Under the pieces are notes generated by a model that had not been told where the DNA came from, ran no database searches, and saw nothing but the letters and a program-made list of their open reading frames with translations. This document shows positions 1 through 60,584 of a stretch of 60,584 nt of DNA, piece by piece; positions within the stretch are counted from its first letter, which is position 1, and every line of letters begins with the position of its first letter. The stretch covers positions 1-60,584 of the forward strand of contig CAYODY010000005.1 in assembly GCA_964402965.1 (NCBI GenBank). The letters are read 5' to 3'. Position numbers and translations under genes: made by a program. The stretch is from an uncultured Candidatus Saccharibacteria bacterium (GTDB taxonomy: Bacteria; Patescibacteriota; Doudnabacteria; UBA920).

Positions 1-55
1 GAGCACTCGGTTTGGGACCGAGAGGTTCCGGGTTCGAGTCCCGGGTTCCCGACCA
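1..55 (+). tRNA. tRNA-Pro(UGG), 3' part only (5' end is off-window)
   Basis: Anticodon arm ctcgg/tttggga/ccgag gives anticodon TGG with G37. T arm is ccggg-ttcgagt-cccgg. Acceptor 3' strand, discriminator A and an encoded CCA end at 55. Confidence 0.85.
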
Positions 56-104
56 GATATTTCAATAGACTAAAATTTAAGCATAGCGGGATCTACCCAA
101 CTGT

Positions 105-179
105 GCGGGTATCGTATAATGGTTATTATCTCAGTTTTCCAAACTGATGACGGGGGTTCGATTCCCCCTACCCGCTCCA
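105..179 (+). tRNA. tRNA-Gly(UCC), CCA encoded
   Basis: Hand-folded cloverleaf. Acceptor is gcgggta/tacccgc, anticodon arm tcagt-tttccaa-actga (anticodon TCC), T arm ggggg-ttcgatt-ccccc. The D stem is weak. Confidence 0.85.
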
Positions 180-181
180 AA

Positions 182-213
182 GAAAAAAGTCTGACTTTAG
201 TCGGGCTTTTTTC
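182..213 (+). terminator. Hairpin plus T-run after tRNA-Gly
   Basis: gaaaaaagt-ctgac-ttta-gtcgg-gcttttttc is a contiguous stem of about 14 bp followed by a T-rich run. Confidence 0.6.
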
Positions 214-215
214 TT

Positions 216-385
216 TTGGTTAGTGGACATAGAGGAATCGAAAAAGAACGTGCCCGAGCGAAGCGAGGGATGAAACATGCTGGGAGCATGTTTCAAGTGA
301 CGGGGGTCGCCGCAGCGTAACTCGACGACTCGCCATAGGCGGGAGGAGAGTAGCGAGAGGTGACCAATTCCCCCTAACCGCTCCA
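216..385 (+). pseudogene. tRNA-Gly-derived tRNA-like segment: a duplicated 3' half with a 57-nt insert in the T-loop
   Basis: 298-309 plus 367-385 (tgacgggggtcg / attccccctaaccgctcca) match tRNA-Gly 148-179 apart from one missing T and one C>A change. 310-366 is inserted between the g and a of the T-loop. 217-223 can pair with 374-380. The 5' part is not a recognisable cloverleaf. Confidence 0.4.
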
Positions 386-417
386 AAAAAACACCCATCG
401 GAAGATGGGTGTTTTTG
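386..417. terminator. Bidirectional intrinsic terminator
   Basis: An A-run, then stem acacccatc / gatgggtgt with a GGAA loop, then a T-run. It serves the + strand unit and the convergent HU gene. Confidence 0.7.
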
Positions 418-442
418 TATTTAATCGTGCATATAGTTTGAA

Positions 443-736
443 CTAAGAATTACGAAGCTTTACTGCATCTTTAAATGCTTCACCAGCTTTAAACTTTGGT
501 GTGTTTAATTCTGGGATTTGAATTTTTTGTTGTGGGTTTCTAGGATTAACGCCAATGCGAGGTGCGCGATGAGAAACACTAAACTGGCCAAAGCCACTAA
601 TGTTTACTTTATCGCCAGTACGCAAAGTCTCATACACTAAATTAATAAATGTATTTAACATGCGTTCCGCTTCTGTGTAGGTTACAGACATACGGGCGGC
701 CAACTGTTCAATTAAATCTGATTTATTTAAGTTCAT
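443..736 (-). CDS. hup: HU/IHF-family nucleoid DNA-binding protein
   Basis: 97 aa. LIEQLA...ISGFGQFSV..RAPRIGVNPRNPQQKIQIP..PKFKAG is the typical HU beta-arm. Confidence 0.9.
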   Translation of the reverse strand: MNLNKSDLIEQLAARMSVTYTEAERMLNTFINLVYETLRTGDKVNISGFGQFSVSHRAPRIGVNPRNPQQKIQIPELNTPKFKAGEAFKDAVKLRNS

Positions 737-881
737 AAGTGCCTTGATTATATCACATTCTGGTAGCTATTTCAAAAATATACCACCAATAGTATTAATT
801 ATTGCCGCGATGCCTATTTCTATGAATTTCCAAATTTTTCTTAGCATTCCCATGTATTCATTATAGCACTAATCCATGGTG

Positions 882-2831
882 CTATTCCGCTCTCCCAGTT
901 AAAACAAACTTATACAAAGCCACAGCTCCAGCTGTTACTGTAGCAATACCCATGGCAACTATTTTAGCTATAGAGTCTTTAGCAGTATTCGTAGATTTTT
1001 TGGCTTCTTGAGATTCTGCATCTGTTTTTTGATCAGTCTTAGTTGATGAATTCACTTTTGCCGCATTTGTTACAGGCTGAACAGAGGTCTTCTGCACTGG
1101 CTTAGACTTGGCTGTTGAAGTTTTAGTAGCAGTTTTAGATGGAGTTTTTGAAATTGTTTTAGCTACAGATTTCGCAGTTGTTAAAACTTGGGTTGTCTTC
1201 TCTGCTTTTTTGATAGATTCCTTCTTAATTGTTTCTGGAAGAAGTAATATGTTCGGTTCGCCATCTGTAACTTTTGTTGTCCATAGAAACCCATCTTCAA
1301 AGCTTGAAAAGCTTGCTCCTTTTACTGAAGCAGAATATGTAACTTTACTTAATACTTTTGTTCCATCTGTTAATAGCACTGTCTGGCCAGAATTTCGTAA
1401 CTGCGCAGGCAAATTGGGTTTGAGTAAAACTAAATATTCATCTGGTTCAAGTAGTTGGTTTGGTAGCAGCTTCTTTCTATCGCCTACCCAAACATAGATA
1501 TTCGCAAGATTTGCATCTTCTTCTCCGGAGTTATAAATTTCTAAAAACTCCTGTTGGTTTAAATCAGGTTGAGGCAAAATTTCTGAAATTATCAGTCCGC
1601 TGTTATCGTAAGTTGGTAGTGGTTCTTGGTCTGGCTGTGGATCGGATTCTTCTTCTATATTTGGAGGTACATTTTCTTCGCCTAGAGAAGGCTCAGTCCA
1701 ATTCCACTCTTGATCAAAATAGCTGTAAGTTTTCCCTTCTGATGCATCTGATTCATAAACAACAGTTGAAAGAGGTTCACCTGCTTCCGTAAACAATGTA
1801 ACTACATCACCACCTGAATTATTCATAGCAAATTTTCCAGCAGGAATTGTTAAAACCTCGTATGTTTGAGCAGGAATTTCTAAGCTTGGTAAAATATATG
1901 CATCATTTGTCTGGGAATCTATTTGAGAGATATCATCTAAAATATATTTTTCTATATTCACTGGTTCTGTGCCTGCATTAAATACTTCCAACTGCTCTGC
2001 GCCTGAATCCGTTCCAACAGGGTTCGGTAGAATTTCGGTAATGACCAAGTTCGGTTTAATAGTTACCGGAACAGGTGTTGGCAATGGCGGGTCTACTTGT
2101 GGCGTTGGTTCTGGGTCTGGCGTTGGTTCTGGGTCTGGGTCTGGTGTTGGATCTACATCTGGGTCTGGTTCAGAAACAGGTGGTAGAAACTCAACTTGAG
2201 AATTCCTTGGCGCGCTGGTAGAAATTTGAAACTGTTTAATAGTGCCGAGCAAATCTAAACGAACCATGGATTCATTTGCTACAGGATTTTGAGTAACTAC
2301 AGTTTCAAAACCGTTAGCACTATTCCCCCACGCAATGCTATCTATTATTTCTCCTGTATCACTTTCGCCTTGTCCTTGCCGTCGTAGAGCAACTCCGTTA
2401 TTATCTGCTAACGTAACGGATGTTGTTGTATCTGGGACTGTAGAGATTGCATTAAAACCGCTATTTGCCCATAAGTAAAAATGGTGCGCTGGAACTATGG
2501 TTACGCTTGTCCAAGATTTAACTAAAGTATCTGTACTTGCAGTTGCAGTACGCTTTACCAATCTGTGGCCATTGAGGTCAAAAGGTAGATCTGTTGGATT
2601 GTAGAACTCCACAAAATCCTCCTGAGTGTGACCGGTTCCACCAGTAATTTGCACTGCGGAAATTTCCAGTGTGGCTTGTGAAGATATTAAGGACATTTGC
2701 GAAGGTGTTTCCAGCAAATTCTGAATAGACGAAGATTGAGCATGAACAGCCACTGGACTAAACATTACAAGCAAAGCTTGTGCTACGAACAAGTACGCAA
2801 ATTTAGCGTACCAAGTATATGTATTTTGCAT
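882..2831 (-). CDS. Secreted lamin-tail-domain (LTD) repeat protein with a C-terminal TM anchor
   Basis: Start moved to MQNTYTW..., which gives the signal peptide ...SPVAVHAQS. Several EFVE(F/I)YN LTD-like segments are present. There is a PDPxPxP linker, a K/T/S-rich stalk and a terminal hydrophobic helix. Confidence 0.6.
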   Translation of the reverse strand: MQNTYTWYAKFAYLFVAQALLVMFSPVAVHAQSSSIQNLLETPSQMSLISSQATLEISAVQITGGTGHTQEDFVEFYNPTDLPFDLNGHRLVKRTATASTDTLVKSWTSVTIVPAHHFYLWANSGFNAISTVPDTTTSVTLADNNGVALRRQGQGESDTGEIIDSIAWGNSANGFETVVTQNPVANESMVRLDLLGTIKQFQISTSAPRNSQVEFLPPVSEPDPDVDPTPDPDPEPTPDPEPTPQVDPPLPTPVPVTIKPNLVITEILPNPVGTDSGAEQLEVFNAGTEPVNIEKYILDDISQIDSQTNDAYILPSLEIPAQTYEVLTIPAGKFAMNNSGGDVVTLFTEAGEPLSTVVYESDASEGKTYSYFDQEWNWTEPSLGEENVPPNIEEESDPQPDQEPLPTYDNSGLIISEILPQPDLNQQEFLEIYNSGEEDANLANIYVWVGDRKKLLPNQLLEPDEYLVLLKPNLPAQLRNSGQTVLLTDGTKVLSKVTYSASVKGASFSSFEDGFLWTTKVTDGEPNILLLPETIKKESIKKAEKTTQVLTTAKSVAKTISKTPSKTATKTSTAKSKPVQKTSVQPVTNAAKVNSSTKTDQKTDAESQEAKKSTNTAKDSIAKIVAMGIATVTAGAVALYKFVLTGRAE

Positions 2832-3045
2832 AACATTGGATATTAATAATATCCTTATTATGCAGAAGTACAGTTCAAGACTACATAAATAAAAACCCAA
2901 ATAAAAATAAAAATTTTATCTGGGCGAATTATTTTGCACGAACTTCACGTACTAATAAACAAAACGGGCTAATAGACAAGCAAATTTTTTGCTATTCTTA
3001 CAACTTGTAATTTACAACTTAGGGTAACTACCGCTGACAACAATT

Positions 3046-4245
3046 CTATATATTAAGTTGGTTAACCATTCGAGTTTGTAACACACCACCAATTTCGGTA
3101 TCCCAATCTGGCCTAATAGACTGCACTGCTTCGCCAGGCCAATATCCCCACGAATCTAGAACGCTCATGCTTGGGAAAGCATAGCGCTTGGCATCTTTCA
3201 TTACATACAAAGTTCCTAAATCTAAAATTAGCGTTCCATCTGGATGTACAATTTGGTCCGAACTAATTGGCTCAAGCGTTGTCATGAAAGAAGTATCTCC
3301 TGGATACACGCTTTTGTAAGAATAGTTTAACCCTTTAAAGACTGCTTCAGACGTAAAACCAGCTCGCTGACCGTTGGTGATTAAATATACTGTGCCTTTA
3401 TCGTTAATTAAAGAGCCATTTCTTGGTGGAATGAATGCAGTCGTTAAAGTTGTTGAACCGGTTGGAGTATATGTAATTACAGGCAATGCCATATCTGCGG
3501 AGTTTGCTTTCACAACTCCTGACCAAGTATTAAATTTGTAAGAAGTGAACGCTCCAGCGGAAGTGTATGGACTACGAGACGCCGTAGAACCACTCCCTAC
3601 TATGCGGTAAATTGTTCCGTCTGGTCCCGCAATGTTTGTCCCCTCTCCGTGAGCTTGAGCGTTGTCTACAGGAGGAAGTATTGGCGGTGTGTCTCCTGCA
3701 TTTTTACAAGTTACCTGTGTAGATGGATTAGCGGTATTTTCTGGACTTGAAACATAGACTATAGCGCCCAAGACATACAAATGGAAAAGATAATCTTTAA
3801 GCCCAGCCGCAGAAGGATCTGTTTGAACTACATTGACCAATTCTGCCATGCTGCTTGAAGAGATTGAGCAAATTTGAGGAGATGGACCATTTTTAAAACC
3901 TTGGAAATAGATTTTACAGCTCGATCCTTCCAAACCATCAATACGAGCAATAACTGTTTCTTTTGAGGTTGTGGAATATACTTCGCTAGATGCTTTTGCA
4001 CAAGACATCAAAGCTTCCGACATACATTTAGCAGAAGAAATATCTGAAGATGTTGGTTTGTTTGATGGACTAATTGGAATATTTTCTTGAGTAAGCTTCC
4101 CACAATCTAAGTATCCAGCTGGAGCTGCAGCACTAACTTCCCTAACAAAAGGGGTAATGGTAGCAATAGGGGTAATTGAAATAGCAAATGGTAAAGACAG
4201 TGCAATTATTGAAAACAGTAAAAATATGTGTGCGATCTTTTTCAT
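3046..4245 (-). CDS. Secreted protein, function unknown
   Basis: 399-aa ORF with an N-terminal signal or TM segment (MKKIAHIFLLFSIIALSLPFA). No motif recognised. Confidence 0.55.
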   Translation of the reverse strand: MKKIAHIFLLFSIIALSLPFAISITPIATITPFVREVSAAAPAGYLDCGKLTQENIPISPSNKPTSSDISSAKCMSEALMSCAKASSEVYSTTSKETVIARIDGLEGSSCKIYFQGFKNGPSPQICSISSSSMAELVNVVQTDPSAAGLKDYLFHLYVLGAIVYVSSPENTANPSTQVTCKNAGDTPPILPPVDNAQAHGEGTNIAGPDGTIYRIVGSGSTASRSPYTSAGAFTSYKFNTWSGVVKANSADMALPVITYTPTGSTTLTTAFIPPRNGSLINDKGTVYLITNGQRAGFTSEAVFKGLNYSYKSVYPGDTSFMTTLEPISSDQIVHPDGTLILDLGTLYVMKDAKRYAFPSMSVLDSWGYWPGEAVQSIRPDWDTEIGGVLQTRMVNQLNI

Positions 4246-4275
4246 TTTGTATTTTTTAACGAGAAGTTGATTTAA

Positions 4276-4674
4276 TTATAACCCAATTTTATTGGCAATG
4301 AAATATGTTGCTGCTGAAACCAAACCTCCAAGCAATGCTCCCCATACCATATCTACAATAGTAACTATAAGTGGCCAATCTTTAACTGTTGCCAAGTTTG
4401 TAAGATCGTATGTTGCGTAAGAAATTAGACCAAATAGTACCCCAAAAAGCAACGCATGAGCTAATGAATTTTTTTCCATTGCTGGAGATATTACAAACAC
4501 AATCAGACCTACTATGAATAATAAATAAAATAAAATTGCTGCCACCCAGTTCACATCTGGCTTCAATAGAAAACCAATTTGGTTTTTGTAAAAACCATTA
4601 GAAACAATGCCAAGCCAGATCATATCTATAACAAAAAATATTGGTAGAGCAATTGCATAAAGTTTTATGAACAT
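4276..4674 (-). CDS. Small 4-TM membrane protein (DUF2177-like)
   Basis: 132 aa with four hydrophobic helices and a YATYDLTN motif. The family call is from memory. Confidence 0.5.
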   Translation of the reverse strand: MFIKLYAIALPIFFVIDMIWLGIVSNGFYKNQIGFLLKPDVNWVAAILFYLLFIVGLIVFVISPAMEKNSLAHALLFGVLFGLISYATYDLTNLATVKDWPLIVTIVDMVWGALLGGLVSAATYFIANKIGL

Positions 4675-4704
4675 ATGTTTGTACTTTTATTTATTAAGCG
4701 TTAA

Positions 4705-5334
4705 TTACTTTGATATTACGGGCATTTTGCCAATGTAATTTTTGTCATTCACTAAACTAACCATCGCCTCTGCTACTTTCTTCCGACTTGTGAGTAGTTC
4801 TGCGGGCCCACCATTGGTTAATTCGTATTTACTTATGGCTTTTTGGCTATTTCCCAATTTTAGGACGCGGACAATAGTCCAATCTAAACCTGAGTTTTGC
4901 AAAACTTTAGCATGCCCTATTCCATCGGCAACTCTATTTGGGTCTACTATTTGAACAAAGAAGTTTAAAATTATATCTATCATGGATGGCTTGTCTCCAT
5001 CAATTCTTACACCAGTTCCAGTAAGCGTAATTATTCTTTGAACATGATTTTCTCGCATTGCTCTAACTATGTTAACAGTGCCGTTTGTTTGCATTTTTGG
5101 ATCAGAGCCTTTTATGTGCCCTATGGTGCTAATAACTGCATCAACATTCATACAAGCTTGTAAAACTTGCTCATAATTTTGAACATCGCCTTTTACTATT
5201 TCTATATCATCTTCCGCCAATGTAGCAGGACTTTTAGAATACACAAACGCTTTTATTTCAAAACCATGACTTTTTGCAGATTTTAAAACCTCAACTCCTG
5301 TTCTACCGTCAGCACCAAAAATACATATCTTCAT
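4705..5334 (-). CDS. NAD(P)H-binding Rossmann protein (NmrA/atypical SDR-like)
   Basis: N-terminal MKICIFGADGRTG matches the GxxGxxG dinucleotide fold. 209 aa. Confidence 0.65.
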   Translation of the reverse strand: MKICIFGADGRTGVEVLKSAKSHGFEIKAFVYSKSPATLAEDDIEIVKGDVQNYEQVLQACMNVDAVISTIGHIKGSDPKMQTNGTVNIVRAMRENHVQRIITLTGTGVRIDGDKPSMIDIILNFFVQIVDPNRVADGIGHAKVLQNSGLDWTIVRVLKLGNSQKAISKYELTNGGPAELLTSRKKVAEAMVSLVNDKNYIGKMPVISK

Positions 5335-5337
5335 AGA

Positions 5338-5736
5338 CTACATGTTCAAATATGTAATCGTAAGTTGTAACACAGTAGCAAACGATACCCAAAGCACATA
5401 AGGAATATTTGCATACGCCACCCATTTAACGTGTGGATATACAGCTATTAACGCCCAAACTAAAGTAATTAGAACAAGGATAATATCTATGGAAGCAAGA
5501 AGGTTATTTTTAAGAGTAAATTGAAAATAAGTAAAAGAAAAATTAAAAATTAAATTCAATATAAATGGAAGCACAACTGCCTTTGGTAGTTCTTTTTTGT
5601 ATGCTTTGTAAAAAACTGTCCCATACGTAATAGCAATTACTGTGTATAGGAAAGTCCAAACTGGACCAAATAGAAAACTAGGTGGCGCCCAAGTTGGTTT
5701 AATTAATGTGCTGTACCAGTTGTATGCATTATTCAT
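5338..5736 (-). CDS. tspO: TspO/MBR tryptophan-rich sensory protein
   Basis: WYSTLIKPTWAPPSFLFGPVWTFLY, five TM helices and an aromatic-rich composition. Confidence 0.75.
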   Translation of the reverse strand: MNNAYNWYSTLIKPTWAPPSFLFGPVWTFLYTVIAITYGTVFYKAYKKELPKAVVLPFILNLIFNFSFTYFQFTLKNNLLASIDIILVLITLVWALIAVYPHVKWVAYANIPYVLWVSFATVLQLTITYLNM

Positions 5737-5801
5737 AATTTTGTTGAATTAATATATGTCTTAAGTATACACCAAGTTAACTGAATAAAAATAAAAACCG
5801 C

Positions 5802-6236
5802 TTATTCGGCGGTTTCTTTTTCTTCAGGTTTTAAATTTTTGTACAAAGTACCAAGCACACCATTCACAAACTTTCCACTCGATTCCCCACCGAAACGCTT
5901 CCCCATCTCCACAGCTTCGTTAATAGCAACTTTTGGCGGATTCTTTTTTGCAAACATCAATTCAAAAATTCCTAAACGCAAAACGTTGCGGTCAATAACT
6001 GTAATTTGTGATATTGGCCATTCAGGAGCAGTTTCTACAATGATTCTGTCTATATCTTCAAAATTATTAACAACACCTTCAATAAGCTCGTGGGCAAATT
6101 CGGTATCATCTGCACCGGGGGCAAATTCATCTAGAGCATGATTAACAATCTCCGTTAAGTTTCCGGTACGGTTGTTAAAATCCCATTCAAATAGTGCTTG
6201 GAGCGCAACTGTGCGCAAAAGATGTCTGTTTGCCAT
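5802..6236 (-). CDS. nusB: Transcription antitermination factor NusB
   Basis: RTVALQALFEWDF...IDRNVLRLGIFEL...PPKVAINEAVE..K.FGG..S.KFVNGVLG. Confidence 0.85.
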   Translation of the reverse strand: MANRHLLRTVALQALFEWDFNNRTGNLTEIVNHALDEFAPGADDTEFAHELIEGVVNNFEDIDRIIVETAPEWPISQITVIDRNVLRLGIFELMFAKKNPPKVAINEAVEMGKRFGGESSGKFVNGVLGTLYKNLKPEEKETAE

Positions 6237-6308
6237 ATATTTTATGTAACTATATTGTAAAGCTGACTATAGAAAAACGCAACAAAACCCTACAAAAAAA
6301 CGCAAAGT

Positions 6309-6476
6309 TTAAACTACTTTGCGTCCTTTGTAATTACCACAGTTTGGACATGGCTTATGTGGCTGTGTAGCGCTTCCACAGTTTTTACATGTAGCAAAAC
6401 TACCAGCTGTTAGAGCATGATGGCTACGACGTTGGTCACGGCCACTGCGGGTTTTGTGTTTCTTTGGAACTCCCAT
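6309..6476 (-). CDS. rpmF: 50S ribosomal protein L32 (below the ORF-track size cut-off)
   Basis: Hand translation gives MGVPKKHKTRSGRDQRRSHHALTAGSFATCKNCGSATQPHKPCPNCGNYKGRKVV*, 55 aa. It has the L32 N-terminus and a CxxC...CxxC zinc ribbon. Confidence 0.9.
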   Translation of the reverse strand: MGVPKKHKTRSGRDQRRSHHALTAGSFATCKNCGSATQPHKPCPNCGNYKGRKVV

Positions 6477-6656
6477 GAAATAAAAATATATTAATCAATG
6501 GGATAATTATAACTAAAAAGTCCTTTGCCGTCAAGACGGTCAATTTCCCGTTTATATGAACATGTATATGGTAAATAACCCGGCAAATATGGGCGTAAAA
6601 ATAAAGATAAATCAAAAAATAAGACCGGTCGCGCTTGAGCAAGACCGGCCTGAATT

Positions 6657-7292
6657 TTAGGAAAGAATAAAGAATTTCTCCCTTATTCCGTCCAAAAGAT
6701 GCAAATCCTCACCAAAAACGAATTTTTTGGTACGGACGATGTTTGTGCAGTTATGAGGAATAGTTGTGTTGACTTGGTAGTCTGCACCATACTTCTCCTG
6801 AACAATCTGCAAAGCGGTTGTTACCGTTTTGGTGGTTGCGTTCGCTTTGGTTAGCGTTACCGACTGCGGTGTAACATCAAGTTGCTCCAGATCTAAACTA
6901 AGTAGTGCTAAAGCAAAATAATGATCCTCGTAATCGTTGCTATCCTTTGTGAACTCGCCATTTTTGTACTCTAGGGATTCAGCCACCATTGGGTACGGCG
7001 ACATTTCGTGTGAGATAATCACTTGACCATCATGACACGAAACATTTACTAAGACGGGAGTCTTTGAGCTAATAACCAGCTCTTCGGAGTTAACAGACTG
7101 AGCCATGATCGACATCTTTTGAGATGACATTTTTGGCAAACCATACTTTGTCAGAACGGTTCGCTTGTCTACCATAGAAGTTTTCCGGACAGTCTTTTTT
7201 CCCGAATTTCCCGAAGATTTCTTTTTTGCTTGCGCCACAACGATGGAGGCAGACAAAAAGAAAAGAACAAACATCAAAATAAGTTTTTTCAT
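6657..7292 (-). CDS. Secreted protein, function unknown
   Basis: Start moved to MKKLILMFVLFFLSASIVVAQA (signal peptide). AGGAGG lies 6 nt upstream at 7299-7304. Confidence 0.6.
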   Translation of the reverse strand: MKKLILMFVLFFLSASIVVAQAKKKSSGNSGKKTVRKTSMVDKRTVLTKYGLPKMSSQKMSIMAQSVNSEELVISSKTPVLVNVSCHDGQVIISHEMSPYPMVAESLEYKNGEFTKDSNDYEDHYFALALLSLDLEQLDVTPQSVTLTKANATTKTVTTALQIVQEKYGADYQVNTTIPHNCTNIVRTKKFVFGEDLHLLDGIREKFFILS

Positions 7293-7365
7293 TGTATTCC
7301 TCCTGACGAATTGATCAAGCAATTTGCTTACCGCTATTATACCTCTATATTATGAAAAAATATAG

Positions 7366-7390
7366 CGACTAGAAACGACTACTAGCGACT
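7366..7390. repeat. Three CGACT cores at an exact 10-bp period
   Basis: CGACT occurs at 7366, 7376 and 7386 within tatagCGACTagaaaCGACTactagCGACTac. Confidence 0.8.
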
Positions 7391-7658
7391 ACTGATGGAT
7401 TAAAAAACCACATACTCAGCAAATAAATTTGCCAGATATGTGGGTTTTTAAGTGCCCCCAATCCGAGTAACCGAAATCAGGAGCCCGAGTCTCGTCTGGC
7501 CAATGCCAGAAATTTCAATAAACAGAACTACGAGTAATAAGGCATTCTACCGCATAAACGACTTTTTGTCAACCTCCCCTAAATACCCAACTTTACGCAT
7601 TTTTATGTTATTGCTACTATTCCAAATAGAGATTTTCAAATAGATATTTTGAAGAATT

Positions 7659-8117
7659 TTGGAAAAGATACGGAGGATATTGCAAATGATTGAATTAGTG
7701 TTTGTTGAATCATGGCTAGAGAAAGGAGATGCCTTAGCGAGCGCATTGTACGAACTTCTCCAAAAAGAAATTTCGTACACTCCCATAAAAGTTGAAGGAA
7801 AGTTGAGTCCTAACATCTTTTCTGCTGAAGAACACTTGCTGAAAATGAAGCCATCGTGGGTTATATTTTACAACCCGGAAGATTCGATGGTGATTTCAAC
7901 ACTTTCACGCCTGTACTCCCGTTCGCAAAAAGAAGTGAACAAGATTTTTTTGTACGTAAATTCCGTAGACAAAAATCTGGAGGCAGAAGATAAATACGGA
8001 ACTGTATACACTGTTAAACTACAGGAGAATTTAGCACAGACTGCAAAGCTTGTTGCTGAAAAGATTCTGAATCACCCAAATGCCACAGACCAAATCTGTA
8101 GCACTCCAGCAGACTAA
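7659..8117 (+). CDS. Hypothetical protein
   Basis: 152-aa ORF followed by a terminator. No motif recognised. Confidence 0.45.
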   Translation: MEKIRRILQMIELVFVESWLEKGDALASALYELLQKEISYTPIKVEGKLSPNIFSAEEHLLKMKPSWVIFYNPEDSMVISTLSRLYSRSQKEVNKIFLYVNSVDKNLEAEDKYGTVYTVKLQENLAQTAKLVAEKILNHPNATDQICSTPAD

Positions 8118-8146
8118 CAGACGGAACCAAAACAATCATCACAAAC

Positions 8147-8187
8147 CAAAAGTGCGCCCCGACCAAGTCGATGCGCACTTTTTATTT
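8147..8187 (+). terminator. Intrinsic terminator
   Basis: Stem agtgcgc/gcgcact with a nested cgac/gtcg pair, then TTTTT. Confidence 0.65.
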
Positions 8188-8267
8188 TCTATTTAAGGCA
8201 ACCTGCAATTTATTTCAGATTCGATCAAAGCAGTTATAAAATGAAACTGGTTCAGGTTAAAGCGAGT

Positions 8268-9947
8268 TTAGAATCCCATTCCTCCCATACCAGGCATTCC
8301 CCCGCCCATTCCTGCGCCTGCATCTTGTTTAGACTCTGGTTTGTCGACAATAATAGTTTCTGTGGTTACTAATGTAGAAGCTATAGACACAGCGTTTTCC
8401 AAAGCAAGACGTGTAACTTTTACTGGATCAACAATTCCTGCTGTGATCATGTTTTCTTTTTTACCCTCTTCCCACTTCATTTCGTTGTAGTCCGCAAAGT
8501 TGTAACCTGCATGACCACCAGCTGTTTGAACGAAGCTCACAATACCAGAACTTTCAGCTCCTGCATTTTCGGCAATCTGACGTAGCGGTGCTTCTAGAGC
8601 TTTGCGCACTATCATCGCGCCGCGCTTCTCGTTTTCTGCAAAGTAACTGCCTTGAGAAATTTCACGTTCTAGGGTTGGCGCAATTTTTGCAAGCGCGGCG
8701 CCTCCACCAGCAACGATCCCTTCTTCTACAGCAGCACGAGTTGCATTTAACGCGTCTTCAATTTTAAACTTCTTCGCTTTCATTTCAGTTTCGGTGAAAG
8801 CACCGACTTTAATTACACCAATTCCGCCACTTAAACGAGCCATGCGTTCTTGCAATTTTTCTTTATCAAAGTCAGAGCTGGTTTCTTTTGCTTCTGCTTT
8901 AATTTGAGCAACACGTTCATCTAGTTTAGTCTTGTCGCCAGCGCCATCTACAATTGTTGTGTGCTCTTTCGTTGCAATAACCTTACGAGCTTTACCAAGT
9001 TGTTCCATTTCGGTTTTGTCTAGAGCTAGCCCAAGGTCAGAAGTAATAACAGTTCCGCCAGTTAGCACTGCAATATCTTGCAGCATTTCTTTGCGACGAT
9101 CACCAAAACCTGGAGCTTTCACAGCTAATACTGAGAAAGTACCGCGAAGTTTATTTAACACAAAAGTTGTTAGTGCCTCGCCTTCAACATCATCTGCAAT
9201 AATTACTAATTCTTTCTTACCTGTTTGAGCAATTTTTTCTAACAATGGCAAAATTTCTTGCACACTTGAAATTTTCTTGTCTGTAATTAATATAAATGGA
9301 TCTTCCCACACTGCTTCCATTCGTTCGCTATTCGTAACCATGTAGGATGAAACGAAACCGCGATCAAAGCGCATTCCTTTTACAACTTCTTTTTCAATGC
9401 CAATGCTCTGACCTTCTTCTACGGTAATTACACCATCATTACCTACTTCTTCCATTGCTTCTGCAATGAGTTTACCAACTTCACTATCTAAAGAAGAAAT
9501 TGTAGCAACTTGTTCAATTCCTTCACGACTTGAAACAACTTGTTTTACTTTATTCAATTCTTCCACAACAAAACGCACAGCCTTGTCCATGCCGCGTTTT
9601 AAATCGTTGGCTTTGTAAGTGTTTCGTTCTAGTTCAATAAACGCTTCTTCTATCATTTTCTGCGCTAAGACTGTAGCAGTTGTAGTTCCATCACCTGCGT
9701 CGTCATTTGTTTTATTTGCAACTTCTTTAATTAGCGATACTCCAATATTTTGGAATTTATCTTCTAATTCAATTTCTTTTGCAACTGTTACTCCATCATC
9801 GGAGATTGTTGGACTACCATAACCACGATCTAAAATAACTGCTTTACCAGTTGGTCCTAATGTTACCTTAATTGCGTTAGCTGCAATGTCTACGCCTTCT
9901 TTAATTGCTTGTTTGGCATCTGAGCCGGTTTTAATCAGTTTACTCAT
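8268..9947 (-). CDS. groL: Chaperonin GroEL
   Basis: 559 aa. [25 protein letters not shown] and a C-terminal GGM repeat. Confidence 0.97.
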
Positions 9948-9992
9948 GTGTGTTTCCTTTCTTTATGTTCCTATTTAGTTTCCCTATTTAGA

Positions 9993-10301
9993 TTAGCTTT
10001 CAATAATTGCGACTGCCTGTGAGTCTTCATCGTCTGCAACATAGACGATTTTATACTTTTCTTTTTCTCCGCTTTCCCCTGATACTTCAACTTCTGCGAT
10101 TCCATATCCGTTAAATACTACAGTATCCCCTACTTTAATTCCGTATTCTTCAATCAGTTCACCTTTTCCAACCGCAATTACAGTACCTTGGTTTGGTTTT
10201 TCTTTATCTGAATTAGACGGAAGTACAATGCCAGAAGAAGTAACTTCTTCCTGAGAAAGTTGTTTAACTAGTATTCTATTTCCAAGAGGTTTTATTTGCA
10301 T
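9993..10301 (-). CDS. groES: Co-chaperonin GroES
   Basis: IKPLGNRILVK...SGIVLP...G.V.AVG.G. It lies directly upstream of groEL. Confidence 0.93.
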   Translation of the reverse strand: MQIKPLGNRILVKQLSQEEVTSSGIVLPSNSDKEKPNQGTVIAVGKGELIEEYGIKVGDTVVFNGYGIAEVEVSGESGEKEKYKIVYVADDEDSQAVAIIES

Positions 10302-10337
10302 ATAACTCCTTTATTTTAAATTAATTATTAAAATTGA

Positions 10338-10364
10338 TTATCACTCTCATTGTACGAGTGCTAA
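10338..10364. promoter_or_regulatory. CIRCE (HrcA operator) inverted repeat
   Basis: TTATCACTC-N9-GAGTGCTAA matches consensus TTAGCACTC-N9-GAGTGCTAA with one mismatch. It lies in the groES leader and promoter. Confidence 0.85.
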
Positions 10365-10377
10365 CGGTCTTTGTCAA
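10349..10377 (-). promoter_or_regulatory. groES promoter
   Basis: On the minus strand, TTGACA-17 nt-TACAAT. CIRCE overlaps the spacer and the -10 box. Confidence 0.7.
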
Positions 10378-10396
10378 GATTACGATTTTACAACTA

Positions 10397-10405
10397 TGAT
10401 ATACT
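10397..10405 (+). promoter_or_regulatory. Extended -10 (TGaTATACT) 6 nt before the ATG at 10412; leaderless-type
   Basis: tgatatact-gatttt-ATG. Confidence 0.55.
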
Positions 10406-10411
10406 GATTTT

Positions 10412-11230
10412 ATGGATAAGCAAACACAGTTCAATACAGCTTTCAATACAGCCAAAGATTCATACGACACCCAAAAGGGAGCGCAAAACTACCTAGATTT
10501 TCTATCATCAGAAGATGGGAAATTTTATCAAAAAGTTTTACTAGAAACTTTTTTAAATCATTTAAACGAGAACGGAGAAAACAAAACTGACCAAAAAATT
10601 TTAGATGCCGGATGCGGACCTGGATGGATGACTTCAGAGCTACACAAAACTTACAACAACATCCAAGGGTGCGATGGCTCTAGTTTTTTTATTAACCATG
10701 CAAAGGATGAGTATCCACAAATTAAATTTGATCAAGTAGATTTAAATTTGCCACTTCCCTACTCCGATAATGAATTTGGTTCTATCATTTTAAGCATGGC
10801 ATCAGATAACCTAGAAAATCAGGCAGATGCTTTTAAAGAAATGTTTCGTTGTTTGAAACCTAACGGGAAGTTAATGCTCGCAGTTGCAAACCCTTACTAC
10901 GCTTACCCTGTTGGTGTTTGGAAACGTGGTTTTTGGGGACGACTGTTAATGCGAAAACCGAAACTTCTTGTTAAGCCATACCATTGGCTCTCTGGGAAAT
11001 TTAACGCTGCAACCAATGCAGGTGTTAAAAAGCAAGTAACTTACAATAGTAATCTGCGTTTTTACTTCTACACTTTTTCAGAGCTAATAAATAATTTACG
11101 CAAGTCTGGATTAAACTTTGAGAAATTAGAAGAATTAGGAAGCAAAGAAGATAGCGCAAATTACAATATGGAATATCGAATGCATCGTTTTCCAGTGTTA
11201 ATATATTTAGAATTTAAAAAACCAGTATAA
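10412..11230 (+). CDS. Class I SAM-dependent methyltransferase
   Basis: Motif I ILDAGCGPGWMT, plus a post-I acidic residue and a motif II-like region. Confidence 0.7.
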   Translation: MDKQTQFNTAFNTAKDSYDTQKGAQNYLDFLSSEDGKFYQKVLLETFLNHLNENGENKTDQKILDAGCGPGWMTSELHKTYNNIQGCDGSSFFINHAKDEYPQIKFDQVDLNLPLPYSDNEFGSIILSMASDNLENQADAFKEMFRCLKPNGKLMLAVANPYYAYPVGVWKRGFWGRLLMRKPKLLVKPYHWLSGKFNAATNAGVKKQVTYNSNLRFYFYTFSELINNLRKSGLNFEKLEELGSKEDSANYNMEYRMHRFPVLIYLEFKKPV

Positions 11231-11243
11231 TCTGGTTTTTTAA

Positions 11244-12176
11244 TTAGTGTGTTTGTTGTTTAACGAAAAAGTTTTGCAATAAACTTTCATGTTTACTTTG
11301 TGGGTGGAAAGACAGCTGGTCTTCTCTAGTGAAGACGAAAGGTCCTTGGTTAATTCTTTTCTGCTGCCATTTTCCAAGAAAACTTTCTAGCTTTTTACCT
11401 AATGCATTTGTAAAGATTTTCTCAAGGAATTTTTGTAACTTAGATTGTGCTTCAGAAGAAATTTCAGGGAAAGACGCATTTGGATAGAACTGTCGTATCC
11501 AACCTTCATTATTTCTTTGGAATTCATTTATCACCGATGGATACACAACAGGGCGAAGTTTAATGTATTCCATTGCCTGATACAAATTTCTTTCTACATC
11601 CAATTCGCGAGGTTTCGCCAAATAATGATTTAAACAAAATCTATTAGTAATTTTTAAGCCGTGCCGGCGTACTCCAAAAATTTGGAACCAAGCTGAAAGT
11701 AGTGTGCGAGCGGTCCACAAAAAATTTGCGTCGGTAATTATTAGCAAATCGATGTCGCTAGTGGCGCGTTGTTTACCAAGCGCCTGTGACCCTGCCAAAG
11801 CAATTCCTCTAATAAATGGAATGTGTTTTGTGGGGAGTAAAAATCTGCGAATTAATTTTTCACGTTTAATGCCATGAAAATAATTTTTCTGACGTTCATC
11901 TATTAAAACTTCTCTGTGAGGATATGCGTAAAACCCATTCTTTTCTACTAATCTACCGTCATGAGAAAGAATATACAATTGAGTTAAAATAGTATCAAGA
12001 TGAATCTGCGGACTTGTTACTGGCGAAGATTCTGGTACAAGTTCAAACTGCTCGTTTAGTTTTGACCGAAGTGCGGGCATGTCTGCAACCAAATACTTGT
12101 GAATTTCCATTGCTGTAAGAGGCATTTGTTGCAAATCAAAAAAACGTATTGTATCTAAAATTCTCTGAGCAAGCAT
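11244..12176 (-). CDS. Nucleotidyltransferase-domain (Pol-beta superfamily) protein
   Basis: GSQALGKQRATSDIDLLIIT matches the GS...DxD NTase signature. The N-terminal region resembles a winged helix. Confidence 0.6.
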   Translation of the reverse strand: MLAQRILDTIRFFDLQQMPLTAMEIHKYLVADMPALRSKLNEQFELVPESSPVTSPQIHLDTILTQLYILSHDGRLVEKNGFYAYPHREVLIDERQKNYFHGIKREKLIRRFLLPTKHIPFIRGIALAGSQALGKQRATSDIDLLIITDANFLWTARTLLSAWFQIFGVRRHGLKITNRFCLNHYLAKPRELDVERNLYQAMEYIKLRPVVYPSVINEFQRNNEGWIRQFYPNASFPEISSEAQSKLQKFLEKIFTNALGKKLESFLGKWQQKRINQGPFVFTREDQLSFHPQSKHESLLQNFFVKQQTH

Positions 12177-12526
12177 TATAATCCTAAACTTTCTGCCTTT
12201 ACTTCTTCCCAGTCGCCGTATTCATTTTCCTGATACACGCGAACTTTGTGTGAAAATTCTGTATCAGACAGAACATATTCAGTGCGTGCTGTGTCGCCTT
12301 GACGATGAGAATAGTGCTGGATTTTATCTAGCACTACTGGTTTGTTTTCGCGGACAACTTTATAGCGTTCGCCTGTTGTTGGCAGAGTAAACTCAACAAC
12401 ATTTTTTGTTCCACCTTCAACAACTTCTCCACGATCGTCTTCAAAAACCTTTTCCAAACTTATGCCGACATTCTCGAAACGTTCATCGGCAGTTTCTACA
12501 AATTGTTCCCAACGTTCGTCTGTCAT
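12176..12526 (-). CDS. Acidic hypothetical protein, coupled to the NTase gene
   Basis: 116-aa ORF. Its stop codon and the downstream NTase gene's start codon share nt 12176. Confidence 0.5.
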   Translation of the reverse strand: MTDERWEQFVETADERFENVGISLEKVFEDDRGEVVEGGTKNVVEFTLPTTGERYKVVRENKPVVLDKIQHYSHRQGDTARTEYVLSDTEFSHKVRVYQENEYGDWEEVKAESLGL

Positions 12527-12544
12527 TTGTTTATTTAGTTAATG

Positions 12545-12820
12545 CTATTTAGAATATTGTTCTATTAAAGAATCCAAGGATGCACCACTCCCACCACCAG
12601 TCAAACTGTCTATACTGTAAATGGAAGTTAAAGATTTCATTGCAAACGGAATTATGGCAATTGTTGCCAACAATGGAACTACAATTAATGCAACAGTAAT
12701 AATTAACTGCCACTTCATGTAGTTTTTAGTTTTCCGTGTTTGCTCGTATATTTCTTCGAGCATTTGACGGTCGGTTAGCTGTGGTTCAACTATTTGATTT
12801 TGCATCTGATTGTTTTCCAT
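12545..12820 (-). CDS. Small single-pass membrane protein
   Basis: 91 aa with one central hydrophobic helix (WQLIITVALIVVPLLATIAIIPF). Confidence 0.45.
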   Translation of the reverse strand: MENNQMQNQIVEPQLTDRQMLEEIYEQTRKTKNYMKWQLIITVALIVVPLLATIAIIPFAMKSLTSIYSIDSLTGGGSGASLDSLIEQYSK

Positions 12821-12830
12821 TATTTTATTA

Positions 12831-13802
12831 CTACTTCTGGTCTTTTGGACAATAGGCGCTAGTACGCCCGCCCAACTTAATGCTTTTTATTATTGTACCA
12901 CAGACGAGGCACAGCTGATTCTTGCGTCCATACACGTAATGGTGTTTGCCCATACTTCCCCATTTTCCATCTGTTCGAATGAAATCTCCAACACTAGAGC
13001 CTTTATACTTCACACCCATTTTTAAAACAGGTTTAATTTGTTCGAACACGGCGCGTAATTCTTTTTTAGAGAGAGAATCCACTTGGCGATCCGGTGCAAT
13101 TCGCGCATGAAACAAAATTTCATCACTATATATATTTCCAATTCCAACAACCACTTTTGTATCCATTAACGCTAATTTAATTGGAATCTTTTTTCTATTC
13201 TTTAAAGCATTCTCAAAAACTTCAAAAGTGAAATCTTTTTCCAAAGGCTCAGGTCCGTAATTTTTAAACTCCCCTACTTTATCTAAGTCTTTACTGTGAA
13301 CGAGGCGTAAGTATCCAAACTGACGAACATCGTTGTAGTACAAAGTTGAGCCATCTGTGAAATAGAAAACAACGTGCGTATACTTACATGGAAGTTTCAC
13401 TAATGGCGCAGTAACTTTATTTAAAATTTTGTATTTACTCCCCGTCTTTTTTGCCTGAATTTTATCTTCAAATATAAACTGCCCTGTCATTTTTAGATGC
13501 ACTAACATGGTTATTGGCATTGAGCTTGGGCTAGCGTCTACCTTGTTTTTCAATCTAGATAAATTTGATAAATTGAAAATTAGCATTTTCCCACGACGGT
13601 TTACAGACAAAATTTTTCTTCCTGTTAAAAGATTCGCAAATTCATCTACAGTTTTCTGATTTGCTACGCGGATATTACTCACAGTTTGTGGACCAATGCT
13701 AATAATCTTCGCCAAGTGGACAGCGAGACGTTTAATTTGCCGACCTTTAAGACGGGAATTTAATTCAGTAACAACTGTATGTACTTCGGGAAGTTCTGGC
13801 AT
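12831..13802 (-). CDS. mutM: Formamidopyrimidine-DNA glycosylase (Fpg/MutM)
   Basis: Start moved to MPELPEV, the catalytic N-terminal Pro. C-terminal zinc finger CLVCGT...YCPKDQ. Confidence 0.88.
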   Translation of the reverse strand: MPELPEVHTVVTELNSRLKGRQIKRLAVHLAKIISIGPQTVSNIRVANQKTVDEFANLLTGRKILSVNRRGKMLIFNLSNLSRLKNKVDASPSSMPITMLVHLKMTGQFIFEDKIQAKKTGSKYKILNKVTAPLVKLPCKYTHVVFYFTDGSTLYYNDVRQFGYLRLVHSKDLDKVGEFKNYGPEPLEKDFTFEVFENALKNRKKIPIKLALMDTKVVVGIGNIYSDEILFHARIAPDRQVDSLSKKELRAVFEQIKPVLKMGVKYKGSSVGDFIRTDGKWGSMGKHHYVYGRKNQLCLVCGTIIKSIKLGGRTSAYCPKDQK

Positions 13803-13840
13803 AGTTGAATTATGTCTTATTCCTGCCACTCCAGCAAGGT

Positions 13841-13869
13841 TTGACTACTCTAATATTGATAAGTATAAT
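13841..13869 (+). promoter_or_regulatory. Near-consensus sigma-70 promoter
   Basis: TTGACT-17 nt-TATAAT, followed by a 51-nt leader with AGGAGG before the ATG at 13921. Confidence 0.7.
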
Positions 13870-13920
13870 GGCTTTGGTTGTTTAACCATAATTTGCTCAG
13901 AATTATTAGGAGGATATAAA

Positions 13921-14409
13921 ATGAGTATTTTAGAACCGGGGAAAGTTGCACTTTTTATTTCCCAAAGCTCATCAGACACAGAGATTAGCGCTTTCGTTAG
14001 AACAGAAGCAGATGTGCTATACCACTACAAAGTAATAACGACAAGCGGCAACAACATTTTTCAAAGCCAAGAAGGTGCTATATTGACAGATGAAAATAGT
14101 CTAAAAGCTAGATATGTCGTCACTGCAAAAACTACAAACCCTAGAATGCTAAATGAGTTGGCACCATTCTATTACCATAACACCACAGATGATTTTGAAT
14201 GGTATGACCCAAGCGTCAAGCTATCATCAGCATTGTGGCTGGCCTACCTAACCTCATGTGTAGAGAATTCGTACACATCGGCACGGTCCGAAAAAGCTTC
14301 TAGTGAGGTTTTATCTTCGTTGCAACTTTTAAAAGAATATCTGTGTAGAAATCTTACGAAATGGACCAATCAAGAAAGAGCTGTGACGGTCAATTTGATA
14401 AGGTCATAA
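13921..14409 (+). CDS. Hypothetical protein
   Basis: Start moved to MSILEPG, which has AGGAGG upstream. The longer track ORF would overlap fpg. Confidence 0.5.
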   Translation: MSILEPGKVALFISQSSSDTEISAFVRTEADVLYHYKVITTSGNNIFQSQEGAILTDENSLKARYVVTAKTTNPRMLNELAPFYYHNTTDDFEWYDPSVKLSSALWLAYLTSCVENSYTSARSEKASSEVLSSLQLLKEYLCRNLTKWTNQERAVTVNLIRS

Positions 14410-14482
14410 GTTTTCAAAAGCCAAAAAGAGCTGTCTAAAAAGATGGCTTTTATTTTGTCCAAAAGTAAATAAACCCGCTATT

Positions 14483-14491
14483 TGCTATACT
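14483..14491 (+). promoter_or_regulatory. Extended -10 (TGcTATACT) 6 nt before the rel ATG; leaderless-type
   Basis: tgctatact-aaatat-ATG. Confidence 0.55.
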
Positions 14492-14497
14492 AAATAT

Positions 14498-16018
14498 ATG
14501 CAAGATTTCTTCAAATCTATCCCACATAAATTTACTGCAGACGAGAAAGCTTTAATACAAAAAGCTCTAGATTTTGCTACGGTTGCGCACAAAGGTCAAA
14601 AAAGAAAAAGTGGCGAACCTTTTCATACTCATCCTAAATCTGCAGCAATTATTTTAGGGCAAATATTTCCAGACCCAGCAACTATTTGTGCAACTATTCT
14701 CCATGACATTACCGAAGACACAAATACGACTGATGAAACTTTACGCAAAGAATTTGGTGATGAGATTGCATCTTTGGTAGATGGAGTGACCAAGCTTGGA
14801 AAAGTCCGTCTACGAAATAGTACAGATGAATACTACTTGGAAAATTTGCGCAAAATGTTCATGGCTACAAGTAAAGATGTACGCGTAATGTTAGTTAAGC
14901 TTGCGGACAGACTTCATAACATGAAAACAATCTCTGCACTTTCTCCAGTTAAACAACAAAAAATTGCTAGTGAAACTTTAGAAATGTATGCGCCAATTGC
15001 CGCTCGCCTTGGAATTGGAGCTTGGAAAGACGAATTGGAAGATCTTTCGTTCCAGGTAGTTGACCCTGAAAATTACAAAAAAACTGAAGCTCTTTTGAGA
15101 GAAAGACTAGAACAACGTAATTTGAGTACAAAAGCAGTCCAAAAAGAACTTGCGAGTATTTTACGTTTGGAAGGTATTAAATTCCAAAATATCACAGGTC
15201 GCACCAAACGAATATATTCTCTATACAAAAAACTTCAACGCTACGATGGAGATATTTCAAAAATTTACGATAAAGTTGCCCTGAGAATAATTACAAAGTC
15301 TACTTCGGATTGTTACGCCGCATTAGGAATTATTCATAAACATTTTCAACCAATGCCCGGTCGCGTTAAAGACTACATAGCGACACCAAAACCAAATGGT
15401 TACCAAAGTTTACACACCACAGTTTTTGACTACGATGGACGCGCGTTTGAAGTACAAATTCGTACAGACTTAATGCACGAATCTGCAGAACGCGGAATTG
15501 CCGCTCACTGGTTCTATGAAGAACAAGGCAAACCTGAAAAGGCTCAAAAAGGTGCATCTTGGTTTAAAGAACTTCACGCTTGGCAAGAAGAAATGGCAAA
15601 TAATCCCGAAGAATTTCTGGAAACTTTAAAAATAGATTTTTTCCGAGATCGTATTTTCGTACTCACTCCAAAGGGTGATGTAAAAGATTTACCAATGGGT
15701 GCTTCTGTAATTGACTTTGCATTTTCGGTTCATACAGACTTGGGTTACCAAATGATGGGCGCAAAAATTAACGGTAAAATGGGTAAAATTACAGACACAC
15801 TCAAACAAGGAGATGTTGTAGAAATTTTAAAATCTAAAAAGCCAGCAACACCATCGCGCGACTGGCTTGCTGCGGCAAAAACTAGCCACGCCCGTGCACT
15901 AATTCGTAAATATTTAGTAGAACACGATAAAGGAATTTTTCAAAGGGTTCGTGAACTTAAACTACAAGATATCTCCTCTCGCCTACCAGGACTGCCTACA
16001 TTTTTCAGGAAAAAATAA
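14498..16018 (+). CDS. rel: RelA/SpoT homologue (HD hydrolase, synthetase and TGS domains)
   Basis: HD region HTHPKSAAIILG...LHDITEDT. Synthetase region RTKRIYSLYKKL...GYQSLHT. TGS region VLTPKGDVKDLP.GAS.IDFAF.VHTDLG. Confidence 0.9.
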   Translation: MQDFFKSIPHKFTADEKALIQKALDFATVAHKGQKRKSGEPFHTHPKSAAIILGQIFPDPATICATILHDITEDTNTTDETLRKEFGDEIASLVDGVTKLGKVRLRNSTDEYYLENLRKMFMATSKDVRVMLVKLADRLHNMKTISALSPVKQQKIASETLEMYAPIAARLGIGAWKDELEDLSFQVVDPENYKKTEALLRERLEQRNLSTKAVQKELASILRLEGIKFQNITGRTKRIYSLYKKLQRYDGDISKIYDKVALRIITKSTSDCYAALGIIHKHFQPMPGRVKDYIATPKPNGYQSLHTTVFDYDGRAFEVQIRTDLMHESAERGIAAHWFYEEQGKPEKAQKGASWFKELHAWQEEMANNPEEFLETLKIDFFRDRIFVLTPKGDVKDLPMGASVIDFAFSVHTDLGYQMMGAKINGKMGKITDTLKQGDVVEILKSKKPATPSRDWLAAAKTSHARALIRKYLVEHDKGIFQRVRELKLQDISSRLPGLPTFFRKK

Positions 16019-16094
16019 TTATCCATATTCTTCAGAAAAACTTTATTTTTGTTTTATATAGAATTGAACAGTGCTATGCCATACTTGCAAAAGT

Positions 16095-16165
16095 GGGCCT
16101 GGTATGGTTACGAGCGTGGAGTTGACATTCGCGTTTCGGGAGTTCAATCCTCCTCAGGTCCACCA
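16095..16165 (+). ncRNA. Non-canonical tRNA-like element (acceptor stem, T arm, encoded CCA; no D stem)
   Basis: Acceptor gggcctg/caggtcc has 7 bp including one G-U. T arm is gggag-ttcaatc-ctcct, followed by discriminator A and CCA. Only 36 nt lie between acceptor and T arm. There is a weak anticodon-like arm gtgga-gttgaca-ttcgc. Confidence 0.45.
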
Positions 16166-16224
16166 CTTCAGCTTGACAATAGTTCAAGAACATCTTAAAA
16201 TATTCTTAGATGTCAACTCCACGC
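16114..16224. repeat. 15-nt perfect inverted repeat flanking the T arm and CCA
   Basis: GCGTGGAGTTGACAT at 16114-16128 and its exact complement ATGTCAACTCCACGC at 16210-16224. Confidence 0.9.
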
Positions 16225-16250
16225 GGGCTCAAACTATATTGAGACGCAAC

Positions 16251-16276
16251 AAAAAACACCCGCAAGGGTGTTTTTT
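16251..16276. terminator. Bidirectional intrinsic terminator
   Basis: An A6 run, caccc-gcaa-gggtg, then a T6 run. It lies between the tRNA-like locus and the 3' end of ndk. Confidence 0.75.
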
Positions 16277-16295
16277 AATTATACGTTTTTACAAA

Positions 16296-16802
16296 CTATT
16301 TTGTAACTGTATGTTTTGTATACAATGGTTCGTGACTAACTAATTCTTCTGGATCAAACCAAACTGCAATTTCAGTTTTTGCTTCTTCAAGAGTTGCAGA
16401 ACCATGAATTAGGTTGTATAGTTTTGGATCGCTAGTTGAGTCTATGTGCTTGAATGATGCGTGAGCGTAATCTCCACGAATTGTTCCAGGAGCTGAAGAT
16501 TTAGGTTCTGTTGAACCGATCATCTTACGAACAACTTCAACTGCTTCAATACCTTCTAAAACAATTGCCACAATTGGACCAGAAGTTAACATGTCTATCA
16601 TTGCATTACGAACATGTTCACCACGGCGAATTGCTAAATCTTCAGTATAATGTTTACCTGCTCTGTCTGAATTTGGCTGTAGCATTTTCAAGCCAATAAT
16701 TTTCAATCCAACACGTTCGAAGCGTTGTAGAATTTCCCCTACTAAACCTCGTTCTAAAGTATCTGGTTTTAAAAGTACCAAGCTCTGTTCTATTGTTTCC
16801 AT
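16296..16802 (-). CDS. ndk: Nucleoside-diphosphate kinase
   Basis: LVLLKPD...GLVGEI..RFE..GLKI.GLKM and the active-site region NLIHGS. Confidence 0.88.
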   Translation of the reverse strand: METIEQSLVLLKPDTLERGLVGEILQRFERVGLKIIGLKMLQPNSDRAGKHYTEDLAIRRGEHVRNAMIDMLTSGPIVAIVLEGIEAVEVVRKMIGSTEPKSSAPGTIRGDYAHASFKHIDSTSDPKLYNLIHGSATLEEAKTEIAVWFDPEELVSHEPLYTKHTVTK

Positions 16803-16823
16803 AAAATATTTCTATGTGATTAA

Positions 16824-17579
16824 TTATTTGTCAGAAATAACTGCTTTTGAAATTACAACTTTCTCTTTTGGAGTTCCATCTGTTGGACCCATTTGAGGAG
16901 TTATTGGGACTGCACCAATTTTATCTACTACATCTAAGCCAGAAACAACTTTACCAAAAATTGTGTAATTATGTGGAAGTTGATTATCCGCTAACATAAT
17001 GAAAAATTGACTTGAGTTTGTGTTAGGACCACGGTTTGCCATTGCTAGTACACCATGCTTGTAACCTTCTTTTGCACTTGGAGTGTTTGGATCTAATTCA
17101 TCTTCAAAATCTTCACCAAAAGCACTTTGACCACCTGTACCTGTTCCAGTTGGATCACCACCCTGAATTACAAAACCTTTTGCAATACGGTGGAAAGTTA
17201 GACAATCGTAGTATCCGCTGTTAGTAAGACGCAAAAAGTTCTCTACTGCTTTTGGAGCATCTTTGTCGTAAAGTTGAACTTTAATGTCTCCAAAATTTTC
17301 TACTGATAGAGTTACAAATTGATTTTTGATATTGATAGGTTGCAACATAAGTTTATCGTTTACATTTCTTGAACAGCCAGCATCTGCTGTACTCTTCTGA
17401 TTATTAGCTTGATCTTGTGTAGAATTGCTGTTTGAATTCTGATCTTCAGTTTCAGAAGTACTTGTTTGAGAAGTTTCATCTTTTACTTCTGTGTTCTGAT
17501 TCCTGGAAAGTGTCCAAAGAATACCTCCACCGACCAAAACTATAACTAAGATTATCGTTACCCAATGGTATGTTTTCAT
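16824..17579 (-). CDS. Membrane-anchored cyclophilin-type peptidyl-prolyl isomerase
   Basis: FHRIAKGFVIQGGDPTGTGTGG and MANRGPNTNSSQFFI, with an N-terminal TM helix. Confidence 0.88.
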   Translation of the reverse strand: MKTYHWVTIILVIVLVGGGILWTLSRNQNTEVKDETSQTSTSETEDQNSNSNSTQDQANNQKSTADAGCSRNVNDKLMLQPINIKNQFVTLSVENFGDIKVQLYDKDAPKAVENFLRLTNSGYYDCLTFHRIAKGFVIQGGDPTGTGTGGQSAFGEDFEDELDPNTPSAKEGYKHGVLAMANRGPNTNSSQFFIMLADNQLPHNYTIFGKVVSGLDVVDKIGAVPITPQMGPTDGTPKEKVVISKAVISDK

Positions 17580-17599
17580 ATGTTTTTATTGATTATTTT

Positions 17600-19060
17600 T
17601 TAAAGTTTACCATGATTTTTTAGTCTTTGCAATCTAAAAAATACGTATAAAATAAGTATGATGTAATAAAATACGTAAACATAAATTGGGAAAATTAACT
17701 CTACGCTAGCGAAAGGAATACTGGAAAATTTTTCAGTGATGAATAAAATTGCTGACGTGAGAAGTTGAGCAGGATATACAAACGCGTTGCCGATTATTGG
17801 AATTAAAGATAGCGCACCGAACAACATTATCCAAGTTACAAATGGAAGTACGAGGATATTAGCTGCAATTGCAATCACGCTAAAAGTTTCAAAATTGTAA
17901 GCAATAATTGGCCAAGTAAAAAGAATTGCGCCGATTGTTGGACGAAGTTCATTTTCTAAAAAGACTTGTTTGCTTTCTGGATCTTTAACCTGAAAAGCAA
18001 GCAATACACCTAACGTAGCAGATACACTAAGTTGAAAACCAACATCCCAAACCAACACCCGAGGATTCTGCAAAATCATAATCACACTAACAATTAATAG
18101 CGAGTACAAACTCGCGTATCGTCTTCCCAAAAGCTGTGCGACTATCATGAGTAGCGCCATTATAGCGGCGCGCACCACGGCGGCAGTTGCACCCGTAACA
18201 ACAACGAACATAACCACGACTACGACTGTAAGTAAGTTTGTGGCGCGCCGCCCTAAGTAGTACACCAATGCCCCACATGCCGTAGCAATAACCGTCATAT
18301 TAAAACCAGACACAGCAACAATATGAGTTAAACCTGTTCGCTGAAAAGCGGTTAGCACATCTTTTGGAATATTTTGCTTTTGACCAATAAGCATTCCAAT
18401 AATTATACTCCCCTCTTTGTTTGGGAAAACAAGCGATTGTTTTTGTAAATATCTCCTTAATGAAATTAGTGGTGCGCGCCAAGTTATTGGCCAATTTTGT
18501 GGTTCTACCACAGAAAAATATGAACGATGCAAAACTATAACTTTTGGTTTTTTAAGGACTGCGTAAATTTGCCAGCGTTGTAAATATCCAACATAGTCAA
18601 AACCACTAAAACTCTCTGGCATTTGTACTTCACCTCGTAACCAGACTCTGTCTCCATTATGCGCATCAGGAATTGGTGTATAAAGTTGAGCACGAATATA
18701 TTGAGAAAATCCATCTGGTAAAATGACAAGTTGCAGACTAGTATGCCCGTTAAAACTTGATACGCTTAATTGAGGATCTTCGACGATCACCCCCTCCATG
18801 TCTATTTTACTTCCAATATATGTATTATATTCATTTGGTTTAAATGAAGCATTAGAATACCAAACCCCAAAGGTCAATCCAAATACCATACAAAGTAACA
18901 TTGCTCCAACAAACTTTCTCCAAAGTAAAATTAAGCTTGTGATTACAAGAACAAAAAGAAAGTGAAAATAGAAGTGCGTAAAACTAATTTCATAGATTGA
19001 TGCGACAGCAATTCCCCCAACAAAAGCACACAAAAAAGCAGATACATATTTTGGCGTCAT
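17600..19060 (-). CDS. comEC: ComEC/Rec2-family DNA-uptake channel (competence domain only)
   Basis: Polytopic membrane protein with TGLTHIVAVSGFNMTVI. TACAAT lies 6 nt before the ATG (19067-19072). Confidence 0.75.
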   Translation of the reverse strand: MTPKYVSAFLCAFVGGIAVASIYEISFTHFYFHFLFVLVITSLILLWRKFVGAMLLCMVFGLTFGVWYSNASFKPNEYNTYIGSKIDMEGVIVEDPQLSVSSFNGHTSLQLVILPDGFSQYIRAQLYTPIPDAHNGDRVWLRGEVQMPESFSGFDYVGYLQRWQIYAVLKKPKVIVLHRSYFSVVEPQNWPITWRAPLISLRRYLQKQSLVFPNKEGSIIIGMLIGQKQNIPKDVLTAFQRTGLTHIVAVSGFNMTVIATACGALVYYLGRRATNLLTVVVVVMFVVVTGATAAVVRAAIMALLMIVAQLLGRRYASLYSLLIVSVIMILQNPRVLVWDVGFQLSVSATLGVLLAFQVKDPESKQVFLENELRPTIGAILFTWPIIAYNFETFSVIAIAANILVLPFVTWIMLFGALSLIPIIGNAFVYPAQLLTSAILFITEKFSSIPFASVELIFPIYVYVFYYIILILYVFFRLQRLKNHGKL

Positions 19061-19182
19061 GCCATAATTGTATCTGCTTCTAGTTCAATTCCTGATCAAA
19101 AGATTATAAGGTTTTACTGAAGAAATTATAAAATATTGATAAATTTTACTTCGAGTCTTACTTCCAATTTACTTCGATCAAA

Positions 19183-20412
19183 TTACTTCAATTTTTCTGC
19201 AAGATCACTTACCTTCACTGTTTCTTGCTCGCGCTTCACTAGATCTTTTAACTGTACTTCATCATTGCTGGATTCTTCCTCACCCATAATAATCGCGTAT
19301 GGGATATTTTTGCTTTCTGCATATTTAAATTGTTTATCTAGTTTTGCGGTTGAATAGTAAAGCTCTACGTTAATTCCTGCTGTGCGCAAATTATTTGCAA
19401 GCGAGATGTATTTATTTTGCAAATTTTCCGACAAGTTCAAAACTAATGCCTGAATTGGAGTAGCAGTTTCCGTCTCACCCATTTCATCCAAAGCCTGCAA
19501 CAAGCGGTCAATTCCAATACTTCCCCCAACTGCTGGAAGTGATTCTTTTGAAAAAGTGTCTACTAGGTTGTCGTAACGACCACCACTACAAATACTTCCG
19601 TATTCTGGTTTATCTGATAAGTAAATCTCAAATACAGTTCCTGTATAGTAGTCTAATCCACGCGCGATACTTGGATCGAACTCCACAGTAGCACTCACGC
19701 CAAATGACTGAATCATTTCTATTAGCTTTGCAATATTTTCTGGAACGTTTTGTTTAGCGCTTTCCCCCAACATCAGTTTAGCATTTTCAATTTCAGCAGA
19801 ACTCACACCTTTATCTTCCATTTCTTTTACAACACCATCTAATCCGATCTTATCTATTTTATCTATAGAGCGAACTGCCTCTGGAGAAAGTCCAGCAAAA
19901 CCAGCGCGGTCATTTAACCGAACTTTGTAGTTTTTCACACCAACCGCTTCGAGAGCCTGACATACACACGCAATAACTTCCGCATCCGCCAAAGGTGAAT
20001 CTGTTCCAACAGCGTCTACATCACACTGATAGAATTCTCGTAGACGTCCTTTTTGAGGATTATCCGCACGCCATACTGGCGCAATTTGATATCGCTTAAA
20101 AGGCAAAGTTAGCTGACCTTGATTCTGCGCAACATAACGCGCAAGTGGAACGGTTAGATCGTAACGCATAGCAACGTCACGGTCACCGTTATCTTTAAAA
20201 GAATAAACTAGTTTTTCGTCATCGCCGTACTTCCCCATTAAAATTTCTTTGTATTCTAGAACTGGAGTAGATAACGGCAAAAATCCTAACCGTTCAAAAA
20301 CGCTTTGGATTTTACTAAACATTTCCTGACGAGCTTTCTGCTCAGTTAGGCCGTAATCACGAAAACCTTTAAGTAAACGAGGTTCAATTTTTTGTGCTTT
20401 TTCATTAGACAT
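19183..20412 (-). CDS. hisS: Histidyl-tRNA synthetase
   Basis: Motif 2 region RYQIAPVWRADNPQKGRLREFYQCD, motif 3 region GGRYDNL...GGSIGIDRL, and a C-terminal anticodon-binding domain. Confidence 0.9.
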   Translation of the reverse strand: MSNEKAQKIEPRLLKGFRDYGLTEQKARQEMFSKIQSVFERLGFLPLSTPVLEYKEILMGKYGDDEKLVYSFKDNGDRDVAMRYDLTVPLARYVAQNQGQLTLPFKRYQIAPVWRADNPQKGRLREFYQCDVDAVGTDSPLADAEVIACVCQALEAVGVKNYKVRLNDRAGFAGLSPEAVRSIDKIDKIGLDGVVKEMEDKGVSSAEIENAKLMLGESAKQNVPENIAKLIEMIQSFGVSATVEFDPSIARGLDYYTGTVFEIYLSDKPEYGSICSGGRYDNLVDTFSKESLPAVGGSIGIDRLLQALDEMGETETATPIQALVLNLSENLQNKYISLANNLRTAGINVELYYSTAKLDKQFKYAESKNIPYAIIMGEEESSNDEVQLKDLVKREQETVKVSDLAEKLK

Positions 20413-20418
20413 GTCTAG

Positions 20419-20427
20419 ATTATAGCA
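20419..20427 (-). promoter_or_regulatory. Extended -10 (TGCTATAAT) 6 nt before the hisS ATG; leaderless-type
   Basis: On the minus strand: tgctataat-ctagac-ATG. Confidence 0.55.
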
Positions 20428-20487
20428 AGAATAAGGGCAAAAAGAAAAACAGCGCGTAAGTGACGCTGTTTTGTTAATGCGACGTGT

Positions 20488-21150
20488 TCATGCTTGCGTG
20501 TGAAGCCATTTCAAGCAAAACAAGAAGCCAAACAGTCTGGAAGAAAATTCATCCAAAAATTCAGGACCCTCCAGAGAGTCATCTGTGAGAGAACTTCGAA
20601 TGATTCTTCTCTTCAATTCCCTTTTGGGAAATTTGGGGATGAGTGCCGCGGTTTGCTTCTTACTATAGAAAATCCCAACCTCGCAAGGATTACTCTTGAT
20701 GTAAAAAGCTGACATATCAATTGGGAAAGCCAAATTTTCATTGATGAGGATGGTGTTCTTACCAGGAATACAATACTCGTAATAGCCACTATGTTTGAAA
20801 TATTCGTATTGCTGGGCAAGATCGTAATCGAGAAAGTTAGATTTTAACAAATCCTCGACAACCAAAGCGAGGGTTAATGAAATGAAAGGATTGAAAGTCA
20901 CAGACTCAATATCAGAAAAATCTGGAATTATGATCTTATCCAAATTTCTCAAGAACTGTGATTTTAATTCTTCATTGAGCTTATAGCCTTCTTTTTCGAA
21001 ATCTATCAGGCATTGAGCAATTGCAACTTGGCTAAAACAGAAGCTTACACTGGCCATGCCCTTAAAGATTATTCGAAGAACTGCCGAAGGTATTCCTTCA
21101 AGACTAAACGCAAATACCTTAATATCAACTCTCGTATCAAATTCAGACAT
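20488..21150 (-). CDS. Orphan hypothetical protein
   Basis: 220-aa ORF. AAGGAGG at 21158-21164, its own TGCTATAAT at 21191-21199, and its own terminator at about 20448-20472. Confidence 0.55.
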   Translation of the reverse strand: MSEFDTRVDIKVFAFSLEGIPSAVLRIIFKGMASVSFCFSQVAIAQCLIDFEKEGYKLNEELKSQFLRNLDKIIIPDFSDIESVTFNPFISLTLALVVEDLLKSNFLDYDLAQQYEYFKHSGYYEYCIPGKNTILINENLAFPIDMSAFYIKSNPCEVGIFYSKKQTAALIPKFPKRELKRRIIRSSLTDDSLEGPEFLDEFSSRLFGFLFCLKWLHTQA

Positions 21151-21213
21151 ATTTAGGCCTCCTTAACCAAATTTCTTTCTTAACTTTCAAATTATAGCAA
21201 AGAGTGGGTAAAC

Positions 21214-21240
21214 AAAAAAACCGGCAGTTGCCGGCAAATT
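21214..21240 (-). terminator. Intrinsic terminator of the DUF202 gene
   Basis: ccggca-gt-tgccgg, with a T7 run on the minus strand. Confidence 0.65.
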
Positions 21241-21256
21241 TACAGATCTATCTAAA

Positions 21257-21619
21257 CTACTTCATTCCCAAAATGAATTTTAAAGTTGAACCTATCTTAC
21301 TTTTCTTTAACTTAGTGGCTCTAGTAACTGTATCCCCTTTCACGCGAAGTAGGATTTTATCTATTTCTCTAAAACGATTATATCCATGAATAACCAAAAG
21401 TACTCCGACTACCACAAATGCCCAACCCAAGTAATACATTGAACTGTCTGGAAAAATTTTAATTAAGGTAACCCCAGCAGCTACTAAAGTTAACGAAGTA
21501 CGAACATAAGACATAAACGATGTTTCGTTAGTCATCATTGTTCGGTCAACAGCTAAATAATCACGAAGAATCATCTGCTCGTGATCTTTTTCATAAGGGA
21601 TATATGGGTCTTCTGACAT
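21257..21619 (-). CDS. DUF202/YidH-like small membrane protein
   Basis: DYLAVDRT.M.NE.SFMSYVRTSL plus two or three TM helices. Confidence 0.55.
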   Translation of the reverse strand: MSEDPYIPYEKDHEQMILRDYLAVDRTMMTNETSFMSYVRTSLTLVAAGVTLIKIFPDSSMYYLGWAFVVVGVLLVIHGYNRFREIDKILLRVKGDTVTRATKLKKSKIGSTLKFILGMK

Positions 21620-21714
21620 AAATTATCTTTTTGTTTCAAAACTAACCTTGTTAAGGGTATTATAACATAATTTAGAAACTTTATACAATTTAGCTTGTCT
21701 AGTATACTTTGATT

Positions 21715-23496
21715 ATGAAAAAACGATTTTTATCCCCTGGAGAAAAAATAGAAAATTTCTCAACGTGGGCATTATTAAAAAGTATTAACCAGAAAATTAA
21801 ACCATACCGAGGAAAGTTTCTCTTGGGAAGTTTTTTGCGACTGACTGCTGATATTTCGAATCTATATCCTACTTATGCCTTAGCTTCCCTAATTACAATT
21901 CTATCCAAAGGCAACGTTGCCCAAAGTGCAAATAAAATTTGGACAATTGCAATATTGTGGATAATATCAGCTATATACAGGGTGATATGTAAATATTTTT
22001 CGAAGAAAATACTTTTCAGGATTTCTCAAAAAACTGCTTTAGATGTTGAACAAGAATCTATTAGCCACATGTTCAATTTAGACATGGCGTGGCATGAAAA
22101 AGAAAACACAGGAAACAAACTTCAAAGAATTAAAAATGCTTCGAATGGTTACAGAATGTTGATGAACATTTGGATCAATAATTTGATTGAAATCATTATT
22201 AACTTTATTGGAGGTCTCGTAATACTATTTAACTTTAACAAACCTATTGCGCTTGCTACTGGAATTTTTCTAATTTGTTACCTAACTCTTTCAAAAATTA
22301 TTCGAGAGAAAGCAGCGATCGCTTACAATGAAGTTAATATTCAGGGAGAAGAACTCACTGGCCTTCAATACGAAGCCGTTGCCAACATTCGTTCAATAAA
22401 AATAATGTCCATGGTGAAAACCATGAAGGACCTCCTTAATTTACGAACAAATTCAGTATTCGAAGCAATTAAAAAGAACGTCTTTTGGACTCAATTCAGA
22501 AGTTTGGTTGAGCAAGCGCTTGCATTAATTTTTAAATTTGGAATTTTAATTTTTGTAGTATATGGAATTATTAAAGGAAGATACGAGGCTGGCCTGTTAA
22601 TTCTATTCAATAACTACTTTAATAATGTATGGATGTCTGTTGATGAACTTTCCAATGTCAGTCAGGATATTTTGGTTTCAAGGTACTCAATCTCCCGTCT
22701 AAATAAAATCATGGATGAGAAAGTCACAATCGATGACGAAAAAGGCAAAAGACCATTCCCTACTGACTGGAAAACGATCCAATTAAAAAACGTAAACTTC
22801 TCTTACGAGAATAACTTAGTTTTGAAAAATATATCTTTTGTTATAAACAGAGGTGAAAAAATTGGTATCATCGGGCTCTCTGGAGCTGGTAAATCCACAA
22901 TATTTAAACTTCTTCTAAAAGAATATGAGAACTTTGATGGTGAGATTTTAATAGATAATGTGCCGATCCGAGAGATCAGCAAAAAGAAGTATTTTGAATC
23001 AACAGCAGCAGTACTTCAAGAAACTGAAGTGTTCAACTTCTCATTAAGAGAAAATATCTTTTTTGCTGGACCTGGAACTAAGAACAAAGAAAGCGAACTT
23101 CAGAAAGCACTAGAAATAGCTCACGTAACAGACTTTTTACCAAAACTTCAAAATGGCGTAGATACTGAGATTGGTGAAAAAGGAGTACGACTTTCTGGAG
23201 GAGAAAAACAAAGACTTGGCATTGCCAGAGCTGTGTTTAAAAATCCGCAACTTCTTTTACTAGACGAGGCAACCTCACATTTAGACTTAGAATCTGAAGA
23301 AAAGATTCAAGACTCACTGCACAAATTCTTTAAGAATGTCACAGCTGTTGTTATCGCCCACCGTCTTACAACAATTAAAGAAATGGATAAAATTATTGTT
23401 ATAGAAAATGGCGAAGTAATAGAATCTGGGAATTTTGCCGAACTAACCGCCAAGCGTGGACGATTCTTCGAGCTATGGGAAAAACAGAGATTGTAA
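21715..23496 (+). CDS. ABC exporter, fused permease and ATPase
   Basis: Walker A GLSGAGKST, signature LSGGEKQR, Walker B LLLLDEATS. ATG at 21715 is preferred because TATACT at 21703-21708 lies 6 nt upstream. Confidence 0.88.
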   Translation: MKKRFLSPGEKIENFSTWALLKSINQKIKPYRGKFLLGSFLRLTADISNLYPTYALASLITILSKGNVAQSANKIWTIAILWIISAIYRVICKYFSKKILFRISQKTALDVEQESISHMFNLDMAWHEKENTGNKLQRIKNASNGYRMLMNIWINNLIEIIINFIGGLVILFNFNKPIALATGIFLICYLTLSKIIREKAAIAYNEVNIQGEELTGLQYEAVANIRSIKIMSMVKTMKDLLNLRTNSVFEAIKKNVFWTQFRSLVEQALALIFKFGILIFVVYGIIKGRYEAGLLILFNNYFNNVWMSVDELSNVSQDILVSRYSISRLNKIMDEKVTIDDEKGKRPFPTDWKTIQLKNVNFSYENNLVLKNISFVINRGEKIGIIGLSGAGKSTIFKLLLKEYENFDGEILIDNVPIREISKKKYFESTAAVLQETEVFNFSLRENIFFAGPGTKNKESELQKALEIAHVTDFLPKLQNGVDTEIGEKGVRLSGGEKQRLGIARAVFKNPQLLLLDEATSHLDLESEEKIQDSLHKFFKNVTAVVIAHRLTTIKEMDKIIVIENGEVIESGNFAELTAKRGRFFELWEKQRL

Positions 23497-23551
23497 GCTC
23501 AAGATCGTCAGTTCAAAAATCCATTTTCCAAAGAAATAAAAAAGCATTCCC

Positions 23552-23611
23552 TAACGAGACTATTGGAGCTCAGCATCACGCGAAGCGTGAGCGTAGCGAC
23601 CTAGTCGAGGT
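23552..23611 (-). repeat. Hairpin-nested module, copy 1 (reverse orientation, different apical hairpin)
   Basis: The reverse complement reads acctcgactaggtcgctacg-ctcacgcttcgcgtgatg-ctgagctccaatagtctcgtta. It is enclosed by outer stem 23539-23551 / 23612-23624. Confidence 0.85.
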
Positions 23612-23635
23612 GGGAATGCTTTTTATATTTCTTAT

Positions 23636-24877
23636 CTATTTCATTTTCTTGCGAATGAACGCTGGAATATCTAATTCATCTTCATCTGTTTCATCCTTAC
23701 CCATTTGTTGTACTGGGTCTGCAGGTTTTGGACTGAACAACGGCTTGCGAACTTCTGGACGAGCAGGTTCTGCAATGTCTATATCTACAGAATTAGTGTT
23801 TGTTGTTTGAGATGGAGTTGCTGAAAATGGTGATGATTGCACTGGATGTGCCAATGGTTTGATCATTGGTTCATCTTGTGTTGGTGCAAAGTTAATGCTT
23901 GAAGGTCGACGATTGTGCTCATCGAACCCAGTTGCGATAACTGTAATGCGGATTTCATCGCCCATGCTTTCATCAATAACAGTACCGAACTTAACGCGAG
24001 CATCTGGGTCTACATTCTTAGTAATAACCTTAGCTGCTTCGTCTATTTCGAACATACCAAGGTCAGGACCACCGGTAATATTGAATAGAACGCCTTGAGC
24101 TCCGTCTATGGTCATATCTAGCAAAGGAGAGTTTACAGCGGCTTTAGCGGCCAATTCTGCGCGATTCTCACCACTTGCTTTACCAATACCCATCATAGCT
24201 GTACCGGCATCTTGCATAATAGTACGAATATCGGCGAAGTCGGCATTAACTACACCATGAGTAGTAATTAAATCTGAAATACCGGCAATCCCCTGACGAA
24301 GAACTTCATCAACAGTAGAGAATGCTTCAATTAAAGAAGTCTTTTTATCTATGATTTGTAAAATGCGATCGTTCTGAATAGAGATAATTGCATCTACTTT
24401 ATCTTTCAAATTTTCATAACCAGATTCTGCAATTTCTTTACGCTTACTACCTTCAAAAGTGAAAGGCTTAGTTACAACAGCAATTGTTAATATGTCGCGA
24501 TTCTTGCAAAGCTCTGCGATAATTGGTGCAGCACCTGTTCCAGTTCCACCACCAAGTCCACAAGTAATGAAAACCATGTCGGCGTTTGAAATTACTTCTT
24601 CAATTTCTTCTTGGCTTTCTTCTGCAGCTTGACGACCAAGTTCTGGATTCATTCCTGAACCCAAACCTTTAGTTATTGATTTTCCAATGTGAACTTTTTT
24701 GTCTGCTTGGTTATTGTGTAGAGCTTGAGCATCGGTGTTTACCGCGATAAACTCTACTCCACGAATTCCAAGCTGAGCCATACGGTTTACAGCAGTGGTT
24801 CCAGAACCACCAACACCCATCACCTTAATACGTGCAAATGTTTCAATTTTCGGTTTAACTTCCATAGATTTTTTCAT
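23636..24877 (-). CDS. ftsZ: Cell-division GTPase FtsZ
   Basis: GVGGSGTTAVNRM and the tubulin signature GGGTGTGAAP. Confidence 0.97.
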   Translation of the reverse strand: MKKSMEVKPKIETFARIKVMGVGGSGTTAVNRMAQLGIRGVEFIAVNTDAQALHNNQADKKVHIGKSITKGLGSGMNPELGRQAAEESQEEIEEVISNADMVFITCGLGGGTGTGAAPIIAELCKNRDILTIAVVTKPFTFEGSKRKEIAESGYENLKDKVDAIISIQNDRILQIIDKKTSLIEAFSTVDEVLRQGIAGISDLITTHGVVNADFADIRTIMQDAGTAMMGIGKASGENRAELAAKAAVNSPLLDMTIDGAQGVLFNITGGPDLGMFEIDEAAKVITKNVDPDARVKFGTVIDESMGDEIRITVIATGFDEHNRRPSSINFAPTQDEPMIKPLAHPVQSSPFSATPSQTTNTNSVDIDIAEPARPEVRKPLFSPKPADPVQQMGKDETDEDELDIPAFIRKKMK

Positions 24878-25011
24878 CAGTTTATATTTCTATATTAAAG
24901 AAAAAAACGCAAAATAACAACTCAAACGGTCTAAAACTCTTTCAATTGTTGTTTTGCGTTTTATTTTTATTACTCCAGCACTATTTTAGTGCTAATTGGA
25001 CCAAAGTGCCT

Positions 25012-26259
25012 TTATGGCATGATTGCTTTGAACCACTTCTTCAATTTTACCACATTCTGGTTTTCTAACAAGCCCTTAAATGGATTTGAAAAACTCATGC
25101 CAGAAAGACTTGTGGTGAAATTACTACCCCACAATGCAAGACCTACAACTGTCGCAAATGAAGGATCAACAACTTGGTCAATAATAGTATCTGTTTCACT
25201 AGGCACTCCTACTGAAACTGGAAGTCGCAAATAGTGTTTTGCAAATTCAACAATTCCAGGAAGCGCTGCCCCACCACCAGTTAGAACAATTCCTGCTGGG
25301 AGCTTTCCATCTTTGTCTACTCGTTTTAATTCTGCTGTAATACGATCAAAAATTTCTTCCAAACGTGCTTCAATAATTTCTGCAACTAGAAGTTGAGAGA
25401 TTCTTGTTTCTTCATCTGGATCTATTTTAGACATATCTATTTCAGCAAGCTTGTCTACAAGAGCAGGACTTGCCTTGCCATACAAAGTTTTAACTTTTTC
25501 TGCAGTATCAATTGTACAACGCAGTCCAATAGCAATGTCGTTTGTCATGTGCATTGAACCAATCGGAACAATCGCTGTGTGAACTAAATTATTTTCTTCA
25601 TACACCGCTAAAGAAGTAGTGCCTGCGCCTAGGTCTATAACTGCCACACCTAACTCTTTTTGACGCTTATTTAAAACAGATTGTGCTGCTGCCAAAGGTG
25701 AAAGCACCAACTGGTCTACCTCCAAACCAGCTTGTGTAATTGCCTTAGTAAGGTTTTTCAAGAAAGGAAGCGCGCCATGAATAATAATAGTCTCTACTTC
25801 CAAACGAATTCCTGTCATCCCAATTGGATCTTTAATCCCCGACTGGCCATCTAGAGTAAAGGTTTTTGGAATAACATGAATAACTTCTCTGTTCGGTGGA
25901 ATTGAAACAGCTTGAGAAGCATCTATTACTCTAATAACATCGTTCTCGGAAATTTCACCATCTGCACGAGACACAGCAATAACGCCTTTTGAATCTAAAC
26001 AAGAAATGTGGTTACCACCAACAGAAATATTTGCATGAGCAACTGGCACACCAGTCATCCTTTCAACTTTTTCTAAGACTGCTGAAATAGAAGATACAGC
26101 TTCATCTATATCTACAATAACGCCTTTACGCATTCCATTTGCAGGAACACTTGCGGCGCCAATTATGTTAATACGACCAGTTTCTTCTAATTTACCCTGC
26201 ACCACGCGAATGGTGTGAGTTCCAACATCTAGGCCGACTATGTATTGTTCTTTTGCCAT
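25012..26259 (-). CDS. ftsA: Cell-division protein FtsA
   Basis: Actin-fold motifs VGLDVGT, VIDLGAGTT and LTGGGA. It lies directly upstream of ftsZ. Confidence 0.92.
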   Translation of the reverse strand: MAKEQYIVGLDVGTHTIRVVQGKLEETGRINIIGAASVPANGMRKGVIVDIDEAVSSISAVLEKVERMTGVPVAHANISVGGNHISCLDSKGVIAVSRADGEISENDVIRVIDASQAVSIPPNREVIHVIPKTFTLDGQSGIKDPIGMTGIRLEVETIIIHGALPFLKNLTKAITQAGLEVDQLVLSPLAAAQSVLNKRQKELGVAVIDLGAGTTSLAVYEENNLVHTAIVPIGSMHMTNDIAIGLRCTIDTAEKVKTLYGKASPALVDKLAEIDMSKIDPDEETRISQLLVAEIIEARLEEIFDRITAELKRVDKDGKLPAGIVLTGGGAALPGIVEFAKHYLRLPVSVGVPSETDTIIDQVVDPSFATVVGLALWGSNFTTSLSGMSFSNPFKGLLENQNVVKLKKWFKAIMP

Positions 26260-26281
26260 ACTTTGTTTTTAAATAGATGAG

Positions 26282-26722
26282 TTAGCTCAATTTTTCTTTG
26301 AGCAGTTTAGCTACCAATGCTCCGTCGGCGGTGTTACCAAAGTGCCCTTTTAAAGCACCCATGGCTTGTCCAAAATCTTTGGTTGTCCAAGAGTTTTCAG
26401 CAATTTTAGATTCAATAATTTTCCCAATTTCTTCTTCACTGACTTGTTCAGGAAGAAATACAGATAAAACTTTCAATTCCGCTTCTTCTTTTTCCGCTTG
26501 TTCAATACGACCAGAATCGCGAAAAGCAGTAGCTGCTTCTTTGCGTCGCTTAGCTTCAGATTGAACCAATGTCAAAACATCGGCGTCAGTGAGTTCTGTG
26601 CCTTTAGCAATTTGATCGTTTTGAATTCGAGTTTTTAAAGCGCGAAGTGTGTCTGCAGAGATTTGATCTCGTGCCTTTAAGGCAGTTGTCAATGCAGATT
26701 CAACTTCTGAAAGATTGGGCAT
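26282..26722 (-). CDS. GatB/YqeY-domain protein
   Basis: ALKARD....TLR.L...I...., 146 aa with the typical YqeY layout. Confidence 0.7.
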   Translation of the reverse strand: MPNLSEVESALTTALKARDQISADTLRALKTRIQNDQIAKGTELTDADVLTLVQSEAKRRKEAATAFRDSGRIEQAEKEEAELKVLSVFLPEQVSEEEIGKIIESKIAENSWTTKDFGQAMGALKGHFGNTADGALVAKLLKEKLS

Positions 26723-26786
26723 GAAAATTTTGTTTTAAATTTAGTTTCGCTTGCGCGAGATTTTTTGGATATTGTCTAACTTCAAC

Positions 26787-27023
26787 CTATCGGCGACCAC
26801 GAGATGGTTTAACCGGTTTACCAAGACGCTTTAGTTCTTCACGAACTTCGCGCATTTCACTACGACGTTGAGCATCTGTACGTTTTAGGTTACGACTCTG
26901 TGCTGGCGCAAAAAAGCGCGTCTTGCGGGCGCGAATTAGAACACCGCTTTGTTGAATCTTACGATTAAAACGGCGGAGTAGGTTATCAAATGATTCGTTA
27001 TCTTTACGTTTTACTTCTACCAA
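26787..27023 (-). CDS. rpsU: 30S ribosomal protein S21 (TTG start)
   Basis: VEVKRKDNESFDNLLRRFNRKIQQSG.L...RK..FF..P. GAGGTG Shine-Dalgarno upstream. Confidence 0.88.
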   Translation of the reverse strand: MVEVKRKDNESFDNLLRRFNRKIQQSGVLIRARKTRFFAPAQSRNLKRTDAQRRSEMREVREELKRLGKPVKPSRGRR

Positions 27024-27132
27024 AAAATTTCACCTCACTTTAAAATGTGGCCTCAAGGACCTTAATCTCAGTAATTATACGTCATTTCCCCTCGGAGGTC
27101 AAATTGACGATCAACCCTCAAAACTAATTACC

Positions 27133-27191
27133 ACCTCGACTAGGTCGCTACGATTTGCTTTCAGCAAATCTGGGCTCCAATAGTCTCGTTA
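27133..27191 (+). repeat. Hairpin-nested module, copy 2
   Basis: acctcgactaggtcgctacg-atttgctttcagcaaat-ctgggctccaatagtctcgtta. It is enclosed by outer stem 27115-27132 / 27192-27208. Confidence 0.85.
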
Positions 27192-27212
27192 GGTAATTAG
27201 TTTTTGGGTTAT

Positions 27213-27542
27213 TTATTCAATTAGAAAATCCAGCTGTTCTTTAGGAATCCCTAATGATAAACCATAGTTAACAGCAGGGATCCATGAATCCTTATTATCA
27301 TATTCAAATTTGAAAATCTTATTCTTATAGACTGCTATAATACTATTTCCATTCCAAAAATGCATATACCAACTAACACCATTGATTTCTTGAGAGAGCT
27401 TATTAATATCTTCTTCTGATATTTCGACAGTATATAAATGCCAACCCAAATTTTCAGTTTTTCTAGAACTGATTATTTTGAAATCAGTTAATATTTTTGG
27501 GTTTACTAAACTCTCTAAGATAATAGTGCCAGTATATTCCAT
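27213..27542 (-). CDS. Hypothetical protein
   Basis: Start moved to MEYTGT. TGtTATAAT at 27549-27557 lies 6 nt upstream. The longer ORF would run into the 27554-27573 hairpin arm. Confidence 0.5.
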   Translation of the reverse strand: MEYTGTIILESLVNPKILTDFKIISSRKTENLGWHLYTVEISEEDINKLSQEINGVSWYMHFWNGNSIIAVYKNKIFKFEYDNKDSWIPAVNYGLSLGIPKEQLDFLIE

Positions 27543-27553
27543 ATTTCTATTAT

Positions 27554-27647
27554 AACAAATAACCGCCATCTCTGAACGCATACGAGGTCATATATCCAAG
27601 AAAATCTATATGCCCGAGTCTAAGTGAAGAGATGGCGGTTATTTGTT
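27554..27647. other. Perfect 20-bp stem enclosing a 54-nt loop
   Basis: aacaaataaccgccatctct at 27554-27573 pairs perfectly with agagatggcggttatttgtt at 27628-27647. A T-run follows. Confidence 0.8.
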
Positions 27648-27651
27648 TTTA

Positions 27652-27993
27652 TTATTCTTCCAATTGCTTCCCACCAAGTAAATGCATATGTAAGTGCTGA
27701 ATTACTTGTCCGCCTTCTTTTCCGCTATTTATGACGATCTTAAATCCGGATTCAGAAATACCAGTTTTTAGGGCGTAATTTTTTGCAGCGAGAATAAGTT
27801 CACCAATTAAGTTAGTGTCTTCATCTGTTAATTCATTTACAGATTTAATATGGCGCTTAGGCATTACCTGAACATGCACGGGTGCTTTTGGCATAATATC
27901 TCGAAGAACCATCACATCTTCATTTTCAAAAAGGATATCGCCTGCCACTGTCTTGTTACCAATATTACAAAAAATACAATTTGGATCTGTCAT
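27652..27993 (-). CDS. HIT-family nucleotide hydrolase (HinT-like)
   Basis: Histidine triad HLHMHLLGG; CIFCNI near the N-terminus. Confidence 0.88.
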   Translation of the reverse strand: MTDPNCIFCNIGNKTVAGDILFENEDVMVLRDIMPKAPVHVQVMPKRHIKSVNELTDEDTNLIGELILAAKNYALKTGISESGFKIVINSGKEGGQVIQHLHMHLLGGKQLEE

Positions 27994-28008
27994 TTATTTC
28001 TATTTTAA

Positions 28009-29355
28009 TTAACGTTCAAGTCTTTTCTTAACTTCTGCAATTATTTTATCATACGAAAATATTTCTTGCATACCACTTTTTACATCACGCAAAATTACCA
28101 TTTCGTCCATTGCTTCTTTTTGTCCCATAATTAAAGCGAGTGGTGCCTTCATTTCTTCAGCTTGTTTAAGTTGATTCTTAACTCCTACTGTACCAAAATG
28201 ATCATGAACACTGATTTGATGTGCAATTAGGTCGCGGAAAAGTTTTAAACTTCGTTTTGCTGCCAACTCTCCCAATGGAACCAAATAAACATCGCTATGG
28301 TTTTCTGGACGAACATCAGATTCTGAAAGTTCCATGGCTCTTACTAAGCCCGCAAGACTCCCTGTGAATCCAAACGCTGGCATAGCTTTTCCAGAAATAC
28401 TTTTTAGCAACAATTCGTGATGTGCAGCTTCGCCAATAACAATTGTCTGATTTCCTTTTTTATATTTAACAATCAAACTTGTTCCAGTAGAACCTTCGGA
28501 ACCAAAATACAATTGATTCAATTGATACGGAAGTGCAAGTTCATCTAAAGCTTCTAAAATGTCTGTGAAATGTTTACGAGATGCATCATCTAAAAAGTCT
28601 ACTATTGCAGGAGCTTCTGCGGTAATAACTTGGCAATCCATATTGTTGCAACTCAAAACGTTCAACACCCGACCACGAACCTGAGCAGTGCAATTATCAC
28701 AAAGCTCGAACTCTTTGCCTTTGAGATAGTCTTTCAAAACACTGGCATATGCCGCTTGGGATGTTGCGTCTCCTGCTGTATTAATTTCTAGAAGCACTTC
28801 TCCATCTAATCCTAGACGTTGAGTTAAATCCCATACAGCACTAATAACCTGAGCTTCTGTTAAATGGTTAAACTGACCGAAGACCTCATATCCAAATTGA
28901 TAATTAAATTGCAAAGCACCTTTTGTATCTAATTCAGCAACATTCCCTAAATACATCCATTTAGACATAGGTTGTTCATCCATAATCTTAGATTGAACAT
29001 AGTGCCTTAAAACAGAAGGAAGCACTGAAGATCTAACTCCCATTGGCTTACTTCCACCTTGTACAAACAGAATGCGTTCTAACAGTTCAGGTTGGCTTTT
29101 AAAATAATCGTTATATGTTTTTTGCTCCTCTACGATAGAAGTTTCAACGGGATGAAAACCGTACAATTTAGAAATAGTTCTAATCTGTTGTAGAATTACG
29201 CTTAAATATGGGCTATTCTGTGTGGCGATGTCTCTTAGGCCATTAATATTCCCACTCTTTGCGACTTTAGTAGGAGCTGATTTTTCTGCTGCTGCCTTTT
29301 CTAAGGCAATTTGTTTGGCGGTAGCCGCAACAGTTTTTTTAGCAGTTTTAAGCAT
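28009..29355 (-). CDS. Degenerate HisRS paralogue (HisZ-like) with a 4-Cys insertion
   Basis: Class-II HisRS-like core and a C-terminal anticodon-binding-like domain. The motif 2 region reads KWMYLGNVAELDTKGALQFNYQFGYEVFG. Insertion CDNC...CNNMDC. K/A-rich N-terminus. Confidence 0.6.
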   Translation of the reverse strand: MLKTAKKTVAATAKQIALEKAAAEKSAPTKVAKSGNINGLRDIATQNSPYLSVILQQIRTISKLYGFHPVETSIVEEQKTYNDYFKSQPELLERILFVQGGSKPMGVRSSVLPSVLRHYVQSKIMDEQPMSKWMYLGNVAELDTKGALQFNYQFGYEVFGQFNHLTEAQVISAVWDLTQRLGLDGEVLLEINTAGDATSQAAYASVLKDYLKGKEFELCDNCTAQVRGRVLNVLSCNNMDCQVITAEAPAIVDFLDDASRKHFTDILEALDELALPYQLNQLYFGSEGSTGTSLIVKYKKGNQTIVIGEAAHHELLLKSISGKAMPAFGFTGSLAGLVRAMELSESDVRPENHSDVYLVPLGELAAKRSLKLFRDLIAHQISVHDHFGTVGVKNQLKQAEEMKAPLALIMGQKEAMDEMVILRDVKSGMQEIFSYDKIIAEVKKRLER

Positions 29356-29369
29356 TGTCGATATTTAGA

Positions 29370-29984
29370 CTAATTAGTAAATTGGGCTTTTGGAAATTTA
29401 GTTAATCCAAAACTGTTCATAGGAAATACGCGGAGCCAAGCAGTACCAACAATATCACTCTTTGGAAGAACACCCCACACACGAGAATCACTTGAAGCTA
29501 AACGATTGTCTCCTAATACATAGTACTCATCACTACCAAGAGTTACTGTTTCATCTTTTCCGAAAGTAATGTCTTGATTTGAAAGATACGGTTCATTTAA
29601 TGCACTACCTTCTGGATGCTCTGCGTTGTAAACATACACTTTACCATTTTCTACTTTTACTTTTTCACCTGGTAAACCAATAATGCGTTTAATAAAAAAT
29701 TGTGATATGTCTTTTGGATATCTAAATACTATTACATCCCCTCTTGCCGGTTCATTAAATCTGTAAGTCATTTTATTGATGACTAAATATTCGCGGTTGT
29801 GATAGTTAGGCACCATTGATGAACCCGAAACTATAAATGGCTCGGCTACAAAATAGCGGAATCCTACCATTACAATGAATGCAATGATCATAATTCTAGC
29901 GAGTTCCCAGAGGAACGAACCAACCGAAGGATTTTTTTCCGGTGTAGTTTCAGATGAAGTTTCAATGATTTCGTTTTCAGACAT
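29370..29984 (-). CDS. lepB: Signal peptidase I
   Basis: SGSSMVPN (catalytic Ser box), GDNRLASSDSR, and an N-terminal TM helix. The start at MSENEI is preferred but uncertain. Confidence 0.85.
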   Translation of the reverse strand: MSENEIIETSSETTPEKNPSVGSFLWELARIMIIAFIVMVGFRYFVAEPFIVSGSSMVPNYHNREYLVINKMTYRFNEPARGDVIVFRYPKDISQFFIKRIIGLPGEKVKVENGKVYVYNAEHPEGSALNEPYLSNQDITFGKDETVTLGSDEYYVLGDNRLASSDSRVWGVLPKSDIVGTAWLRVFPMNSFGLTKFPKAQFTN

Positions 29985-30135
29985 ATTTTGTTTCCTTATG
30001 TAAATAACATTCCAACTATACCACCCTGTTTCAGTCATTGCAAGAGCTAAAATAGATAGATCTTAGACATATTTCTTACCCTAGCGAAGAAAGTCGTTTT
30101 CGAGTATAATACCTAAGTAAACTTTACAGAAAGTC

Positions 30136-31578
30136 ATGGAAGAAATTAATTTTGTAGACAAAAAAATAACCCCACCAGCAATATCCACTACCAATTATGG
30201 TGGTGGTAATTTTACTCCTGAGCCCAAACCACCAAAACGTAGCAACCCTCGCAGGAAATGGAAATGGTTTTTAGGAATTTTAGCAGTGCTAATTCTTGTT
30301 TTCGGTATTTTTGTAGCGGCACGTGCTAGTGGTTTAATTAATAAAATTTTCATTGGTCAAAATTCAAGCATCTACAGCAGAATTTCTGATTTAATATCTT
30401 CAAGTACTGGCGGCACAAAACTTGAAGGTGAAAATGATGGACAAGTTAATGTGTTGCTATTGGGAATTGGCGGACCAGAACACGATGGTCCATATTTAAC
30501 GGACACAATGATTCTTGTTCAAATGCGTCCTAAAGATAAAAAGGCAACTTTAATTTCTATACCTCGTGATTTTCTTACAAACACAAAAGAAATTGGCCAA
30601 AGAAAAATAAACGCAGTATTTGCGGAAAGCTACAGTCGAAGTAAGGACTGGAATTCTGCTGGCGAAAGCATTCGCCAAGTTGTTTCTAAAATGACTGGTT
30701 TAGATATCCCCTACTTTGCAGTCATAGACTTTAAAGGTTTTGAAAAAACAGTAGATCAACTCGGTGGAGTAGATATACAAATTGAAAACACTTTCACAGA
30801 TTACACCTTTCCAGACAATGGTTTAGGATACATCCCTCCTGTAACTTTCAAAGAAGGACAAGAACACATGGACGGAAAACGTGCTTTAATTTTTGCCCGC
30901 TCTCGTCATGCCGCTGGATCTGAAGGATCAGACTTTGCTCGTAGCGCCCGCCAACAGAAAATTATTTATGCAGTTAAATCCAAAGTAGAGTCTTTGAATA
31001 TTGTTGCTGATGCAGGTAAAATTAACGAGATTTTTTCTATTGTTGGACAGCATTTCCATACCAACCTAACACCTGGTCAAATGCTTCATGCTTACAATCT
31101 AGTAAAAGATTTTCCTAAAGAAAATATTATTAATTTAAGTTTGGATCCTGAAGGTGGAGTGATTTGTCCACAAACTCTAGAAGAAAGTGGCGCATGGGTA
31201 CTTACAATTTGTCCTGGTAAAACAACTAACGACTTACAAGACTACTTCAAAAATAGTTTTTCAACTGGTCAGCTTGCTTCTGAAAAAGCAACTGTTTGGT
31301 TAGCAGACAGTAGTACAACAGGCAAACTATACAAACAAGCAGAAAAAGAATTAACCAACGCTGGAATTAGAGTATTGAAAGTACTATATGGAGGCCAACC
31401 GCTAACTCAAAATGTTATATATTCTGTGAACCATAAACCTGCTACATCTGATTTCATTACTAGTAAATTAAATGCAAGCTCAGTTTCACTTCCACCTCCA
31501 GGAATTAAGATAGATTCTTCGAAGGTAGATGTTATCGTAATTCTTGGTAGTAATGATGCTGCCAACTCAACTAAATAA
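30136..31578 (+). CDS. LytR-CpsA-Psr (LCP) family cell-envelope phosphotransferase
   Basis: N-terminal TM helix, then VLLLGIGG....GPYLTDTMILVQM...ISIPRD and ARSRH. Confidence 0.82.
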   Translation: MEEINFVDKKITPPAISTTNYGGGNFTPEPKPPKRSNPRRKWKWFLGILAVLILVFGIFVAARASGLINKIFIGQNSSIYSRISDLISSSTGGTKLEGENDGQVNVLLLGIGGPEHDGPYLTDTMILVQMRPKDKKATLISIPRDFLTNTKEIGQRKINAVFAESYSRSKDWNSAGESIRQVVSKMTGLDIPYFAVIDFKGFEKTVDQLGGVDIQIENTFTDYTFPDNGLGYIPPVTFKEGQEHMDGKRALIFARSRHAAGSEGSDFARSARQQKIIYAVKSKVESLNIVADAGKINEIFSIVGQHFHTNLTPGQMLHAYNLVKDFPKENIINLSLDPEGGVICPQTLEESGAWVLTICPGKTTNDLQDYFKNSFSTGQLASEKATVWLADSSTTGKLYKQAEKELTNAGIRVLKVLYGGQPLTQNVIYSVNHKPATSDFITSKLNASSVSLPPPGIKIDSSKVDVIVILGSNDAANSTK

Positions 31579-31584
31579 TAAATT

Positions 31585-32904
31585 ATGTCATCTCAACTAC
31601 CAATCTTAGCAATCGTCGGTGAACCAAACGTGGGCAAATCCACTTTGATGAACAAAATTGCTGGCAAACGACTTGCCGTTACTTCAAACGTTGCAGGCAC
31701 AACTCGCGATCGTCACTACGTAGACACCGAATGGAACGGTGTAGACTTTACTATGGTCGATACAGCAGGAGTTACTTTTAACAACAAGCAAGAGTTAGAA
31801 GCAGAACTTGAAGAACAAATAGATATTGCTGTTCAGGAAGCGAATATGTTGCTGTTAGTTGTAGATGCTAAAGCAGGAGTTGATGTAATAGACCGCAAAG
31901 CATTGCTTAAATTCCGCAAACTAAAAAAGCCGATTGCCGTTGCAGTAAACAAACTAGATTCTCCTAACAACTTAGAAGCGCTAACTGCACCATTTTTAAA
32001 GTTAGGAATTAAGCATGTCTTCCCTGTATCTTCTGCGACAGGACGCGGAATTGGCGATTTACTGGATCAAGTTGCTATAGAACTAAAAGCATCAGCTGTT
32101 CGCAAAGAAGTTGTCCCAGTTGGAATTTCTGTAAGTATTGTTGGAAAACCAAATGTTGGTAAATCTAGTATTTTGAACAAAATTCTTGGCGAAAATCGTG
32201 TAATAGTTTCCCCTATTGCTGGAACAACTCGCACTTCTATAGACACCCACACCGTAATTGATGGACAAGATTATACTATAATAGACACCGCTGGTTTAAA
32301 GCGTAAAGAACATAGACAAAAACAGCCAGACGTTTTCTCTGGATTCCAGACATACAAATCTATCCGCCGTAGTGATGTTGTTTTGTTCGTTATAGACGCT
32401 TCACAAACCGTAACTAAACAGGATCAAGTTATTGCAGGTGAAATTTTTGATCAAACAAAAGGTTGCATTATTGTTGCCAATAAAATGGATTTGTTTGATG
32501 GTGATGAAGATAAATTAAAGGATTATATTTCTCATCACTTCCCTTTCCTGTGGTTTTGTCCTGTATTTTTTGTGTCTGCTGAAACAGGAGATGGCTTAGA
32601 TGAAGCCATTGCTCGTATAAAACCAATTTACGACAACAGGTTAAAACAAGTACCTCAGGAAGAAATAGATAGTCTTTGGGAAAAGACAATGAAAAATAAT
32701 CCGCCAAAGAGAATGCTAGACCAAAAAGTTCCGAAAGTTTACGGTCTGGAACAAATAGATACAGACCCGCCAGCATTCTTGTTAACTGTTAACCACCCTG
32801 CTGCTATTTCTACTCAATACAAACGTTTTCTTCTTAAAGAAATTATTAAGAATTTGGACTTCTGGGGTACTCCTATTAAATTGCATTTGAAGAAGAAAGA
32901 GTAG
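31585..32904 (+). CDS. der: Ribosome-biogenesis GTPase Der/EngA
   Basis: Two G domains (GEPNVGKST...DTAG...NKLD and GKPNVGKSS...DTAG...NKMD) plus a KH-like C-terminus. Confidence 0.93.
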   Translation: MSSQLPILAIVGEPNVGKSTLMNKIAGKRLAVTSNVAGTTRDRHYVDTEWNGVDFTMVDTAGVTFNNKQELEAELEEQIDIAVQEANMLLLVVDAKAGVDVIDRKALLKFRKLKKPIAVAVNKLDSPNNLEALTAPFLKLGIKHVFPVSSATGRGIGDLLDQVAIELKASAVRKEVVPVGISVSIVGKPNVGKSSILNKILGENRVIVSPIAGTTRTSIDTHTVIDGQDYTIIDTAGLKRKEHRQKQPDVFSGFQTYKSIRRSDVVLFVIDASQTVTKQDQVIAGEIFDQTKGCIIVANKMDLFDGDEDKLKDYISHHFPFLWFCPVFFVSAETGDGLDEAIARIKPIYDNRLKQVPQEEIDSLWEKTMKNNPPKRMLDQKVPKVYGLEQIDTDPPAFLLTVNHPAAISTQYKRFLLKEIIKNLDFWGTPIKLHLKKKE

Positions 32905-32930
32905 ATAGAAATAAAATTAAAGGTGTTGTC

Positions 32931-32989
32931 ACCTCGATCAGGTCGCTACTATTTGCTTTCAGCAAATCTGGGCTCCAATGATCTCGTTA
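32931..32989 (+). repeat. Hairpin-nested module, copy 3
   Basis: acctcgatcaggtcgctact-atttgctttcagcaaat-ctgggctccaatgatctcgtta. It is enclosed by outer stem 32919-32930 / 32990-33001 between convergent genes. Confidence 0.85.
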
Positions 32990-33030
32990 GACAACACCTT
33001 TTTATTTTACAAATTTTACTCCAAAAGAAT

Positions 33031-34782
33031 TTACGCGTAGCTACCAGATTGAATGTGCCAAAGTTTTTGATATTTACCTTCTTGAGCTTTGAGCAATTCT
33101 TCATGTTTTCCTTGCTCAGTAATTTTTCCGTCTTCTATGACAACTATTCTGTCTACTGCCATGATTGTTGAAAGTCTATGAGCAATAACTATAGTTGTTT
33201 TACCTTTCATTAAAGTTTTTAAGGCATCTTGAATTAGACTTTCACTTTCAGAATCTAGTGAACTTGTTGCTTCATCCAAAACCAATATAGGTGCATTCTT
33301 TAATATAGCCCGAGCAATTGCCACGCGTTGGCGTTCTCCACCAGATAGCTTAACCCCACGTTCTCCAACTAATGTATCATACTTGTTTGGAAGCTTTTCA
33401 ATAAATTCATGACAATGCGCAGCCTTTGCCGCTTCTACTACTTCATCCAAGGTTGCATCTTGTTTTGCATAACGGATGTTTTCGAAAATGCTTCTATGGA
33501 AGAGAATAGGGTCTTGCGGTACTAACGACATATTTTGTCTCAGTGAAACTTGGGTTACCTTAGAAATATCTTGATTATCTATTGTGATTTGTCCATTAGT
33601 TATATCGTAAAAACGGAACAACAGCTTAACGATAGTGCTTTTACCTCCACCAGAAGGACCCACAAGAGCAACTCGCTCACCTGCCGAGATTGTTAAATTA
33701 AACTTATCAAATATTTCTGGATTATCTTTATACTTGAAAGAAATATTGGAAAAATTAATCTCTCCATTTTTTACGAACATCTTATCTGCATTCGGTAGAT
33801 CTTTTACCTCATGAGAAGTAGTTAAGATTGTCGTCATTTCATTAGCATCTGCGATACTCTGGTAAAGTTTACGCATGTTTCTTCCTATTTCCCACAAATG
33901 GTGAAATACACTCAACATAAAACTTTGTAGTAAAACAAAGTCCCCTACTGTAATTTTCCCTTGTCGCCACAAATGAACTGCAGCATACATTAAAACAAAC
34001 TCAAGGATTATCATCATACCCCCTTGAAAAATATCTACATAATTTGAAATATCCCAAGCTTTTCTTCGACGTACATACTGTTCGTGAATAATGCCACTAA
34101 AGGTAAATTTTTCTGTCTTCTCTGCTGCAAAAACCTTGATGGCGCTATTATTAGTCAATGTGTCTGCCACGTGGCCTGAAACTTTCGTATCTTGTTCTGC
34201 TGTACTTAAATCGTATTTAAATCTAAATCTTGAGAGTGACCAAGTGCAAACCAAATACACAGAAACCCAAATGCCCAAAATATATGCCGCAAGAGGAATC
34301 TGAAAAGCCAGAGTAACAAAAATAAATAAAAGTAAAATTATTGTCCTGCCTATTCCAAAGATAAATTCGTCAGCAACTGTTTCAAAAGCTCTATCAAAAC
34401 GTCCTAACTTAGCGACTAAACCACCAACAAAATTGTTGCTAAAAAAATCAGTAGAGTGATCTAAAATATAGTTATAACAAGTTTTATATAAATCACGTTT
34501 TGTTTTTCCCTGAAAAACATTAGTAAATGCAATTACAGAGCGCCATCCTATGTTATAGGTTATAGCGGAAGCTGAAATATAAAAAACCATTCTAATAGGA
34601 TAATCAATAGAACTAAAATCTCCAGTCGCAACATAATTGAGCAAAAATTTATAGAAGAACGGCTGAGCGATATCAGACACCATTACTAATACCATAAACA
34701 GACAAATGAAAAAGATATACCAGCTGTACTGTTTAGAATGTTGCCAAAAGATTTTTAGAGTTTGCCATGTGAGTGATTTCAT
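33031..34782 (-). CDS. ABC exporter, fused permease and ATPase (MsbA-like)
   Basis: Walker A GPSGGGKST, signature LSGGERQR, Walker B ILVLDEATS. Confidence 0.9.
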   Translation of the reverse strand: MKSLTWQTLKIFWQHSKQYSWYIFFICLFMVLVMVSDIAQPFFYKFLLNYVATGDFSSIDYPIRMVFYISASAITYNIGWRSVIAFTNVFQGKTKRDLYKTCYNYILDHSTDFFSNNFVGGLVAKLGRFDRAFETVADEFIFGIGRTIILLLFIFVTLAFQIPLAAYILGIWVSVYLVCTWSLSRFRFKYDLSTAEQDTKVSGHVADTLTNNSAIKVFAAEKTEKFTFSGIIHEQYVRRRKAWDISNYVDIFQGGMMIILEFVLMYAAVHLWRQGKITVGDFVLLQSFMLSVFHHLWEIGRNMRKLYQSIADANEMTTILTTSHEVKDLPNADKMFVKNGEINFSNISFKYKDNPEIFDKFNLTISAGERVALVGPSGGGKSTIVKLLFRFYDITNGQITIDNQDISKVTQVSLRQNMSLVPQDPILFHRSIFENIRYAKQDATLDEVVEAAKAAHCHEFIEKLPNKYDTLVGERGVKLSGGERQRVAIARAILKNAPILVLDEATSSLDSESESLIQDALKTLMKGKTTIVIAHRLSTIMAVDRIVVIEDGKITEQGKHEELLKAQEGKYQKLWHIQSGSYA

Positions 34783-34788
34783 ACAGTA

Positions 34789-34797
34789 ATTGTATCA
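34789..34797 (-). promoter_or_regulatory. Extended -10 (TGaTACAAT) 6 nt before the ATG at 34782; leaderless-type
   Basis: On the minus strand: tgatacaat-tactgt-ATG. Confidence 0.55.
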
Positions 34798-34861
34798 CTA
34801 ATTTCGTAAAATTTATAAGTTCTGACCAATGATCGGAGCAGTTGTCCAAGGCGCGCCAGGC

Positions 34862-34870
34862 TGTTATACT
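34862..34870 (+). promoter_or_regulatory. Extended -10 (TGtTATACT) 6 nt before the pth ATG; leaderless-type
   Basis: tgttatact-ttcaat-ATG. Confidence 0.55.
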
Positions 34871-34876
34871 TTCAAT

Positions 34877-35431
34877 ATGAAACTAATAGTTGGCCTTGGA
34901 AATCCTGGTAAGCAATATGAAAACACCCGCCACAACGCAGGGTTTTTAGCAATAGATTTTTTTCTATCTAAGCGTTCAGCTATTTCTTGCCAAAGCAAAT
35001 TCAAAGCGTTAATTTGCGAATTCCACGAAACAAAAAATGATAGCACTGTCGAAAAGGTATTTTTTGTTAAACCACAAAGCTTTATGAATTTATCTGGTGA
35101 AGTTGTTCACGAAATTGTATCTTTCTACAAGCTAGATCCCTCTAAAGACTTACTAGTCTTACATGATGAAAAAGATTTAGCTTTTGGGATTTTAAAAGAA
35201 GCGCATGGTTCCGGTGGCGCTGGTCACAACGGCGTTCAAAATATAATAGATGAACTTGGTACAAAAGATTTTGCGCGCGTGCGAATTGGAGTGGAAACTC
35301 GTGAAGCAGACTCACCTATTCCAACAGATGTGTTTGTTCTATCGCCTTTTTCAGAAGAAGAACTTGAGACTTTAAATAAAGAGGTCTTTCTAAAAACTAC
35401 TGAGCTAATAGAAAAGTTTATACAAAATTAA
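34877..35431 (+). CDS. pth: Peptidyl-tRNA hydrolase
   Basis: Start moved to MKLIVGLGNPG..Y..TRHNAGF, the canonical Pth N-terminus. Confidence 0.9.
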   Translation: MKLIVGLGNPGKQYENTRHNAGFLAIDFFLSKRSAISCQSKFKALICEFHETKNDSTVEKVFFVKPQSFMNLSGEVVHEIVSFYKLDPSKDLLVLHDEKDLAFGILKEAHGSGGAGHNGVQNIIDELGTKDFARVRIGVETREADSPIPTDVFVLSPFSEEELETLNKEVFLKTTELIEKFIQN

Positions 35432-35436
35432 AATAG

Positions 35437-35475
35437 CAAAAAGTCCTACCAAAACATTTGGTAGGACTTTTTTTA
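35437..35475 (+). terminator. Intrinsic terminator of pth
   Basis: aagtcctacc / ggtaggactt stem followed by a T7 run. Confidence 0.75.
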
Positions 35476-35757
35476 TCTACACAACCCCACTTACAAGTGA
35501 GAGTTATTAGGCATACGCCTAGATAACTCTACTTGCCCGCTAAAACCATAGAATAGGAGGGATGATCTATGGATTCGCGACTTGCAAGTAGGGTCGTACA
35601 GACAATAGCTTCAATTCGTTACTTTGGTAGTATACACTAAATTGACGTTTTTGTCAAGCCCCTTCCCTTCCCCATCTATACATCTTTTCCACCAAATTCA
35701 GTAAAACTTTAGAATTATTTTACGCTAACTTTATCATCCTTTTGTTAGCCTGAAAGT

Positions 35758-36480
35758 ATGAATACAAACACATCCTATTTTGATTCCCTGGAATCAAAAA
35801 TATATTTCCTTCGTGGTCGGAGGGTAATGTTAGATAGCGACCTAGCTTTTTTGTATGGCGTGCCAACAAAAAGATTAAATGAGCAAGTCAGAAGAAACAC
35901 ACAGCGATTCCCCGAAGATTTTATGTTTCAACTCACACAAGAGGAGTTCGACCATATACGGTCGCAATTTGTTTCCGCATATGTGGATAACAATTCTTTA
36001 AGGTCACAAATTGTGACCTTAAACAGTGGACAACTATCTTCAAGGTCGCAAATTGCGACCTTGAACGATCAAGATGGCTTAAATGAGCCAAACTTGAAGT
36101 CACAATCTGTGACCTCAAGTGGGGATAACCTACCTTCAAGGTCACAAATTGTGACCTTGAACAAAAGCATGAGGTCGCAAATTGAGACCACATCAAAACG
36201 TGGACAAAATATTAAGTACCTTCCCTTCGCATTTACCGAGCAAGGGGTGGCAATGCTATCTTCTGTTTTAAAAAGCGAGCAAGCAATTCTAGTAAATATT
36301 CATATTATGCGGACATTCACAAAAACGCGTGGGATGTTGGCACAAAACCAACAACTCCGCGAACTCATAGAGAATCTGGAAATTAAATACGACGCCAATT
36401 TTAAAACCCTATTAGACGTCATTGAACTAATATTAACCCCGCAAGACATTGTAGAGAAAGGAAAAAATGAACGAATATAA
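35758..36480 (+). CDS. ORF6N/KilA-N-like DNA-binding protein with an internal RSQ(I/F)(V/A)T repeat expansion
   Basis: IYFLRGRRVMLDSDLAFLYGV.TKRLNEQV.RN..RFP.DFMFQL and YLPFAFTEQGVAMLSSVLKS. Confidence 0.75.
   Translation: MNTNTSYFDSLESKIYFLRGRRVMLDSDLAFLYGVPTKRLNEQVRRNTQRFPEDFMFQLTQEEFDHIRSQFVSAYVDNNSLRSQIVTLNSGQLSSRSQIATLNDQDGLNEPNLKSQSVTSSGDNLPSRSQIVTLNKSMRSQIETTSKRGQNIKYLPFAFTEQGVAMLSSVLKSEQAILVNIHIMRTFTKTRGMLAQNQQLRELIENLEIKYDANFKTLLDVIELILTPQDIVEKGKNERI
36000..36159. repeat. Perfect 21-23 nt palindromes inside the CDS
   Basis: 36000-36020 aaggtcacaaattgtgacctt; 36041-36063 caaggtcgcaaattgcgaccttg; 36137-36159 caaggtcacaaattgtgaccttg. Degenerate copies lie near 35959, 36099 and 36171. 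Confidence 0.9.
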
Positions 36481-37600
36481 TTTAACACCAGAATTAGACG
36501 CTGATCTAGAAGCACTCTATCTATATATACTCTCGCTTCTGCCTGTCAGAGAATTAGCAGTATTTGAAAAGTGGCGATTAAACGCGGGTTCGTTTGAAGC
36601 TATTTACTTTGCAGACGAGCAAGAACTCGGAAAATTTGGTTTTCCTTTTCAACTCCTTGGAAAATTAGAAGAAGTAAAGCGAGAACACTCATTGGAAAAA
36701 ATTGTCACAGATTTAGCGCATACAGGCGTAAAAGTTTTACCATACTACGATGCACAATACCCAATTCTTTTAAAAGAAATTTACGATGCTCCCCCAGTGT
36801 TGTTTTACCGAGGTGAGCTCTTTGAGCAAAACACACAGCAAAGCAACGAGCCATGCATTGCTATAGTAGGTTCACGCGCCATGACTCCATACGGCACCAT
36901 GGCAATACCACGCATCACATCCCCCCTTCTGGATGCAGGAATTACAATTGTTTCCGGTCTCGCATACGGTGTAGACAGTTCTGCGCACAAAGAAAGCGTC
37001 GCGCGCGGCCAACGAACAATTGCAGTCTTAGGCTCGGGCGTGGATGATGAATCTATTTACCCACGCGCGCACTTTAAACTTGCACAAGAAATTTTAGACA
37101 ACAAGGGTCTACTCCTCTCAGAGCAACCACCATTCACCCCTGGTTTACCATATAATTTTGTCGCACGAAATAGAATCATTGCAGGCCTTTCTCTTGGTGT
37201 TGTAATAGTAGAGTGCAAACTTAAAAGTGGAGCCTTAATTACTGCCGATTATGCAGGAGACTTTAACCGGGCGCTTTACGCAGTCCCTGGGCCTATCTAT
37301 TCAAAACTAAGCGATGGGCCTCACAAACTTATTGGCGATGGTGCTATGTTAATTACATCTGGTCAAGATATTTTAGATGACCTAGCTATATCTCAACCGC
37401 AACTAACTAAACAACTTGAAACGAAATTAACAAACACCGAACAGACTGTGTTAGAATGTATTCAAGATACACCTCGCGCTATTAATGAAATTGCTGGCAT
37501 TTCAAATTTAGATATAAGCATTGTCGCGCAAACAATTACTTTGTTAGAACTAAAAAATTTAGTCAAAGAATTGGGTGTAAAAGGTTATATAAAAATATGA
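36467..37600 (+). CDS. dprA: DNA-processing protein DprA (Smf)
   Basis: VGSRAMTPYG, SGLAYGVDSSAH and NRIIAGLS, with a C-terminal winged-helix-like tail. Confidence 0.88.
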   Translation: MNEYNLTPELDADLEALYLYILSLLPVRELAVFEKWRLNAGSFEAIYFADEQELGKFGFPFQLLGKLEEVKREHSLEKIVTDLAHTGVKVLPYYDAQYPILLKEIYDAPPVLFYRGELFEQNTQQSNEPCIAIVGSRAMTPYGTMAIPRITSPLLDAGITIVSGLAYGVDSSAHKESVARGQRTIAVLGSGVDDESIYPRAHFKLAQEILDNKGLLLSEQPPFTPGLPYNFVARNRIIAGLSLGVVIVECKLKSGALITADYAGDFNRALYAVPGPIYSKLSDGPHKLIGDGAMLITSGQDILDDLAISQPQLTKQLETKLTNTEQTVLECIQDTPRAINEIAGISNLDISIVAQTITLLELKNLVKELGVKGYIKI

Positions 37601-38790
37601 ACAAAGCTTACAAAATTTTATTTGCATCAATTGTGACATTGTTAATTGTGACTGGTGTGAACTTTTGGTATCAGACTCACAAACCTGTACCGATTGATTC
37701 CAAAAAACAAACTAGCGGCGCAAATTCTTTTGAAGACTATTACAACACTGCGCAAAGCCTCAAAGAAGAAAAAAGCACAACAACAGATATCACCTTTTTA
37801 GCTATGGGAGATATAATGCTCTCGCGCAATGTTGCTGGGCAAATGTTTAAGAACGGAAAAGATTCATACTGGCCTTTCCGTAGTCTAGAAGACACTCTTC
37901 ATTCAACAGATTTTAACTTTGCTAACTTAGAATCCCCTTTCTCTGGTTCCGATGATTTTCCAAGCACAGGCTCTTTGGTATTTAATGCACCTACTTGGAC
38001 TCTGCCAGGACTAGGACAATATAATTTTAAAGTTTTAAACCTAGCAAATAACCACGCGCTCGACCAAGGCAAAGATGGTTTACTTTACACTAAAAGTGCG
38101 TTAATACGCGAAGGTTTAACTCCTGTTGGTGTTGGCGCAAACTTAAAAGATGCGTGGCAAGGACAAGTCTATTCTGTTAAAGGTGTGCGCGTTGGGTTTA
38201 TTGGCGCATCATATTCTTCCATAAACGATGGAGGACAAGTTAAAAATGATTACGTTGCTAGAATTGAAGATACAGCAAAATTGAAAGCCGCGATTGCCGA
38301 TTTACGGACACGGGCGGATTACGTTGTAGTGACGATGCACGCGGGCGTGGAATACACCCGTACACCAAACTCCGCGCAAACTACTTTTGCTCGCACAGCC
38401 ATAGACTATGGTGCAGACATTGTAATTGGAGCTCATCCACATTGGATTCAAACAAACGAAATCTACAAAGGAAAACCAATCTATTACTCTCTAGGAAACT
38501 TTGTGTTTGACCAAATGTTTAGCCAAGACACCAAAGAAGGTTTAATGCTCAAAATTACTCTAACAAAAGCAGGAGCTTGTGCGACAAATGCCAGCGCTTC
38601 GCCAAGCGGACAGCAACAAGTTACTTGCGGAGATTCTTTGCAGGGCGCACCTGTTTCTGCTAAGTTAAAACAAATTGAATTGCTTCCAGTGATTATAGAA
38701 AACTACGGTCAACCCCGTTTAGCCAACGACGCTGAGAAGAAAAGTATATTTAAAAAAATCGGCGTAACTACTGGTGTAATCGCGCCATAA
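37597..38790 (+). CDS. CapA/PGA-biosynthesis family metallophosphatase-like protein
   Basis: N-terminal TM helix, FLAMGDIMLSR, NLANNH and GAHPHW. Confidence 0.75.
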   Translation: MNKAYKILFASIVTLLIVTGVNFWYQTHKPVPIDSKKQTSGANSFEDYYNTAQSLKEEKSTTTDITFLAMGDIMLSRNVAGQMFKNGKDSYWPFRSLEDTLHSTDFNFANLESPFSGSDDFPSTGSLVFNAPTWTLPGLGQYNFKVLNLANNHALDQGKDGLLYTKSALIREGLTPVGVGANLKDAWQGQVYSVKGVRVGFIGASYSSINDGGQVKNDYVARIEDTAKLKAAIADLRTRADYVVVTMHAGVEYTRTPNSAQTTFARTAIDYGADIVIGAHPHWIQTNEIYKGKPIYYSLGNFVFDQMFSQDTKEGLMLKITLTKAGACATNASASPSGQQQVTCGDSLQGAPVSAKLKQIELLPVIIENYGQPRLANDAEKKSIFKKIGVTTGVIAP

Positions 38791-38795
38791 TCTTT

Positions 38796-39143
38796 ATGAC
38801 CTCTAAAACTTTTAACTTAATATTTCGCGAAGTTGATTACAAAACTTTTTTGCGAATCAAAAATGGCCAAAAAATTTACGAAACTCGAGCAGGAATGCCC
38901 GAGTATTTAGATTTATCCTCAGGCGATAATTTAATAATTTCGTGTGGAGCTGATACAATTACAAAGACAATTCTTGAAGCACATCATTTTAAAAATATTG
39001 ACGAGTTACTACAAAAAATTTCTCTCGATGATATTATGCAACAAGGCACAACGCGCGAGCAAGCAATTGAAAAATGGAATAGTTTTCCAGGTTACCCAGA
39101 GCGCATTGCCAAGTACGGAATTATTGCGTGGAAATTAAATTAA
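38796..39143 (+). CDS. ASCH-like small protein
   Basis: 115 aa with a F..I..G.K..E.R pattern. The assignment is weak. Confidence 0.4.
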   Translation: MTSKTFNLIFREVDYKTFLRIKNGQKIYETRAGMPEYLDLSSGDNLIISCGADTITKTILEAHHFKNIDELLQKISLDDIMQQGTTREQAIEKWNSFPGYPERIAKYGIIAWKLN

Positions 39144-39198
39144 TTTGACAAGAACTACAACTTCAAGTTAAACTCCACCTTGTACTTAAAAATATTTC

Positions 39199-41529
39199 AT
39201 GTCCAAACAACTTATTATAGTAGAGTCGCCTACAAAGGCGCGCACAATATCTAAATTCCTTGGTCCCGACTACGAAGTCGAGGCCAGTTTTGGTCACGTT
39301 CGTGATTTACCAAAATCTAAAATCTCTATAGATATAGAGCACGATTTTAAACCAGATTACGCCATCGCCCCAAAAGCTGTTGAGGTGATTTCAAAACTAA
39401 AAAAGATGGCAAAAAATGCTTCCTCTATAATACTTGCAACTGACGAAGACCGCGAAGGAGAAGCTATTTCGTGGCATCTAGTGGAAGCACTAGGAATGAA
39501 GTACAACGATCCTAAATTAAAGCGAATTGTTTTCCACGAAATTACCAAACCAGCAATTTTGCATGCTTTAGAAAATCCACGAGAAATTGACCTAAATTTG
39601 GTAGATGCTCAACAAGCTCGTCGTGTTTTAGATAGAATTGTCGGATACGAACTCTCCCCTTTCTTGTGGCGTAAAATCCGCTATGGTTTAAGTGCAGGTC
39701 GCGTGCAATCCGTTGCGATACGTTTAGTAGTGGAACGTGAGCGTGAAATTCAAGCTTTCAAAGCCGAAGAGTATTGGAGCATTGAAGCAAATCTTTCTAA
39801 GTTAAACGATGAACTTAAATTCATTGCTAAACTTTCTAAAATTGATGACAAAGCTGTTGGTAAAATGGGGATTTCTTCAAGCGATCAAGCGAAGAAAATT
39901 ACTACAGACTTAGAAGGTGCTGAATACAAAGTCATAGACATAACTAAAAAAGAAGTTAAACGAAATCCATCCGCACCATTTACCACCTCTACTCTACAAC
40001 AAGAAGCGGCACGCAAACTTGGTTTTAGCGCCAAGCAAACTATGGCTGTTGCTCAAGGACTTTACGAAAAAGGTCACATTACTTACATGCGTACAGATAG
40101 CTTAAATTTAGCAGCATCTGCCTTGGCGCAAGCACAGGAAGTTATTACAGCGGAATTTGGAAAACAGTACGGTTTAAGCGAACCTCGTCACTACGCGAAT
40201 AAGAGTAAGGGTGCGCAAGAAGCTCACGAAGCCATTCGCCCAACAGACCTTTCTCTATTACCACAAAACATGCGTTCTAAAGCAGATGCAAAAGCTTTAC
40301 GTTTGTACGATCTAATTTGGAAGAGAACAATTGCTAGCCAGATGCAACAAGCTATTTTTGATCAAACTGGTGTAGATATTTCCGCTAGCGCTAAAAACAA
40401 TGCAACTTCCAAATATACTTTTAGAGCAAACGGACAAGTTGTGAAATTTGATGGATTTATTCGTGCATACACAGAAGGTACAGATGAAACTAACGAAGAC
40501 GAAATTGAAGGCGCATTACCAGATCTATCTGTTCAAGAGAATCTAAAATTAAATGAGCTTTCTCCCCTACAACATTTCACTGAACCCCCTGCTCGATATA
40601 CTGATGCATCGCTAATTAAAGCTTTGGAAACTGCTGGAGTAGGACGACCTTCAACCTATGCCCCAACACTAACAACTGTTCAAGAGCGTGGGTATGTTAC
40701 CAAAGAAGACAAAAAGTATGCACCAACCGAAGAAGGTTACATGGTAACAGACATGCTTGTTGCCAACTTTCCGGAAATCGTAGATATAAACTTTACATCC
40801 CATATTGAAAAACAATTCGACGAAATTGCTGAAGGCAAATTAAAATGGGTTCCAGTGATGGAAGAATTTTATGGTCCATTCAAAAAGAATTTAGACGAAA
40901 AAGAAAAAACAGTTGAGAAAACGATTGAAGTTTCCACTACCCCTTGCCCTCATTGTTCAAAATTGATGTTAATAAAATATGGCCGCATGGGGAAATTCTT
41001 AGCTTGTCCAGAAGAAGGAAGCAAAGTTACTTTACCGATGCCAGAAGAAGCTGCACAAATTAAAGCTCTTGAAGAAAAAACCAAAGATGAGCTCTGTCCT
41101 ATCTGCGGTAAGCACATGGAAGTTAAGCGCGGACGTTTTGGTTTCTTCCTTGGCTGCGTGGACTATCCAAAATGCAAAGGAATAGCAAAAATTTGGAATA
41201 AAACTGGATTTAAATGTCCTATGTGTTTAGAGTCTACAGACCGTGCTGACAAACCTGGTGATGTGGTTGAGAAAAAAGGACGTGGTCGAGGTAAACCATT
41301 CTGGGCATGCACCCGTTGGCCAGATTGTACAATGATCATCAACGCTAAGCCTGAATCCGAAGCGCAACTTGCTAAGCTATACGCAGAAGCGAAAGAAAAA
41401 GCCGCTAATCCTAAACCAAAAAGTAAAGCTAAAGTAAAGAGTAAGGCTGCTAACAAAAAGACCAAAGCTAAAAGCAAAGAAACCACAGAAACTCCAGATG
41501 AAGAAAATGTAAATTCAGCCCTTGAATAA
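39199..41529 (+). CDS. topA: DNA topoisomerase I with C-terminal zinc ribbons and a Lys-rich tail
   Basis: TOPRIM region LIIVESPTKA...DEDREGE, active-site region ITYMRTDS, and three C4 zinc ribbons. Confidence 0.95.
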   Translation: MSKQLIIVESPTKARTISKFLGPDYEVEASFGHVRDLPKSKISIDIEHDFKPDYAIAPKAVEVISKLKKMAKNASSIILATDEDREGEAISWHLVEALGMKYNDPKLKRIVFHEITKPAILHALENPREIDLNLVDAQQARRVLDRIVGYELSPFLWRKIRYGLSAGRVQSVAIRLVVEREREIQAFKAEEYWSIEANLSKLNDELKFIAKLSKIDDKAVGKMGISSSDQAKKITTDLEGAEYKVIDITKKEVKRNPSAPFTTSTLQQEAARKLGFSAKQTMAVAQGLYEKGHITYMRTDSLNLAASALAQAQEVITAEFGKQYGLSEPRHYANKSKGAQEAHEAIRPTDLSLLPQNMRSKADAKALRLYDLIWKRTIASQMQQAIFDQTGVDISASAKNNATSKYTFRANGQVVKFDGFIRAYTEGTDETNEDEIEGALPDLSVQENLKLNELSPLQHFTEPPARYTDASLIKALETAGVGRPSTYAPTLTTVQERGYVTKEDKKYAPTEEGYMVTDMLVANFPEIVDINFTSHIEKQFDEIAEGKLKWVPVMEEFYGPFKKNLDEKEKTVEKTIEVSTTPCPHCSKLMLIKYGRMGKFLACPEEGSKVTLPMPEEAAQIKALEEKTKDELCPICGKHMEVKRGRFGFFLGCVDYPKCKGIAKIWNKTGFKCPMCLESTDRADKPGDVVEKKGRGRGKPFWACTRWPDCTMIINAKPESEAQLAKLYAEAKEKAANPKPKSKAKVKSKAANKKTKAKSKETTETPDEENVNSALE

Positions 41530-41543
41530 ATCCTCTAAATAAG

Positions 41544-43259
41544 CTAAAATTGTTGAGTATTTACTGGTTCCTCACTGCTAAGGGAACCATGCTCAACTTT
41601 GGGTCTGTAGCTCAGTTGGTAGAGCAGTGGCCTTTTAAGCCATTTGTCGCGGGTTCGAATCCCGCCGGACCCACCAAATGAGTCTTGCTCGAATATAGGA
41701 TTGCCTTTAGTTTTATTACGGCATAAGTAATCCAACGGTTCTTGCAAGACAGCACGGACAATTTGTCCATCACGCATATACAATTCTTTGAATAACGTTC
41801 GAGCCAAGAGAGCCTTCATTTGAGGCTCTTTTGCGTTTTGGTAGGCATACGCGCAACTAACCGTTAGTGATAGTGCAATCTCAACAGTACGGACGACTCC
41901 CGCAATTTTACTTTCAACTTTACCGAGTTCATCAGTTAACTTTGTATCTTCCATTCCTAATTCAGCCATAACCGTATGGTACAAATCCATATCTCCAGAG
42001 GTGTTATTTTCTTTATCAACTAACTGAAGAACTAAGTTTTTCTTCTGCCGTTTAATGTTCGCTACTTTCCCTAGTATATCCTTACGGGCTTTTTCATAGA
42101 TAACATGTTCATCAGAAAACAATCCCCTGACTTTTGCTTGAAGCTTTTCAGTAGTAGATACAGGCAGGTTGATAGTTTGAAGAAGTTTCTCAAACTGATT
42201 TTCATACTCAGACTCATGATGGTACTTCTGACTACAAGGTACTTTCCTTTTCTTGATAGCCTTTAGACAACGAAGATACCGATAGATGTTCTTTTTACGA
42301 GTTACCTGCTCATCACTAGTCATTTTACTACTGCACTCATCGCAGTATGAGATGCCTTTAAGGATAGAAAACAAACGCCACTTCCGACTTGAACTACTAG
42401 AGCGTGATGAGCATACCGCTTGGGCTTTATCGAATAACGCACGATCTAAAAATAGTTCGTGGTTACCATTTTCATTTACAACTCCGTCCCATATAATATG
42501 CCCAATATAGAATTTGTCTTGGAGAATGCGAGCCAAATAGCTAGCTTGCAAAACACTGCGAGTCTGACCTTTAAATAAACGAAGTGGAAACCCTTCATCA
42601 ATAAGCTGTTCAGCTAAATCACGAGTTGACCAGTTGCCAGTAGCATACAGTTCATATGCCCTAGTGACCCATTTAGCCTCTGTCCAGTCTACTTCTATCC
42701 ACGCCTTAACTTTACCAGTAGACGCTTTCTCCTGAACATTTTTATATCCATAAGGGGCTGTCCTTGGCCAACCCCCAGCTTTCGCTTTCTGTATTAGATT
42801 GTTCTTAACTCGGCGACCATGTTGAGCAGAATAGAATTCTGCTAGTGAAGATAGGATTCCTTCCAACATTTGACCCTCAGGGCTGTCATCAATACCTTCT
42901 GTGGCGGAAATTAATTTAACATTGTGTTTACGCAATGCGACTTTAATAAGTGAGAGGTCATCACGATTGCGAGCTAGGCGGCTTAGGTCGTAAACAGTGA
43001 TTGCCTGAACAGACTTATCTTTTTCACAACGATTTAGCATATCCAGCAGTGCTGCACGATCCATTGTGCGAGCACTCAGTCCTGCATCTGTGTAAATGTC
43101 TGTCTCAAGGTTAAATGTGTAGCCATTTTGCTCTGCGTATTCTGTACATTTAGCTTGCTGTGTTGGGAGAGCAATGCCTTTTTCGGCTTGCTGGTCGGTT
43201 GATACCCGTAGATAAATGAGGGTAATACCTTTTGATTGATTTATTGATTGTTCGTTCAT
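41544..43259 (-). CDS. Large serine recombinase; the last ~44 codons are read-through across the tRNA-Lys antisense
   Basis: Resolvase N-domain ITLIYLRVSTDQQ...YDLSRLARN, a recombinase domain, and zinc ribbon CDEC...YLRC. The C-terminal FGGSGGIRTRDKWLKRPLLYQLSYRP is the reverse complement of the tRNA. Confidence 0.85.
   Translation of the reverse strand: MNEQSINQSKGITLIYLRVSTDQQAEKGIALPTQQAKCTEYAEQNGYTFNLETDIYTDAGLSARTMDRAALLDMLNRCEKDKSVQAITVYDLSRLARNRDDLSLIKVALRKHNVKLISATEGIDDSPEGQMLEGILSSLAEFYSAQHGRRVKNNLIQKAKAGGWPRTAPYGYKNVQEKASTGKVKAWIEVDWTEAKWVTRAYELYATGNWSTRDLAEQLIDEGFPLRLFKGQTRSVLQASYLARILQDKFYIGHIIWDGVVNENGNHELFLDRALFDKAQAVCSSRSSSSSRKWRLFSILKGISYCDECSSKMTSDEQVTRKKNIYRYLRCLKAIKKRKVPCSQKYHHESEYENQFEKLLQTINLPVSTTEKLQAKVRGLFSDEHVIYEKARKDILGKVANIKRQKKNLVLQLVDKENNTSGDMDLYHTVMAELGMEDTKLTDELGKVESKIAGVVRTVEIALSLTVSCAYAYQNAKEPQMKALLARTLFKELYMRDGQIVRAVLQEPLDYLCRNKTKGNPIFEQDSFGGSGGIRTRDKWLKRPLLYQLSYRPKVEHGSLSSEEPVNTQQF
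41601..41676 (+). tRNA. tRNA-Lys(UUU), CCA encoded
   Basis: Canonical cloverleaf. Acceptor gggtctg/cggaccc, D arm gctc-agttggta-gagc, anticodon arm gtggc-cttttaa-gccat, T arm gcggg-ttcgaat-cccgc. Confidence 0.93.
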
Positions 43260-43417
43260 AATAGTTACTGTTAATTATTTGGATAATAAAACCCTGCCTA
43301 GGACTCGGTGTCGCAGCCGAGGTGCTGTAAACTTTGCCTAGGTAGGGCTTTGGGATTCTATGTCGCAGATAATTGTTACTTTAATTATATCATACGACCT
43401 GCCTCTACCAGAGTCTG

Positions 43418-43448
43418 GTCTTTGCTGACAATGCTGTCTTGCTGTCAA
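43418..43448 (+). repeat. Island junction motif, copy E
   Basis: gtctttgctgaca-atgctgtcttgctgtcaa is related to the minus-strand reading of copies A, B and D. Confidence 0.55.
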
Positions 43449-44998
43449 AAAGGAACTTCACTTACGCTTATATCCTCATTTTCATTACTTAAAGGTTCAA
43501 CGCTCGGCGTGACAGCAAGGGTAGTAATTTGAATGTTGCGCAAACCATCTCCCCGATCACGGGTTACTAAGATTCCTCGCTCTCGCAGATTAGGAATGAC
43601 TTCTTCGAGTTTTCGCCATAGCCAGTTTGCTTGCTTAGGCAAAACTTTTTGTTTGTCCAACCCTATTCCGTCCGCTACATCTTTTAGTTCAGTCAAAAGT
43701 GCAGTTGGAGTTCCCTGCCACTCAGCATGAATTTTCATAAACTGCATTATCATAAAGGCTACGCTAGAAGTTTCAATTACTTCATCATGTTGTAGTTGAC
43801 GGTTAGCTTTGAGAGCAGAAATGAAAGTACCTTTACCAATCCCCAGCACCTCACTCGCTCCTGCACCAAACTGTGCAAAGCCTGCCATGCGATACTGCTC
43901 TAAACCTTCAACTTTAGGATTATCTTTTCGGTACTTCATAGTTTGAGATATTACTGTAAACAATGCACCGAGCAAACGAGGGCGAGCCTCTTCAAATCGC
44001 GCGAACAATTTTTGCTCATCTTCGTAGTTTTCAGGAGGTTGTAAATTAACTATCAAAGCACGGTCTAATATATCTGGTTTATCTATCGGTAAGTTAATGC
44101 CATTCATACCAAGCACTCGCTGAAAGGAATAAATAACGTCGTCGTCATTGGTAAATAACTCTCGCTTGCTAAAACCTTCTCCAGTTACTACACGACATAG
44201 TAAGTCAGAGAAATCAGATTTGATAGGACTCAAATTATCCAATGGCAGAAAGTAATTATGACTGGCTTGTTGAATGAACTCATTTAAATCTCGCTGTGGA
44301 CCGACAGTTTCAAGCATTGAAGGGTCAAGTAAACGCCGCAATAACTTGAACAGTGTTGTCTTTCGTGAACCTTTTTCGCCTTTAACGACAAGTATAGGGT
44401 GTGGGAATCCCTGTATCAGGGCAGTTGCAAGCCATATCAGCAACAGCAATCGCTCTTTCGAATCACTTGGTTCTGGAATGAAGTCAAAAACTTCCTCCAA
44501 CTCTCCGCCCTCTATAGGAATAACCTGTGCCTTTTGATGTGCAAACCGATAGAATAAGATTGGGGGCTTTTCTACTACTTGCCAGCCATTCTCTGTAATT
44601 TTGGCTGCCTTGCCATCACCCAAGTCATACCACAGCTCATTGCCAATTGTAGATGCTCTGACATGTAACTCAATTTGCTTGCCTTCATGCAAGGCGTGTC
44701 CTTCCAAAGTTCGTACCGCAGTTTCTATAATTGCAGAATTAATTGGCTTGCCTAATGACTTCCACCCTAAATGCGATAGCCACGACTTAAACTCACGATT
44801 ACGCAACCGCAAGATTTTGCCGCCATTTCCGTCCATTGCAATGTACGCTGAACCAAACTGGTCGTGGAACAAAACTGACTCGCCTTTCAGTACCTTATTG
44901 ATAAGAACAGTTGTTTGACCTTTATCTTCCTCGTTTAAGATTTCGCTTTGAGCTGTATCTTTCACAGCAATGTTATCTCCGATGAGAGCTTCTTCCAT
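43445..44998 (-). CDS. P-loop NTPase, D5/VirE/P4-type replication helicase-like
   Basis: 517 aa. Walker A-like VVKGEKGSRKTT in the central region. The family call is tentative. Confidence 0.45.
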   Translation of the reverse strand: MEEALIGDNIAVKDTAQSEILNEEDKGQTTVLINKVLKGESVLFHDQFGSAYIAMDGNGGKILRLRNREFKSWLSHLGWKSLGKPINSAIIETAVRTLEGHALHEGKQIELHVRASTIGNELWYDLGDGKAAKITENGWQVVEKPPILFYRFAHQKAQVIPIEGGELEEVFDFIPEPSDSKERLLLLIWLATALIQGFPHPILVVKGEKGSRKTTLFKLLRRLLDPSMLETVGPQRDLNEFIQQASHNYFLPLDNLSPIKSDFSDLLCRVVTGEGFSKRELFTNDDDVIYSFQRVLGMNGINLPIDKPDILDRALIVNLQPPENYEDEQKLFARFEEARPRLLGALFTVISQTMKYRKDNPKVEGLEQYRMAGFAQFGAGASEVLGIGKGTFISALKANRQLQHDEVIETSSVAFMIMQFMKIHAEWQGTPTALLTELKDVADGIGLDKQKVLPKQANWLWRKLEEVIPNLRERGILVTRDRGDGLRNIQITTLAVTPSVEPLSNENEDISVSEVPF

Positions 44999-45150
44999 TA
45001 TTGTTTCCTTTCTTTGTTAGCAAGTTGTTCCCCAGCGTGAAGCTGTCGAGCAATAGTCGCTAACGCCAATGCCAAACAATCCACAAGCCGATTTTCTTGG
45101 GCTTGCATATCCATATCATTTATTTCAATTGCTTTAAGGGCGTCTGACAT
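44998..45150 (-). CDS. 50-aa ORF translationally coupled to the P-loop gene (TAATG overlap)
   Basis: Hand translation gives MSDALKAIEINDMDMQAQENRLVDCLALALATIARQLHAGEQLANKERKQ*. Its stop overlaps the downstream ATG by 1 nt. Confidence 0.4.
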   Translation of the reverse strand: MSDALKAIEINDMDMQAQENRLVDCLALALATIARQLHAGEQLANKERKQ

Positions 45151-45233
45151 TGATTAAATTTAATAAAAAAGACCATAGCGTTTTGCTATAGCCTTAATAT
45201 ATTCTTTTAGTAGTCATTCCAACACGGAACGGA

Positions 45234-45280
45234 TGTGAAAGATTGTGATTAATTGTGATACGAATGTGACATGAATGTGA
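45234..45280. repeat. Five phased TGTGA iterons
   Basis: TGTGA cores start at 45234, 45244, 45254, 45265 and 45276, giving spacings of 10, 10, 11 and 11 bp. Confidence 0.85.
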
Positions 45281-45281
45281 T

Positions 45282-45980
45282 TTAGGTAATCAGCTTATAA
45301 CCATGATTTTTAATGTTCTGTATGAAATCCTGATGTTTCGCTTTATGGGCTGGCAGAATTTCTAGAGCTTCTTTGATATTTCTAATATCAAAAGTTAAGT
45401 TTCTGATACTATCTTTAGTAGGATTAGCACCCAATAAATCTTCATAAGTCGCTTGATAATTCTTGCTATCTGCCAATTTCAAAATTACTTCAAACTGTTT
45501 GGATGTAGGGTTGAATTGAGTGGGTATCTCATTGATATGTACAATGCCTGTTAATCGATTAATTTTTAACTCCCCCTCTTTGAGAGCAACTACAACGATA
45601 TCTTCATCATGTTCAGGCTCATTTTCTGTTTTTCGGTTTGGAGATGAAGGATTCAATCCCCCAGTGTGGGCCAAAAATTTCTTCTTATCTAAAAGGCATT
45701 TTGCAACTTTGTAAGTAACGCGAGTTGCCGCATATTCACCAAGTGGAATATCTTCAAATCTTTCGTCAATTACATAATCTTCTACAACTCCTTCTTCTTT
45801 GAGTTGTTCAAGAGCATCTACTCTTAAACCATAAGAGACGCTCTCATCATCAAACTCTTCAACATCATCATCTCCTAAATACACTTCATAACGTATTTTA
45901 TTGCCTTCAGGGTGCTGATCATACTGTTGGCGTAACTCTATTAAAATTTCCTGTAAGTAGTCAAAAGTTGTTTTAGGCAT
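45282..45980 (-). CDS. Protein with a C-terminal OmpR/PhoB-type winged-helix DNA-binding domain
   Basis: The C-terminus ...FEVILKLA....ATYEDLL.......SIRNLTFDIRNIK.....FIQNIKNHGYKLIT fits the trans_reg_C pattern. TAGAAT lies 6 nt before the ATG. Confidence 0.55.
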   Translation of the reverse strand: MPKTTFDYLQEILIELRQQYDQHPEGNKIRYEVYLGDDDVEEFDDESVSYGLRVDALEQLKEEGVVEDYVIDERFEDIPLGEYAATRVTYKVAKCLLDKKKFLAHTGGLNPSSPNRKTENEPEHDEDIVVVALKEGELKINRLTGIVHINEIPTQFNPTSKQFEVILKLADSKNYQATYEDLLGANPTKDSIRNLTFDIRNIKEALEILPAHKAKHQDFIQNIKNHGYKLIT

Positions 45981-46108
45981 ACTTATATTCTACCGCATTT
46001 AAGCCAGTTTTCATAACTCATTACTTATCAAGTTCAGAGTGAGGAAAATTGAACAATTCTATACTTACGACCAGAGAGAAAGGGTCTAAATCAGAGTATG
46101 CCGAAATC

Positions 46109-46744
46109 CTACGACATCTTAACCTTTGCTTGGGATAACTTTTCATAAGTCTGTTCAGCTGCCTCAGAGCCTAACCATTTCTGTTTAGCAACTATCCATC
46201 GTAAAAATGGTTTAGCGACCTTGTTGCCATAAACTCTACGCTTGGAATGTTTGAGCATGTTACTGACCTTCATAGCTCTGTTCATACGATATGCCATCTC
46301 TGCCAGCACCCCACCTCTACGATTGATAGTCTGCAACTCATAACTGAGTTCCAAACACTTTCGACACGAGAAGTAATTAGGCTTGCGGTCAGGGCGAAGA
46401 TACAGCTTACTGCGTAAACTACCGCACATAACGCAAAAGAAGAATGGTTTATTTCCAAAATGAGTCTCGCAGGTCAAGATAGTAATAACTTGGGTCTGTG
46501 CGATTCCTTTATATGGGTAAATGACTTGAACCTTGAACGGATCACTCTTAATTACCTTGTAGCCTATGAGCAGAGTATCGTACTGGCTAGATATATATGC
46601 TTTACCTGATTTAGACTCTCCCTCTTTGTTAGGGTGGAGAAGATTACGGCTTAGAGAACCAATAGATAATGAATAGCACTCTTCCACAGTCATTTTGGGA
46701 TACAGTTTTTGTTGTTTAGGTTGATCGAAGAATTCTTGTTCCAT
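46109..46744 (-). CDS. Zinc-ribbon protein, function unknown
   Basis: CVMCGS...(17)...CRKC. TAAAAT lies 6 nt before the ATG. Confidence 0.5.
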   Translation of the reverse strand: MEQEFFDQPKQQKLYPKMTVEECYSLSIGSLSRNLLHPNKEGESKSGKAYISSQYDTLLIGYKVIKSDPFKVQVIYPYKGIAQTQVITILTCETHFGNKPFFFCVMCGSLRSKLYLRPDRKPNYFSCRKCLELSYELQTINRRGGVLAEMAYRMNRAMKVSNMLKHSKRRVYGNKVAKPFLRWIVAKQKWLGSEAAEQTYEKLSQAKVKMS

Positions 46745-46762
46745 ACCTTAATTTTAAATCAA

Positions 46763-46792
46763 GTCAGCAGGACAGTATAGACGGCATAATTT
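46763..46792 (-). repeat. Island junction motif, copy D
   Basis: The minus strand reads aaattATGccgtctatactgtcctgctgac, a mini-ORF MPSILSC* ending 20 nt before the 46744 start. Confidence 0.55.
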
Positions 46793-46983
46793 GAACATCT
46801 TATGCAGAGGTTTCCCTACACAGGACTCCTGAGGATATAGAAAGGATTGTTTACCAACCACTCCCCACCCACCCCCTTCATACTCTCTGTGTTCCTAATA
46901 CAATTCCTCTTTAATGAATTGCAATTCAAACCGCCACCCACCTGTGAGTGGCTTGTTAATCATTAAACGAAAGGGTTACTCAA

Positions 46984-47199
46984 ATGAGCAAGAACCTAGC
47001 AGTACTAGCTGAGTTCGATAACCACGACTGTAAAAGTTCAGCTGACTCAGGATGCAATACCTGTGTCTTCTTCTCTCGAAGCAAAGTCCGTTGGAATCGT
47101 TTCTTAGAGAAGATGGACTTGGTTAGAAAGAATAGCAAGCACATTGACTCTCAGCTAATCAACCACATCATGCAACCAACACAGGAGGAAAGCCAATGA
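46984..47199 (+). CDS. Small hypothetical protein
   Basis: 71-aa ORF. It overlaps the next gene by ATGA. Confidence 0.4.
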   Translation: MSKNLAVLAEFDNHDCKSSADSGCNTCVFFSRSKVRWNRFLEKMDLVRKNSKHIDSQLINHIMQPTQEESQ

Positions 47200-47501
47200 T
47201 TGAATTAAAAGAGATACTAGCAATCCCTAGTTCATACAGGGGTTCAGAAAAGTCTGCTGCGAAAGTCAAAGAACAGATAGCACTTAGATGGCCTAAGCTA
47301 GCAAAGGACTATGACCCTAGATTCACTACCCGCACCGCAAGGGCATGGCAAGTGATAGGTTACAGAATCAAGAAAGGTGAGAAAGCCATTAAGAGCATTA
47401 CAGTAATTGAGAAGACCGATAGCAAGGGCAAAGTCATTGAAAGCTATCCTAAGGTTATTTCGCTCTTTCACATAAATCAGATCGAAAAGATGAAGATATA
47501 G
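47196..47501 (+). CDS. Small ArdC-N-like (ssDNA-binding, anti-restriction-type) protein
   Basis: TTRTARAWQVIGYRIKKGEKAIKSI resembles the ArdC N-domain core (...G..V.KGEKg). The call is tentative. Confidence 0.35.
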   Translation: MIELKEILAIPSSYRGSEKSAAKVKEQIALRWPKLAKDYDPRFTTRTARAWQVIGYRIKKGEKAIKSITVIEKTDSKGKVIESYPKVISLFHINQIEKMKI

Positions 47502-47614
47502 TACCAGATGAGACTCTGAATGTTTTTTAAAATTCCTGGCTTTATGTCGGGTTAAGCGTTTTGGTAGTGATCGTACAACAAAACTACCAACTCTAACAAT
47601 TAAACTATCCATAT

Positions 47615-47971
47615 ATGGAAACAACTCAACCCCGTGTCCAGTTAAACGCATCACTTAGGTACAGCCCTACTGGAGAGCTGATTAGCCGAGACTTGCTGAT
47701 TAACTTCAGAGAGGAAAGTGTGGACGAGTGCGTTAAGTTACTCGGAGACTTTAACAGGCAGTTCAACATCAATCTAGGTTTGGCAGAGCAACCACAAATT
47801 GCCTCACAAACCACGATACTGCCTGCGGACGCTCCAAGCGATTGTCCAAGATGCTTAGTTCCTCTAATCAAAAGAAAAGTTAGTAACAGGGAAAGTGCTA
47901 GTTATGGAAAAGAGTTCTTAGGCTGTGGCAACTATGCTCGCAAGGGCTGTCTTTTCAGTCATTGGCTGTAA
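47615..47971 (+). CDS. Protein with a topoisomerase-type C4 zinc finger
   Basis: CPRCLVPLIKRKV......GKEFLGCGNYARKGC has the same architecture as the TopA C-terminal ribbons in this window. Confidence 0.5.
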   Translation: METTQPRVQLNASLRYSPTGELISRDLLINFREESVDECVKLLGDFNRQFNINLGLAEQPQIASQTTILPADAPSDCPRCLVPLIKRKVSNRESASYGKEFLGCGNYARKGCLFSHWL

Positions 47972-47974
47972 ATG

Positions 47975-48006
47975 AAAAAGGCTGGGTGCAATACCAGTCT
48001 TTTTTT
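47975..48006. terminator. Bidirectional terminator between convergent genes
   Basis: An A5 run, ggctgg / ccagtc stem with one G-U pair, then a T7 run. Confidence 0.65.
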
Positions 48007-48010
48007 CAAT

Positions 48011-48658
48011 TTAGCGCGACTTACCAGTTTCTACGAACTTGTGAGTTTTGATTGAGTACAGAACATCTGATTCTACGGCGTTATTACACACTCGCCCAAC
48101 TGGTTCGCCTGTTTCTATATAATTTTGCACTCGCATATCCCAACATTGTCTACTAAACTCTTCGTATCCTTCGGGTTTAGCTCCAGACTCATTAAGTAGT
48201 TTAGATAAATCTGTAAAATCAGTCGGTACTACCTGCCACGATAAACCTTTAGCACGAAGGCTGATAATTCGAGCGTCTGTTGTACAGTCACTATAATTGC
48301 GTTCATTCCACCGAGCATTACCATGAGCCTCAACACAAACTTTCAATAGTGCTTGATAACGATTACTGAATTTGCTTCCTGTCACTGCCTCTAACTTATA
48401 CTCAACCTTATCAATGACCATGAAATTACCGACATCTCCTCTAGGACAAACAGTCTCATTGCTCAATGATTTAATTCCATTCAATGGATGTATGCTAGTA
48501 CACCTTTCATTGTTAAGAGCCGTAACTATACTATTAGCGTACTTCGTTGCTGCGGACTTGTTCGCAATTAGACTGATATAACCAATGCTAGCTAAAACTA
48601 ATACTCCGACAATTATTAAAACAGTTTTTATAGTTCTATTTTTATATGTTAATACCAT
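48011..48658 (-). CDS. Membrane-anchored protein, function unknown
   Basis: Start moved to MVLTYKNRTIKTVLIIVGVLVL, giving a 10-nt overlap with the upstream gene. Confidence 0.5.
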   Translation of the reverse strand: MVLTYKNRTIKTVLIIVGVLVLASIGYISLIANKSAATKYANSIVTALNNERCTSIHPLNGIKSLSNETVCPRGDVGNFMVIDKVEYKLEAVTGSKFSNRYQALLKVCVEAHGNARWNERNYSDCTTDARIISLRAKGLSWQVVPTDFTDLSKLLNESGAKPEGYEEFSRQCWDMRVQNYIETGEPVGRVCNNAVESDVLYSIKTHKFVETGKSR

Positions 48659-49101
48659 TGTGCAACTCCCCCATGATGAGAGCAAGTGCCTCTTCTATTT
48701 TGACTAAAGCTATATGTTCCATCGCCGCATTGAGCAGATGCTCCTGCTGGCACGCTATTGTCTGAGGAGTATGCGGGAGAATGAACTTGATTGCCGTCTA
48801 CATTTTGATAATAGTTATCATTAGAAAGAGGCTTGCTTTGTGTAGACGTAGCTTTTGGAACTGCTTGAACCTCAGGAGTAACTGTCTTCGTATCAGTCTG
48901 TTCCTGAACAACTGGCAAGGACTGTTCTAACGTAGTGCTTGTCTGAACTGGTATTGTTTGTTGAGTACCAGTTTGAGATTGAACCTGTGGAGTAGGAGTA
49001 GGGCTACTCGCTATTCCAATAGCAGTGAACAACCCAACAGCCGACAATGGAATGATATACCGCTTCTTCTTGTACCACTTGCGTACTTCTTCGTTTTCCA
49101 T
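48649..49101 (-). CDS. Membrane-anchored DUF3761-like protein
   Basis: A TM helix, a T/Q/P-rich linker, and C-terminal CGDGTYSFSQNRRGTCSHHGGVAQW. Confidence 0.6.
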   Translation of the reverse strand: MENEEVRKWYKKKRYIIPLSAVGLFTAIGIASSPTPTPQVQSQTGTQQTIPVQTSTTLEQSLPVVQEQTDTKTVTPEVQAVPKATSTQSKPLSNDNYYQNVDGNQVHSPAYSSDNSVPAGASAQCGDGTYSFSQNRRGTCSHHGGVAQWY

Positions 49102-49124
49102 AATATGTTAATTAAATAATAGGC

Positions 49125-49448
49125 TTATTTATAAGCTAAATATACTATGATTGGAATAAATAGTAAACTGCTAAATGCTAGTGTAGTAAGCGGTGCGAAG
49201 TATACACCACCATACTGTTGATTACTGTCTGATAAATTATAGGCATCACTCACATTAGGCTCTTGCTCTAAAAATGGAGTTCCATCTATATAGTTATAGC
49301 GTGCATCGCCATAAGAACTTCTATTGCACTCCTCAACCCCATATTCATTTACAGGACACTTGAGAGTCAAGGCCAAAGACTCATTTGGTACAGACATGAA
49401 AACAACTAAAGCTATAAGTGAGACAATGCTAACTTTTACTTTACTCAT
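49125..49448 (-). CDS. Small secreted or membrane protein
   Basis: 107 aa with an N-terminal signal peptide and a C-terminal TM helix. Confidence 0.45.
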   Translation of the reverse strand: MSKVKVSIVSLIALVVFMSVPNESLALTLKCPVNEYGVEECNRSSYGDARYNYIDGTPFLEQEPNVSDAYNLSDSNQQYGGVYFAPLTTLAFSSLLFIPIIVYLAYK

Positions 49449-49458
49449 ATTCCAATCC

Positions 49459-50280
49459 TTAATTCTGACAGATTATAGCTTCCGTCCCCAGTTCATACTT
49501 CAATGCGTCTAACAAATCATAACGGGTTCCAACATGGTCGATTAACTTTGCCTCAATAGCTTGTTTGCTAGTTAGTATTCTTCCGTCTGCTAATGGGAGA
49601 AGTTGAGCCACGTCAATTTTCCTGCTATCTGCAATACTCTGTGCCATTATGTCAAAGGCACTATCGATGTTCTCTTGGAGATTGGCTCTTTCTTCTGCTG
49701 TTAATTCTTTGTCTGGGTTAGTGATGTCTTTAAACTTTCCACTTGAGAGTTCGTTAAAGGTGATACCCTCAGATTCATTCTTTACTGAGTTATCAATGAA
49801 TGAATAAGTTGTTCCCATGTTCCCTAACATTGATGTCGGATACGCATAGACTAAGTCAGCCGCACTGGCTATCCAAAACCCTGCACTAAGGCCTTGCGAT
49901 CTAATTAGAGCATAGACTGGCTTTTCAATATGCTGGATTGTAGCGACAATGTCTTCTGCAGAGGTAACTTCTCCACCTGGACTATCGATGTCCAAAATAA
50001 TGTACTCTATTCCTTCTTGCTCGTTAGCAGTTTCCAATTGTTTAACTACATTCAAAGCATCTGTGTAATAACCTAACTCTGGTGGTAGTTCCCCATATGC
50101 TATGAGTTGCCCACGAATTGGTATTGACGCTACATTTGATAAAGTCGGACACTCTTCAGTGTCGCCAGATAACCAAAAAATACCAATGGAGGCAACTACT
50201 AGATAACAGGCTACGGTTACAAGCCAAAATATGACTCTCCCTATCTGCTTGATTGTTTGTTTTGATGGCAGTGTTAACAT
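49459..50280 (-). CDS. S49-family (SppA/ClpP-fold) serine peptidase, membrane-anchored
   Basis: An N-terminal TM helix, then LDIDSPGGEV and GLSAGFWIASAAD. Confidence 0.7.
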   Translation of the reverse strand: MLTLPSKQTIKQIGRVIFWLVTVACYLVVASIGIFWLSGDTEECPTLSNVASIPIRGQLIAYGELPPELGYYTDALNVVKQLETANEQEGIEYIILDIDSPGGEVTSAEDIVATIQHIEKPVYALIRSQGLSAGFWIASAADLVYAYPTSMLGNMGTTYSFIDNSVKNESEGITFNELSSGKFKDITNPDKELTAEERANLQENIDSAFDIMAQSIADSRKIDVAQLLPLADGRILTSKQAIEAKLIDHVGTRYDLLDALKYELGTEAIICQN

Positions 50281-50300
50281 AGTTTTTTCAATTCTTAATT

Positions 50301-50852
50301 TTATTTAGGTACAGGCATAACCCACTCAACACTCGTAACCTGTTCAGTCTTAACTACATCAGACAGTAGCTTCTTACTGCCTATTGTCTTGGTCATCAAT
50401 GACTCATACACTGCGACATCTTCACTGTATTCCTTGGTGGCTTGAGGTTGAAGAGCAAATGCAGGGTACATAACCTCTCCTATTAAGTTCACAGTCCTCT
50501 CCTGCAATACTTGCCCATTTGAACTAAGGGTAATTTTCAAGGTTACACTTTTCACAGCGCACTCTTTGGAGTTATTTTTAACAATTCCATTAACATGAAG
50601 CTTGTTTTGTATCCCACTAATCTGACTAGTTGGTTTTAAAATTTGAACATCAGATGACTTGCCTGATGGGCAAGGCTCTAACTTTCCTAGTAAATTACCC
50701 AGTGGTCCATTACCTATAGGTGGAGGAGTTACAACTATAGCCTGACGTTGCCTAGTTACGAAGTAGGTCGCTACGCCAATAATGACAAAAACAGCAACGA
50801 CTAAAAGCCATGTATGACTGGTTATCCACTTGTTTTGTCTTGGTTCTGCCAT
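50301..50852 (-). CDS. Membrane-anchored protein, function unknown
   Basis: 183-aa ORF with an N-terminal TM helix. It is the first gene of a five-gene minus-strand cluster. Confidence 0.5.
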   Translation of the reverse strand: MAEPRQNKWITSHTWLLVVAVFVIIGVATYFVTRQRQAIVVTPPPIGNGPLGNLLGKLEPCPSGKSSDVQILKPTSQISGIQNKLHVNGIVKNNSKECAVKSVTLKITLSSNGQVLQERTVNLIGEVMYPAFALQPQATKEYSEDVAVYESLMTKTIGSKKLLSDVVKTEQVTSVEWVMPVPK

Positions 50853-50881
50853 AGATTTACCCTTTTAATCAGTATAACAAA

Positions 50882-50900
50882 ATATCTAAATTTTAGATAT
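50882..50900. promoter_or_regulatory. Perfect 9-1-9 palindrome, candidate XRE operator
   Basis: ATATCTAAA-T-TTTAGATAT lies in the divergent intergenic region. Confidence 0.55.
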
Positions 50901-50927
50901 GCGGATTCCGTATACATACTTATCTAT

Positions 50928-51146
50928 ATGGGTACTACTATTCGAACAAAGGAATACAAGGTCTTTATACAGCAGCTCAAAAAAGCTCGGCTTGAAGCAG
51001 GGCTTAAACAGGTTGAGGTGGCAAAGAAGTTTAAACGACCACAGTCATATATAGCCAGAGTTGAATCAGGAGAATACCGAATAGACGTAATGGAGCTAAA
51101 AAGATTCGCCAAGCTCTATGGCAAAGACATCAAGTACTTTCTCTAG
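50928..51146 (+). CDS. XRE-family helix-turn-helix regulator
   Basis: L...R...GL.Q.EVA.K......I.R.E.G....D...L..FA..Y. 72 aa from the MGTTIRT start. Confidence 0.8.
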   Translation: MGTTIRTKEYKVFIQQLKKARLEAGLKQVEVAKKFKRPQSYIARVESGEYRIDVMELKRFAKLYGKDIKYFL

Positions 51147-51168
51147 CCTTTATGCAACCAAAAAACCG

Positions 51169-51191
51169 AAAACCGCTCTGTGGCGGTTTTT
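51169..51191 (+). terminator. Intrinsic terminator
   Basis: aaccgc-tctgtg-gcggtt followed by a T-run. Confidence 0.6.
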
Positions 51192-51221
51192 AAATACTCT
51201 CAAAAAGAGTATAATGCACTT

Positions 51222-51656
51222 ATGAAATATATTTTATCTGCGATATTAGCAGTCACCCTACTTGGTGCAAGCTGTGATGCCAGCCAAAAACAATCTGATA
51301 ATACTTTTGATAAAAATCTAAAGTGTAAACAAATAGCCTCTGAATTAGACGCTCAAAAAAGAGACGAAGAACAGAAAGCATCAAAAGCTGGGTTGTTATT
51401 CTATACACGTTTTAGTGGTAGCGAAACTAAATATAGCGAGAAGTTAAGCACATGTTTATATACATACACATTAAACATTCCTAGCACTCCAAATGTACCA
51501 GGGTCTCAAAGTAGATTCCTTGTAGATAGCTTAACTAATGAAGTCTTAGCAATGTATACCACATTAGACGATCAACCCATTGCAGAAAAGATAGAGGCTC
51601 AAAAAGCATTCTACGATAGATATAACGAACTTTACCTTGAAGGAGAAAGCAAATGA
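51222..51656 (+). CDS. Lipoprotein, function unknown
   Basis: Start moved to MKYILSAILAVTLLGASC (lipobox LGASC). TATAAT at 51210-51215 lies 6 nt upstream. Confidence 0.6.
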   Translation: MKYILSAILAVTLLGASCDASQKQSDNTFDKNLKCKQIASELDAQKRDEEQKASKAGLLFYTRFSGSETKYSEKLSTCLYTYTLNIPSTPNVPGSQSRFLVDSLTNEVLAMYTTLDDQPIAEKIEAQKAFYDRYNELYLEGESK

Positions 51657-51889
51657 AAATGAATACGGAAAGAATTATAATAATCGTTTTAGCAATACTT
51701 CTGATTTGGTTTGCTTCTGCAATTATTAGACTTGAAAACTACCATTATGCAGTACAGGTGGGTATATGTGCTAATAGCACTCAAACTGACGAATTCAAGA
51801 AACACATGGAACTAGAAAATTGTTTGAATAACACTCAGACCAGAGCGAGTGGTATCTGGCATTTAATGTATGGTCTAAACATATTCTAA
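51653..51889 (+). CDS. Small membrane protein
   Basis: 78 aa with one TM helix. ATGA overlap with the upstream gene. Confidence 0.45.
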   Translation: MKMNTERIIIIVLAILLIWFASAIIRLENYHYAVQVGICANSTQTDEFKKHMELENCLNNTQTRASGIWHLMYGLNIF

Positions 51890-51949
51890 TCTGACGAACT
51901 AAACCCTATCATAATCGCATAAGATAAGTTTTTTTGTTACTATAAAGTT

Positions 51950-52828
51950 ATGGAATCTACGACAACCACAGACGATTTTGGGCTTAAACATATAATATTT
52001 GGCACTCCTTCAGAACACGAATTCTTTCTGGTTCCTGGTATTTGTTTAAGCTATGAAATGTTTACTAAAACTTATGATGACACGGCTATCTCTTGGACTG
52101 AACACTTAATTCAACAAGGCTATCGTGTTCATATCTTAGATTGGCAAGATTTTCACCCCCCGACTAACGAACATTTTGGGAGCTTTATTAGCAGAGCAAT
52201 TGCTAACCTGATTCAACAAAACGGCAAGCCATGCACCTTAATTACTCATTCTACTAGCGGGGCCTATGGTTGGAAGGTACTTGGGGAAAGTGATTTGCTT
52301 AAAAACATTATTGCCATTGCACCAGCGCCGCCTGGAAATATTCAAAAATCATTCCCAGTTGAAGATATGGGCAAAGAGTTTGTATTCAAATCTGGGGAAT
52401 ACACTTATCACATAGACCCAGTAAAAGGATTTAACCCAGACTTGTTATGGGTCGAAGAAAAGTTAGTTGCTCATGGCTTAAAATTCCCTGAAGATAAATT
52501 TCAAGACTTACTGAGCATATGTAATCGATGTGACCCAAGAGCAATTATGGAACGTTTCAATGCAAATGATTCTCAGATTAAGATAGATGAAGATAACCTA
52601 ATGGATAGGCAAAACACTAAAGTATTTGTTATCACTGGTGATAACGATCCCCCACACCCTTACGAAACCGATAACGGTATTGTGGAATACCTAAAAACTT
52701 TAAATGTTGGGGCTAGTTTCATTTGGCTAGCAGAGCACAATTTACCTGGACATGGTCATATGATGATGATGGAAAAAGGTTCAACTGAGATACTAAAACT
52801 AGTTCTTAACTTAATAAGCAACCCTTAA
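51950..52828 (+). CDS. Putative alpha/beta-fold hydrolase
   Basis: Nucleophile-elbow-like ITHSTSGAYG and a C-terminal GHGHMMM. The evidence is weak. Confidence 0.4.
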   Translation: MESTTTTDDFGLKHIIFGTPSEHEFFLVPGICLSYEMFTKTYDDTAISWTEHLIQQGYRVHILDWQDFHPPTNEHFGSFISRAIANLIQQNGKPCTLITHSTSGAYGWKVLGESDLLKNIIAIAPAPPGNIQKSFPVEDMGKEFVFKSGEYTYHIDPVKGFNPDLLWVEEKLVAHGLKFPEDKFQDLLSICNRCDPRAIMERFNANDSQIKIDEDNLMDRQNTKVFVITGDNDPPHPYETDNGIVEYLKTLNVGASFIWLAEHNLPGHGHMMMMEKGSTEILKLVLNLISNP

Positions 52829-52837
52829 TACAGGAAT

Positions 52838-53701
52838 ATGGAAAATAACTCTTATCAAAAACGGATTGTATCGTACGAAAAAATTCATTCAATTGATGAA
52901 AAGGACTTTGAAACTTTAGTATCAATTGTTAACCCTGAAAACGGACAAGTAATTTTAGACGCTTGTTGTGGTTACGGTTCTGTCACAAAACATTTACAAG
53001 GAGCAGTTACCTCAAAAGGCTTGGATACCAAAATAGTGTTGTTGGATAGCAGTGAGTTACAGTTAAATCGTGCTCAGGAAAATCTGACTGCCGAAAACTT
53101 AGAATTTACTCTTTCAGATTCAAGGCACACACCATTCCCAGATAACCATTTTGATACTATTGTAAATAAAATGGGATTACATGAAGTAGACAGAGAAAGT
53201 CAAAAGCAGATGGCTACGGAATTGTATCGAATTCTGAAGCCTGGTGGCAAGATTATCATTTGGGAATTAGCACTTGATAGTAAGACTCAAAAACCTTTTT
53301 CGGAACTAATCAAAAAGAAAGATGAACTCTCTGGCTTTGAGTCATTGATTCGTAATCGTTATTTCCCTAGAAAAGAAGAAACTCTTGAACTACTGACGGA
53401 AACAGGATTCGAAAATGCAGTTGTTGAGCATGATGTTTTCCCTAAATTATCTATTCGAAATCGAAGGGAAGAATTTGTATCAGCTGACAGACTAAAAATC
53501 TTACAAGAAAAAGGATTTATCGAAGAGTCTGATGAGGCTGAACTCGACAAGTCAGCGGAAGAAAAAATTTGGCAACTGCGCCAATTTATTAAAGATAAGC
53601 TCTCGGATGCAGAAAAGACCGCTATGAGCTACTTTGAAACTGAAGACGATACAATATTGAGTGCGTCAAAGGCAATTTTCAAAGCCATTAAGCCAAGCTA
53701 G
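52838..53701 (+). CDS. Class I SAM-dependent methyltransferase with a C-terminal extension
   Basis: Motif I ILDACCGYGSVT and motif post-II LKPGGKIIIWE. Confidence 0.7.
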   Translation: MENNSYQKRIVSYEKIHSIDEKDFETLVSIVNPENGQVILDACCGYGSVTKHLQGAVTSKGLDTKIVLLDSSELQLNRAQENLTAENLEFTLSDSRHTPFPDNHFDTIVNKMGLHEVDRESQKQMATELYRILKPGGKIIIWELALDSKTQKPFSELIKKKDELSGFESLIRNRYFPRKEETLELLTETGFENAVVEHDVFPKLSIRNRREEFVSADRLKILQEKGFIEESDEAELDKSAEEKIWQLRQFIKDKLSDAEKTAMSYFETEDDTILSASKAIFKAIKPS

Positions 53702-53748
53702 TCTGTCCTGACAAATTACTTAATTTACAATTACACTGCAACTAATTA

Positions 53749-54345
53749 TTATGCTTTGGCTATTACATGAAAAAGATGCCAATGCTTTACTACCCCACTC
53801 GCTAGTTTGCGGTCTATTTCTTCTTCTTCAAATTCCAAAACTTCCATATTACTAAACAAGTCTTCCACTTCAGATTTAGTATGAAAAGTGAACTCTCTTT
53901 CTTGCTCATTCCATTGGTCACGAACACCAAAGAACTGCCCTACAAAAACCCCTTCAGTCGCCAATGACTGCTCTATGCCATTCCACACTTTCTCAAAAGT
54001 TTTAGGAGAGTTAAATGGAAGTGCGTAATGCGCATTAACCAAGTCATATTCCTTTACGGGAAATACGAACTCGTCGAATGGTGATTGAATAAATTCAAAA
54101 TTATTTTTTGGTAACTGTTCCAATAAGGCCTGCGGAGGTAGTTCTTTGTCGATAGCGATTACTTTACTAAAGCCTTGTGATAGTAAAAACTGAGCGTCCA
54201 CTAAGTCACCAGTACCCAAGTCCACAGCTATACCTTTGTTTTGTAAAAAAGAAGTTGCTTTAACCAAAAATGAGGCAACGGGTCGATTTTTTCTATCCGT
54301 GTAATGTTCTTGCCAATCTATATTCATATGTTGTAATGATATCAT
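53749..54345 (-). CDS. SAM-dependent methyltransferase (TehB-like)
   Basis: Motif I-like AVDLGTGDLVDAQFL, 198 aa. Confidence 0.55.
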   Translation of the reverse strand: MISLQHMNIDWQEHYTDRKNRPVASFLVKATSFLQNKGIAVDLGTGDLVDAQFLLSQGFSKVIAIDKELPPQALLEQLPKNNFEFIQSPFDEFVFPVKEYDLVNAHYALPFNSPKTFEKVWNGIEQSLATEGVFVGQFFGVRDQWNEQEREFTFHTKSEVEDLFSNMEVLEFEEEEIDRKLASGVVKHWHLFHVIAKA

Positions 54346-54371
54346 TTTTCTTGCAGAGCAAAAACTGGTGA
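54343..54371 (-). repeat. Island junction motif, copy C (5' UTR plus start codon)
   Basis: The plus strand catttttcttgcagagcaaaaactggtga matches 57468-57496 at 27 of 29 positions. The 'cat' is the start codon of the 53749-54345 gene. Confidence 0.75.
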
Positions 54372-54499
54372 GCCAGGGTTCAAAAAAGCACCCTTTAGAA
54401 TTTAATTTCTTGGGTGCTTTTATTTAATTCGCTCAACTAGATGTGCTTACTATGGAAAAACTTGCCATTGAATCTATTTTATATTTTCAATCCCAGTTC

Positions 54500-55237
54500 T
54501 CAATCTTTTGGATTCTCTTTATCGAATACTCCAATAGAACTGGAACCATTAAGCCAGGATACATACAATTGTTCTCCAGATTTATCTTTAGAACGTCTAT
54601 CTGAAATGTTATGATCACCTTTAGATATTCTAGCTATCAAATTCTCCCCTGCTTCTTGAGATATAGGAAATTTTAAAAAGTAATCACTAGTTCTTTTTAT
54701 ATATTCGTCTTCTATCCCACGTACAATATGAGCTATCTCATATCCTGATAATCCATCATTTTGTATTATTTGGGATAGCGCATCCCCTATATTCTCTACA
54801 GTCATCTCGTAACCAATGGTTTTAAGGTAGTTTGCAGCTCCGTCAACGAAGCCGCTATACTTATTACTACCAAAACTAGACTTTGAAATTTTGTTACTAA
54901 CGTCCATATCCTGAATACTAGAAAGCATGTGCACGGCAATTTGTTGCAGCTCTTCAGGTGTAAAATTTAAAGATTCAGCAATATTTGTTTTTATGCGGGT
55001 CTTATCAATCTTAAATTTTACGTAATCGCCTTGTAGGATTTTTTCCCTCATATCTTGATAAGATTCAACTCTTGTTTCTCTATTTTCTATATTTGCCTCG
55101 GCTGCCTCTTTATAGCGGGTGGTATTCTTCTCATCATCCAATACGGTTTTAGCCATTTCTCGGTCATCTTTGCGGATAGATTTCAAATCATCAGCAAGAT
55201 TATCTCTAAATCCCTCGGTGTTAAATGATTTTTCCAT
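54500..55237 (-). CDS. Orphan hypothetical protein
   Basis: 245-aa ORF with no recognised motif. Confidence 0.5.
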   Translation of the reverse strand: MEKSFNTEGFRDNLADDLKSIRKDDREMAKTVLDDEKNTTRYKEAAEANIENRETRVESYQDMREKILQGDYVKFKIDKTRIKTNIAESLNFTPEELQQIAVHMLSSIQDMDVSNKISKSSFGSNKYSGFVDGAANYLKTIGYEMTVENIGDALSQIIQNDGLSGYEIAHIVRGIEDEYIKRTSDYFLKFPISQEAGENLIARISKGDHNISDRRSKDKSGEQLYVSWLNGSSSIGVFDKENPKD

Positions 55238-55255
55238 TTGATTTATTAGTATTAA

Positions 55256-55277
55256 ATATCTTGCTTAAATAATAGCA
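55256..55277 (-). promoter_or_regulatory. Shared promoter/leader box 1 (TGCTATTAT-TTAAGCAAG)
   Basis: 20 of 22 positions identical to 56638-56659. Extended -10-like on the minus strand. Confidence 0.5.
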
Positions 55278-55449
55278 TAAAATAGGGTTGGCAACTATTT
55301 GTTGCCTGTTATTGGCATACGGGCGCAGAGCGGGTAATTTGCCCAATGAGGGCAAGAGAATGGAAGATACCCATTTTTTAAGACACAGTCTCTGTCACTT
55401 TTAAGTACTTATACCGAGACACCAAATTAAACAGTGTCTAAGCTATTAA

Positions 55450-56610
55450 CTAGTCTTGTACTTCGTCTTTAGAATAATATTTAGAAACTACTTTTTTCAG
55501 CTCTTCATCTATTTCATGAGGGTCTACTTTAAGCAAGTCGTTTTCCATAATATAATGCACTGCGCTTGATATTGGGAGTATTATTCTGTATTTCCCCAAT
55601 TTATCCCATCTTTCATGCCGATCTTTAATAGTAAGAACAGAGTCAGAAACTGGGATTTGTTCGGAATCGGCAACAGTGTGGATTTTACCTTCGCCTAATA
55701 ATTCAGTCAGCTTCTTTTTCAAAGAGCGGACAGTAATCTCTTCTATTTTTGATTCAGCTACAAAACCACCGTAGTCAATAGAAACTACTTCCTTTAATAT
55801 TCCTTGTTCTGCCAATTGTTCTATAAGGTTTTTTATTGACTTACGGACTTCAAAATTTTCTGGTATTTTCTCACCATAACCAACCATCGCCTGTGCCAAT
55901 CTTTTACTACTTGAGTCATCCAAAAAATCCAAAGTCTTCAAATAAAAACCTAGAAGTTGCTCATCGGTACTAGATTCGTCCTCGATATATGCTTCTATTT
56001 GATTTCGTAATTCTATGGCTTCTTTGCTAAACCCTAGGGAACTTATAATCTGGTGTTTTAACAAAGAGCCTTGAGCCGTTTCTAACGGCTTGAAACCGTG
56101 CGCCGTTAATGCCATTTTTGATATATAAACCTCTTGGATTTCTGGATGCGCGTCTATCAATTTCTTTACTAATGATTCAATAGCAGCTAGTTTCTCTTGA
56201 AAAGATTTTTCTCCTTCCAAGGTTTCTGCATATTCTGAACCCATTAATGCAGGGGTCATTATTTCTGCTGATAATTCATCCAAGTTACGCTCACTATCTT
56301 TATTATCCCAGTTTCGAAAATACTTAGCCGTAGTTTCGTCAAATAATACCTCACCTTGTTTTATTTGTTTAATTACGTCTTCTGGTACATTATCCTTAAT
56401 GTATCTCATTACTTCTTTATCTTCTATAGCTTGGGGCACCACCATAGCTTCGGTTCTCCTATCAATGCTGCTAAACTCCTCCATAAGTTTCGGGACCATG
56501 TTACGATACAAATCATTATCCCTATAAGTGATATATACAGGGCTGTTTTTTGTAATTTCCTTTTCCTCTGGACCAGGCTGAGCAATCTCAGGATTGTGCT
56601 TATTCTCCAT
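55450..56610 (-). CDS. Orphan hypothetical protein
   Basis: 386-aa ORF with no recognised motif. Confidence 0.5.
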   Translation of the reverse strand: MENKHNPEIAQPGPEEKEITKNSPVYITYRDNDLYRNMVPKLMEEFSSIDRRTEAMVVPQAIEDKEVMRYIKDNVPEDVIKQIKQGEVLFDETTAKYFRNWDNKDSERNLDELSAEIMTPALMGSEYAETLEGEKSFQEKLAAIESLVKKLIDAHPEIQEVYISKMALTAHGFKPLETAQGSLLKHQIISSLGFSKEAIELRNQIEAYIEDESSTDEQLLGFYLKTLDFLDDSSSKRLAQAMVGYGEKIPENFEVRKSIKNLIEQLAEQGILKEVVSIDYGGFVAESKIEEITVRSLKKKLTELLGEGKIHTVADSEQIPVSDSVLTIKDRHERWDKLGKYRIILPISSAVHYIMENDLLKVDPHEIDEELKKVVSKYYSKDEVQD

Positions 56611-56637
56611 ACATTTAATAAATTAATACTTTATAAA

Positions 56638-56659
56638 ATACCTTGCTTAAATAATACCA
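56638..56659 (-). promoter_or_regulatory. Shared promoter/leader box 2 (TGGTATTAT-TTAAGCAAG)
   Basis: 20 of 22 positions identical to 55256-55277. Confidence 0.5.
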
Positions 56660-56760
56660 CGAAACAGTAATTCCACAGAAGACTGATGGCTGCTTAGAAA
56701 ACCTCAAAAAAAATAGCCCAGTTCCCGAAAGAACTAGACTACTAGTGGTTTGGCAAGATT

Positions 56761-57261
56761 TCACTCTTGCATGAATAAATACTTTCTTAAGTCACGCCTC
56801 GGCTGGTCACCTGAATCGTAAATGCACGAATCAAGGAGCTGGACTCCGTCTCTTTCGAAACAGAATGCCGTCAGAACGTGAGCATTACCGCCGTCGGTCT
56901 TAGGGCAGACCGCATCGATTGCGAAGATGTAATCCCCAGGCGGAACAGTTGGTGCATCCAGCATGAACTGAATCGGAGTATCGGACGGGCATTTTGATAA
57001 GCCCAGCTCAATACCTTTGTTCAGCACTTGGTTATGACTAGCGTTTGCTGGTAGACCGAAGTCTTTGACTGGATCAACAGCAACCAAATTCGCTGTCATG
57101 CCTTGCTTGCTGTCTGGAAAAGCAAAGCCGATCTCGAAGAGAGTGTGAAGGATTTTGTTGTCCTTCTGAAACCGACCCAGCGATTCTCTGACCTTTGCTT
57201 CTGTGGTCAAGTCAACACCGAAAGTCAACGTGCATATAATCGAAAAAGATAAAGTATTCAC
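56761..57261 (-). CDS. Orphan protein, compositionally atypical (GTG start, AGGAGG Shine-Dalgarno)
   Basis: 166-aa ORF. GTG at 57259-57261 with AGGAGG at 57268-57273. Confidence 0.55.
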   Translation of the reverse strand: MNTLSFSIICTLTFGVDLTTEAKVRESLGRFQKDNKILHTLFEIGFAFPDSKQGMTANLVAVDPVKDFGLPANASHNQVLNKGIELGLSKCPSDTPIQFMLDAPTVPPGDYIFAIDAVCPKTDGGNAHVLTAFCFERDGVQLLDSCIYDSGDQPRRDLRKYLFMQE

Positions 57262-57442
57262 TATAATCCTCCTGAGATTAATAACTTCTGTTGCCTGCTG
57301 TAAGTAAAAACTTAGTCTTACAAGTCAGGTGGCTAGTTATTTATTTTGGATATATTATAGCATAATACTAGAATTATGTCAAGTTTAATGAATAAACCCC
57401 ATATTTGGTAATGATTTGTAATCATAGGTTTTCCTACATATG

Positions 57443-57496
57443 CTGACAGCAAAGACGGTATAGGCAGCATTTTTCTGGCAGAGCAAAAACTGGTAA
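57443..57496 (-). repeat. Island junction motif, copy A (composite of the B-like and C-like halves)
   Basis: 57443-57475 matches 60357-60389 at 28 of 33 positions. 57468-57496 matches 54343-54371. Confidence 0.8.
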
Positions 57497-57551
57497 ACTG
57501 GAGACAGGTTAATCTAGCCCAACAACTACTTTAAAATTATATTTACAGCAT

Positions 57552-57785
57552 ATGGCTCATAATACTAGAGAGATCCTCAACACCTATCTTAAGGACGATA
57601 AAGAGTACAAAGCTTACATTAAGCAATTTTTTAATGTAGCTTGGAGTAATCAAGAAACCTCTAAGGGAAAGAAGGCACTGACGAAAGCCGACATAGCAAT
57701 TATCAAAAAGATGAGAGCAACAGTTGATCGCTCTCATAATGCTTGGCTTAAAGCTATCGGTGCACTTCCTAATAAATCAAAGTAA
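57552..57785 (+). CDS. Small basic hypothetical protein
   Basis: 77-aa ORF, 4 nt upstream of the next gene. Confidence 0.45.
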   Translation: MAHNTREILNTYLKDDKEYKAYIKQFFNVAWSNQETSKGKKALTKADIAIIKKMRATVDRSHNAWLKAIGALPNKSK

Positions 57786-57789
57786 AATC

Positions 57790-58386
57790 ATGAAACGAAC
57801 AGTAAAACTCTCTGAGTTAATAAATAATCAGCACAACCATGTTGACTCTGACATTACTCAAGAGAACATTGAGTCAGTGAAAAACTCCTACCCAATTCAT
57901 ATAGACCTGATCCATATCCTCGAAAATGAAGAGTTAGTCGGTGCGGCTAATGAGTTAGGTGATGCATTGGAAACTGATGTACTTGTTTATGAAATTGACG
58001 AAGGCATGGGAGGCGGTGGCGACAATACTGTTTGGATTCAGCTATTGCACCAATGGCCAACCATTATCGCCCTTAGCAATGCGTTTACCATATTACAACA
58101 GATCAACACTCTCCGAAAAGCCCTACCTTCTTTACTTAAATTCTTTAAAGCTGCATCGAATGGGAAAACCCCTCGTCCCCCTATCATCAAGTATGCTGGT
58201 CCAAACAATTCATGGATTGAATTCCGCTTCTTTTATTTCTTTGACGATGAGGAATACACAGACGGAGTTAATGCCATTCCAGAAGCATACAATTCAGCTC
58301 AGTTTGCCAACAACCAAGATGTACTTATGATTTTCGACCCCAAACAGAAAAAATGGTTTATCGAAGGCATTCGACATCATGACTAA
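57790..58386 (+). CDS. Hypothetical protein
   Basis: Start moved to MKRTVKLSEL, immediately after the upstream stop. Confidence 0.45.
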   Translation: MKRTVKLSELINNQHNHVDSDITQENIESVKNSYPIHIDLIHILENEELVGAANELGDALETDVLVYEIDEGMGGGGDNTVWIQLLHQWPTIIALSNAFTILQQINTLRKALPSLLKFFKAASNGKTPRPPIIKYAGPNNSWIEFRFFYFFDDEEYTDGVNAIPEAYNSAQFANNQDVLMIFDPKQKKWFIEGIRHHD

Positions 58387-58411
58387 CGCCTAAACTATTA
58401 AATTTAAACAT

Positions 58412-58939
58412 ATGTTGACTGAGGGTGAAGCAAATTATTTAGCGAGACTTCCAAAAGAAGTACTGGAAAAGCCAGTAGAGATTTTCACATGGGGAGACTA
58501 TGGTGATTATGGTTTAAAAATTGCTGGAATAGTTATGGACGAAATTAGGTTCACTGTTCCTGGTTTAGAAATTATATTTATGGGTTCAATGGCATTAGGT
58601 ATTACAGGGCAGAAAGATATAGACCTATCTATTTTAAGCCCTGCTGAAGACTTCCCTATTCACCGTCCTAAATTAGAAAAGCAGTTTGGCTCTCCTGACA
58701 AAATAGCTAATACTGCAGTTGGTTGGCACTTTATGAGAGATGGCTATGAAGTCGGCATTTACCTAACTGACCCAGTAAAATCACAGGTGCAGATTCAGTT
58801 AGATGTGTTCAATTTACTCAAGAATGATTCGAACCTATTAAACGAATACGAGGAGTTGAAGATCGAAGCTAAAGGCTTGCCATACAGAGAATACCAAATT
58901 CGAAAGTACGATTTCTTCCACAAGATTTTGGCTGACTAG
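58412..58939 (+). CDS. Nucleotidyltransferase-fold protein (GrpB/ANT-like)
   Basis: IIFMGSMALGITGQKDIDLSIL matches the GS...G...DxD pattern. Confidence 0.4.
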   Translation: MLTEGEANYLARLPKEVLEKPVEIFTWGDYGDYGLKIAGIVMDEIRFTVPGLEIIFMGSMALGITGQKDIDLSILSPAEDFPIHRPKLEKQFGSPDKIANTAVGWHFMRDGYEVGIYLTDPVKSQVQIQLDVFNLLKNDSNLLNEYEELKIEAKGLPYREYQIRKYDFFHKILAD

Positions 58940-58983
58940 CCAAATTTGTTATACTCACAATATAGCCATTAAATAAACAGCAT

Positions 58984-59436
58984 ATGGAAACTAATGAAGG
59001 AAAAGGTCAATTATTCAATCATGACGGCGAGCCAGTAACTCAAGAGCAATTTGACCAAGAAAAATATGAGGATAAAATTTACCCTGTAATAGAGTACTTG
59101 GAAGATTTGCAAGAAGCTGATAAAATGGGCGTTGACTTAGCAATGTCAGGAGATGCAATCAACCATGAAACGAAAAAGAAATATACCCCTGAAGAGATGC
59201 GACAAACAGCTTCTGAAACTGATCAAGCTCTTCAAGAACTAAAAGAAGGTAATTCCGAGAAAGCATTAGGAATTTTACAACGTCAGCTAGAAGCTAGGGA
59301 GAAACATGCTGATGAACCATTCTGGAACTATCGTGAAGATGCTAAGCCTACTGATGAAGAAAAGATTGAAGAAGAGAAAAAAAGAGTTCAAGGAGACATT
59401 GAAAAAATCAAAAAATTGATTGAACGGATGCAATAA
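58984..59436 (+). CDS. Acidic coiled-coil-like hypothetical protein
   Basis: 150-aa E/K-rich ORF followed by a terminator at about 59447-59478. Confidence 0.45.
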   Translation: METNEGKGQLFNHDGEPVTQEQFDQEKYEDKIYPVIEYLEDLQEADKMGVDLAMSGDAINHETKKKYTPEEMRQTASETDQALQELKEGNSEKALGILQRQLEAREKHADEPFWNYREDAKPTDEEKIEEEKKRVQGDIEKIKKLIERMQ

Positions 59437-59520
59437 CGCCTTGCACAAAAAAACACCTTACTGATTAGGGTGTTTTTTAATGAGTAAATTTGTTACGAAG
59501 CTATTCTAGCAAAGAACCAT

Positions 59521-59553
59521 AAAAAAATACCCGAACATTTCTGTTCGGGCAAA
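59521..59553 (-). terminator. Intrinsic terminator of 59582-60217
   Basis: cccgaac / gttcggg stem with a T7 run on the minus strand. Confidence 0.65.
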
Positions 59554-59581
59554 TCTTATACTTAAGACCATTTCGGTCGCT

Positions 59582-60217
59582 TTAAATTTTTTCGAGTTCC
59601 AAACTTTCGGAAACTCTGAATTTTCCAACAACCTTATAATCAACGTTGCAGCCTTCGGAAACGGTGATTGTTAAATCTCCGTTTTCTGCCTTCGGCTTGA
59701 TACCACGCTCCAGATCGTTGCCGAAATATTTTACGACCATCGAATCGATATCGATACTCTCGCCCGTTATCGGGCTGAAAAACATGTACGTATCACTACA
59801 TCTGAAAGCGATAGCATACTTGCCACAGTACACATCTGATTCATAGCCAGGAAGTCCTTGGAATCGAACAAGTTTTCCATCGGGAGTATATACATCAACC
59901 CGATTTTTTTCCGAATATCGAAGCATGAAATATCCTTCCTGCGGTTCCTTGTCGTTATAATTGATCACTCGCTCCCATATAATGGGACTGCAGGTATTCG
60001 ACTCAGGTTTTCCCTTTTCAAGTGTTATGGGAAGCATTGTTTGCTTGTCGATGACAACTTGTCCTGACAGGCCAGCCCCATAAGTAAAGCTCTTAAAGAA
60101 AGAGCCAAAGAACACGCAACCTAGGTCAACGATGGTAAGGTCTTTGTTGGTTAAAACAAAAGACAACGACTCGGCAATACTAATTGCCCCGATTTTCGTT
60201 TGCGCAGCTTTTTTCAC
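59582..60217 (-). CDS. Orphan protein (GTG start, AAGGAG Shine-Dalgarno)
   Basis: 211-aa ORF. GTG at 60215-60217 with AAGGAG at 60226-60231. Confidence 0.55.
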   Translation of the reverse strand: MKKAAQTKIGAISIAESLSFVLTNKDLTIVDLGCVFFGSFFKSFTYGAGLSGQVVIDKQTMLPITLEKGKPESNTCSPIIWERVINYNDKEPQEGYFMLRYSEKNRVDVYTPDGKLVRFQGLPGYESDVYCGKYAIAFRCSDTYMFFSPITGESIDIDSMVVKYFGNDLERGIKPKAENGDLTITVSEGCNVDYKVVGKFRVSESLELEKI

Positions 60218-60356
60218 GATTTTTTCTCCTTATACTTTGAATTTAACCTATGATAATGGCACTAGATTAATTGCACACATTATAGAATAAAACTGATATT
60301 TTGTCAACATTGTAAAACCAGCTAATCTTTAGGGCTTTATATTAGGGTGGGGTACT

Positions 60357-60389
60357 CTGACAGCAATGACACCATAGACAGCATTTTTC
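60357..60389 (-). repeat. Island junction motif, copy B
   Basis: The minus strand reads gaaaaATGctgtctatggtgtcattgctgtcag, a mini-ORF MLSMVSLLSEYPTLI*. Confidence 0.75.
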
Positions 60390-60532
60390 CCAAACTAGAA
60401 ACATACTTAGGCAGAAACCAACAGCCCCTCTTTCTCCAACATCTTGTAGCAAGTATCAAAGTTAGCTACCTGTATTGGTTTGAGGATATGTACTAGATTC
60501 TTAACATACTCGAGCATTGGGGTCTTCAGCCC

Positions 60533-60578
60533 ACCAAAGAGCAGTAATGTCACGAAAGTGATGTTACTGCTCTTTGGT
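60533..60578 (+). other. 21-bp hairpin with a GAAA tetraloop at the window edge
   Basis: accaaagagcagtaatgtcac-gaaa-gtgatgttactgctctttggt, with two G-U pairs. Confidence 0.75.
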
Positions 60579-60584
60579 TTGTTA

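Follow-up and report, generated by a model that had tools for sequence, protein, structure and literature searches.

A strain-variable cassette with tRNA-derived ends downstream of tRNA-Gly(UCC) in Candidatus Doudnabacteria

What separates the tRNA-Gly(UCC) gene of this Doudnabacteria contig from a second copy of its own 3' end, and how did that copy come to lie there? In the window, by which we mean the whole stretch of 60,584 nucleotides that was analysed, two pieces of the tRNA 3' half recur shortly downstream of the gene, as an earlier note had pointed out, and both matches are beyond chance. The sequence TGACGGGGGT is identical at positions 148-157 and 298-307 and has no other copies in the window, and ATTCCCCCTACCCGCTCCA (161-179) recurs at 367-385 with 18 of 19 positions in agreement, the single mismatch being C171 versus A377. 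From base composition, about 2e-8 matches to the 19-mer are expected within 250 nt, and about 0.002 10-mers in common with a 32-nt query. The two recurring pieces are separated by 57 nt (310-366).

The earlier note took this arrangement for a duplicated tRNA 3' half whose T-loop had been split by an insert. We judged the duplication by comparison with empty-site alleles and homologues, and it stands for one of the two pieces. Only the 19-nt block (A58-A76 of the tRNA) is a true duplication of tRNA-Gly. The 12-nt piece belongs to the conserved core of the downstream unit and, as its presence in a homologue behind tRNA-Pro shows, is not derived from the neighboring tRNA. Likewise, the spacing is as reported, but the 57 nt are not an insertion: they form the variable interior of a hairpin (hairpin C), because the helix at the base of that hairpin, GGUCGCC/GGUGACC, is conserved in the tRNA-Pro-associated homologue. 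The features of the locus are listed in Table 1.

Table 1. Features of the tRNA-Gly locus in window coordinates
Feature	Position	Strand	Basis
tRNA-Pro(UGG), 3' part, truncated by the window edge	1-52	+	Rfam tRNA, 34.1 bits, 5'-truncated
tRNA-Gly(UCC) with encoded CCA, anchor of the cassette	105-179	+	ARAGORN; Rfam tRNA, 63.4 bits
19-nt direct repeat, left copy (A58-A76 of the tRNA), ATTCCCCCTACCCGCTCCA	161-179	+	Sequence comparison
Strain-variable cassette, 206 nt	180-385	+	Alignment A1; BLAST of strain contigs
T1, hairpin and U-run supplied by the cassette, directly after the tRNA CCA	183-214	+	Self-complementary match 179-214; fold
Leader	216-245	+	Folds; antisense comparison with the tRNA-Gly 3' end
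Hairpin A, CCC/GGG, 11-nt loop GAGCGAAGCGA	253-269	+	Folds; aligned by model R1 to hairpin A of the sister subfamily
Hairpin B, GAAACAUGC-UGGGA-GCAUGUUUC	272-294	+	Compensatory changes versus the tRNA-Pro homologue; covariation in the sister subfamily
Hairpin C (the 'split T-arm' of the earlier note)	302-373	+	Folds; homologue comparison
Right copy of the 19-nt repeat (ATTCCCCCTAACCGCTCCA), tail of the unit	367-385	+	Sequence comparison; fold
T2, native terminator, common to the convergent HU gene	387-416	+	Terminator scan; alignment A1
HU-family DNA-binding protein gene, conserved right flank of the hot spot	443-736	-	ORF; PF00216 on identical products

A precise strain-level indel behind tRNA-Gly

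The tRNA-Pro(UGG) gene upstream, of which the window holds only the 3' part, is visible in full in the strain contigs L001, L003 and L005. Nearby genes in the window encode HU, a lamin-tail-domain protein, NusB and GroEL/ES. Using the HU protein, we retrieved 80 related genome loci from Candidatus Doudnabacteria or Patescibacteria, across which the order of HU (convergent), tRNA-Gly and tRNA-Pro is conserved. Despite this fixed order, tRNA-Gly and HU lie anywhere from 46 to 1481 nt apart in these loci, which makes the tRNA-Gly/tRNA-Pro/HU interval a hot spot. In related loci the interval also contains other tRNA-fragment scars and other cargo, and T-loop-altered tRNA-Gly 3' halves of other kinds occupy the same site in L044, L047, L058 and L062.

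To compare alleles, we examined contigs of other samples that encode an HU protein identical to that of the window. The cassette is present in five of these (L001, L002, L003, L005 and L008) with the same sequence as in the window. L004 and L010 are exactly without it: their tRNA-Gly ends ...CTACCCGCTCC (...CCGCTCC) and is followed at once by T2 (alignment A1). The filled and empty alleles differ by 206 nt (180-385, or any frame shifted inside the repeat), bounded by the 19-nt repeat, whose variable position is C in the left copy and in the empty site and A in the right copy. A second species, represented by HU cluster P0056, provides a second, independent filled/empty pair. Here L125 is empty, and five contigs (L124 and L126-L129) carry a unit of 197 nt inserted exactly after the CCA, with an exact terminal 19-nt copy. 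The cassette is a precise strain-level indel behind the tRNA-Gly CCA. Comparison of orthologous loci, which the earlier note had proposed, recovered near-identical strains without 180-385 and established that the cassette is strain-variable.

The alleles have the form expected of an att-flanked element, with a direct repeat of the tRNA 3' end on both sides (18/19 in the window, 19/19 in L124 and L126-L129, and 20/20 in L028, where the tRNA is tRNA-Pro) and precise empty sites (L004 and L010; L125). One of three alternatives in the earlier note was an att-type scar of a lost integrative element. Its form is borne out by the precise empty site and by a 19-nt repeat running from the T-loop to the CCA, but the word scar is not, because the unit of about 200 nt is itself a conserved, recurring entity.

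Structure and covariation of the unit

The earlier note had delimited a unit at 216-385 that lies between two terminators and ends in CCA, and these boundaries are supported; the flanking structures are a hairpin with a U-run at 183-214 (T1) and the terminator at 387-416 (T2). The stem of T1 contains two G.U pairs, so that it is good on the + strand only; it was not scored by a simple terminator scan. The 170-nt unit is GC-rich (0.57 versus 0.36-0.42 for the window) and occurs once in the 60-kb window by BLAST and by covariance model R1, and the 206-nt cassette as a whole holds no ORF.

The fold of 214-386 has a z-score of -3.8, and in the minimum-free-energy structure the leader and the tail pair and close a junction of three hairpins. 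The acceptor-like pairing of UGGUUAG (217-223) with CUAACCG (374-380) noticed earlier is present in this fold, and 232-238 pairs with 367-373. At A377, the only difference between the tail and the tRNA, the leader offers U220, and the pair still forms. Within the leader, GAGGAAUCGAA (232-242) runs antisense to the T-loop of the tRNA and to the 3' strand of its T-stem. In hairpin C, GGG (302-304) pairs with CCC (370-372) and GGUCGCC (305-311) with GGUGACC (359-365); the interior of this hairpin, CUCGCC/GGCGGG included, is variable, and its base helix is identical in L028, L114 and L118. Hairpin B shows two compensatory pair changes between the window and the tRNA-Pro homologue.

The window subfamily itself is represented by only two to three independent sequences, and covariation was assessed in a sister subfamily of six sequences (alignment A2). 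RNAalifold assigns 49 pairs to this alignment, 21 of which show compensatory (double) changes. In the named structure, 96.6% of cells are paired versus 34-48% in slid-partner controls, the 21 double-change pairs compare with 1-4 in the same controls, and the observed values were reached by none of 500 shuffles. Nine of 12 pairs covary in hairpin B of the sister subfamily, and a symmetric internal loop of tandem G.A pairs is flanked by covarying pairs that swap GUGAGC/GCGAAC and GCGAAC/GUGAGC. Compensatory pair differences are found already between the close strains L124 and L127. G.U cells outnumber A.C cells on the tRNA strand (8 versus 2), and this excess points to an RNA that would be read in the tRNA direction. 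Model R1, which was built from the sister subfamily, has a full-length match at window positions 219-385 with a score of 25.1 bits (E = 9e-6 for the window, 7e-5 for 453 kb) and aligns the leader, hairpin A, hairpin B and the tail of the window unit. The earlier note had also listed an expressed tRNA-like RNA, and it is this alternative that the homologue covariation, the G.U pairs on the tRNA strand and the elevated GC content appear to favor.

The same observations bear on the possibility that the unit is a functionless by-product that persists in a recombination hot spot, having arisen from partial tRNA duplication combined with either template switching or the growth of a palindrome at the terminator of the tRNA. 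The tRNA 3' end, T1 and the leader do form one long imperfect palindrome, altered tRNA-Gly 3' halves exist at the four loci named above, and a search for a conserved sigma-70-like promoter between T1 and the unit found none, all of which would suit such an origin. We nonetheless think it quite unlikely: the architecture is kept, with many compensatory changes, in lineages that share only 77-86% identity in HU, such changes separate even L124 from L127, and the genomes are small and streamlined.

Still less probable, to the point of being hardly credible, is the composite reading of the earlier note, a decayed duplicate of tRNA-Gly with a hairpin-nested module in its T-loop. What speaks for it is an exact 10-nt match (variable loop and 5' strand of the T-stem) beside the 19-nt match, and a cloverleaf-like outline. 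However, neither ARAGORN nor the Rfam tRNA model matches 216-385, even at E<=10, and BLAST of 181-430 against the window gives matches to the tRNA 3' end only, with no similarity to the 5' half. Moreover, the supposed 5' piece of the T-stem is conserved in the tRNA-Pro-associated homologue and does not track the host tRNA in L048. The resemblance of the 57 nt to a fourth, diverged copy of the module did not survive local alignment to the modules at 23538-23624, 27120-27205 and 32913-33000, where it is at chance level against 500 dinucleotide shuffles (p = 0.12-0.94); R1 has no match at the modules.

Other identities were considered and rejected. In Rfam 15 (tmRNA, Y RNA, T-box and self-cleaving ribozymes included), nothing but tRNA was found at the gathering score, and only terminator-like noise at E<=1 to 10. 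Resemblances to an HDV-like or hammerhead ribozyme (GGGCAAC ... hairpin ... GCGAAU; UGAGC...GCGAA) were checked by hand; the structure is nested, not pseudoknotted, it lacks the hammerhead core CUGA, and there is no Rfam match. A T-box, as UGGA opposite UCCA might suggest, is disfavored by the lack of a regulated gene downstream and by a tRNA-Pro unit without UGG. An archaeal-type T-loop intron would place its junctions at 309/310 and 366/367, which lie in a continuous helix, the 7-bp GGUCGCC/GGUGACC, with one 4-nt bulge and no bulge-helix-bulge.

Unit ends and the adjacent tRNA

Related units lie behind tRNA-Gly in about 10 Doudnabacteria lineages, against approximately 85 sampled, a patchy distribution. 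They directly follow tRNA-Gly and a terminator in L021, L022, L029 (two units in tandem), L030, L037, L048, L061, L124 and L126-L129, and L028 retains only a 5' fragment of a unit at tRNA-Gly. Further HU clusters (P0002, P0003, P0004, P0012, P0014 and P0091) yielded no new units. We define the family by a terminator, an antisense T-arm leader, three hairpins and a sense copy of the tRNA 3' end with CCA, directly downstream of a tRNA; its units are 115-200 nt long. With a full-length R1 match, the leader in the expected position and a tail copy, the window unit is a member of this undescribed Doudnabacteria family of tRNA-end-tagged RNAs. No such units were found described in the literature on tRNA-like RNAs in CPR bacteria and on minihelix-like RNAs downstream of tRNA genes.

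The two ends of every unit relate to the tRNA that precedes it. Each leader corresponds, in degenerate form, to the reverse complement of the tRNA 3' end (UGGA...GGAAUCGAAC), with the motif 45-53 nt past the tRNA end in all family members (52 nt in the window unit), and each unit ends in a sense copy of its host's own tRNA end through the CCA. The copied block begins at A58 in eight of eight units, and the flanking tRNA-derived repeat is 12-55 nt long. In L061 the leader tracks the T-loop variant of the host tRNA (GGGGAATCGGACC versus GGTCCGATTCCCC). L028 and four strain contigs have a homologue behind tRNA-Pro that is 85% identical over 79 nt (window 240-318) and contains GGCGGGGGTCGCCGCAGCG...GGTGACC. 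This homologue ends in a tail that matches the tRNA-Pro 3' end at 20 of 20 positions, and its leader is altered where pairing with the new tail needs it, from A-U to C-G and from G-C to C-G. At the level of sequence comparison, these cases show that the unit ends derive from the neighboring tRNA and track it, including retargeting to tRNA-Pro.

A miniature integrative element without proteins, in effect an attP with cargo, inserted at tRNA 3' ends by a recombinase encoded elsewhere, could produce much of this pattern. The 19-nt repeat would then be the attL/attR identity block, the terminator would keep the tRNA functional, the RNA-like structure would serve either as cargo or as the fold of a recombination site, and the circle or attP junction would read …GGTGACCA-ATTCCCCCTAMCCGCTCCA-AAGAAAAAAGTC… (GGTGACCA-ATTCCCCCTAMCCGCTCCA-AAGAAAAAAGTCTGAC). 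The direct repeat from T-loop to CCA, the precise empty sites and the element-supplied terminator are all consistent with such an element, as are the patchy distribution and the hot-spot interval of 46-1481 nt with its other tRNA-fragment scars and cargo. The tandem units of L029 also fit, being separated by tRNA-end copies and nearly identical in their cores despite different terminators and leaders, and the whole agrees with the tRNA-seeded island model (10.1101/2020.12.28.424599).

Several observations nevertheless make a miniature element unlikely. No integrase was found in or beside the approximately 85 loci, a search that covered the ORFs of the variable intervals of the 80 related loci as well as called genes. 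The sole recombinase noticed in the window, a large serine recombinase at tRNA-Lys, is of a type that does not leave such repeats, and no tRNA-Lys duplicate bounding an element was found beside it. A circle of 200 bp is a poor substrate for recombination, and the repeat is not of constant length (12-55 nt). The compensatory changes, the G.U bias and the tandem G.A pairs suggest a selected RNA, RNA-type covariation is not something that a miniature element would predict, and there are close homologues at two tRNAs, while integrase specificity normally shifts slowly. 

The unit was not seen in phage contigs within the reach of these searches. Window 1-3000 had no BLAST match in a phage collection, and scans of viral contigs with a 17-mer of hairpin C, a leader/P1 motif and a hairpin A/B motif returned 14 chance matches in high-GC phages or none. 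A scan of metagenome contigs with TTTCAAGNGNCGGGGGTCGCC found only two chance matches, in a coding region.

The tRNA complementarity of the leader raises a further possibility, an RNA-mediated (retro-type) element. Its leader would resemble a primer-binding site complementary to the tRNA 3' end, with UGG opposite CCA, and the tail would be a tRNA-like 3' tag copied from, or primed by, the tRNA used, so that the ends would track the neighbor automatically. Retroelements copy an 18-nt block from their tRNA primers, and the block beginning at A58 in all eight units is near this size. Three independent insertions have their junction precisely at the mature CCA, the leader is antisense to the 3' end of the tRNA, and retargeting to tRNA-Pro affects both ends. 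Even so, a retro-type origin is very unlikely in our estimation. No reverse transcriptase was seen among the 10 of about 65 window ORFs that were scanned, the acceptor part of the leader is degenerate and would prime poorly, and units whose cores are identical have different T1 and leader sequences. Poly-A and other marks of retroposition are absent, and R1 found no copies away from tRNA genes over the window and 453 kb.

Known systems and a possible role

Integrative elements that target tRNA genes reportedly fall into sublocation classes, as described by Williams in 2002. Like them, the units insert 3' of an intact tRNA gene, with the 3' end of that gene on one side and a partial copy of this end on the other. 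Unlike them, the unit is only about 200 bp long, has neither integrase nor ORF, is itself a conserved structured RNA and carries an antisense copy of the tRNA end, and close homologues occur at two tRNAs with both ends re-matched. tRNA-targeting integrative elements are also the builders of tRNA-seeded islands in the tycheposon model (10.1101/2020.12.28.424599). The units share with such islands the precise empty sites, successive insertions parted by partial tRNA copies and the highest strain heterogeneity beside a tRNA.

A second likeness is to tRNA-like RNA modules, among them the tRNA-like domains of tmRNA and of bacterial Y RNAs, viral 3' tRNA-like structures and mascRNA. In these, as in the unit, distant 5' and 3' segments form an acceptor-like helix with a 3' CCA and a large non-tRNA body in between, and maturation of the unit by tRNA enzymes would be plausible. 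The unit differs in that its T-loop and elbow are replaced by a long hairpin, its tail is an exact copy of the neighboring tRNA, it varies between strains, and it matches neither Rfam nor ARAGORN models. Bacterial MITEs and small non-autonomous repeats (Correia, RUP, BOX, REP) are likewise small and protein-less, with inverted-repeat ends that fold as RNA, presence or absence among strains and an association with terminators. In contrast to these, there is one unit per locus, always at a tRNA 3' end, with no dispersed copies in 60 kb, and the flanking repeat is tRNA sequence of 12-55 nt and not a short fixed target duplication; in these respects the unit does not match a MITE.

Archaeal tRNA genes are disrupted by introns or split by integrating elements (PMC3293823). 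There, as here, tRNA-derived sequence is interrupted in the T-loop region and natural populations are heterogeneous at a tRNA locus, but our host is a bacterium, the functional tRNA is intact upstream, and no bulge-helix-bulge is present at the junctions. In sum, the unit combines the architecture of tRNA-anchored integrative elements with the end mimicry of tRNA-like RNA modules. It is set apart from both by a size of about 200 bp without a protein, by antisense and sense copies of the tRNA end, by the lack of a T-loop, and by its occurrence at two tRNAs with re-matched ends.

The comparisons demonstrate that the cassette is an indel polymorphism, that the units form a family, that retargeting to tRNA-Pro has occurred and that the covariation is of an RNA type. 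Our preferred reading, in which we place about even confidence, is that 180-385 is an accessory structured-RNA cassette whose ends mimic tRNA and whose gain and loss occur through recombination at the tRNA-end repeat. The cassette carries a terminator of its own for tRNA-Gly, T1, and a conserved structured RNA of about 170 nt (216-385) on the tRNA strand. The leader, as a degenerate antisense copy (UGG...GAGGAAUCGAA), and the tail, as a sense copy of A58-A76, would form an acceptor/T-stem-like helix with a free ...CCA end and close the three-hairpin junction. Because no conserved promoter lies between T1 and the unit, transcription that reads through from the tRNA operon would produce the RNA. 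Its leader and tail resemble a tRNA acceptor end, so that tRNA-processing enzymes might trim it, with RNase P acting at the 5' side and 3' trimming to the CCA, and the mature RNA may then stand in for that acceptor end as a mimic or decoy. Loss of the cassette could occur by recombination between the two 19-nt repeats. For spread from strain to strain, the tRNA and HU flanks, which are universally conserved, could serve as arms for homologous recombination; the window encodes DprA.

Some points run counter to this accessory-cassette reading. T1 should halt much of the transcription arriving from the tRNA, and no conserved promoter follows it ahead of the unit; homologous recombination alone does not explain how both tail and leader match tRNA-Pro in L028; the patchy distribution (about 10 lineages against roughly 85 sampled) also fits active mobility; and the window subfamily supplies just two to three independent sequences.

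If the preferred reading holds, CPR bacteria would have undescribed structured RNAs that imitate the acceptor end of the preceding tRNA. The family, varying between strains within one species, would be a new class among the few tRNA mimics. A 170-nt RNA ending in CCA would offer a handle on tRNA processing and on tRNA-targeting conflict systems in organisms not yet grown alone, and tRNA-anchored variable regions could arise from units of about 200 bp without a recombinase gene.

That the ends match at both tRNA-Gly and tRNA-Pro prompts the question of how so small a cassette comes to copy its neighbor's end. A bolder answer, which we offer as a long shot, is that the units are a protein-less mobile RNA cassette seated at CCA ends, which would rebuild its antisense leader and sense tail from any adjoining tRNA by tRNA-primed or tRNA-templated copying. 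This would amount to a self-retargeting, tRNA-guided element in CPR bacteria.

A final observation concerns the leader, whose predicted pairing energy is -21.2 kcal/mol with the real tRNA 3' end and -13.5 kcal/mol with its own tail, a difference that the accessory-cassette reading leaves without explanation. Given this preference for the real tRNA, the leader may have a different role, as RNA or as DNA.

tRNA-Gly 3' copies of a second kind

Among the related loci, four (L044, L047, L058 and L062) carry a second class of tRNA-Gly 3' copy, which begins 7-10 nt past the intact tRNA without an intervening terminator. Each copy opens with a conserved 5' flank, GGCGGGCAGG, and is then identical to tRNA-Gly from C36 of the anticodon loop to the CCA end, with the T-loop as the only altered part in most of them. 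This loop reads TTTTACA in L044 and TTTTAACT in L062, and it is replaced by a hairpin of 38 nt or 35 nt in L047 and L058; L047 has one further copy in which the T-loop is intact. Because the loop is altered in most copies at these four loci, disruption of the T-loop is recurrent in extra tRNA 3' halves.

Coordinates of features in the related loci (L numbers, each in its own coordinates) and in the window
Locus	Feature	Position	Strand	Remark
L044	tRNA-Gly 3' copy, second kind	1411-1468		
L062	tRNA-Gly 3' copy, second kind	3086-3140		
L047	tRNA-Gly 3' copies, second kind	after tRNA-Gly 3029-3102	-	58 nt, plus another ~115 nt
L058	tRNA-Gly 3' copy, second kind	after tRNA-Gly 1868-1941	-	
L021	extra GC-rich stretch	~2800-3060	-	~330 nt, behind first unit
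L022	extra GC-rich stretch	~2830-3190	-	~330 nt, behind first unit
L019	antisense tRNA-end copy	~2880-2960		after tRNA-Gly
L107	antisense tRNA-end copy		-	after tRNA-Gly
L021	ORF-bearing tRNA neighbourhood	3337-3792		
L024	ORF-bearing tRNA neighbourhood	3064-3815		
L050	ORF-bearing tRNA neighbourhood	2978-3263		
L057	ORF-bearing tRNA neighbourhood			
L070	ORF-bearing tRNA neighbourhood	2779-3367		
L124-L128	GIY-YIG site	between tRNA-Pro and tRNA-Gly		
Window	module copy 1	23538-23624	-	
Window	module copy 2	27120-27205	+	
Window	module copy 3	32913-33000	+	
Window	DprA gene	36467-37600		downstream of palindrome cluster
Window	large serine recombinase ORF	41544-43259	-	domains Resolvase, Recombinase, Zn_ribbon_recom
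Window	tRNA-Lys(UUU)	41601-41676	+	adjoins recombinase ORF

Reading frames and scars at the tRNA-Gly hot spot

L021, L050, L070 and L124-L128 encode small GIY-YIG proteins of 79-99 aa beside their tRNA genes. In L024 and L057, inspection by eye found putative LAGLIDADG-like ORFs of 222-224 aa, which lie between the two tRNA genes or adjacent to them. Behind the GIY-YIG gene of L021, 13 nt of the tRNA-Pro 3' end are repeated, which gives this gene the cassette form of the RNA units.

The GC-rich stretches of L021 and L022 start with the leader found in the units, TGGAATGGTAAATAGAGGAATCGG, share GACCCAGGGATRAC..., and have no tRNA-end tail; they had no match in Rfam and matched R1, the covariance model built from a sister subfamily of units, weakly (15 bits). 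A direct repeat of at least 55 nt, comprising CCCCTTACCCGCTCCA and the entire terminator, surrounds the unit in L061 (2996-3170), with its second copy entering an assembly gap (N). Either the duplicated block can take in the terminator, or the assembly collapsed at the repeat. In the closest sister species (L019 and L107), the interval after tRNA-Gly carries an antisense copy of another tRNA's 3' end, TGGTGGAGATGACGGGAGTCGAACCCGCTAC, one more tRNA-fragment scar within this hot spot.

Hairpin-nested module, recombinase and palindromes in the window

The three copies of the hairpin-nested module, ~62 nt each, run in the order CACCTCGAYYAGGTCGCTAC, hairpin, TGRGCTCCAATRRTCTCGTTAG, and every one is enclosed by a terminator-like hairpin, whose loop it occupies; the region around copy 2 (27110-27215) gave a fold z-score of -7.2. 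The module had no match in Rfam, and its kinship with the insert in the tRNA-end unit, suggested in the earlier note, was not borne out: neither alignment nor a covariance model related the module to the unit.

The longest reading of the large serine recombinase ORF overlaps tRNA-Lys(UUU), and this junction may be one end of an integrated element; no second copy of the 3' or 5' part of tRNA-Lys was found in the window. Upstream of DprA, the palindromic motif AAGGTCACAAATTGTGACCTT occurs in three to four copies within a 200-nt stretch (35956-36164), and these palindromes look like repeated operator sites.

What the first reader, a model, noticed from the sequence alone, without database searches (positions are those of the whole stretch)
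16056..16276. A non-canonical tRNA-like element with CCA lies just downstream of rel, with a competing 15-nt inverted repeat
16095-16165 has a 7-bp acceptor stem, a good T arm (gggag-TTCAATC-ctcct), discriminator A and an encoded CCA, as in the three true tRNAs here. Only 36 nt lie between acceptor and T arm, there is no D stem, and the anticodon-like arm is weak (loop gttgaca). Its 5' part (GGGCCUG-GUAUGGUUACGAG) resembles the tRNA-like domain of tmRNA. Inside it, GCGTGGAGTTGACAT (16114-16128) is perfectly complementary to 16210-16224, about 45 nt beyond the CCA. That helix is topologically incompatible with the acceptor stem, so the two folds are alternatives. A further long-range helix, 16056-16067 with 16229-16239, could close a domain of about 185 nt ending at the 16251-16276 terminator. 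The element is 76 nt downstream of, and on the same strand as, the RelA/SpoT homologue, an enzyme family regulated by uncharged tRNA. A tRNA mimic there is intriguing, but that link is speculative.
Basis: partly seen in the sequence, partly recalled or inferred. Interest (0 to 1): 0.7.

Follow-up and report, generated by a model that had tools for sequence, protein, structure and literature searches.

The report
Mini-tmRNA mimic with cognate antisense RNA
A Patescibacteria genome carries a 71-nt RNA gene that looks like only the tRNA-like head of tmRNA (the ribosome-rescue RNA), followed by a small RNA gene whose 5' end pairs perfectly with it; this pairing co-evolves in a second species, so the two appear to be an accessory RNA-only regulatory or toxin-antitoxin-like pair.

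Summary
Window 16095-16165 is a 71-nt tRNA-like gene. It has a 7-bp acceptor stem with a G3·U70 wobble (the alanine identity pair), no D stem, a 6-bp hairpin, a T arm, discriminator A and an encoded CCA. ARAGORN and Rfam at gathering thresholds do not call it. Scanned alone, it aligns end to end with the tmRNA model with the whole mRNA-like core deleted (27.5 bits). The published "TLD-only" tmRNA of phage DS6A aligns the same way (34.7 bits).

The 15-nt inverted repeat is perfect. A near-consensus promoter (11/12) lies between its arms, and the predicted start falls 1-2 nt before the downstream arm. That defines a ~69-nt sRNA: a 5' single-stranded seed, a hairpin and a terminator.

A second species (L089; Rel 88% identical) has the same module. 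It shows compensatory changes in every helix and seven two-sided changes in the long-range pairing. The closest relatives of both species have an empty rel-ndk spacer or other cargo, so the module is accessory and not tied to rel.

Best reading: a tmRNA/tRNA-Ala mimic plus a cognate antisense sRNA. The function is inferred from literature on TLD-only RNAs that inhibit trans-translation. I rate it a new variant of a known kind.

The parts
16019..16094 (+). Leader between the rel stop codon and the tRNA-like gene. It holds no terminator and no sigma-70-like promoter at the scan threshold. It contains a conserved TTGAAC (16064-16069) that is complementary to the T-loop.
   Evidence: I7. L089 also has no predicted promoter upstream of its copy. 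I infer that the element is at least partly co-transcribed with rel and released by RNase P.
16095..16165 (+). TLD-only tmRNA / tRNA-Ala-like RNA gene (71 nt). Acceptor 16095-16101/16155-16161 with G3·U70. Stemless D-loop-like segment 16102-16114, containing GG. P2-like hairpin 16115-16120/16128-16133 with loop GUUGACA 16121-16127. Linker 16134-16137. T arm 16138-16142/16150-16154 with loop UUCAAUC. Discriminator A 16162. CCA 16163-16165.
   Evidence: (RF00023 global alignment, 27.5 bits). Not called by ARAGORN or by Rfam at gathering thresholds.
16114..16128 (+). Target arm inside the tRNA-like RNA: the 5' strand of the hairpin plus its loop, GCGUGGAGUUGACAU. The loop offers a 7-nt single-stranded toehold containing UUGA, a YUNR-type motif.
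16173..16201 (+). Promoter-like site for the antisense sRNA: TTGACA, 17 nt, TAAAAT (11/12 match). The -35 context AGCTTGACAAT is identical in L089.
   Evidence: L089: TTGACA, 16 nt, TATTAT with an upstream TG, 11/12.
16208..16276 (+). Predicted ~69-nt sRNA. Its 5' single-stranded seed 16210-16224 (AUGUCAACUCCACGC) is perfectly complementary to 16114-16128. It continues with hairpin 16223-16247, an A-rich linker and terminator hairpin 16251-16276.
   Evidence: the seed is unpaired in the MFE of both species' sRNAs; z -4.8 and -4.5; cognate cofold gain -8.9 kcal/mol.
16251..16276 (.). Bidirectional intrinsic terminator shared with the convergent ndk gene. It corresponds to the ancestral rel/ndk terminator seen at empty sites.
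   Evidence: (I5).

Best explanation
The rel-ndk spacer of this Doudnabacteria-like Patescibacterium carries an accessory, protein-free two-gene RNA module.

Gene 1 (16095-16165) encodes a ~71-nt RNA that is essentially only the tRNA-like domain (TLD) of tmRNA. It has an alanine-identity acceptor/T minihelix with ACCA and a stemless D-loop. A short closed P2-like hairpin stands where tmRNA has its pseudoknots and tag reading frame.

Gene 2 (about 16208-16276) is a small RNA made from its own strong promoter. Its first 15 nt are an exact antisense of the hairpin's loop and 5' strand.

Shown here: the anatomy, the tmRNA-type alignment, the promoter prediction, and the co-evolution of all helices and of the pairing in a second species.

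Inferred:
- The mimic is released from rel read-through transcripts by RNase P and tRNA 3' processing.
- It is probably alanylated, given G3·U70, A73 and CCA.
- By analogy with TLD-only RNAs reported to inhibit tmRNA strongly, it competes for SmpB and possibly for AlaRS and EF-Tu. That would dampen or block trans-translation.
- The sRNA docks on the exposed loop, invades the stem by strand displacement and forms a 15-bp all-Watson-Crick duplex. This unfolds or marks the mimic for cleavage and so neutralises it.

On this reading the pair behaves like an RNA-RNA toxin-antitoxin (type I/VIII-like) or a tunable brake on ribosome rescue. On read-through transcripts the same pairing can act in cis and delay maturation of the mimic.
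For: Anatomy.
- The element has a 7-bp acceptor with G3·U70, a T arm and ACCA, and a 36-nt body without a D stem.
- Rfam tmRNA RF00023 aligns globally with the 304-nt core deleted: 27.5 bits, E 3.7e-10. It outscores the other families of its clan.
- The published TLD-only tmRNA of phage DS6A aligns the same way at 34.7 bits. A TLD-only element on viral contig L112 gives 22.4 bits.
- No conserved small ORF or tag frame is present on either strand.

Antisense partner.
- The inverted repeat is 15/15.
- The promoter matches 11/12 and its -10 ends at 16201, so the start is predicted near 16208, against an arm start of 16210.
- In L089 the repeat is 14/14. Its 11/12 promoter ends at 2167, so the start is predicted near 2174, which is the first base of the arm.
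- Both sRNAs fold as a free 5' seed, a hairpin and a terminator.

Co-evolution between the window and L089. Flanking genes are 78-79% identical in nucleotides, the TLD 69% and the sRNA 56%.
- Acceptor: one two-sided change, with G·U kept.
- T stem: one two-sided change.
- Hairpin: three two-sided changes and one one-sided change.
- Long-range pairing: 7 of 8 positions 5' of UUGAC differ, yet both arm pairs stay perfectly complementary.
- Cognate pairs gain -8.9 and -3.5 kcal/mol on cofolding. Swapped pairs gain 0.

Accessory status.
- The site is empty or holds other cargo in the nearest relatives.
- The module lies in a stretch that is 99.3-100% identical to the window in 10 contigs from 10 sequencing runs.

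Literature.
- A TLD-only molecule strongly inhibits tmRNA, perhaps by titrating SmpB (PMC4131195, citing Mao 2009; PMC11915505).
- Most Patescibacteria genomes carry a standard tmRNA: 5252 in 6765 genomes. Three are listed as 'Standard NoCDS' (PMC11915505, Suppl. Table 2).
- RNA-RNA (type VIII) toxin-antitoxin systems exist (PMC10767807, PMC10097628).
Against: - Only two independent lineages are known. One metagenome scan and two viral scans found no further module.
- There are no expression data. The promoter, transcript ends, RNase P processing, alanylation and SmpB binding are all predictions.
- The element scores below the Rfam tmRNA gathering score (27.5 against 47). The L089 copy scores only 13.9 bits.
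- The GAC...GGAC motif that flanks P2a in the tmRNA consensus is deleted or altered in the alignment. SmpB binding is therefore not assured.
- Its acceptor and T arm also match ordinary phage tRNA-Ala genes. Descent from tRNA-Ala rather than from tmRNA cannot be excluded.
- DS6A and L112 have no antisense partner against the hairpin, so the pairing is not a general feature of TLD-only genes.
- Whether this genome has smpB and a standard ssrA is unknown. Neither was found in the 60-kb window.
- Toxicity is pure inference.
Confidence: 0.45

Rival explanations
1. Cis-acting RNA switch. The whole stretch from the rel stop codon to the terminator is one transcript, the rel 3' UTR. The long-range helix (16114-16128 with 16210-16224) and the tRNA-like fold are alternative conformations. 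When the tRNA-like fold forms, RNase P cuts. That releases the small RNA and strips rel mRNA of its protective terminator hairpin. When the long helix forms, processing is blocked.
For: - No terminator or predicted promoter lies between rel and the element in either species.
- For the 16095-16276 RNA the two folds are nearly iso-energetic: -59.9 against -56.9 kcal/mol.
- The MFE of the 241-nt region uses the long helix.
- Covariation of the arms fits cis pairing as well as trans pairing.
Against: - A near-consensus promoter lies between the arms and is conserved, with an identical AGCTTGACAAT -35 context. Its predicted start falls at the first base of the downstream arm in both species. A purely cis model leaves this unexplained.
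- In L089 the MFE of the long transcript does not use the repeat helix.
- Relatives regulate rel without the module.
- Keeping G3·U70, A73 and CCA is unnecessary for a mere RNase P processing signal.
Confidence: 0.2
2. A working, extremely reduced ribosome-rescue RNA. The 71-nt RNA is a CDS-less tmRNA that works with SmpB to release stalled ribosomes without tagging, as proposed for mitochondrial and some plastid tmRNAs. The sRNA may be a second piece that pairs to extend the P2 helix.
For: - The element aligns to the tmRNA model across both ends, with G3·U70 and ACCA.
- CDS-less tmRNAs are accepted in mitochondria and plastids. Three 'Standard NoCDS' entries are listed for Patescibacteria (PMC11915505).
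- Two-piece tmRNAs held together by base pairing exist (PMC11915505).
Against: - The module is absent from the closest relatives. An essential rescue RNA would not be sporadic.
- About 78% of Patescibacteria genomes show a standard tmRNA.
- The sRNA has no conserved reading frame or tag.
- In the duplex the sRNA body leaves next to the tRNA-like core rather than at the distal end of P2. This differs from both the standard and the permuted topology (my inference from the sequence).
- The gene order does not match permuted tmRNA genes (RF04321 gives only 11-16 bits, on the 3' half).
Confidence: 0.1
3. DNA-level invertible promoter switch (inverton). The two 15-bp arms are recombination sites flanking an 81-bp segment that carries the promoter. 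Inversion would break the tRNA-like gene and redirect the promoter against rel.
For: - Perfect inverted repeats flank a strong promoter-like site.
- Repeats that differ between species while staying inverted copies are also typical of invertons.
Against: - All 10 contigs of this species, from 10 runs, and L089 show the same orientation.
- No recombinase was found among the genes characterised from fpg to hisS (12.8-20.4 kb); three ORFs upstream of fpg were not scanned.
- An 81-bp (76-bp in L089) invertible segment would be unusually short (my own knowledge).
- This model does not explain why the left arm is exactly the hairpin 5' strand plus loop of a structured RNA. It also does not explain why the transcription start coincides with the right arm, or why the RNA's other helices covary.
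Confidence: 0.05
4. Dedicated alanine carrier for a non-ribosomal aminoacyl-transfer reaction, such as cell-wall cross-bridge or lipid alanylation. A minimal AlaRS substrate lacking an anticodon arm would stay off the ribosome.
For: - G3·U70, A73 and CCA are conserved in both copies.
- AlaRS needs only the acceptor helix (established knowledge).
Against: - No Fem/MurM/MprF-type transferase gene lies next to it.
- This model gives the cognate antisense sRNA no role.
- The distribution is sporadic.
Confidence: 0.05
5. A non-functional remnant: a decaying tRNA-Ala or tmRNA pseudogene, or an integration scar, with a chance inverted repeat.
For: - It is sub-threshold for every tRNA and tmRNA detector.
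- It sits at a variable cargo site.
- tRNA and tmRNA genes are common integration targets (PMC11915505).
Against: - Every helix keeps pairing through compensatory changes at 56-69% nucleotide identity, while the flanking genes are 78-79% identical.
- The repeat is perfect in both species despite seven changed positions, and it is not expected by chance.
- No integrase or direct repeats flank it.
Confidence: 0.03

Closest known systems
TLD-only tmRNA of mycobacteriophage DS6A (tmRNA Website ID 11587; JN698994 28478-28560)
   Same: - Both are little more than the tmRNA tRNA-like domain: a G3·U70 acceptor, a stemless D-loop, a short closed P2 and a T arm.
- Both give the same kind of RF00023 alignment with the core deleted (34.7 against 27.5 bits).
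- A similar molecule is reported to inhibit tmRNA strongly (PMC4131195, PMC11915505).
   Different: - DS6A's copy is in a phage. This one is chromosomal, in a conserved housekeeping neighbourhood of a Patescibacterium.
- DS6A does not encode CCA (it reads CTA), and it keeps the GAC/GCAC motifs better.
- DS6A has no antisense partner against its hairpin.
CDS-less tmRNAs of jakobid and oomycete mitochondria (RF02544), Mallomonadaceae plastids, and the three Patescibacteria 'Standard NoCDS' entries (9FT-COMBO-53-11 sp001772805)
   Same: These are tmRNA derivatives of about 65-80 nt that lack a tag reading frame (PMC11915505). One group is from the same phylum.
   Different: - Those are taken to be the organism's or organelle's only tmRNA and are vertically conserved. 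This element is sporadic and probably additional.
- No partner sRNA has been described for them.
- I could not retrieve the Patescibacteria NoCDS sequences for comparison.
Antisense-RNA control pairs and RNA-RNA toxin-antitoxin systems (type I such as hok/sok; type VIII such as SdsR/RyeA and CreT/CreA; ColE1 RNA I/RNA II)
   Same: - A short perfect complementarity starts from an exposed loop with a U-turn-like motif.
- The antisense RNA has a strong promoter of its own.
- The seed and target diverge quickly and are cognate-specific.
- The distribution is sporadic and accessory.
   Different: - The genes lie in tandem on the same strand rather than overlapping on opposite strands. The complementarity is therefore an encoded inverted repeat.
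- The target is a tRNA/tmRNA mimic, not an mRNA.
- Toxicity is unproven.
Two-piece (permuted) tmRNA
   Same: Two RNAs from one locus are held together by base pairing that involves the P2 region. tRNA-type processing is implied.
   Different: - The segment order is different: both acceptor strands lie on piece 1.
- There is no tag frame and there are no pseudoknots.
- The RF04321 match is weak and covers only the 3' half.
tRNA-like 3'-end processing elements (mascRNA/MALAT1; tymovirus tRNA-like structures)
   Same: A tRNA-like structure sits downstream of a coding or long transcript and is likely cut by RNase P. Weak Rfam hits to these families appear for L089.
   Different: - Those families are eukaryotic or viral.
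- The scores are far below threshold.
- This element encodes CCA and the alanine identity pair.

Membership tests
tmRNA (Rfam RF00023, standard form) | tRNA-like domain: 7-bp acceptor with G3·U70, a stemless D-loop with GG, a T arm and a 3' ACCA | tested here: met
   Both termini align to model positions 1-29 and about 334-374.
tmRNA (Rfam RF00023, standard form) | Score at or above the curated gathering threshold (47 bits) | tested here: not met
   27.5 bits for the window and 13.9 bits for L089. No hit in gathering mode. ARAGORN finds no tmRNA.
tmRNA (Rfam RF00023, standard form) | mRNA-like domain with a resume codon, tag reading frame and stop codon, plus pseudoknots | tested here: not met
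   A 7-nt loop replaces 304 model positions. No conserved ORF lies on either strand of the module.
tmRNA (Rfam RF00023, standard form) | Works with SmpB and is charged by AlaRS | not testable with these tools
The rest of the genome was not available.
TLD-only / CDS-less tmRNA derivatives (DS6A type) | About 65-85 nt consisting of the tRNA-like domain with a closed P2 and no coding part, closer to the tmRNA model than to the tRNA model | tested here: met
   tmRNA is the best family in its clan. The reference DS6A element behaves identically. The tRNA model does not reach its gathering score.
TLD-only / CDS-less tmRNA derivatives (DS6A type) | Inhibits endogenous tmRNA-SmpB when expressed | not testable with these tools
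   Literature only (PMC4131195, PMC11915505, citing Mao et al. 2009, which I could not read).
Canonical tRNA (RF00005 / ARAGORN) | Cloverleaf with a D stem and a conserved 7-nt anticodon loop, scoring above threshold | tested here: not met
   No call at default thresholds. There are 36-37 nt between the acceptor and the T stem, and no D stem. The relaxed ARAGORN 'anticodon' differs between the homologues, UGA against GAC.
Permuted two-piece tmRNA (RF04321) | The acceptor 3' piece lies upstream of the 5' acceptor/coding piece, with a tag frame in the second piece | tested here: not met
   Both acceptor strands lie in one 71-nt gene. RF04321 gives 11-16 bits on the 3' half only. There is no tag frame.
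Antisense sRNA/target pair or RNA-RNA toxin-antitoxin (type I/VIII-like) | Extended complementarity between two adjacent RNA genes, maintained by co-evolution | tested here: met
   15/15 and 14/14 complementarity with seven two-sided changes. Pairing energy is specific to cognate pairs.
Antisense sRNA/target pair or RNA-RNA toxin-antitoxin (type I/VIII-like) | Independent transcription of the antisense RNA | tested here: inconclusive
   Promoter predictions only: 11/12 in both species, with the start predicted at the seed. No transcript data.
Antisense sRNA/target pair or RNA-RNA toxin-antitoxin (type I/VIII-like) | Growth inhibition by one partner, relieved by the other | not testable with these tools
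   Needs an experiment.
Invertible promoter switch (inverton) | Both orientations present in populations, and a cognate recombinase | tested here: not met
   A single orientation appears in 10 contigs from 10 runs and in L089. No recombinase was found among the genes characterised from 12.8 to 20.4 kb. Read-level data were not available.

The most novel reading that the evidence does not exclude
This would be an RNA-only addiction or defence module whose toxin is a tmRNA mimic. The 71-nt TLD-only RNA would shut down ribosome rescue by sequestering SmpB, and possibly AlaRS and EF-Tu. A constitutively made antisense sRNA would hold it in check by invading its hairpin from the loop toehold. That would be the first toxin-antitoxin-like pair aimed at trans-translation. 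It would also be the first cellular, non-phage use of a TLD-only RNA, spreading between Patescibacteria lineages through a cargo hot spot between rel and ndk.
Probability: 0.25. Interest if true: 0.8.

Novelty: new variant of a known kind. Interest (0 to 1): 0.6.

Why it matters
TLD-only tmRNA derivatives have been noted only as curiosities: one phage, a few organelles and three unexplained Patescibacteria entries. Their biology is essentially unstudied.

This locus adds three things.
- It is a chromosomal example that is clearly accessory.
- Compensatory evolution shows that the RNA structure is under selection.
- It has a dedicated antisense sRNA that co-evolves with it. That implies the cell must control the mimic, which fits the reported ability of such RNAs to block tmRNA-SmpB.

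If confirmed, it would be a natural, switchable inhibitor of trans-translation, a pathway pursued as an antibiotic target. It would also be a new kind of protein-free two-RNA module in the reduced genomes of Patescibacteria. The system is small enough, about 180 nt, to test directly in a heterologous host.

Tried and rejected
- Link to rel. I searched 80 genome loci and more than 20 close-relative loci around Rel homologues. The element is absent from all but one lineage, so I reject a conserved rel-associated function.
- Hidden tag peptide or small protein. Six-frame small-ORF comparison of the two modules found nothing shared. The only GCA-initiated frames run into the terminator and are not conserved. 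Rejected.
- Permuted or two-piece tmRNA reading. The segment order and topology do not fit. Rejected.
- Wider family search. The pattern GGTCCACCAN{0,10}AGCTTGACAAT gave only 8 chance hits in metagenome contigs and none in viral contigs. The TLD 3' pattern in viral contigs hit phage tRNA-Ala genes, permuted tmRNAs and one TLD-only element, but no module. blastn against the phage and plasmid collections found only T-arm similarity.
- Structural scan of all fetched loci for short-bodied acceptor/T minihelices. Only the window species and L089 were found.
- Antisense partners next to the other TLD-only genes (DS6A, L112). None pairs with the hairpin.
- The outer helix 16056-16067/16229-16239 is weak and not conserved.
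- Cargo ORFs at the same site in relatives gave no Pfam hit, apart from a LOG-like gene. They offer no functional clue.
- I did not build a covariance model. MAFFT misaligned the two sequences at the acceptor, and no unsearched sequence collection remained.
- Mao et al. 2009 could not be read. Its result is cited second-hand from PMC4131195 and PMC11915505.
Full report
**1. What is in the sequence**

The window is a low-GC (38%) piece of a Patescibacteria genome. The Rel homologues closest to it are labelled Candidatus Doudnabacteria or generic Saccharibacteria MAGs.

The local gene order is fpg(-), an unknown ORF, rel(+, 14498-16018), ndk(-, 16296-16802), cyclophilin(-), comEC(-), hisS(-). 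The finding lies in the 277-nt spacer between the convergent rel and ndk genes.

Positions 16095-16165 read GGGCCUG-GUAUGGUUACGAG-CGUGGA-GUUGACA-UUCGCG-UUUC-GGGAG-UUCAAUC-CUCCU-CAGGUCC-A-CCA. This gives:
- a 7-bp acceptor stem whose third pair is G·U;
- 13 unpaired nucleotides containing GG and no D stem;
- a 6-bp hairpin with a 7-nt loop;
- a 4-nt linker and a canonical T arm;
- discriminator A and an encoded CCA.

The window's genuine tRNAs also encode CCA. ARAGORN at default settings and Rfam at gathering thresholds do not report the element. The inverted repeat 16114-16128/16210-16224 is 15/15 complementary, unique in the window and not expected by chance. An 11-bp perfect hairpin followed by a T run sits at 16251-16276.

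**2. What the tRNA-like part resembles**

Scanned on its own, the element's best Rfam family is tmRNA (RF00023). The alignment is global, covering model positions 1-374, with the 304-nt core deleted and replaced by the 7-nt loop. It scores 27.5 bits with E 3.7e-10 for the 81-nt slice. The other members of the clan score lower.

For calibration I located the only published bacterial-virus "TLD-only" tmRNA, in mycobacteriophage DS6A (JN698994 28478-28560). It aligns in the same manner at 34.7 bits. A further TLD-only element on an IMG/VR contig (L112) gives 22.4 bits.

The element is therefore a tRNA-like-domain-only derivative. It fails membership of tmRNA proper: it is below the gathering score, has no tag frame and has no pseudoknots. 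It also fails membership of tRNA: it has no D stem, and its "anticodon" is not conserved, reading UGA in the window and GAC in the homologue.

Its acceptor and T arm are also those of ordinary tRNA-Ala genes. Descent from tRNA-Ala rather than from ssrA cannot be excluded. In either case G3·U70, A73 and CCA are the alanine identity set.

**3. The second gene**

Between the repeat arms lies a sigma-70-type promoter, TTGACA-17-TAAAAT (16173-16201), matching 11 of 12 positions. A start about 7 nt after the -10 falls at 16208, and the downstream arm begins at 16210.

The predicted transcript (16208-16276) folds as a free 15-nt 5' end, a hairpin, an A-rich linker and the terminator hairpin (z = -4.8). 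This is the classic layout of a seed-first bacterial sRNA. No sigma-70-like promoter and no terminator were found between rel and the tRNA-like gene. The mimic is therefore probably made from rel read-through transcripts and cut out by tRNA-processing enzymes. That step is inferred.

**4. Comparative evidence**

Rel-ndk synteny is widely conserved, but the spacer usually holds only a bidirectional terminator (2-83 nt) or unrelated cargo. The cargo seen is unknown ORFs of 161, 175 and 316 aa and a LOG-like gene.

One other lineage, L089 (Logan SRR1027651; Rel 88% identical), carries a homologous module at the same place. It has the same architecture:
- acceptor GGGCCAG/CUGGUCC with G3·U70, hairpin CUCUU/AAGAG, T arm and ACCA;
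- the identical -35 context AGCTTGACAAT;
- a TTGACA-16-TATTAT promoter (11/12, with an upstream TG) ending at 2167;
- a 14/14 repeat whose downstream arm starts at 2174, exactly the predicted start.

The flanking genes are 78-79% identical at the nucleotide level, the mimic 69% and the sRNA 56%. Even so, every helix survives:
- one two-sided change in the acceptor;
- one in the T stem;
- three, plus one one-sided change, in the hairpin;
- seven of the eight positions 5' of the shared UUGAC in the long-range pairing, each matched in the partner arm.

Cofolding gains -8.9 and -3.5 kcal/mol for the cognate pairs and nothing for swapped pairs. No small ORF is shared.

The nearest Rel relatives of L089 (90-91% identical) and of the window (85-87%) have empty sites. 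The module sits between the rel stop codon and the pre-existing terminator. Within the window's own species the stretch carrying the module is 99.3-100% identical in 10 contigs from 10 sequencing runs, always in the same orientation.

The module is therefore real, under selection for RNA pairing, accessory, and not functionally tied to rel.

**5. How it most likely works**

Shown: a TLD-only mimic gene, and a downstream RNA segment whose pairing to the mimic's hairpin loop and 5' strand co-evolves.

Predicted: that segment is the 5' end of an independently transcribed sRNA.

Inferred mechanism. The hairpin loop (GUUGACA, containing a UUGA U-turn-type motif) is a 7-nt toehold. The sRNA seed docks there and displaces the hairpin's 3' strand. 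In the window the hairpin contains two G·U pairs, whereas the sRNA duplex is all Watson-Crick. The resulting 14-15-bp duplex would unfold the P2/D-loop side of the mimic and could be an RNase III substrate.

What the mimic does is inferred from the literature. Hudson et al. (PMC4131195) and Nawrocki et al. (PMC11915505) report that a molecule like the DS6A TLD, chargeable or not, strongly inhibits tmRNA in E. coli, perhaps by titrating SmpB. Most Patescibacteria genomes have a standard tmRNA: 5252 in 6765 genomes, with three "Standard NoCDS" entries. This element is therefore probably an extra copy-like mimic.

A mimic that can poison ribosome rescue, a strong antisense gene and a patchy distribution at a cargo site together point to an RNA-RNA toxin-antitoxin-like pair, or a regulated brake on trans-translation. 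Type VIII systems set the precedent (PMC10767807, PMC10097628).

**6. Rivals**

- Purely cis switch in the rel 3' UTR. The two folds of the 16095-16276 RNA are within 3 kcal/mol, and there is no terminator after rel. This is plausible and may coexist with the trans mode. It does not explain the conserved promoter or why the predicted start coincides with the seed.
- Genuine CDS-less rescue RNA, possibly two-piece. The sporadic distribution, the lack of any frame and the wrong topology argue against it.
- DNA inverton. It would also explain repeat covariation, but only one orientation is seen, no recombinase is nearby, and it leaves the RNA covariation unexplained.
- Non-ribosomal alanine carrier. 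There are no partner genes, and it gives the sRNA no role.
- Pseudogene or chance. The compensatory changes refute this.

**7. Limits**

Only two lineages are known. The single metagenome scan and the viral scans found no further members.

No transcript data, no whole genome and no biochemistry were available. The L089 copy scores poorly against RF00023 (13.9 bits), and conserved P2a-flanking motifs of tmRNA are missing. SmpB binding is therefore a hypothesis.

**8. Verdict**

Its tmRNA-like reading and its idea of competing helices are supported. The proposed link to rel and the outer closing helix are not.

The element is a new variant of a known but barely studied kind, the TLD-only tmRNA derivative. 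It is distinguished by a co-evolving cognate antisense sRNA and by accessory, chromosomal carriage in Patescibacteria.

Noticed in passing
window 16019-16295; loci L081, L084, L086, L087, L098, L100-L104: The convergent rel-ndk spacer is a cargo hot spot in this clade. It is empty (2-83 nt, terminator only) in many relatives. In others it holds unknown ORFs of 161, 175 or 316 aa with no Pfam hit, or a LOG/Lysine_decarbox-like gene.
   Followed up: partly
window 14498-16018 (+): The Rel homologue is only 506 aa, with HD, RelA_SpoT and TGS domains. It ends about 60 aa after TGS, so it lacks the C-terminal zinc-finger/ACT region of long RSH enzymes. This length is conserved across the 120 closest homologues.
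   Followed up: no
L112 2454-2526 (-), IMG/VR UViG_3300050500_000423: A second TLD-only tmRNA-like element lies on an 87.6-kb GC-rich viral contig (RF00023 22.4 bits, core deleted). ARAGORN does not call it. About 50-130 nt downstream there are 9-nt inverted copies of both acceptor strands.
   Followed up: partly
L113 4509-4930 (-) and L114 7049-7393 (-), IMG/VR contigs: ARAGORN calls permuted (two-piece) tmRNA genes with tags ANDAFFGEVRLAA and ANEANFLMAA on viral contigs. L114 also carries tRNA-Ala and tRNA-Pro genes.
   Followed up: no
L105 28478-28560 (JN698994, phage DS6A): The published TLD-only tmRNA of DS6A lies in the gp33-gp34 gap and is not annotated in the GenBank record. It does not encode CCA; the sequence reads CTA.
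   Followed up: yes
window 16064-16069 and 16142-16151; L089 2035-2040: A conserved TTGAAC lies 24-25 nt upstream of the tRNA-like gene and is complementary to its T-loop (GUUCAA/GUUCGA). It could be a precursor pairing or a -35-like element. It is too close to the gene for a standard promoter geometry.
   Followed up: partly
window 12831-13829 (-) and 13696-14409 (+): The ORF listed for fpg overlaps the ORF of an unknown 237-aa protein upstream of rel by about 130 nt. The protein has no Pfam hit, and relatives carry different unknown ORFs at this position.
   Followed up: no

Follow-up and report, generated by a model that had tools for sequence, protein, structure and literature searches.

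An intergenic or terminator-associated palindrome with nested and mosaic evolution in Candidatus Saccharibacteria

Background

REP, BIME and REPIN sequences are repetitive extragenic palindromes that move with the help of RAYT transposases and can double as terminators or stabilise mRNA. MITE-type repeats such as the Neisseria Correia, ERIC and RUP/BOX elements are intergenic and roughly 100 nt long; their transcripts adopt long hairpins at which transcription can stop or RNase III can cut. Other long hairpins, retroregulatory or processed by RNase III and exemplified by the lambda sib and T7 R1.1-type sites, stand at gene ends, where small conserved loops interrupt an irregular helix of about 30 bp. 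CPR bacteria such as Saccharibacteria have tiny genomes and few known regulators, and to our knowledge almost no non-coding elements have been described in them.

Here we describe a conserved intergenic or terminator-associated palindrome in this CPR lineage, with unusual nested and mosaic evolution. Three copies lie in a 60,584-nt stretch of DNA from an uncultured Candidatus Saccharibacteria bacterium (the window). They are paralogous members of a nested-hairpin family: small, low in copy number, restricted to a clade of Candidatus Saccharibacteria, and made up of imperfect palindromes of about 85–105 nt.

Like the REP, BIME and REPIN sequences, the members are extragenic imperfect palindromes, often at gene 3′ ends or between convergent genes and in either orientation, in which two conserved inverted halves and a variable spacer form one long hairpin. 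REPs, however, number tens to hundreds of copies, and the present family a handful. Its core is kept across genomes only 70–80% identical in a housekeeping protein; the palindrome is nested in a further, variable outer stem; and the CTAC/GTAG motif lies on the opposite hairpin side from the canonical REP arrangement. The likeness to Correia, ERIC and RUP/BOX repeats extends to length, intergenic position and folding, but conserved terminal inverted repeats and target-site duplications are absent here, copies are few, and the most conserved part is the interior rather than the ends.

The lambda sib and T7 R1.1-type sites share the long irregular hairpin at gene ends with its small conserved loops, several copies per genome, variable stems, and overlap with terminators. 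This is a likeness of shape only: there is no sequence similarity, and three members of the present family are antisense. Integron attC sites also conserve structure over sequence, and have the same succession of outer box, asymmetric spacer, inner box with extrahelical bases, and variable terminal stem-loop. The 3′ end of the module (GTTAGGT or GTTAGAC) fits the GTTRRRY consensus in three of the four closest copies. GTTA is unpaired, however, for want of the complementary R″ box (RYYYAAC), and the GTT is lost in relatives. R″/R′ box pairs, an array in one orientation and a nearby intI integrase gene were all lacking; there is no cassette array, orientations are mixed, and the neighbours are housekeeping genes. 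Finally, chloroplast non-coding DNA undergoes small hairpin-loop inversions: related genomes keep one stem, and the segment enclosed by its short inverted repeats turns round recurrently, as in one pair of members described below (L214 and L130). Those inversions are a mutational phenomenon and not an element family, and would account for orientation changes only.

Three nested hairpins in the window

The preliminary description of the window reported a module of 59–60 nt at three loci, and direct reading confirms its sequences and coordinates (Table 1). Two imperfectly complementary halves, of 19–20 nt and 22 nt, enclose a variable apical stem; all copies are intergenic. The 5′ half has three matches in the window against 0.01 expected, and none of 100 shuffles reaches three; no further occurrence was found in the window with up to three mismatches allowed. 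The 3′ half has three matches against 0.00 expected. A filters-off covariance-model search of the whole 60.6-kb window returned the three copies only, all within 10 kb. The module was also considered as coding sequence and rejected: the apical stem of the third copy (w3) is 1 nt longer, which shifts the frame.

Each copy forms a long nested hairpin with the outer stems first described; relative to dinucleotide shuffles, z ranges from −6.0 to −7.7. In the closest members a small asymmetric loop (5′-AC / 3′-UUA) separates the outer stem from helix P2. Copy w2 differs from w1 and w3 by a double compensatory change: TC replaces CT in the 5′ arm, GA replaces AG in the 3′ arm, and P2 stays paired (GACUA/UAGUC to GAUCA/UGAUC). 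The outer stems, thought to be unrelated between loci, do mostly differ, but their inner 5 bp (TTnnC/GnnAA) are present in all copies. Nor are they wholly locus-specific, since stems of the same type recur in other genomes. The initial survey, which gave loops of 4–25 nt for the other terminators in the window, was incomplete: it overlooked a fourth long hairpin, here called type B (the module family being type A).

Table 1. Coordinates of the hairpins and of neighbouring features in the window
Feature	Position	Strand	Remarks
w1, whole nested hairpin	27115..27208	+	MFE −38.6 kcal/mol, z −7.2; R1 103 bits
w1, outer stem / module	27115-27132/27192-27208 / 27133-27191	+	direct reading, folding
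w1, invariant centre	27147..27175	+	GCTACG 27147-27152, apical stem-loop, CTGGGC 27170-27175
w2, nested hairpin	32919..33001	+	module 32931-32989; R1 99.9 bits; P2 compensatory change
w3, nested hairpin	23540..23623	-	module 23552-23611; R1 101 bits
5′ half, ACCTCGAYYAGGTCGCTAC	27133-27151; 32931-32949; 23593-23611	+; +; -	
3′ half, CTGRGCTCCAATRRTCTCGTTA	27170-27191; 32968-32989; 23552-23573	+; +; -	
Type B nested hairpin	27549..27652	-	core TTCACTTAGACTCGGGC ... GACCTCGTATGCGTTCAGAG; inverted repeat, R1 17.2 bits (weak)
rpsU promoter	27102-27074	-	near-consensus, TTGACC-17-TATAAT
109/122-aa ORF	27213-27581	-	no Pfam match
595-aa ABC gene	21709-23496		convergent with ftsZ
ftsA–ftsZ hairpin	24898-24968		AAACGCAAAATAACAACTCAAA...TTTCAATTGTTGTTTTGCGTTT
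der/engA stop	32904	+	
Second ABC transporter gene, stop	33031	-	convergent with der
ORF6N-domain gene	35758-36480		palindromes at 35948-36189
Large serine recombinase gene	41544-43259	-	Resolvase + Recombinase + Zn_ribbon_recom
tRNA	41601-41673	+	

Neighbouring genes were named from Pfam matches. Copy w3 has the same sense as ftsZ and begins 12 nt past the stop of that gene; an ABC transporter gene converges on it from the other side. Copy w2, in der sense, is bounded by the stops of der/engA and of a second ABC transporter gene. Both loci, as originally stated, stand between convergent genes and are flanked by A- and T-runs. Copy w1 lies between the stop of the 109/122-aa ORF and the rpsU promoter, which separates its hairpin from rpsU, and the module is antisense to both flanking genes. 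A promoter for w1 in module sense was sought and none found; only the opposite-strand rpsU promoter is present. Because GC skew is negative throughout the window, the copies also face different ways with respect to replication.

The exact FtsZ of the window occurs on seven short same-species contigs from other samples, all of which carry copies. In two samples of the same species (L125, L127) the 595-aa ABC gene is absent and the hairpin is kept; this gene is a presence/absence polymorphism within the species. The 109/122-aa ORF, for its part, is flanked by a type B and a type A hairpin. No ORF of this size was called at that position in the fetched relatives, some of which have other genes there, for example a second HIT gene or a NUDIX gene. 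The ORF may be a lineage-specific insertion bracketed by two hairpins.

Relatives and their distribution

Two sets of related loci were searched: syntenic loci of about 20 kb from nine related genomes, retrieved through HisRS homologues (L129, L130, L131 and L213–L218), and 80 ftsZ loci from metagenomes. The nearest homologues of the window HisRS are 72–76% identical. Covariance models R1 (from four sequences) and R2 (iterated, from nine) together find 12 type A members in nine genomes; the related loci, about 900 kb in all, yield no other match. Copies beyond the window thus do exist.

Type A members follow ftsZ, always in ftsZ sense, in the window, L129, L131, L134, L216 and L137, and follow der in the window. 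At the HIT-3′/rpsU-5′ site they are sense in L214 and L215, and antisense in the window (w1) and L130. A last member, in L121, lies between the yraN terminator and nusA, antisense to yraN. Relative to transcription, nine of the 12 are sense and three antisense (w1, L130 HIT/rpsU and L121).

Farther afield the family is scarce. A combined-pattern scan of one genome from each of 185,579 species gave a single match, L121, an uncultured Candidatus Saccharibacteria MAG; none of its 18 ORFs has a homologue in the window or in L129–L131. The combined pattern has no match in JGI metagenome contigs, and BLAST of the module against phage and plasmid collections found none. In IMG/VR, 120 stretches match a 14-base half-pattern; they were set aside as chance, none containing the second half.

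The preliminary description did not recognise the module as a named repeat or RNA family, and it has no Rfam 15 match at gathering scores. The Rfam comparison included the twister, twister-sister, pistol, hatchet, hammerhead and hairpin ribozymes, riboswitches and Y RNA. At gathering thresholds the window yields three tRNAs only; with the cutoff relaxed to E<=10, the three regions match nothing beyond generic long hairpins (miRNA precursors, the plastid psbA 3′UTR), all scoring far below gathering. No description of this element was found in the literature on Saccharibacteria structured RNAs, palindromic repeats or terminator-loop insertions.

A covarying structure with an invariant centre

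An alignment of 11 members bears out the early proposal of a structured modular element with compensatory changes. Standard pairs fill 90.5% of cells, against 65.5% in shuffles, and none of 500 shuffles reaches the observed value. Both sides have changed in 22 of the 28 pairs. When partner columns are slid by 1–3 positions, pairing drops to 34–50%.

Three parts of the hairpin vary: the outer stem, P2 and the apical stem. By contrast, GCUACG...CUGNGC is invariant in all 11 members. This centre comprises G-C, C-G and U-G pairs, followed by a 2×2 AC/UG internal loop; the U-G wobble, read in module sense, is present in eight of the 11. In type A, G-U pairs stand against A-C at 15 to 13, or 7 to 13 without that one conserved wobble, and the strand is undecidable from wobbles; in type B the count is 6 to 2. 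This is a genuine element with no description in the libraries searched; selection acts on it for pairing within the strand and for a particular centre.

The ftsZ site and a sister type

The type B hairpin of the window directly follows the stop of a HIT-family gene, in gene sense. Its arms of 46 nt are 78% complementary, and its core, TTCRCTWAGACTYGSC ... GRCTCGYATKYGTTYA, is common to the hairpins 3′ of ftsZ in L213, L215, L133, L217 and L218. The nested architecture is shared, and double changes occur in 14 of 28 pairs (window with L213, L215 and L133). A type A member (L131) and a type B member (L133) both have CTYAGCTTCGC ... GCTCAG ... GTTC ... TAGA, so the two types look like two ends of one superfamily. 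The window type B is probably a diverged sister of the type A module.

The region 3′ of ftsZ was read in 12 close genomes, and in 11 of them it holds a hairpin of one type or the other, oriented as ftsZ: type A in the genomes named above, and type B in the five that share its core. L214 has no comparable hairpin in this region, the ftsZ 3′ end of L130 has a more divergent long hairpin, and more distant relatives have plain terminators after ftsZ. HisRS is only 70–80% identical among the family-carrying relatives. That the core is nevertheless kept at one position and in one orientation argues for function or selection. The ftsZ 3′ end is the ancestral, orthologously conserved site of the family, and w3 is its member in the window.

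Layers, relocations and inversions

Identities of the outer stem, core and apical stem were scored separately for each pair of copies (Table 2). The layers show discordant similarity: the copies are mosaics. Within the window the outer arms are 45–64% identical and the cores 86–98%; the outer stems of w1 and w2 are near random, with three of nine positions identical outside the A-run. The core of w1, an antisense copy, is 98–100% identical to those of sense copies, and the cores of w1 and L121 are identical at unrelated loci.

Table 2. Identity by layer in selected pairs of copies
Pair	Outer stem	Core	Apical stem
w1 / w3 / L121, all pairs	64-68%	98%	35-46%
w1 and w2	45%	88%	100%
w1 and L129 ftsZ copy	43%	75%	94%
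w3 (ftsZ site) and L214 (HIT site)	86%	53%	44%
L129 ftsZ copy and L215 HIT copy	91%	67%	71%

The preliminary description took the interior as the shared unit. Yet between the L129 ftsZ copy and the L215 HIT copy the whole hairpin is shared, outer stem included: 75 of 96 nt are identical, although the loci are non-orthologous and the genomes 77% identical in HisRS. L215 has type B after ftsZ and type A after HIT, and the window has the reverse. Depending on the genome, the HIT/rpsU site holds type A in sense, type A in antisense, type B, a remnant or a plain terminator, or is vacant. L214 and L130 share one outer stem there, within which the interior is flipped (alignment score 68 in module sense, 38 in gene sense). 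L217 holds a shortened remnant of the L215-type hairpin, and L218 (12166-12195) a short terminator with the same outer-stem type, AAAAGTATTG, without the module. None of the 12 members has target-site duplications; the 15-nt flanks are mutually inverted A/T runs and not direct repeats. Mosaic layers, together with cores that are near-identical in the window and diverged between species, recall copying or mobility more than cis-elements that stay in place.

What kind of element?

Tentatively, we favour a general model in which the element is an elaborated, mostly bidirectional terminator or 3′-end RNA hairpin with a sequence-specific recognition core, spreading by rare duplication. The evolutionary unit would be the whole hairpin: A-run, outer stem, asymmetric loop (5′-AC / 3′-UUA), P2, the G-C, C-G and U-G pairs, the 2×2 AC/UG loop, variable apical stem, and T-run. 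It would act mainly as RNA, usually as a bidirectional intrinsic terminator or 3′-end hairpin. The invariant GCUACG/CUGNGC centre would be the sequence-specific recognition site for a putative trans-acting factor, most plausibly an endoribonuclease or RNA-binding protein that sets 3′-end stability, as at the lambda sib and T7 RNase III sites. New copies would be rare, arising when the hairpin or its inner layers are duplicated or relocated to other terminator positions. The segment between the inverted arms may also invert, giving flipped copies.

This terminator or RNA reading follows from the position after stop codons, the A/T runs, the fixed ftsZ-3′ orientation and the low copy number. A/T runs flank both sides in 10 of the 12 members, the shape of a bidirectional terminator. 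Copies w2 and w3 are predicted intrinsic terminators (six T in the first 8 nt, five A upstream), and w1 is a weaker candidate (four T). The seven same-species contigs also speak for it, keeping copies even in variants without the adjoining ABC gene. So do the covarying pairs, the invariant centre, the U-G wobble kept in module sense and the G-U excess in type B. Against it, the three antisense members oppose the only obvious transcription, and w1, for which no module-sense promoter was found, nevertheless has nearly the same core as the sense copies; the mosaic layers also count against it. Moreover, the module does not always sit on terminator hairpins, as had been supposed: the L121 and L137 members lie behind a separate plain terminator and have no A/T runs, and so are not terminators themselves. 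Once the conserved U-G is set aside, G-U pairs do not exceed A-C, and selection on the sense-strand RNA therefore lacks support from the wobbles.

The main rival is a REPIN- or MITE-like, non-autonomous DNA palindrome, copied from one intergenic site to another, whose folded single-stranded core would be recognised by a trans-acting enzyme, with terminator activity a by-product or exaptation. Antisense copies, non-terminator members, relocations and mosaicism are better explained in this way than by the terminator or RNA reading. Both orientations relative to transcription would be expected, as would the variable occupancy of the HIT/rpsU site, the near-identical whole hairpins at non-orthologous loci (L129 ftsZ and L215 HIT), the identical cores of w1 and L121, and a lack of G-U excess. 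The two imperfectly complementary halves around a variable spacer also recall REPINs. We nonetheless consider mobile DNA of this kind possible but on balance unlikely. Copy number is very low, with one exact-pattern match among all the species genomes scanned, 3 copies in 60.6 kb of window and 12 in about 900 kb of related loci. A multi-copy miniature transposon sits poorly with three copies in 60 kb, all within 10 kb, and with their absence from metagenome, viral, phage and plasmid collections. Target-site duplications are absent; the outer arms, in the place of terminal repeats, vary most among the copies of one genome; the core is conserved across far deeper divergence than in known REP families; and orientation 3′ of ftsZ is strictly conserved. 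The listed neighbourhoods of about 20 kb hold no Y1/HUH or other transposase, and neither they nor the scanned window ORFs include a RAYT (PF01797-type) gene. The window has just one recombinase, of the large serine type and adjacent to a tRNA.

A model along the lines of the preliminary description has a different unit: an interior of 59–70 nt, mobile or graftable, inserted at the apex of existing terminator hairpins; or, in a variant, hairpins replaced from the centre outward by paralogous ones, giving "Russian-doll" mosaics. The cores of w1 and w2 are 88% identical and their apical stems 100%, with outer stems near random; L214 and L130 carry the module in opposite orientations on one outer stem; the three layers are discordant; and L218 offers an "empty-like" terminator. 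Inner layers are indeed shared across differing outer stems, as a miniature element targeting hairpin loops would require, but insertion, while possible, is not needed. The apical stem of w1 and w2 recurs at 94% identity in the L129 ftsZ copy, so that constraint, and not recent transfer, may account for it. The copies have their A/T flanks and the innermost 5 bp of the outer stems in common, and between L129 and L215 it is the outer stem that is conserved while the interior differs. The "empty" hairpin in L218 is explained equally well by deletion, as is the L217 remnant. Flips between inverted repeats need no insertion: flipping of such a segment is a known mutational process. The ftsZ copy, moreover, was inherited at the same position and in the same orientation in at least six genomes (70–80% identical in HisRS). 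We know of no enzyme or mechanism for apex-targeted insertion, and judge this model improbable. It is equally doubtful that hairpin apices are sites of directed replacement, with a module of about 60 nt, or single layers, inserted or exchanged at the tips in either orientation. If true, apex replacement would give CPR bacteria either a new recombination process or a new kind of miniature mobile DNA that targets structure.

A new small catalytic or ligand-binding RNA, either a self-cleaving ribozyme or a terminator-embedded aptamer, is very unlikely. The architecture is like that of small ribozymes and aptamers, with a variable closing helix, conserved internal loops and a variable apical helix, and the HMP-PP riboswitch (PMC6478431) gives a precedent for an aptamer embedded in a terminator. 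However, the ribozyme and riboswitch models of Rfam find nothing here, even with E<=10; the sites are mostly 3′ of functionally unrelated genes (ftsZ, der, HIT, yraN); three members are antisense to transcription; and the conserved loops are very small (2×2, 2/3 nt), with no pseudoknot evident.

Chance similarity, or a recent segmental duplication including the flanks, is excluded as the origin of the three loci: its sole point is their physical closeness, against three matches to each half where at most 0.01 were expected, flanking genes and outer stems that differ between loci (as the preliminary description had seen), and homologues in eight other genomes.

Other features of the window and its relatives

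A further hairpin lies between ftsA and ftsZ in the window, and at the same position in L129, L130, L213, L214 and L215. Within the ftsA–ftsZ unit it may serve as an attenuator, a terminator or a regulatory element. Very stable intergenic hairpins of 100–135 nt with unrelated interiors were noted in L137 (7653-7768, 12376-12564), L214 (7674-7775) and L215 (3268-3401); elaborate long hairpins may be a general feature of the clade.

About five near-perfect palindromes of 25–27 bp (TTCAAGGTCACAAATTGTGACCTTGAA) lie within the ORF6N-domain gene. They encode repeated RSQIVT-like peptide units and expand the domain, 158 residues of which match an 86-position profile. The array looks superficially like an operator or origin, and includes TGTGGATAA. 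A replication origin at 35.95–36.19 kb, suggested by the palindromes and TGTGGATAA-like boxes, was rejected: the array is part of the ORF6N-domain gene, GC skew keeps its sign, and the genes that come next are dprA, PGA_cap and topA. The serine recombinase gene abuts or overlaps the tRNA (Table 1), hinting at the boundary of an integrated mobile element or a prophage rightward of about 41.6 kb.

Perspective

The covarying structure 3′ of ftsZ offers a specific point at which cell division in obligate epibionts may be controlled post-transcriptionally. Its discordant nested layers, flips within an unchanged stem, and relocation make the family a tractable case for how terminator hairpins arise, copy and remodel. 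Some obligate-epibiont Saccharibacteria can now be cultured and genetically manipulated; if the invariant centre is a protein or nuclease recognition site, it would be a useful engineering handle for these bacteria.

Follow-up and report, generated by a model that had tools for sequence, protein, structure and literature searches.

A clade-restricted family of rod-like hairpins with covarying helices and an invariant internal loop at gene ends of an uncultured Patescibacterium

Results

Genomic setting

In the window, by which we mean the whole stretch of 60,584 nucleotides analysed here, the hairpins are flanked by ftsA, ftsZ, rpsU, yqeY, hisS, a HIT-family gene, der and genes for ABC transporters. 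The FtsZ encoded in the window gave matches on metagenome contigs only, the closest named relative being a Candidatus Doudnabacteria protein (79% identity), and judged from these sequences the host is an uncultured Patescibacterium (CPR). Copy 1 of the hairpin lies 11 nt past the stop codon of ftsZ and is convergent with an ABC-transporter gene ending at 23496, copy 2 lies 8 nt beyond the stop codon of a small ORF and directly upstream, on the transcribed strand, of the rpsU promoter, and copy 3 starts 14 nt past the stop codon of der/engA (32904) and ends 29 nt before that of a convergent ABC-transporter gene (33031). The coordinates are collected in Table 1.

Several other features were observed in the window. 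The spacer between ftsA and ftsZ (24898-24968) contains a hairpin, AAAACGCAAAA-AACAA...TTGTT-TTTTGCGTTTT, which may be a leader or attenuator of ftsZ; its stem sequence is kept in all relatives from L128 to L137, unlike the outer stems (P1) of the hairpins described below. On the minus strand at 27024-27102, the rpsU promoter is followed by a leader consisting of ATTAAGGTC, a variable hairpin and AAGTGAGGTGAA, and then by a TTG start codon; this leader is conserved across relatives and may be an autoregulatory structure for S21. At 16114-16224, a perfect 15-bp inverted repeat (GCGTGGAGTTGACAT) surrounds a tRNA-like 3′ end (GGGAGTTCAATCCTCC...GTCCACCA). A weak tmRNA match (12 bits) ends at 16165 and ARAGORN finds no tmRNA; the region may be an unusual or fragmentary ssrA. 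The ORF6N-domain gene at 35758-36480 contains, at 35960-36190, five in-frame copies of the palindrome AAGGTCRCAAATTGYGACCTT, each encoding an RSQIVTLN-like peptide and jointly splitting the ORF6N domain match. tRNA-Lys (41601-41676) is overlapped by the 3′ end of a gene for a large serine recombinase (41544-43259, minus strand); behind this gene lie ORFs without a Pfam match, and the region 41544-47000 is probably a mobile element or prophage integrated at tRNA-Lys. The ABC-transporter gene convergent with ftsZ (21640-23532) varies among strains of the same species, being absent in L124 and L126, and the same polymorphism was observed in a second species (L128 with the gene, L129 without it). 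One of its junctions is situated 11 nt beyond the copy 1 hairpin; a link between the polymorphism and the hairpin element was rejected, as the junctions have neither a repeat nor a second hairpin.

Table 1. Positions of the hairpins and their parts in the window, and of homologous copies in relatives (loci designated L).
Feature	Positions	Strand	Remarks
Copy 1, whole hairpin	23539-23624	-	Core 23551-23612
rpsU promoter-like site	27074-27102	-	TTGACC-17-TATAAT, 11/12 matches; adjoins copy 2, downstream on the transcribed strand
Copy 2, whole hairpin	27120-27204	+	Flanked by a 109/122-aa ORF (minus strand, stop at 27213) and the rpsU promoter
Copy 2, 61-nt core	27132-27192	+	P2 arms 27138-27142 and 27181-27185; P4 27153-27169; GCTAC 27147-27151; CTGGGC 27170-27175
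Type B rod hairpin	about 27554-27647	-	4 nt past the HIT-gene stop; 20-bp P1
Copy 3, whole hairpin	32918-33002	+	P1 AAAGGTGTTGTC/GACAACACCTTT, then TTATTTT
Copy 3, 61-nt conserved core	32930-32990	+	CACCUC-GAUCA-GG-UC-GC-UAC-U[P4]C-UGG-GC-U-CC-AA-UGAUC-UCGUUAG
Copy 3, P2 5′ arm	32936-32940	+	GATCA
Copy 3, invariant GCTAC	32945-32949	+	5′ half of P3 and of the 3x3 internal loop below P4
Copy 3, invariant CTGGGC	32968-32973	+	3′ half of the 3x3 loop and of P3
Copy 3, P2 3′ arm	32979-32983	+	TGATC
Full copy, L129	1510-1606	-
Full copy, L132	7057-7141	+
Full copy, L133	11203-11299	+
Full copy, L133	17970-18055	-
Full copy, L135	7573-7659	+
Full copy, L136	12592-12674	+
Full copy, L137	12679-12776	+
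Full copy, L219	11229-11316	+
Full copy, L219	7589-7685	+
Truncated copy, L216	11220-11273		Found with the covariance models

Architecture of the rods

The helix for which selection was originally predicted, here called P2, is one segment of a rod-like hairpin of 85-100 nt. From the outside inwards, the rod consists of P1, an internal loop (CACCUC/UCGUUAG), P2, an AA bulge, GG/CC, a small loop, P3 (GC/GC), a 3x3 internal loop (UAC/UGN) and P4. All three window copies fold into a single long rod on either strand, and do so far better than shuffled sequences (z -3.8 to -6.3); with the copies of relatives included, the z values on the two strands range from -3.8 to -8.6. The outer stems of the window copies are all different and all perfectly complementary (AAAAAGCATTCCC/GGGAATGCTTTTT, AAAACTAATTACC/GGTAATTAGTTTT and AAAGGTGTTGTC/GACAACACCTTT). 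The core flanks of copy 1 equal those of copy 2 save for one base, and its apical hairpin is wholly different but still paired (TCACGC-TTC-GCGTGA vs. ATTTGC-TTTCA-GCAAAT in copy 2). A strain variant of copy 1 was observed in the window species (L124:3773-3834), with a UGG loop for UGA and a C to T change in the 3′ arm of P1 that gives a G-T wobble on the ftsZ-sense strand.

Downstream of the HIT-family gene, the window contains a rod of another type (type B), whose core, UUCACU-UAGACUCGGGC..P4..ACCUCG-UAUGCGUUCA, is unlike that of copies 1-3 (type A) and whose P1 shows covariation of its own. Homologues of type B were identified downstream of ftsZ in L128-L131 and downstream of the HIT gene in L216.

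The double substitution between copies 2 and 3

The arms of P2 in copy 2 (GACTA with TAGTC) and in copy 3 (GATCA with TGATC) agree with the original prediction in position and base for base. The cores of the two copies differ at five of their 61 positions, and four of these are the CT to TC and AG to GA changes that convert GACUA/UAGUC into GAUCA/UGAUC. A single base (G27152 vs. T32950) had been described as the only other difference, which holds within the cores and fails in P1, inside the originally delimited span (32919-33001), where the two copies are mismatched at most positions (AAAACTAATTAC/GTAATTAGTTTT vs. AAAGGTGTTGT/ACAACACCTTT) and each is perfectly complementary. Together with the re-paired apical hairpin of copy 1, these P1 differences make the evidence for structure much stronger than the single event first seen.

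The original observation comprised two copies and five differences only, which could leave room for coincidence, or for an assembly artefact, without any selected structure. However, when five random substitutions were placed on the 61-nt core in 2,000,000 simulated trials, only 0.014% (~1.4e-4) of the outcomes kept all predicted pairs while altering two or more of them on both sides. The three window copies are not assembly artefacts, since seven contigs of the same organism, assembled independently from other samples, carry all three without a single base change. Covariation is also seen across ten further sequences of the family (see below), and together these results refute this explanation, to which we attach next to no credence. 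An inversion of the segment between the P2 arms was also rejected as the source of the difference, the interior being unchanged. Conversion from another copy, rather than change in place, may have brought about the difference in P2; even then, selection preserving the helix would still be required somewhere.

Occurrence and covariation in relatives

In order to collect further copies, we used syntenic loci with 83-88% FtsZ identity and 80 metagenome loci encoding FtsA relatives, and searched the loci of relatives with two covariance models, the first (R1) built from six copies and the second (R2) from ten. In total, 12 full copies were identified, three in the window and nine in close relatives belonging to one clade of Patescibacteria; these are distributed over roughly 10 related genomes, and several of them occupy orthologous positions. 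More distant CPR bacteria, represented by 78 loci with FtsA identities of at most 68%, yielded no copy with either R1 or R2. No copy was matched by Rfam 15, either at gathering thresholds over the whole window or at E<=10 over 23400-33200. BLAST of copy 2 returned nothing in phage or plasmid records, specific pattern scans returned nothing in viral or metagenome contigs, and a 14-base pattern (ACCTCNNNNNGGTCGCTAC) run over genome contigs gave 120 chance matches, none with the 3′ half. The hairpin family is real, has no existing name and is confined to one narrow clade.

Six forms of P2 occur across the copies (GACUA/UAGUC, GAUCA/UGAUC, AACUA/UAGUU, AACUC/GAGUU, GAAAC/GUUUC and GAAAAC/GUUUUC). 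The helices keep their complementarity in the ten-copy alignment, which was fitted to the covariance model: standard pairing was observed in 94.6% of cells, compared with 72.4% in shuffles and 32-55% when the partner column was slid, 19 of 24 pairs showed two-sided change, a count equalled in none of 500 shuffles, and the covariation score was 0.66 vs. 0.20 in shuffles. The same helices emerged when six copies were aligned with MAFFT and without fitting to any structure, compensation being seen in 14 of 24 pairs. The original prediction from one pair of copies, that selection keeps the helix intact, is therefore supported well beyond copies 2 and 3. Throughout the family, only GCUAC and CUGNGC are invariant; these are the strands of P3 and of the 3x3 loop just below P4, and the neighbouring helices P2 and P4 are saturated with change. 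Most likely, a putative factor recognises the GCUAC...CUGNGC loop.

The changes are almost exclusively of a kind that leaves both strands able to pair. Among changed cells of the ten-copy alignment, 53 are two-sided and 2 one-sided, nearly all going from one Watson-Crick pair to another, and in minimum-free-energy folds of 16 elements G-U pairs account for about 2.5% on each strand (13/527 on the core strand, 15/532 on the opposite strand). Together, these two observations indicate that the hairpin must form from both strands, either as two RNAs or as DNA. Such two-strand pairing would be expected of a hairpin transcribed both ways or of a DNA hairpin, and speaks against an RNA acting from one strand. 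The structure had originally been proposed to be folded RNA or single-stranded DNA; that it is folded was borne out, while the data fit RNA and DNA alike.

Position at gene ends and terminator anatomy

Every copy lies 4-30 nt past a stop codon (4-14 nt for the hairpins of the window), and copies 1 and 3 sit between convergent genes, with the same kinds of position in relatives. Copy 2, placed between the stop codon of a minus-strand ORF and the rpsU promoter, has its core antisense to local transcription, and the location of that promoter puts the copy where the terminator of the upstream gene is expected. Relative to the upstream gene, nine of the type A copies have the sense orientation and three the antisense one, a ratio not built on independent counts, since several copies are positional orthologues. 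In the spacer between the HIT gene and rpsU, the window and L129 have the core in one direction, L135 and L219 in the opposite one. At the same three intergenic sites, relatives carry either a rod of type A or of type B, a truncated rod or a plain terminator.

In most of the hairpins compared, an A-rich head and a T-rich tail pair with each other and extend P1, typically in the form AAAATAAAAAA...TTTTTTATTTT; L137 and L133b are full copies without a clear T-run or head-tail pairing. The same AAAnAAAAAA/TTTTTTnTTT form was seen in plain short-loop terminators of the window. A hairpin with a U-tract and matching A-tract (in most copies) and a post-stop or convergent position are marks of intrinsic terminators, but P1 is A/U-rich and encloses about 60 structured nt instead of being a compact G+C-rich stem. 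A consensus terminator scan, which accepts only loops of 3-8 nt, called none of the copies. In their anatomy, the hairpins appear to match a bidirectional intrinsic terminator in which a conserved, structured insert takes the place of the loop.

Mosaic similarity among copies

Copies 2 and 3 share an identical 17-nt P4 and near-identical cores (5/61 positions different) and have P1 stems that diverge at most positions, a combination that uniform divergence cannot have caused. In L136, the closest relative (FtsA 89%), the copy downstream of ftsZ has a P2 and joining loops unlike those of copy 1, and the L129 copy, orthologous to copy 2 with the same position and orientation and almost the same P1, carries a different P4 hairpin. 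The outer module AAAAAGACTACATT-CACGAAAAC...GTTTTCTTAG is common to L219, L216 and L132 at two loci (downstream of the HIT gene in L132, downstream of ftsZ in L219 and L216), with interiors that differ. The truncated hairpin of L216 has the same closing stem and P2 as L219:11229-11316, and a 6-nt loop in place of the inner GCUAC-P4-CUGGGC, so an interior can be gained or lost while the hairpin persists. From such sequence comparisons, interiors appear to have been exchanged between copies by gene conversion or another copy-paste process. No clean empty site was found, since none of the relatives in the searched collections exceeds about 88% FtsZ identity.

Discussion

We consider it moderately probable that the hairpins are clade-specific, elaborated bidirectional intrinsic terminators and mRNA 3′-end structures with a conserved interior, a factor-bound loop and interiors that are exchanged among copies. 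A generic terminator stem, P1, lengthened by pairing of the A-run with the T-run, would close around a structured interior of about 60 nt in which P2, the AA bulge, GG/CC, P3, the 3x3 loop (UAC/UGN) and P4 follow one another. The interior would stack into one continuous rod, so that P1 closes beside the U-tract. Pairing in P2 and the other helices would then be kept because a continuous rod is needed for that closure, and since the rod would be needed whichever strand is transcribed, compensation would be almost exclusively of the Watson-Crick kind. The invariant GCUAC...CUGNGC loop would be recognised by a putative factor. Interiors would be swapped among copies of one genome by gene conversion or a similar copy-paste process, which would homogenise the cores and leave the closing stems locus-specific. 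A plain terminator needs no invariant internal loop, and something beyond termination must therefore be selected or copied.

The sharing of near-identical cores by unrelated closing stems within one genome would also be expected of a selfish, non-autonomous DNA element of the REP/REPIN or MITE kind, its single-stranded hairpin and GCTAC/CTGNGC read by a transposase encoded elsewhere; terminator positions would then be tolerated landing sites, or hairpin loops would be targeted. That genomes differ in the locus at which they carry the outer module AAAAAGACTACATT-CACGAAAAC, that both orientations are found, even opposite ones at the same site upstream of rpsU (L129 and the window vs. L135 and L219), that the presence of copies varies among close relatives, and that Watson-Crick-only compensation suits a DNA hairpin, all fit such an element. 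However, there are no conserved terminal inverted repeats, no direct target duplications were seen by inspection around copies 1-3, and it is the outer arms that vary, contrary to REP, REPIN and MITE elements. Neither was there a clean pair of empty and filled sites, L216 vs. L219 not being a clean excision. No transposase was found among the 30 window ORFs (about half) scanned against Pfam, and the sole recombinase, the large serine recombinase, belongs to another, probably integrated element at 41.5 kb. With 3 copies in 60 kb, the hairpins are few, and the site downstream of ftsZ is occupied in relatives down to 75% FtsA identity, which fits long-term retention. We therefore regard a selfish element as rather unlikely. 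Nearly as doubtful, in our judgement, is that the ~60-nt interior is itself an actively copying module that enters the loops or interiors of terminator hairpins, its own loop read by a dedicated putative protein of the clade; were this so, the nested rod-in-hairpin would represent a new hairpin-targeted element or a new factor-dependent termination or 3′-end system in CPR.

Invariant nucleotides in an internal loop amid freely covarying helices are the usual signature of functional RNA, and the terminator stem might host a strand-specific one, such as a protein-binding or RNase-processing element of the 3′ UTR, an embedded aptamer or a small ribozyme. Co-orientation with the upstream gene (9 of 12 type A and 4 of 4 type B), the U-G apposition in the 3x3 loop that is kept on the core strand in 7 of 10 copies, and the existence of terminator-embedded aptamers such as the HMP-PP riboswitch (PMC6478431) are consistent with this. 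Nevertheless, in three copies, among them the orthologous pair of copy 2 and L129, the core is antisense to all transcription nearby. The copies have no downstream gene in common that they could regulate, many are situated between convergent genes, and the apical loops are not conserved. The core strand is not enriched in G-U pairs, the opposite strand was predicted to fold slightly better in 16 of 16 cases, and even at E<=10 there was no Rfam family. By eye, we found no consensus for the hammerhead (CUGANGA...GAAA), for hairpin-ribozyme loops or for a K-turn (tandem GA by a 3-nt bulge), nor group II domain V, the 11-nt tetraloop receptor or SRP domain IV. A strand-specific RNA thus seems distinctly improbable. 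Three further candidates were set aside: a riboswitch, given both orientations and no consistently downstream gene; an anti-Shine-Dalgarno mimic, as the CACCUC of the window copies is not conserved in L132, L133 and L136; and an uptake signal, the conserved part being too long and the copies too few.

To our knowledge, almost nothing is known about how transcripts are ended or stabilised in the uncultured CPR/Patescibacteria. The family provides a sequence-defined marker of gene ends in one clade that is supported by covariation, and an example of a non-coding structure evolving in concert within a very small genome, while its invariant internal loop would predict a specific binding partner. 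Should this partner be found, the family could turn out to be a hairpin-targeting mobile element of a new class or part of a factor-assisted system for termination or 3′-end formation; if the hairpins are ornate terminators only, they are still an annotation landmark and a new candidate RNA/DNA motif missing from Rfam.

Comparison with known systems

REP/BIME and REPIN sequences of proteobacteria are extragenic palindromes at gene 3′ ends which form hairpins with compensatory changes, act as terminators or mRNA stabilisers and apparently spread; in REPs the arms are conserved, the hairpin is preceded by GTAG on its 5′ side, and a RAYT transposase goes with them. The present hairpins are similar in being dispersed at gene 3′ ends with compensatory changes. 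In contrast to REPs, it is the arms of P1, P2 and P4 that vary here, and CTAC is found 5′ of P4 on the core strand, corresponding to GTAG 3′ on the other strand. The scan of 30 window ORFs (about half) against Pfam revealed neither a RAYT nor a Y1/HUH transposase. A MITE was rejected, as the outer inverted repeats differ between copies and inspection revealed no direct repeats flanking copies 1-3. Integron attC sites are likewise structured hairpins with unpaired or bulged bases at the 3′ ends of variable genes, and GTTAGGT and GTTAGAC of copies 2 and 3 fit the attC R′ consensus GTTRRRY, a fit limited to copies 2 and 3 and L129. This candidate was also rejected; GTT is not family-wide (CTTAG and TTTTG occur), and there is no RYYYAAC partner, no cassette array and no integrase in the ORFs scanned.

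With ordinary bidirectional terminators the hairpins share the position after stop codons and between convergent genes and the pairing of an A-run with a T-run, and the same sites in relatives hold plain terminators; what sets them apart is an A/U-rich closing stem and, in place of the loop, some 60 nt of conserved, structured sequence. A conserved recognition motif inside a terminator hairpin is also found in the HMP-PP (thiS) riboswitch (PMC6478431). This riboswitch occurs in 5′ leaders in a fixed orientation and controls a defined downstream gene, whereas our hairpins lie at 3′ ends, are found in both orientations and share no downstream gene. Among described systems, the nearest analogue is the Tuberculosis Rho-independent terminator (TRIT) of Mycobacterium, which is conserved in sequence and structure, mostly bidirectional and located tightly at gene ends, and for which an additional motif-binding factor was proposed on the basis of this conservation (Gardner et al. 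2011; PMC3152330). Both are clade-restricted and probably bidirectional families of gene-end hairpins with a proposed extra factor. There are 147 TRIT copies per genome, with conservation in the stem (PMC3152330); compared by description only, the present family has an unrelated sequence, a variable closing stem around a conserved interior rod, 3 copies in 60 kb and a CPR host. Among dispersed, structured repeats associated with terminators, what is unusual here is the conserved interior together with its homogenisation within the genome.
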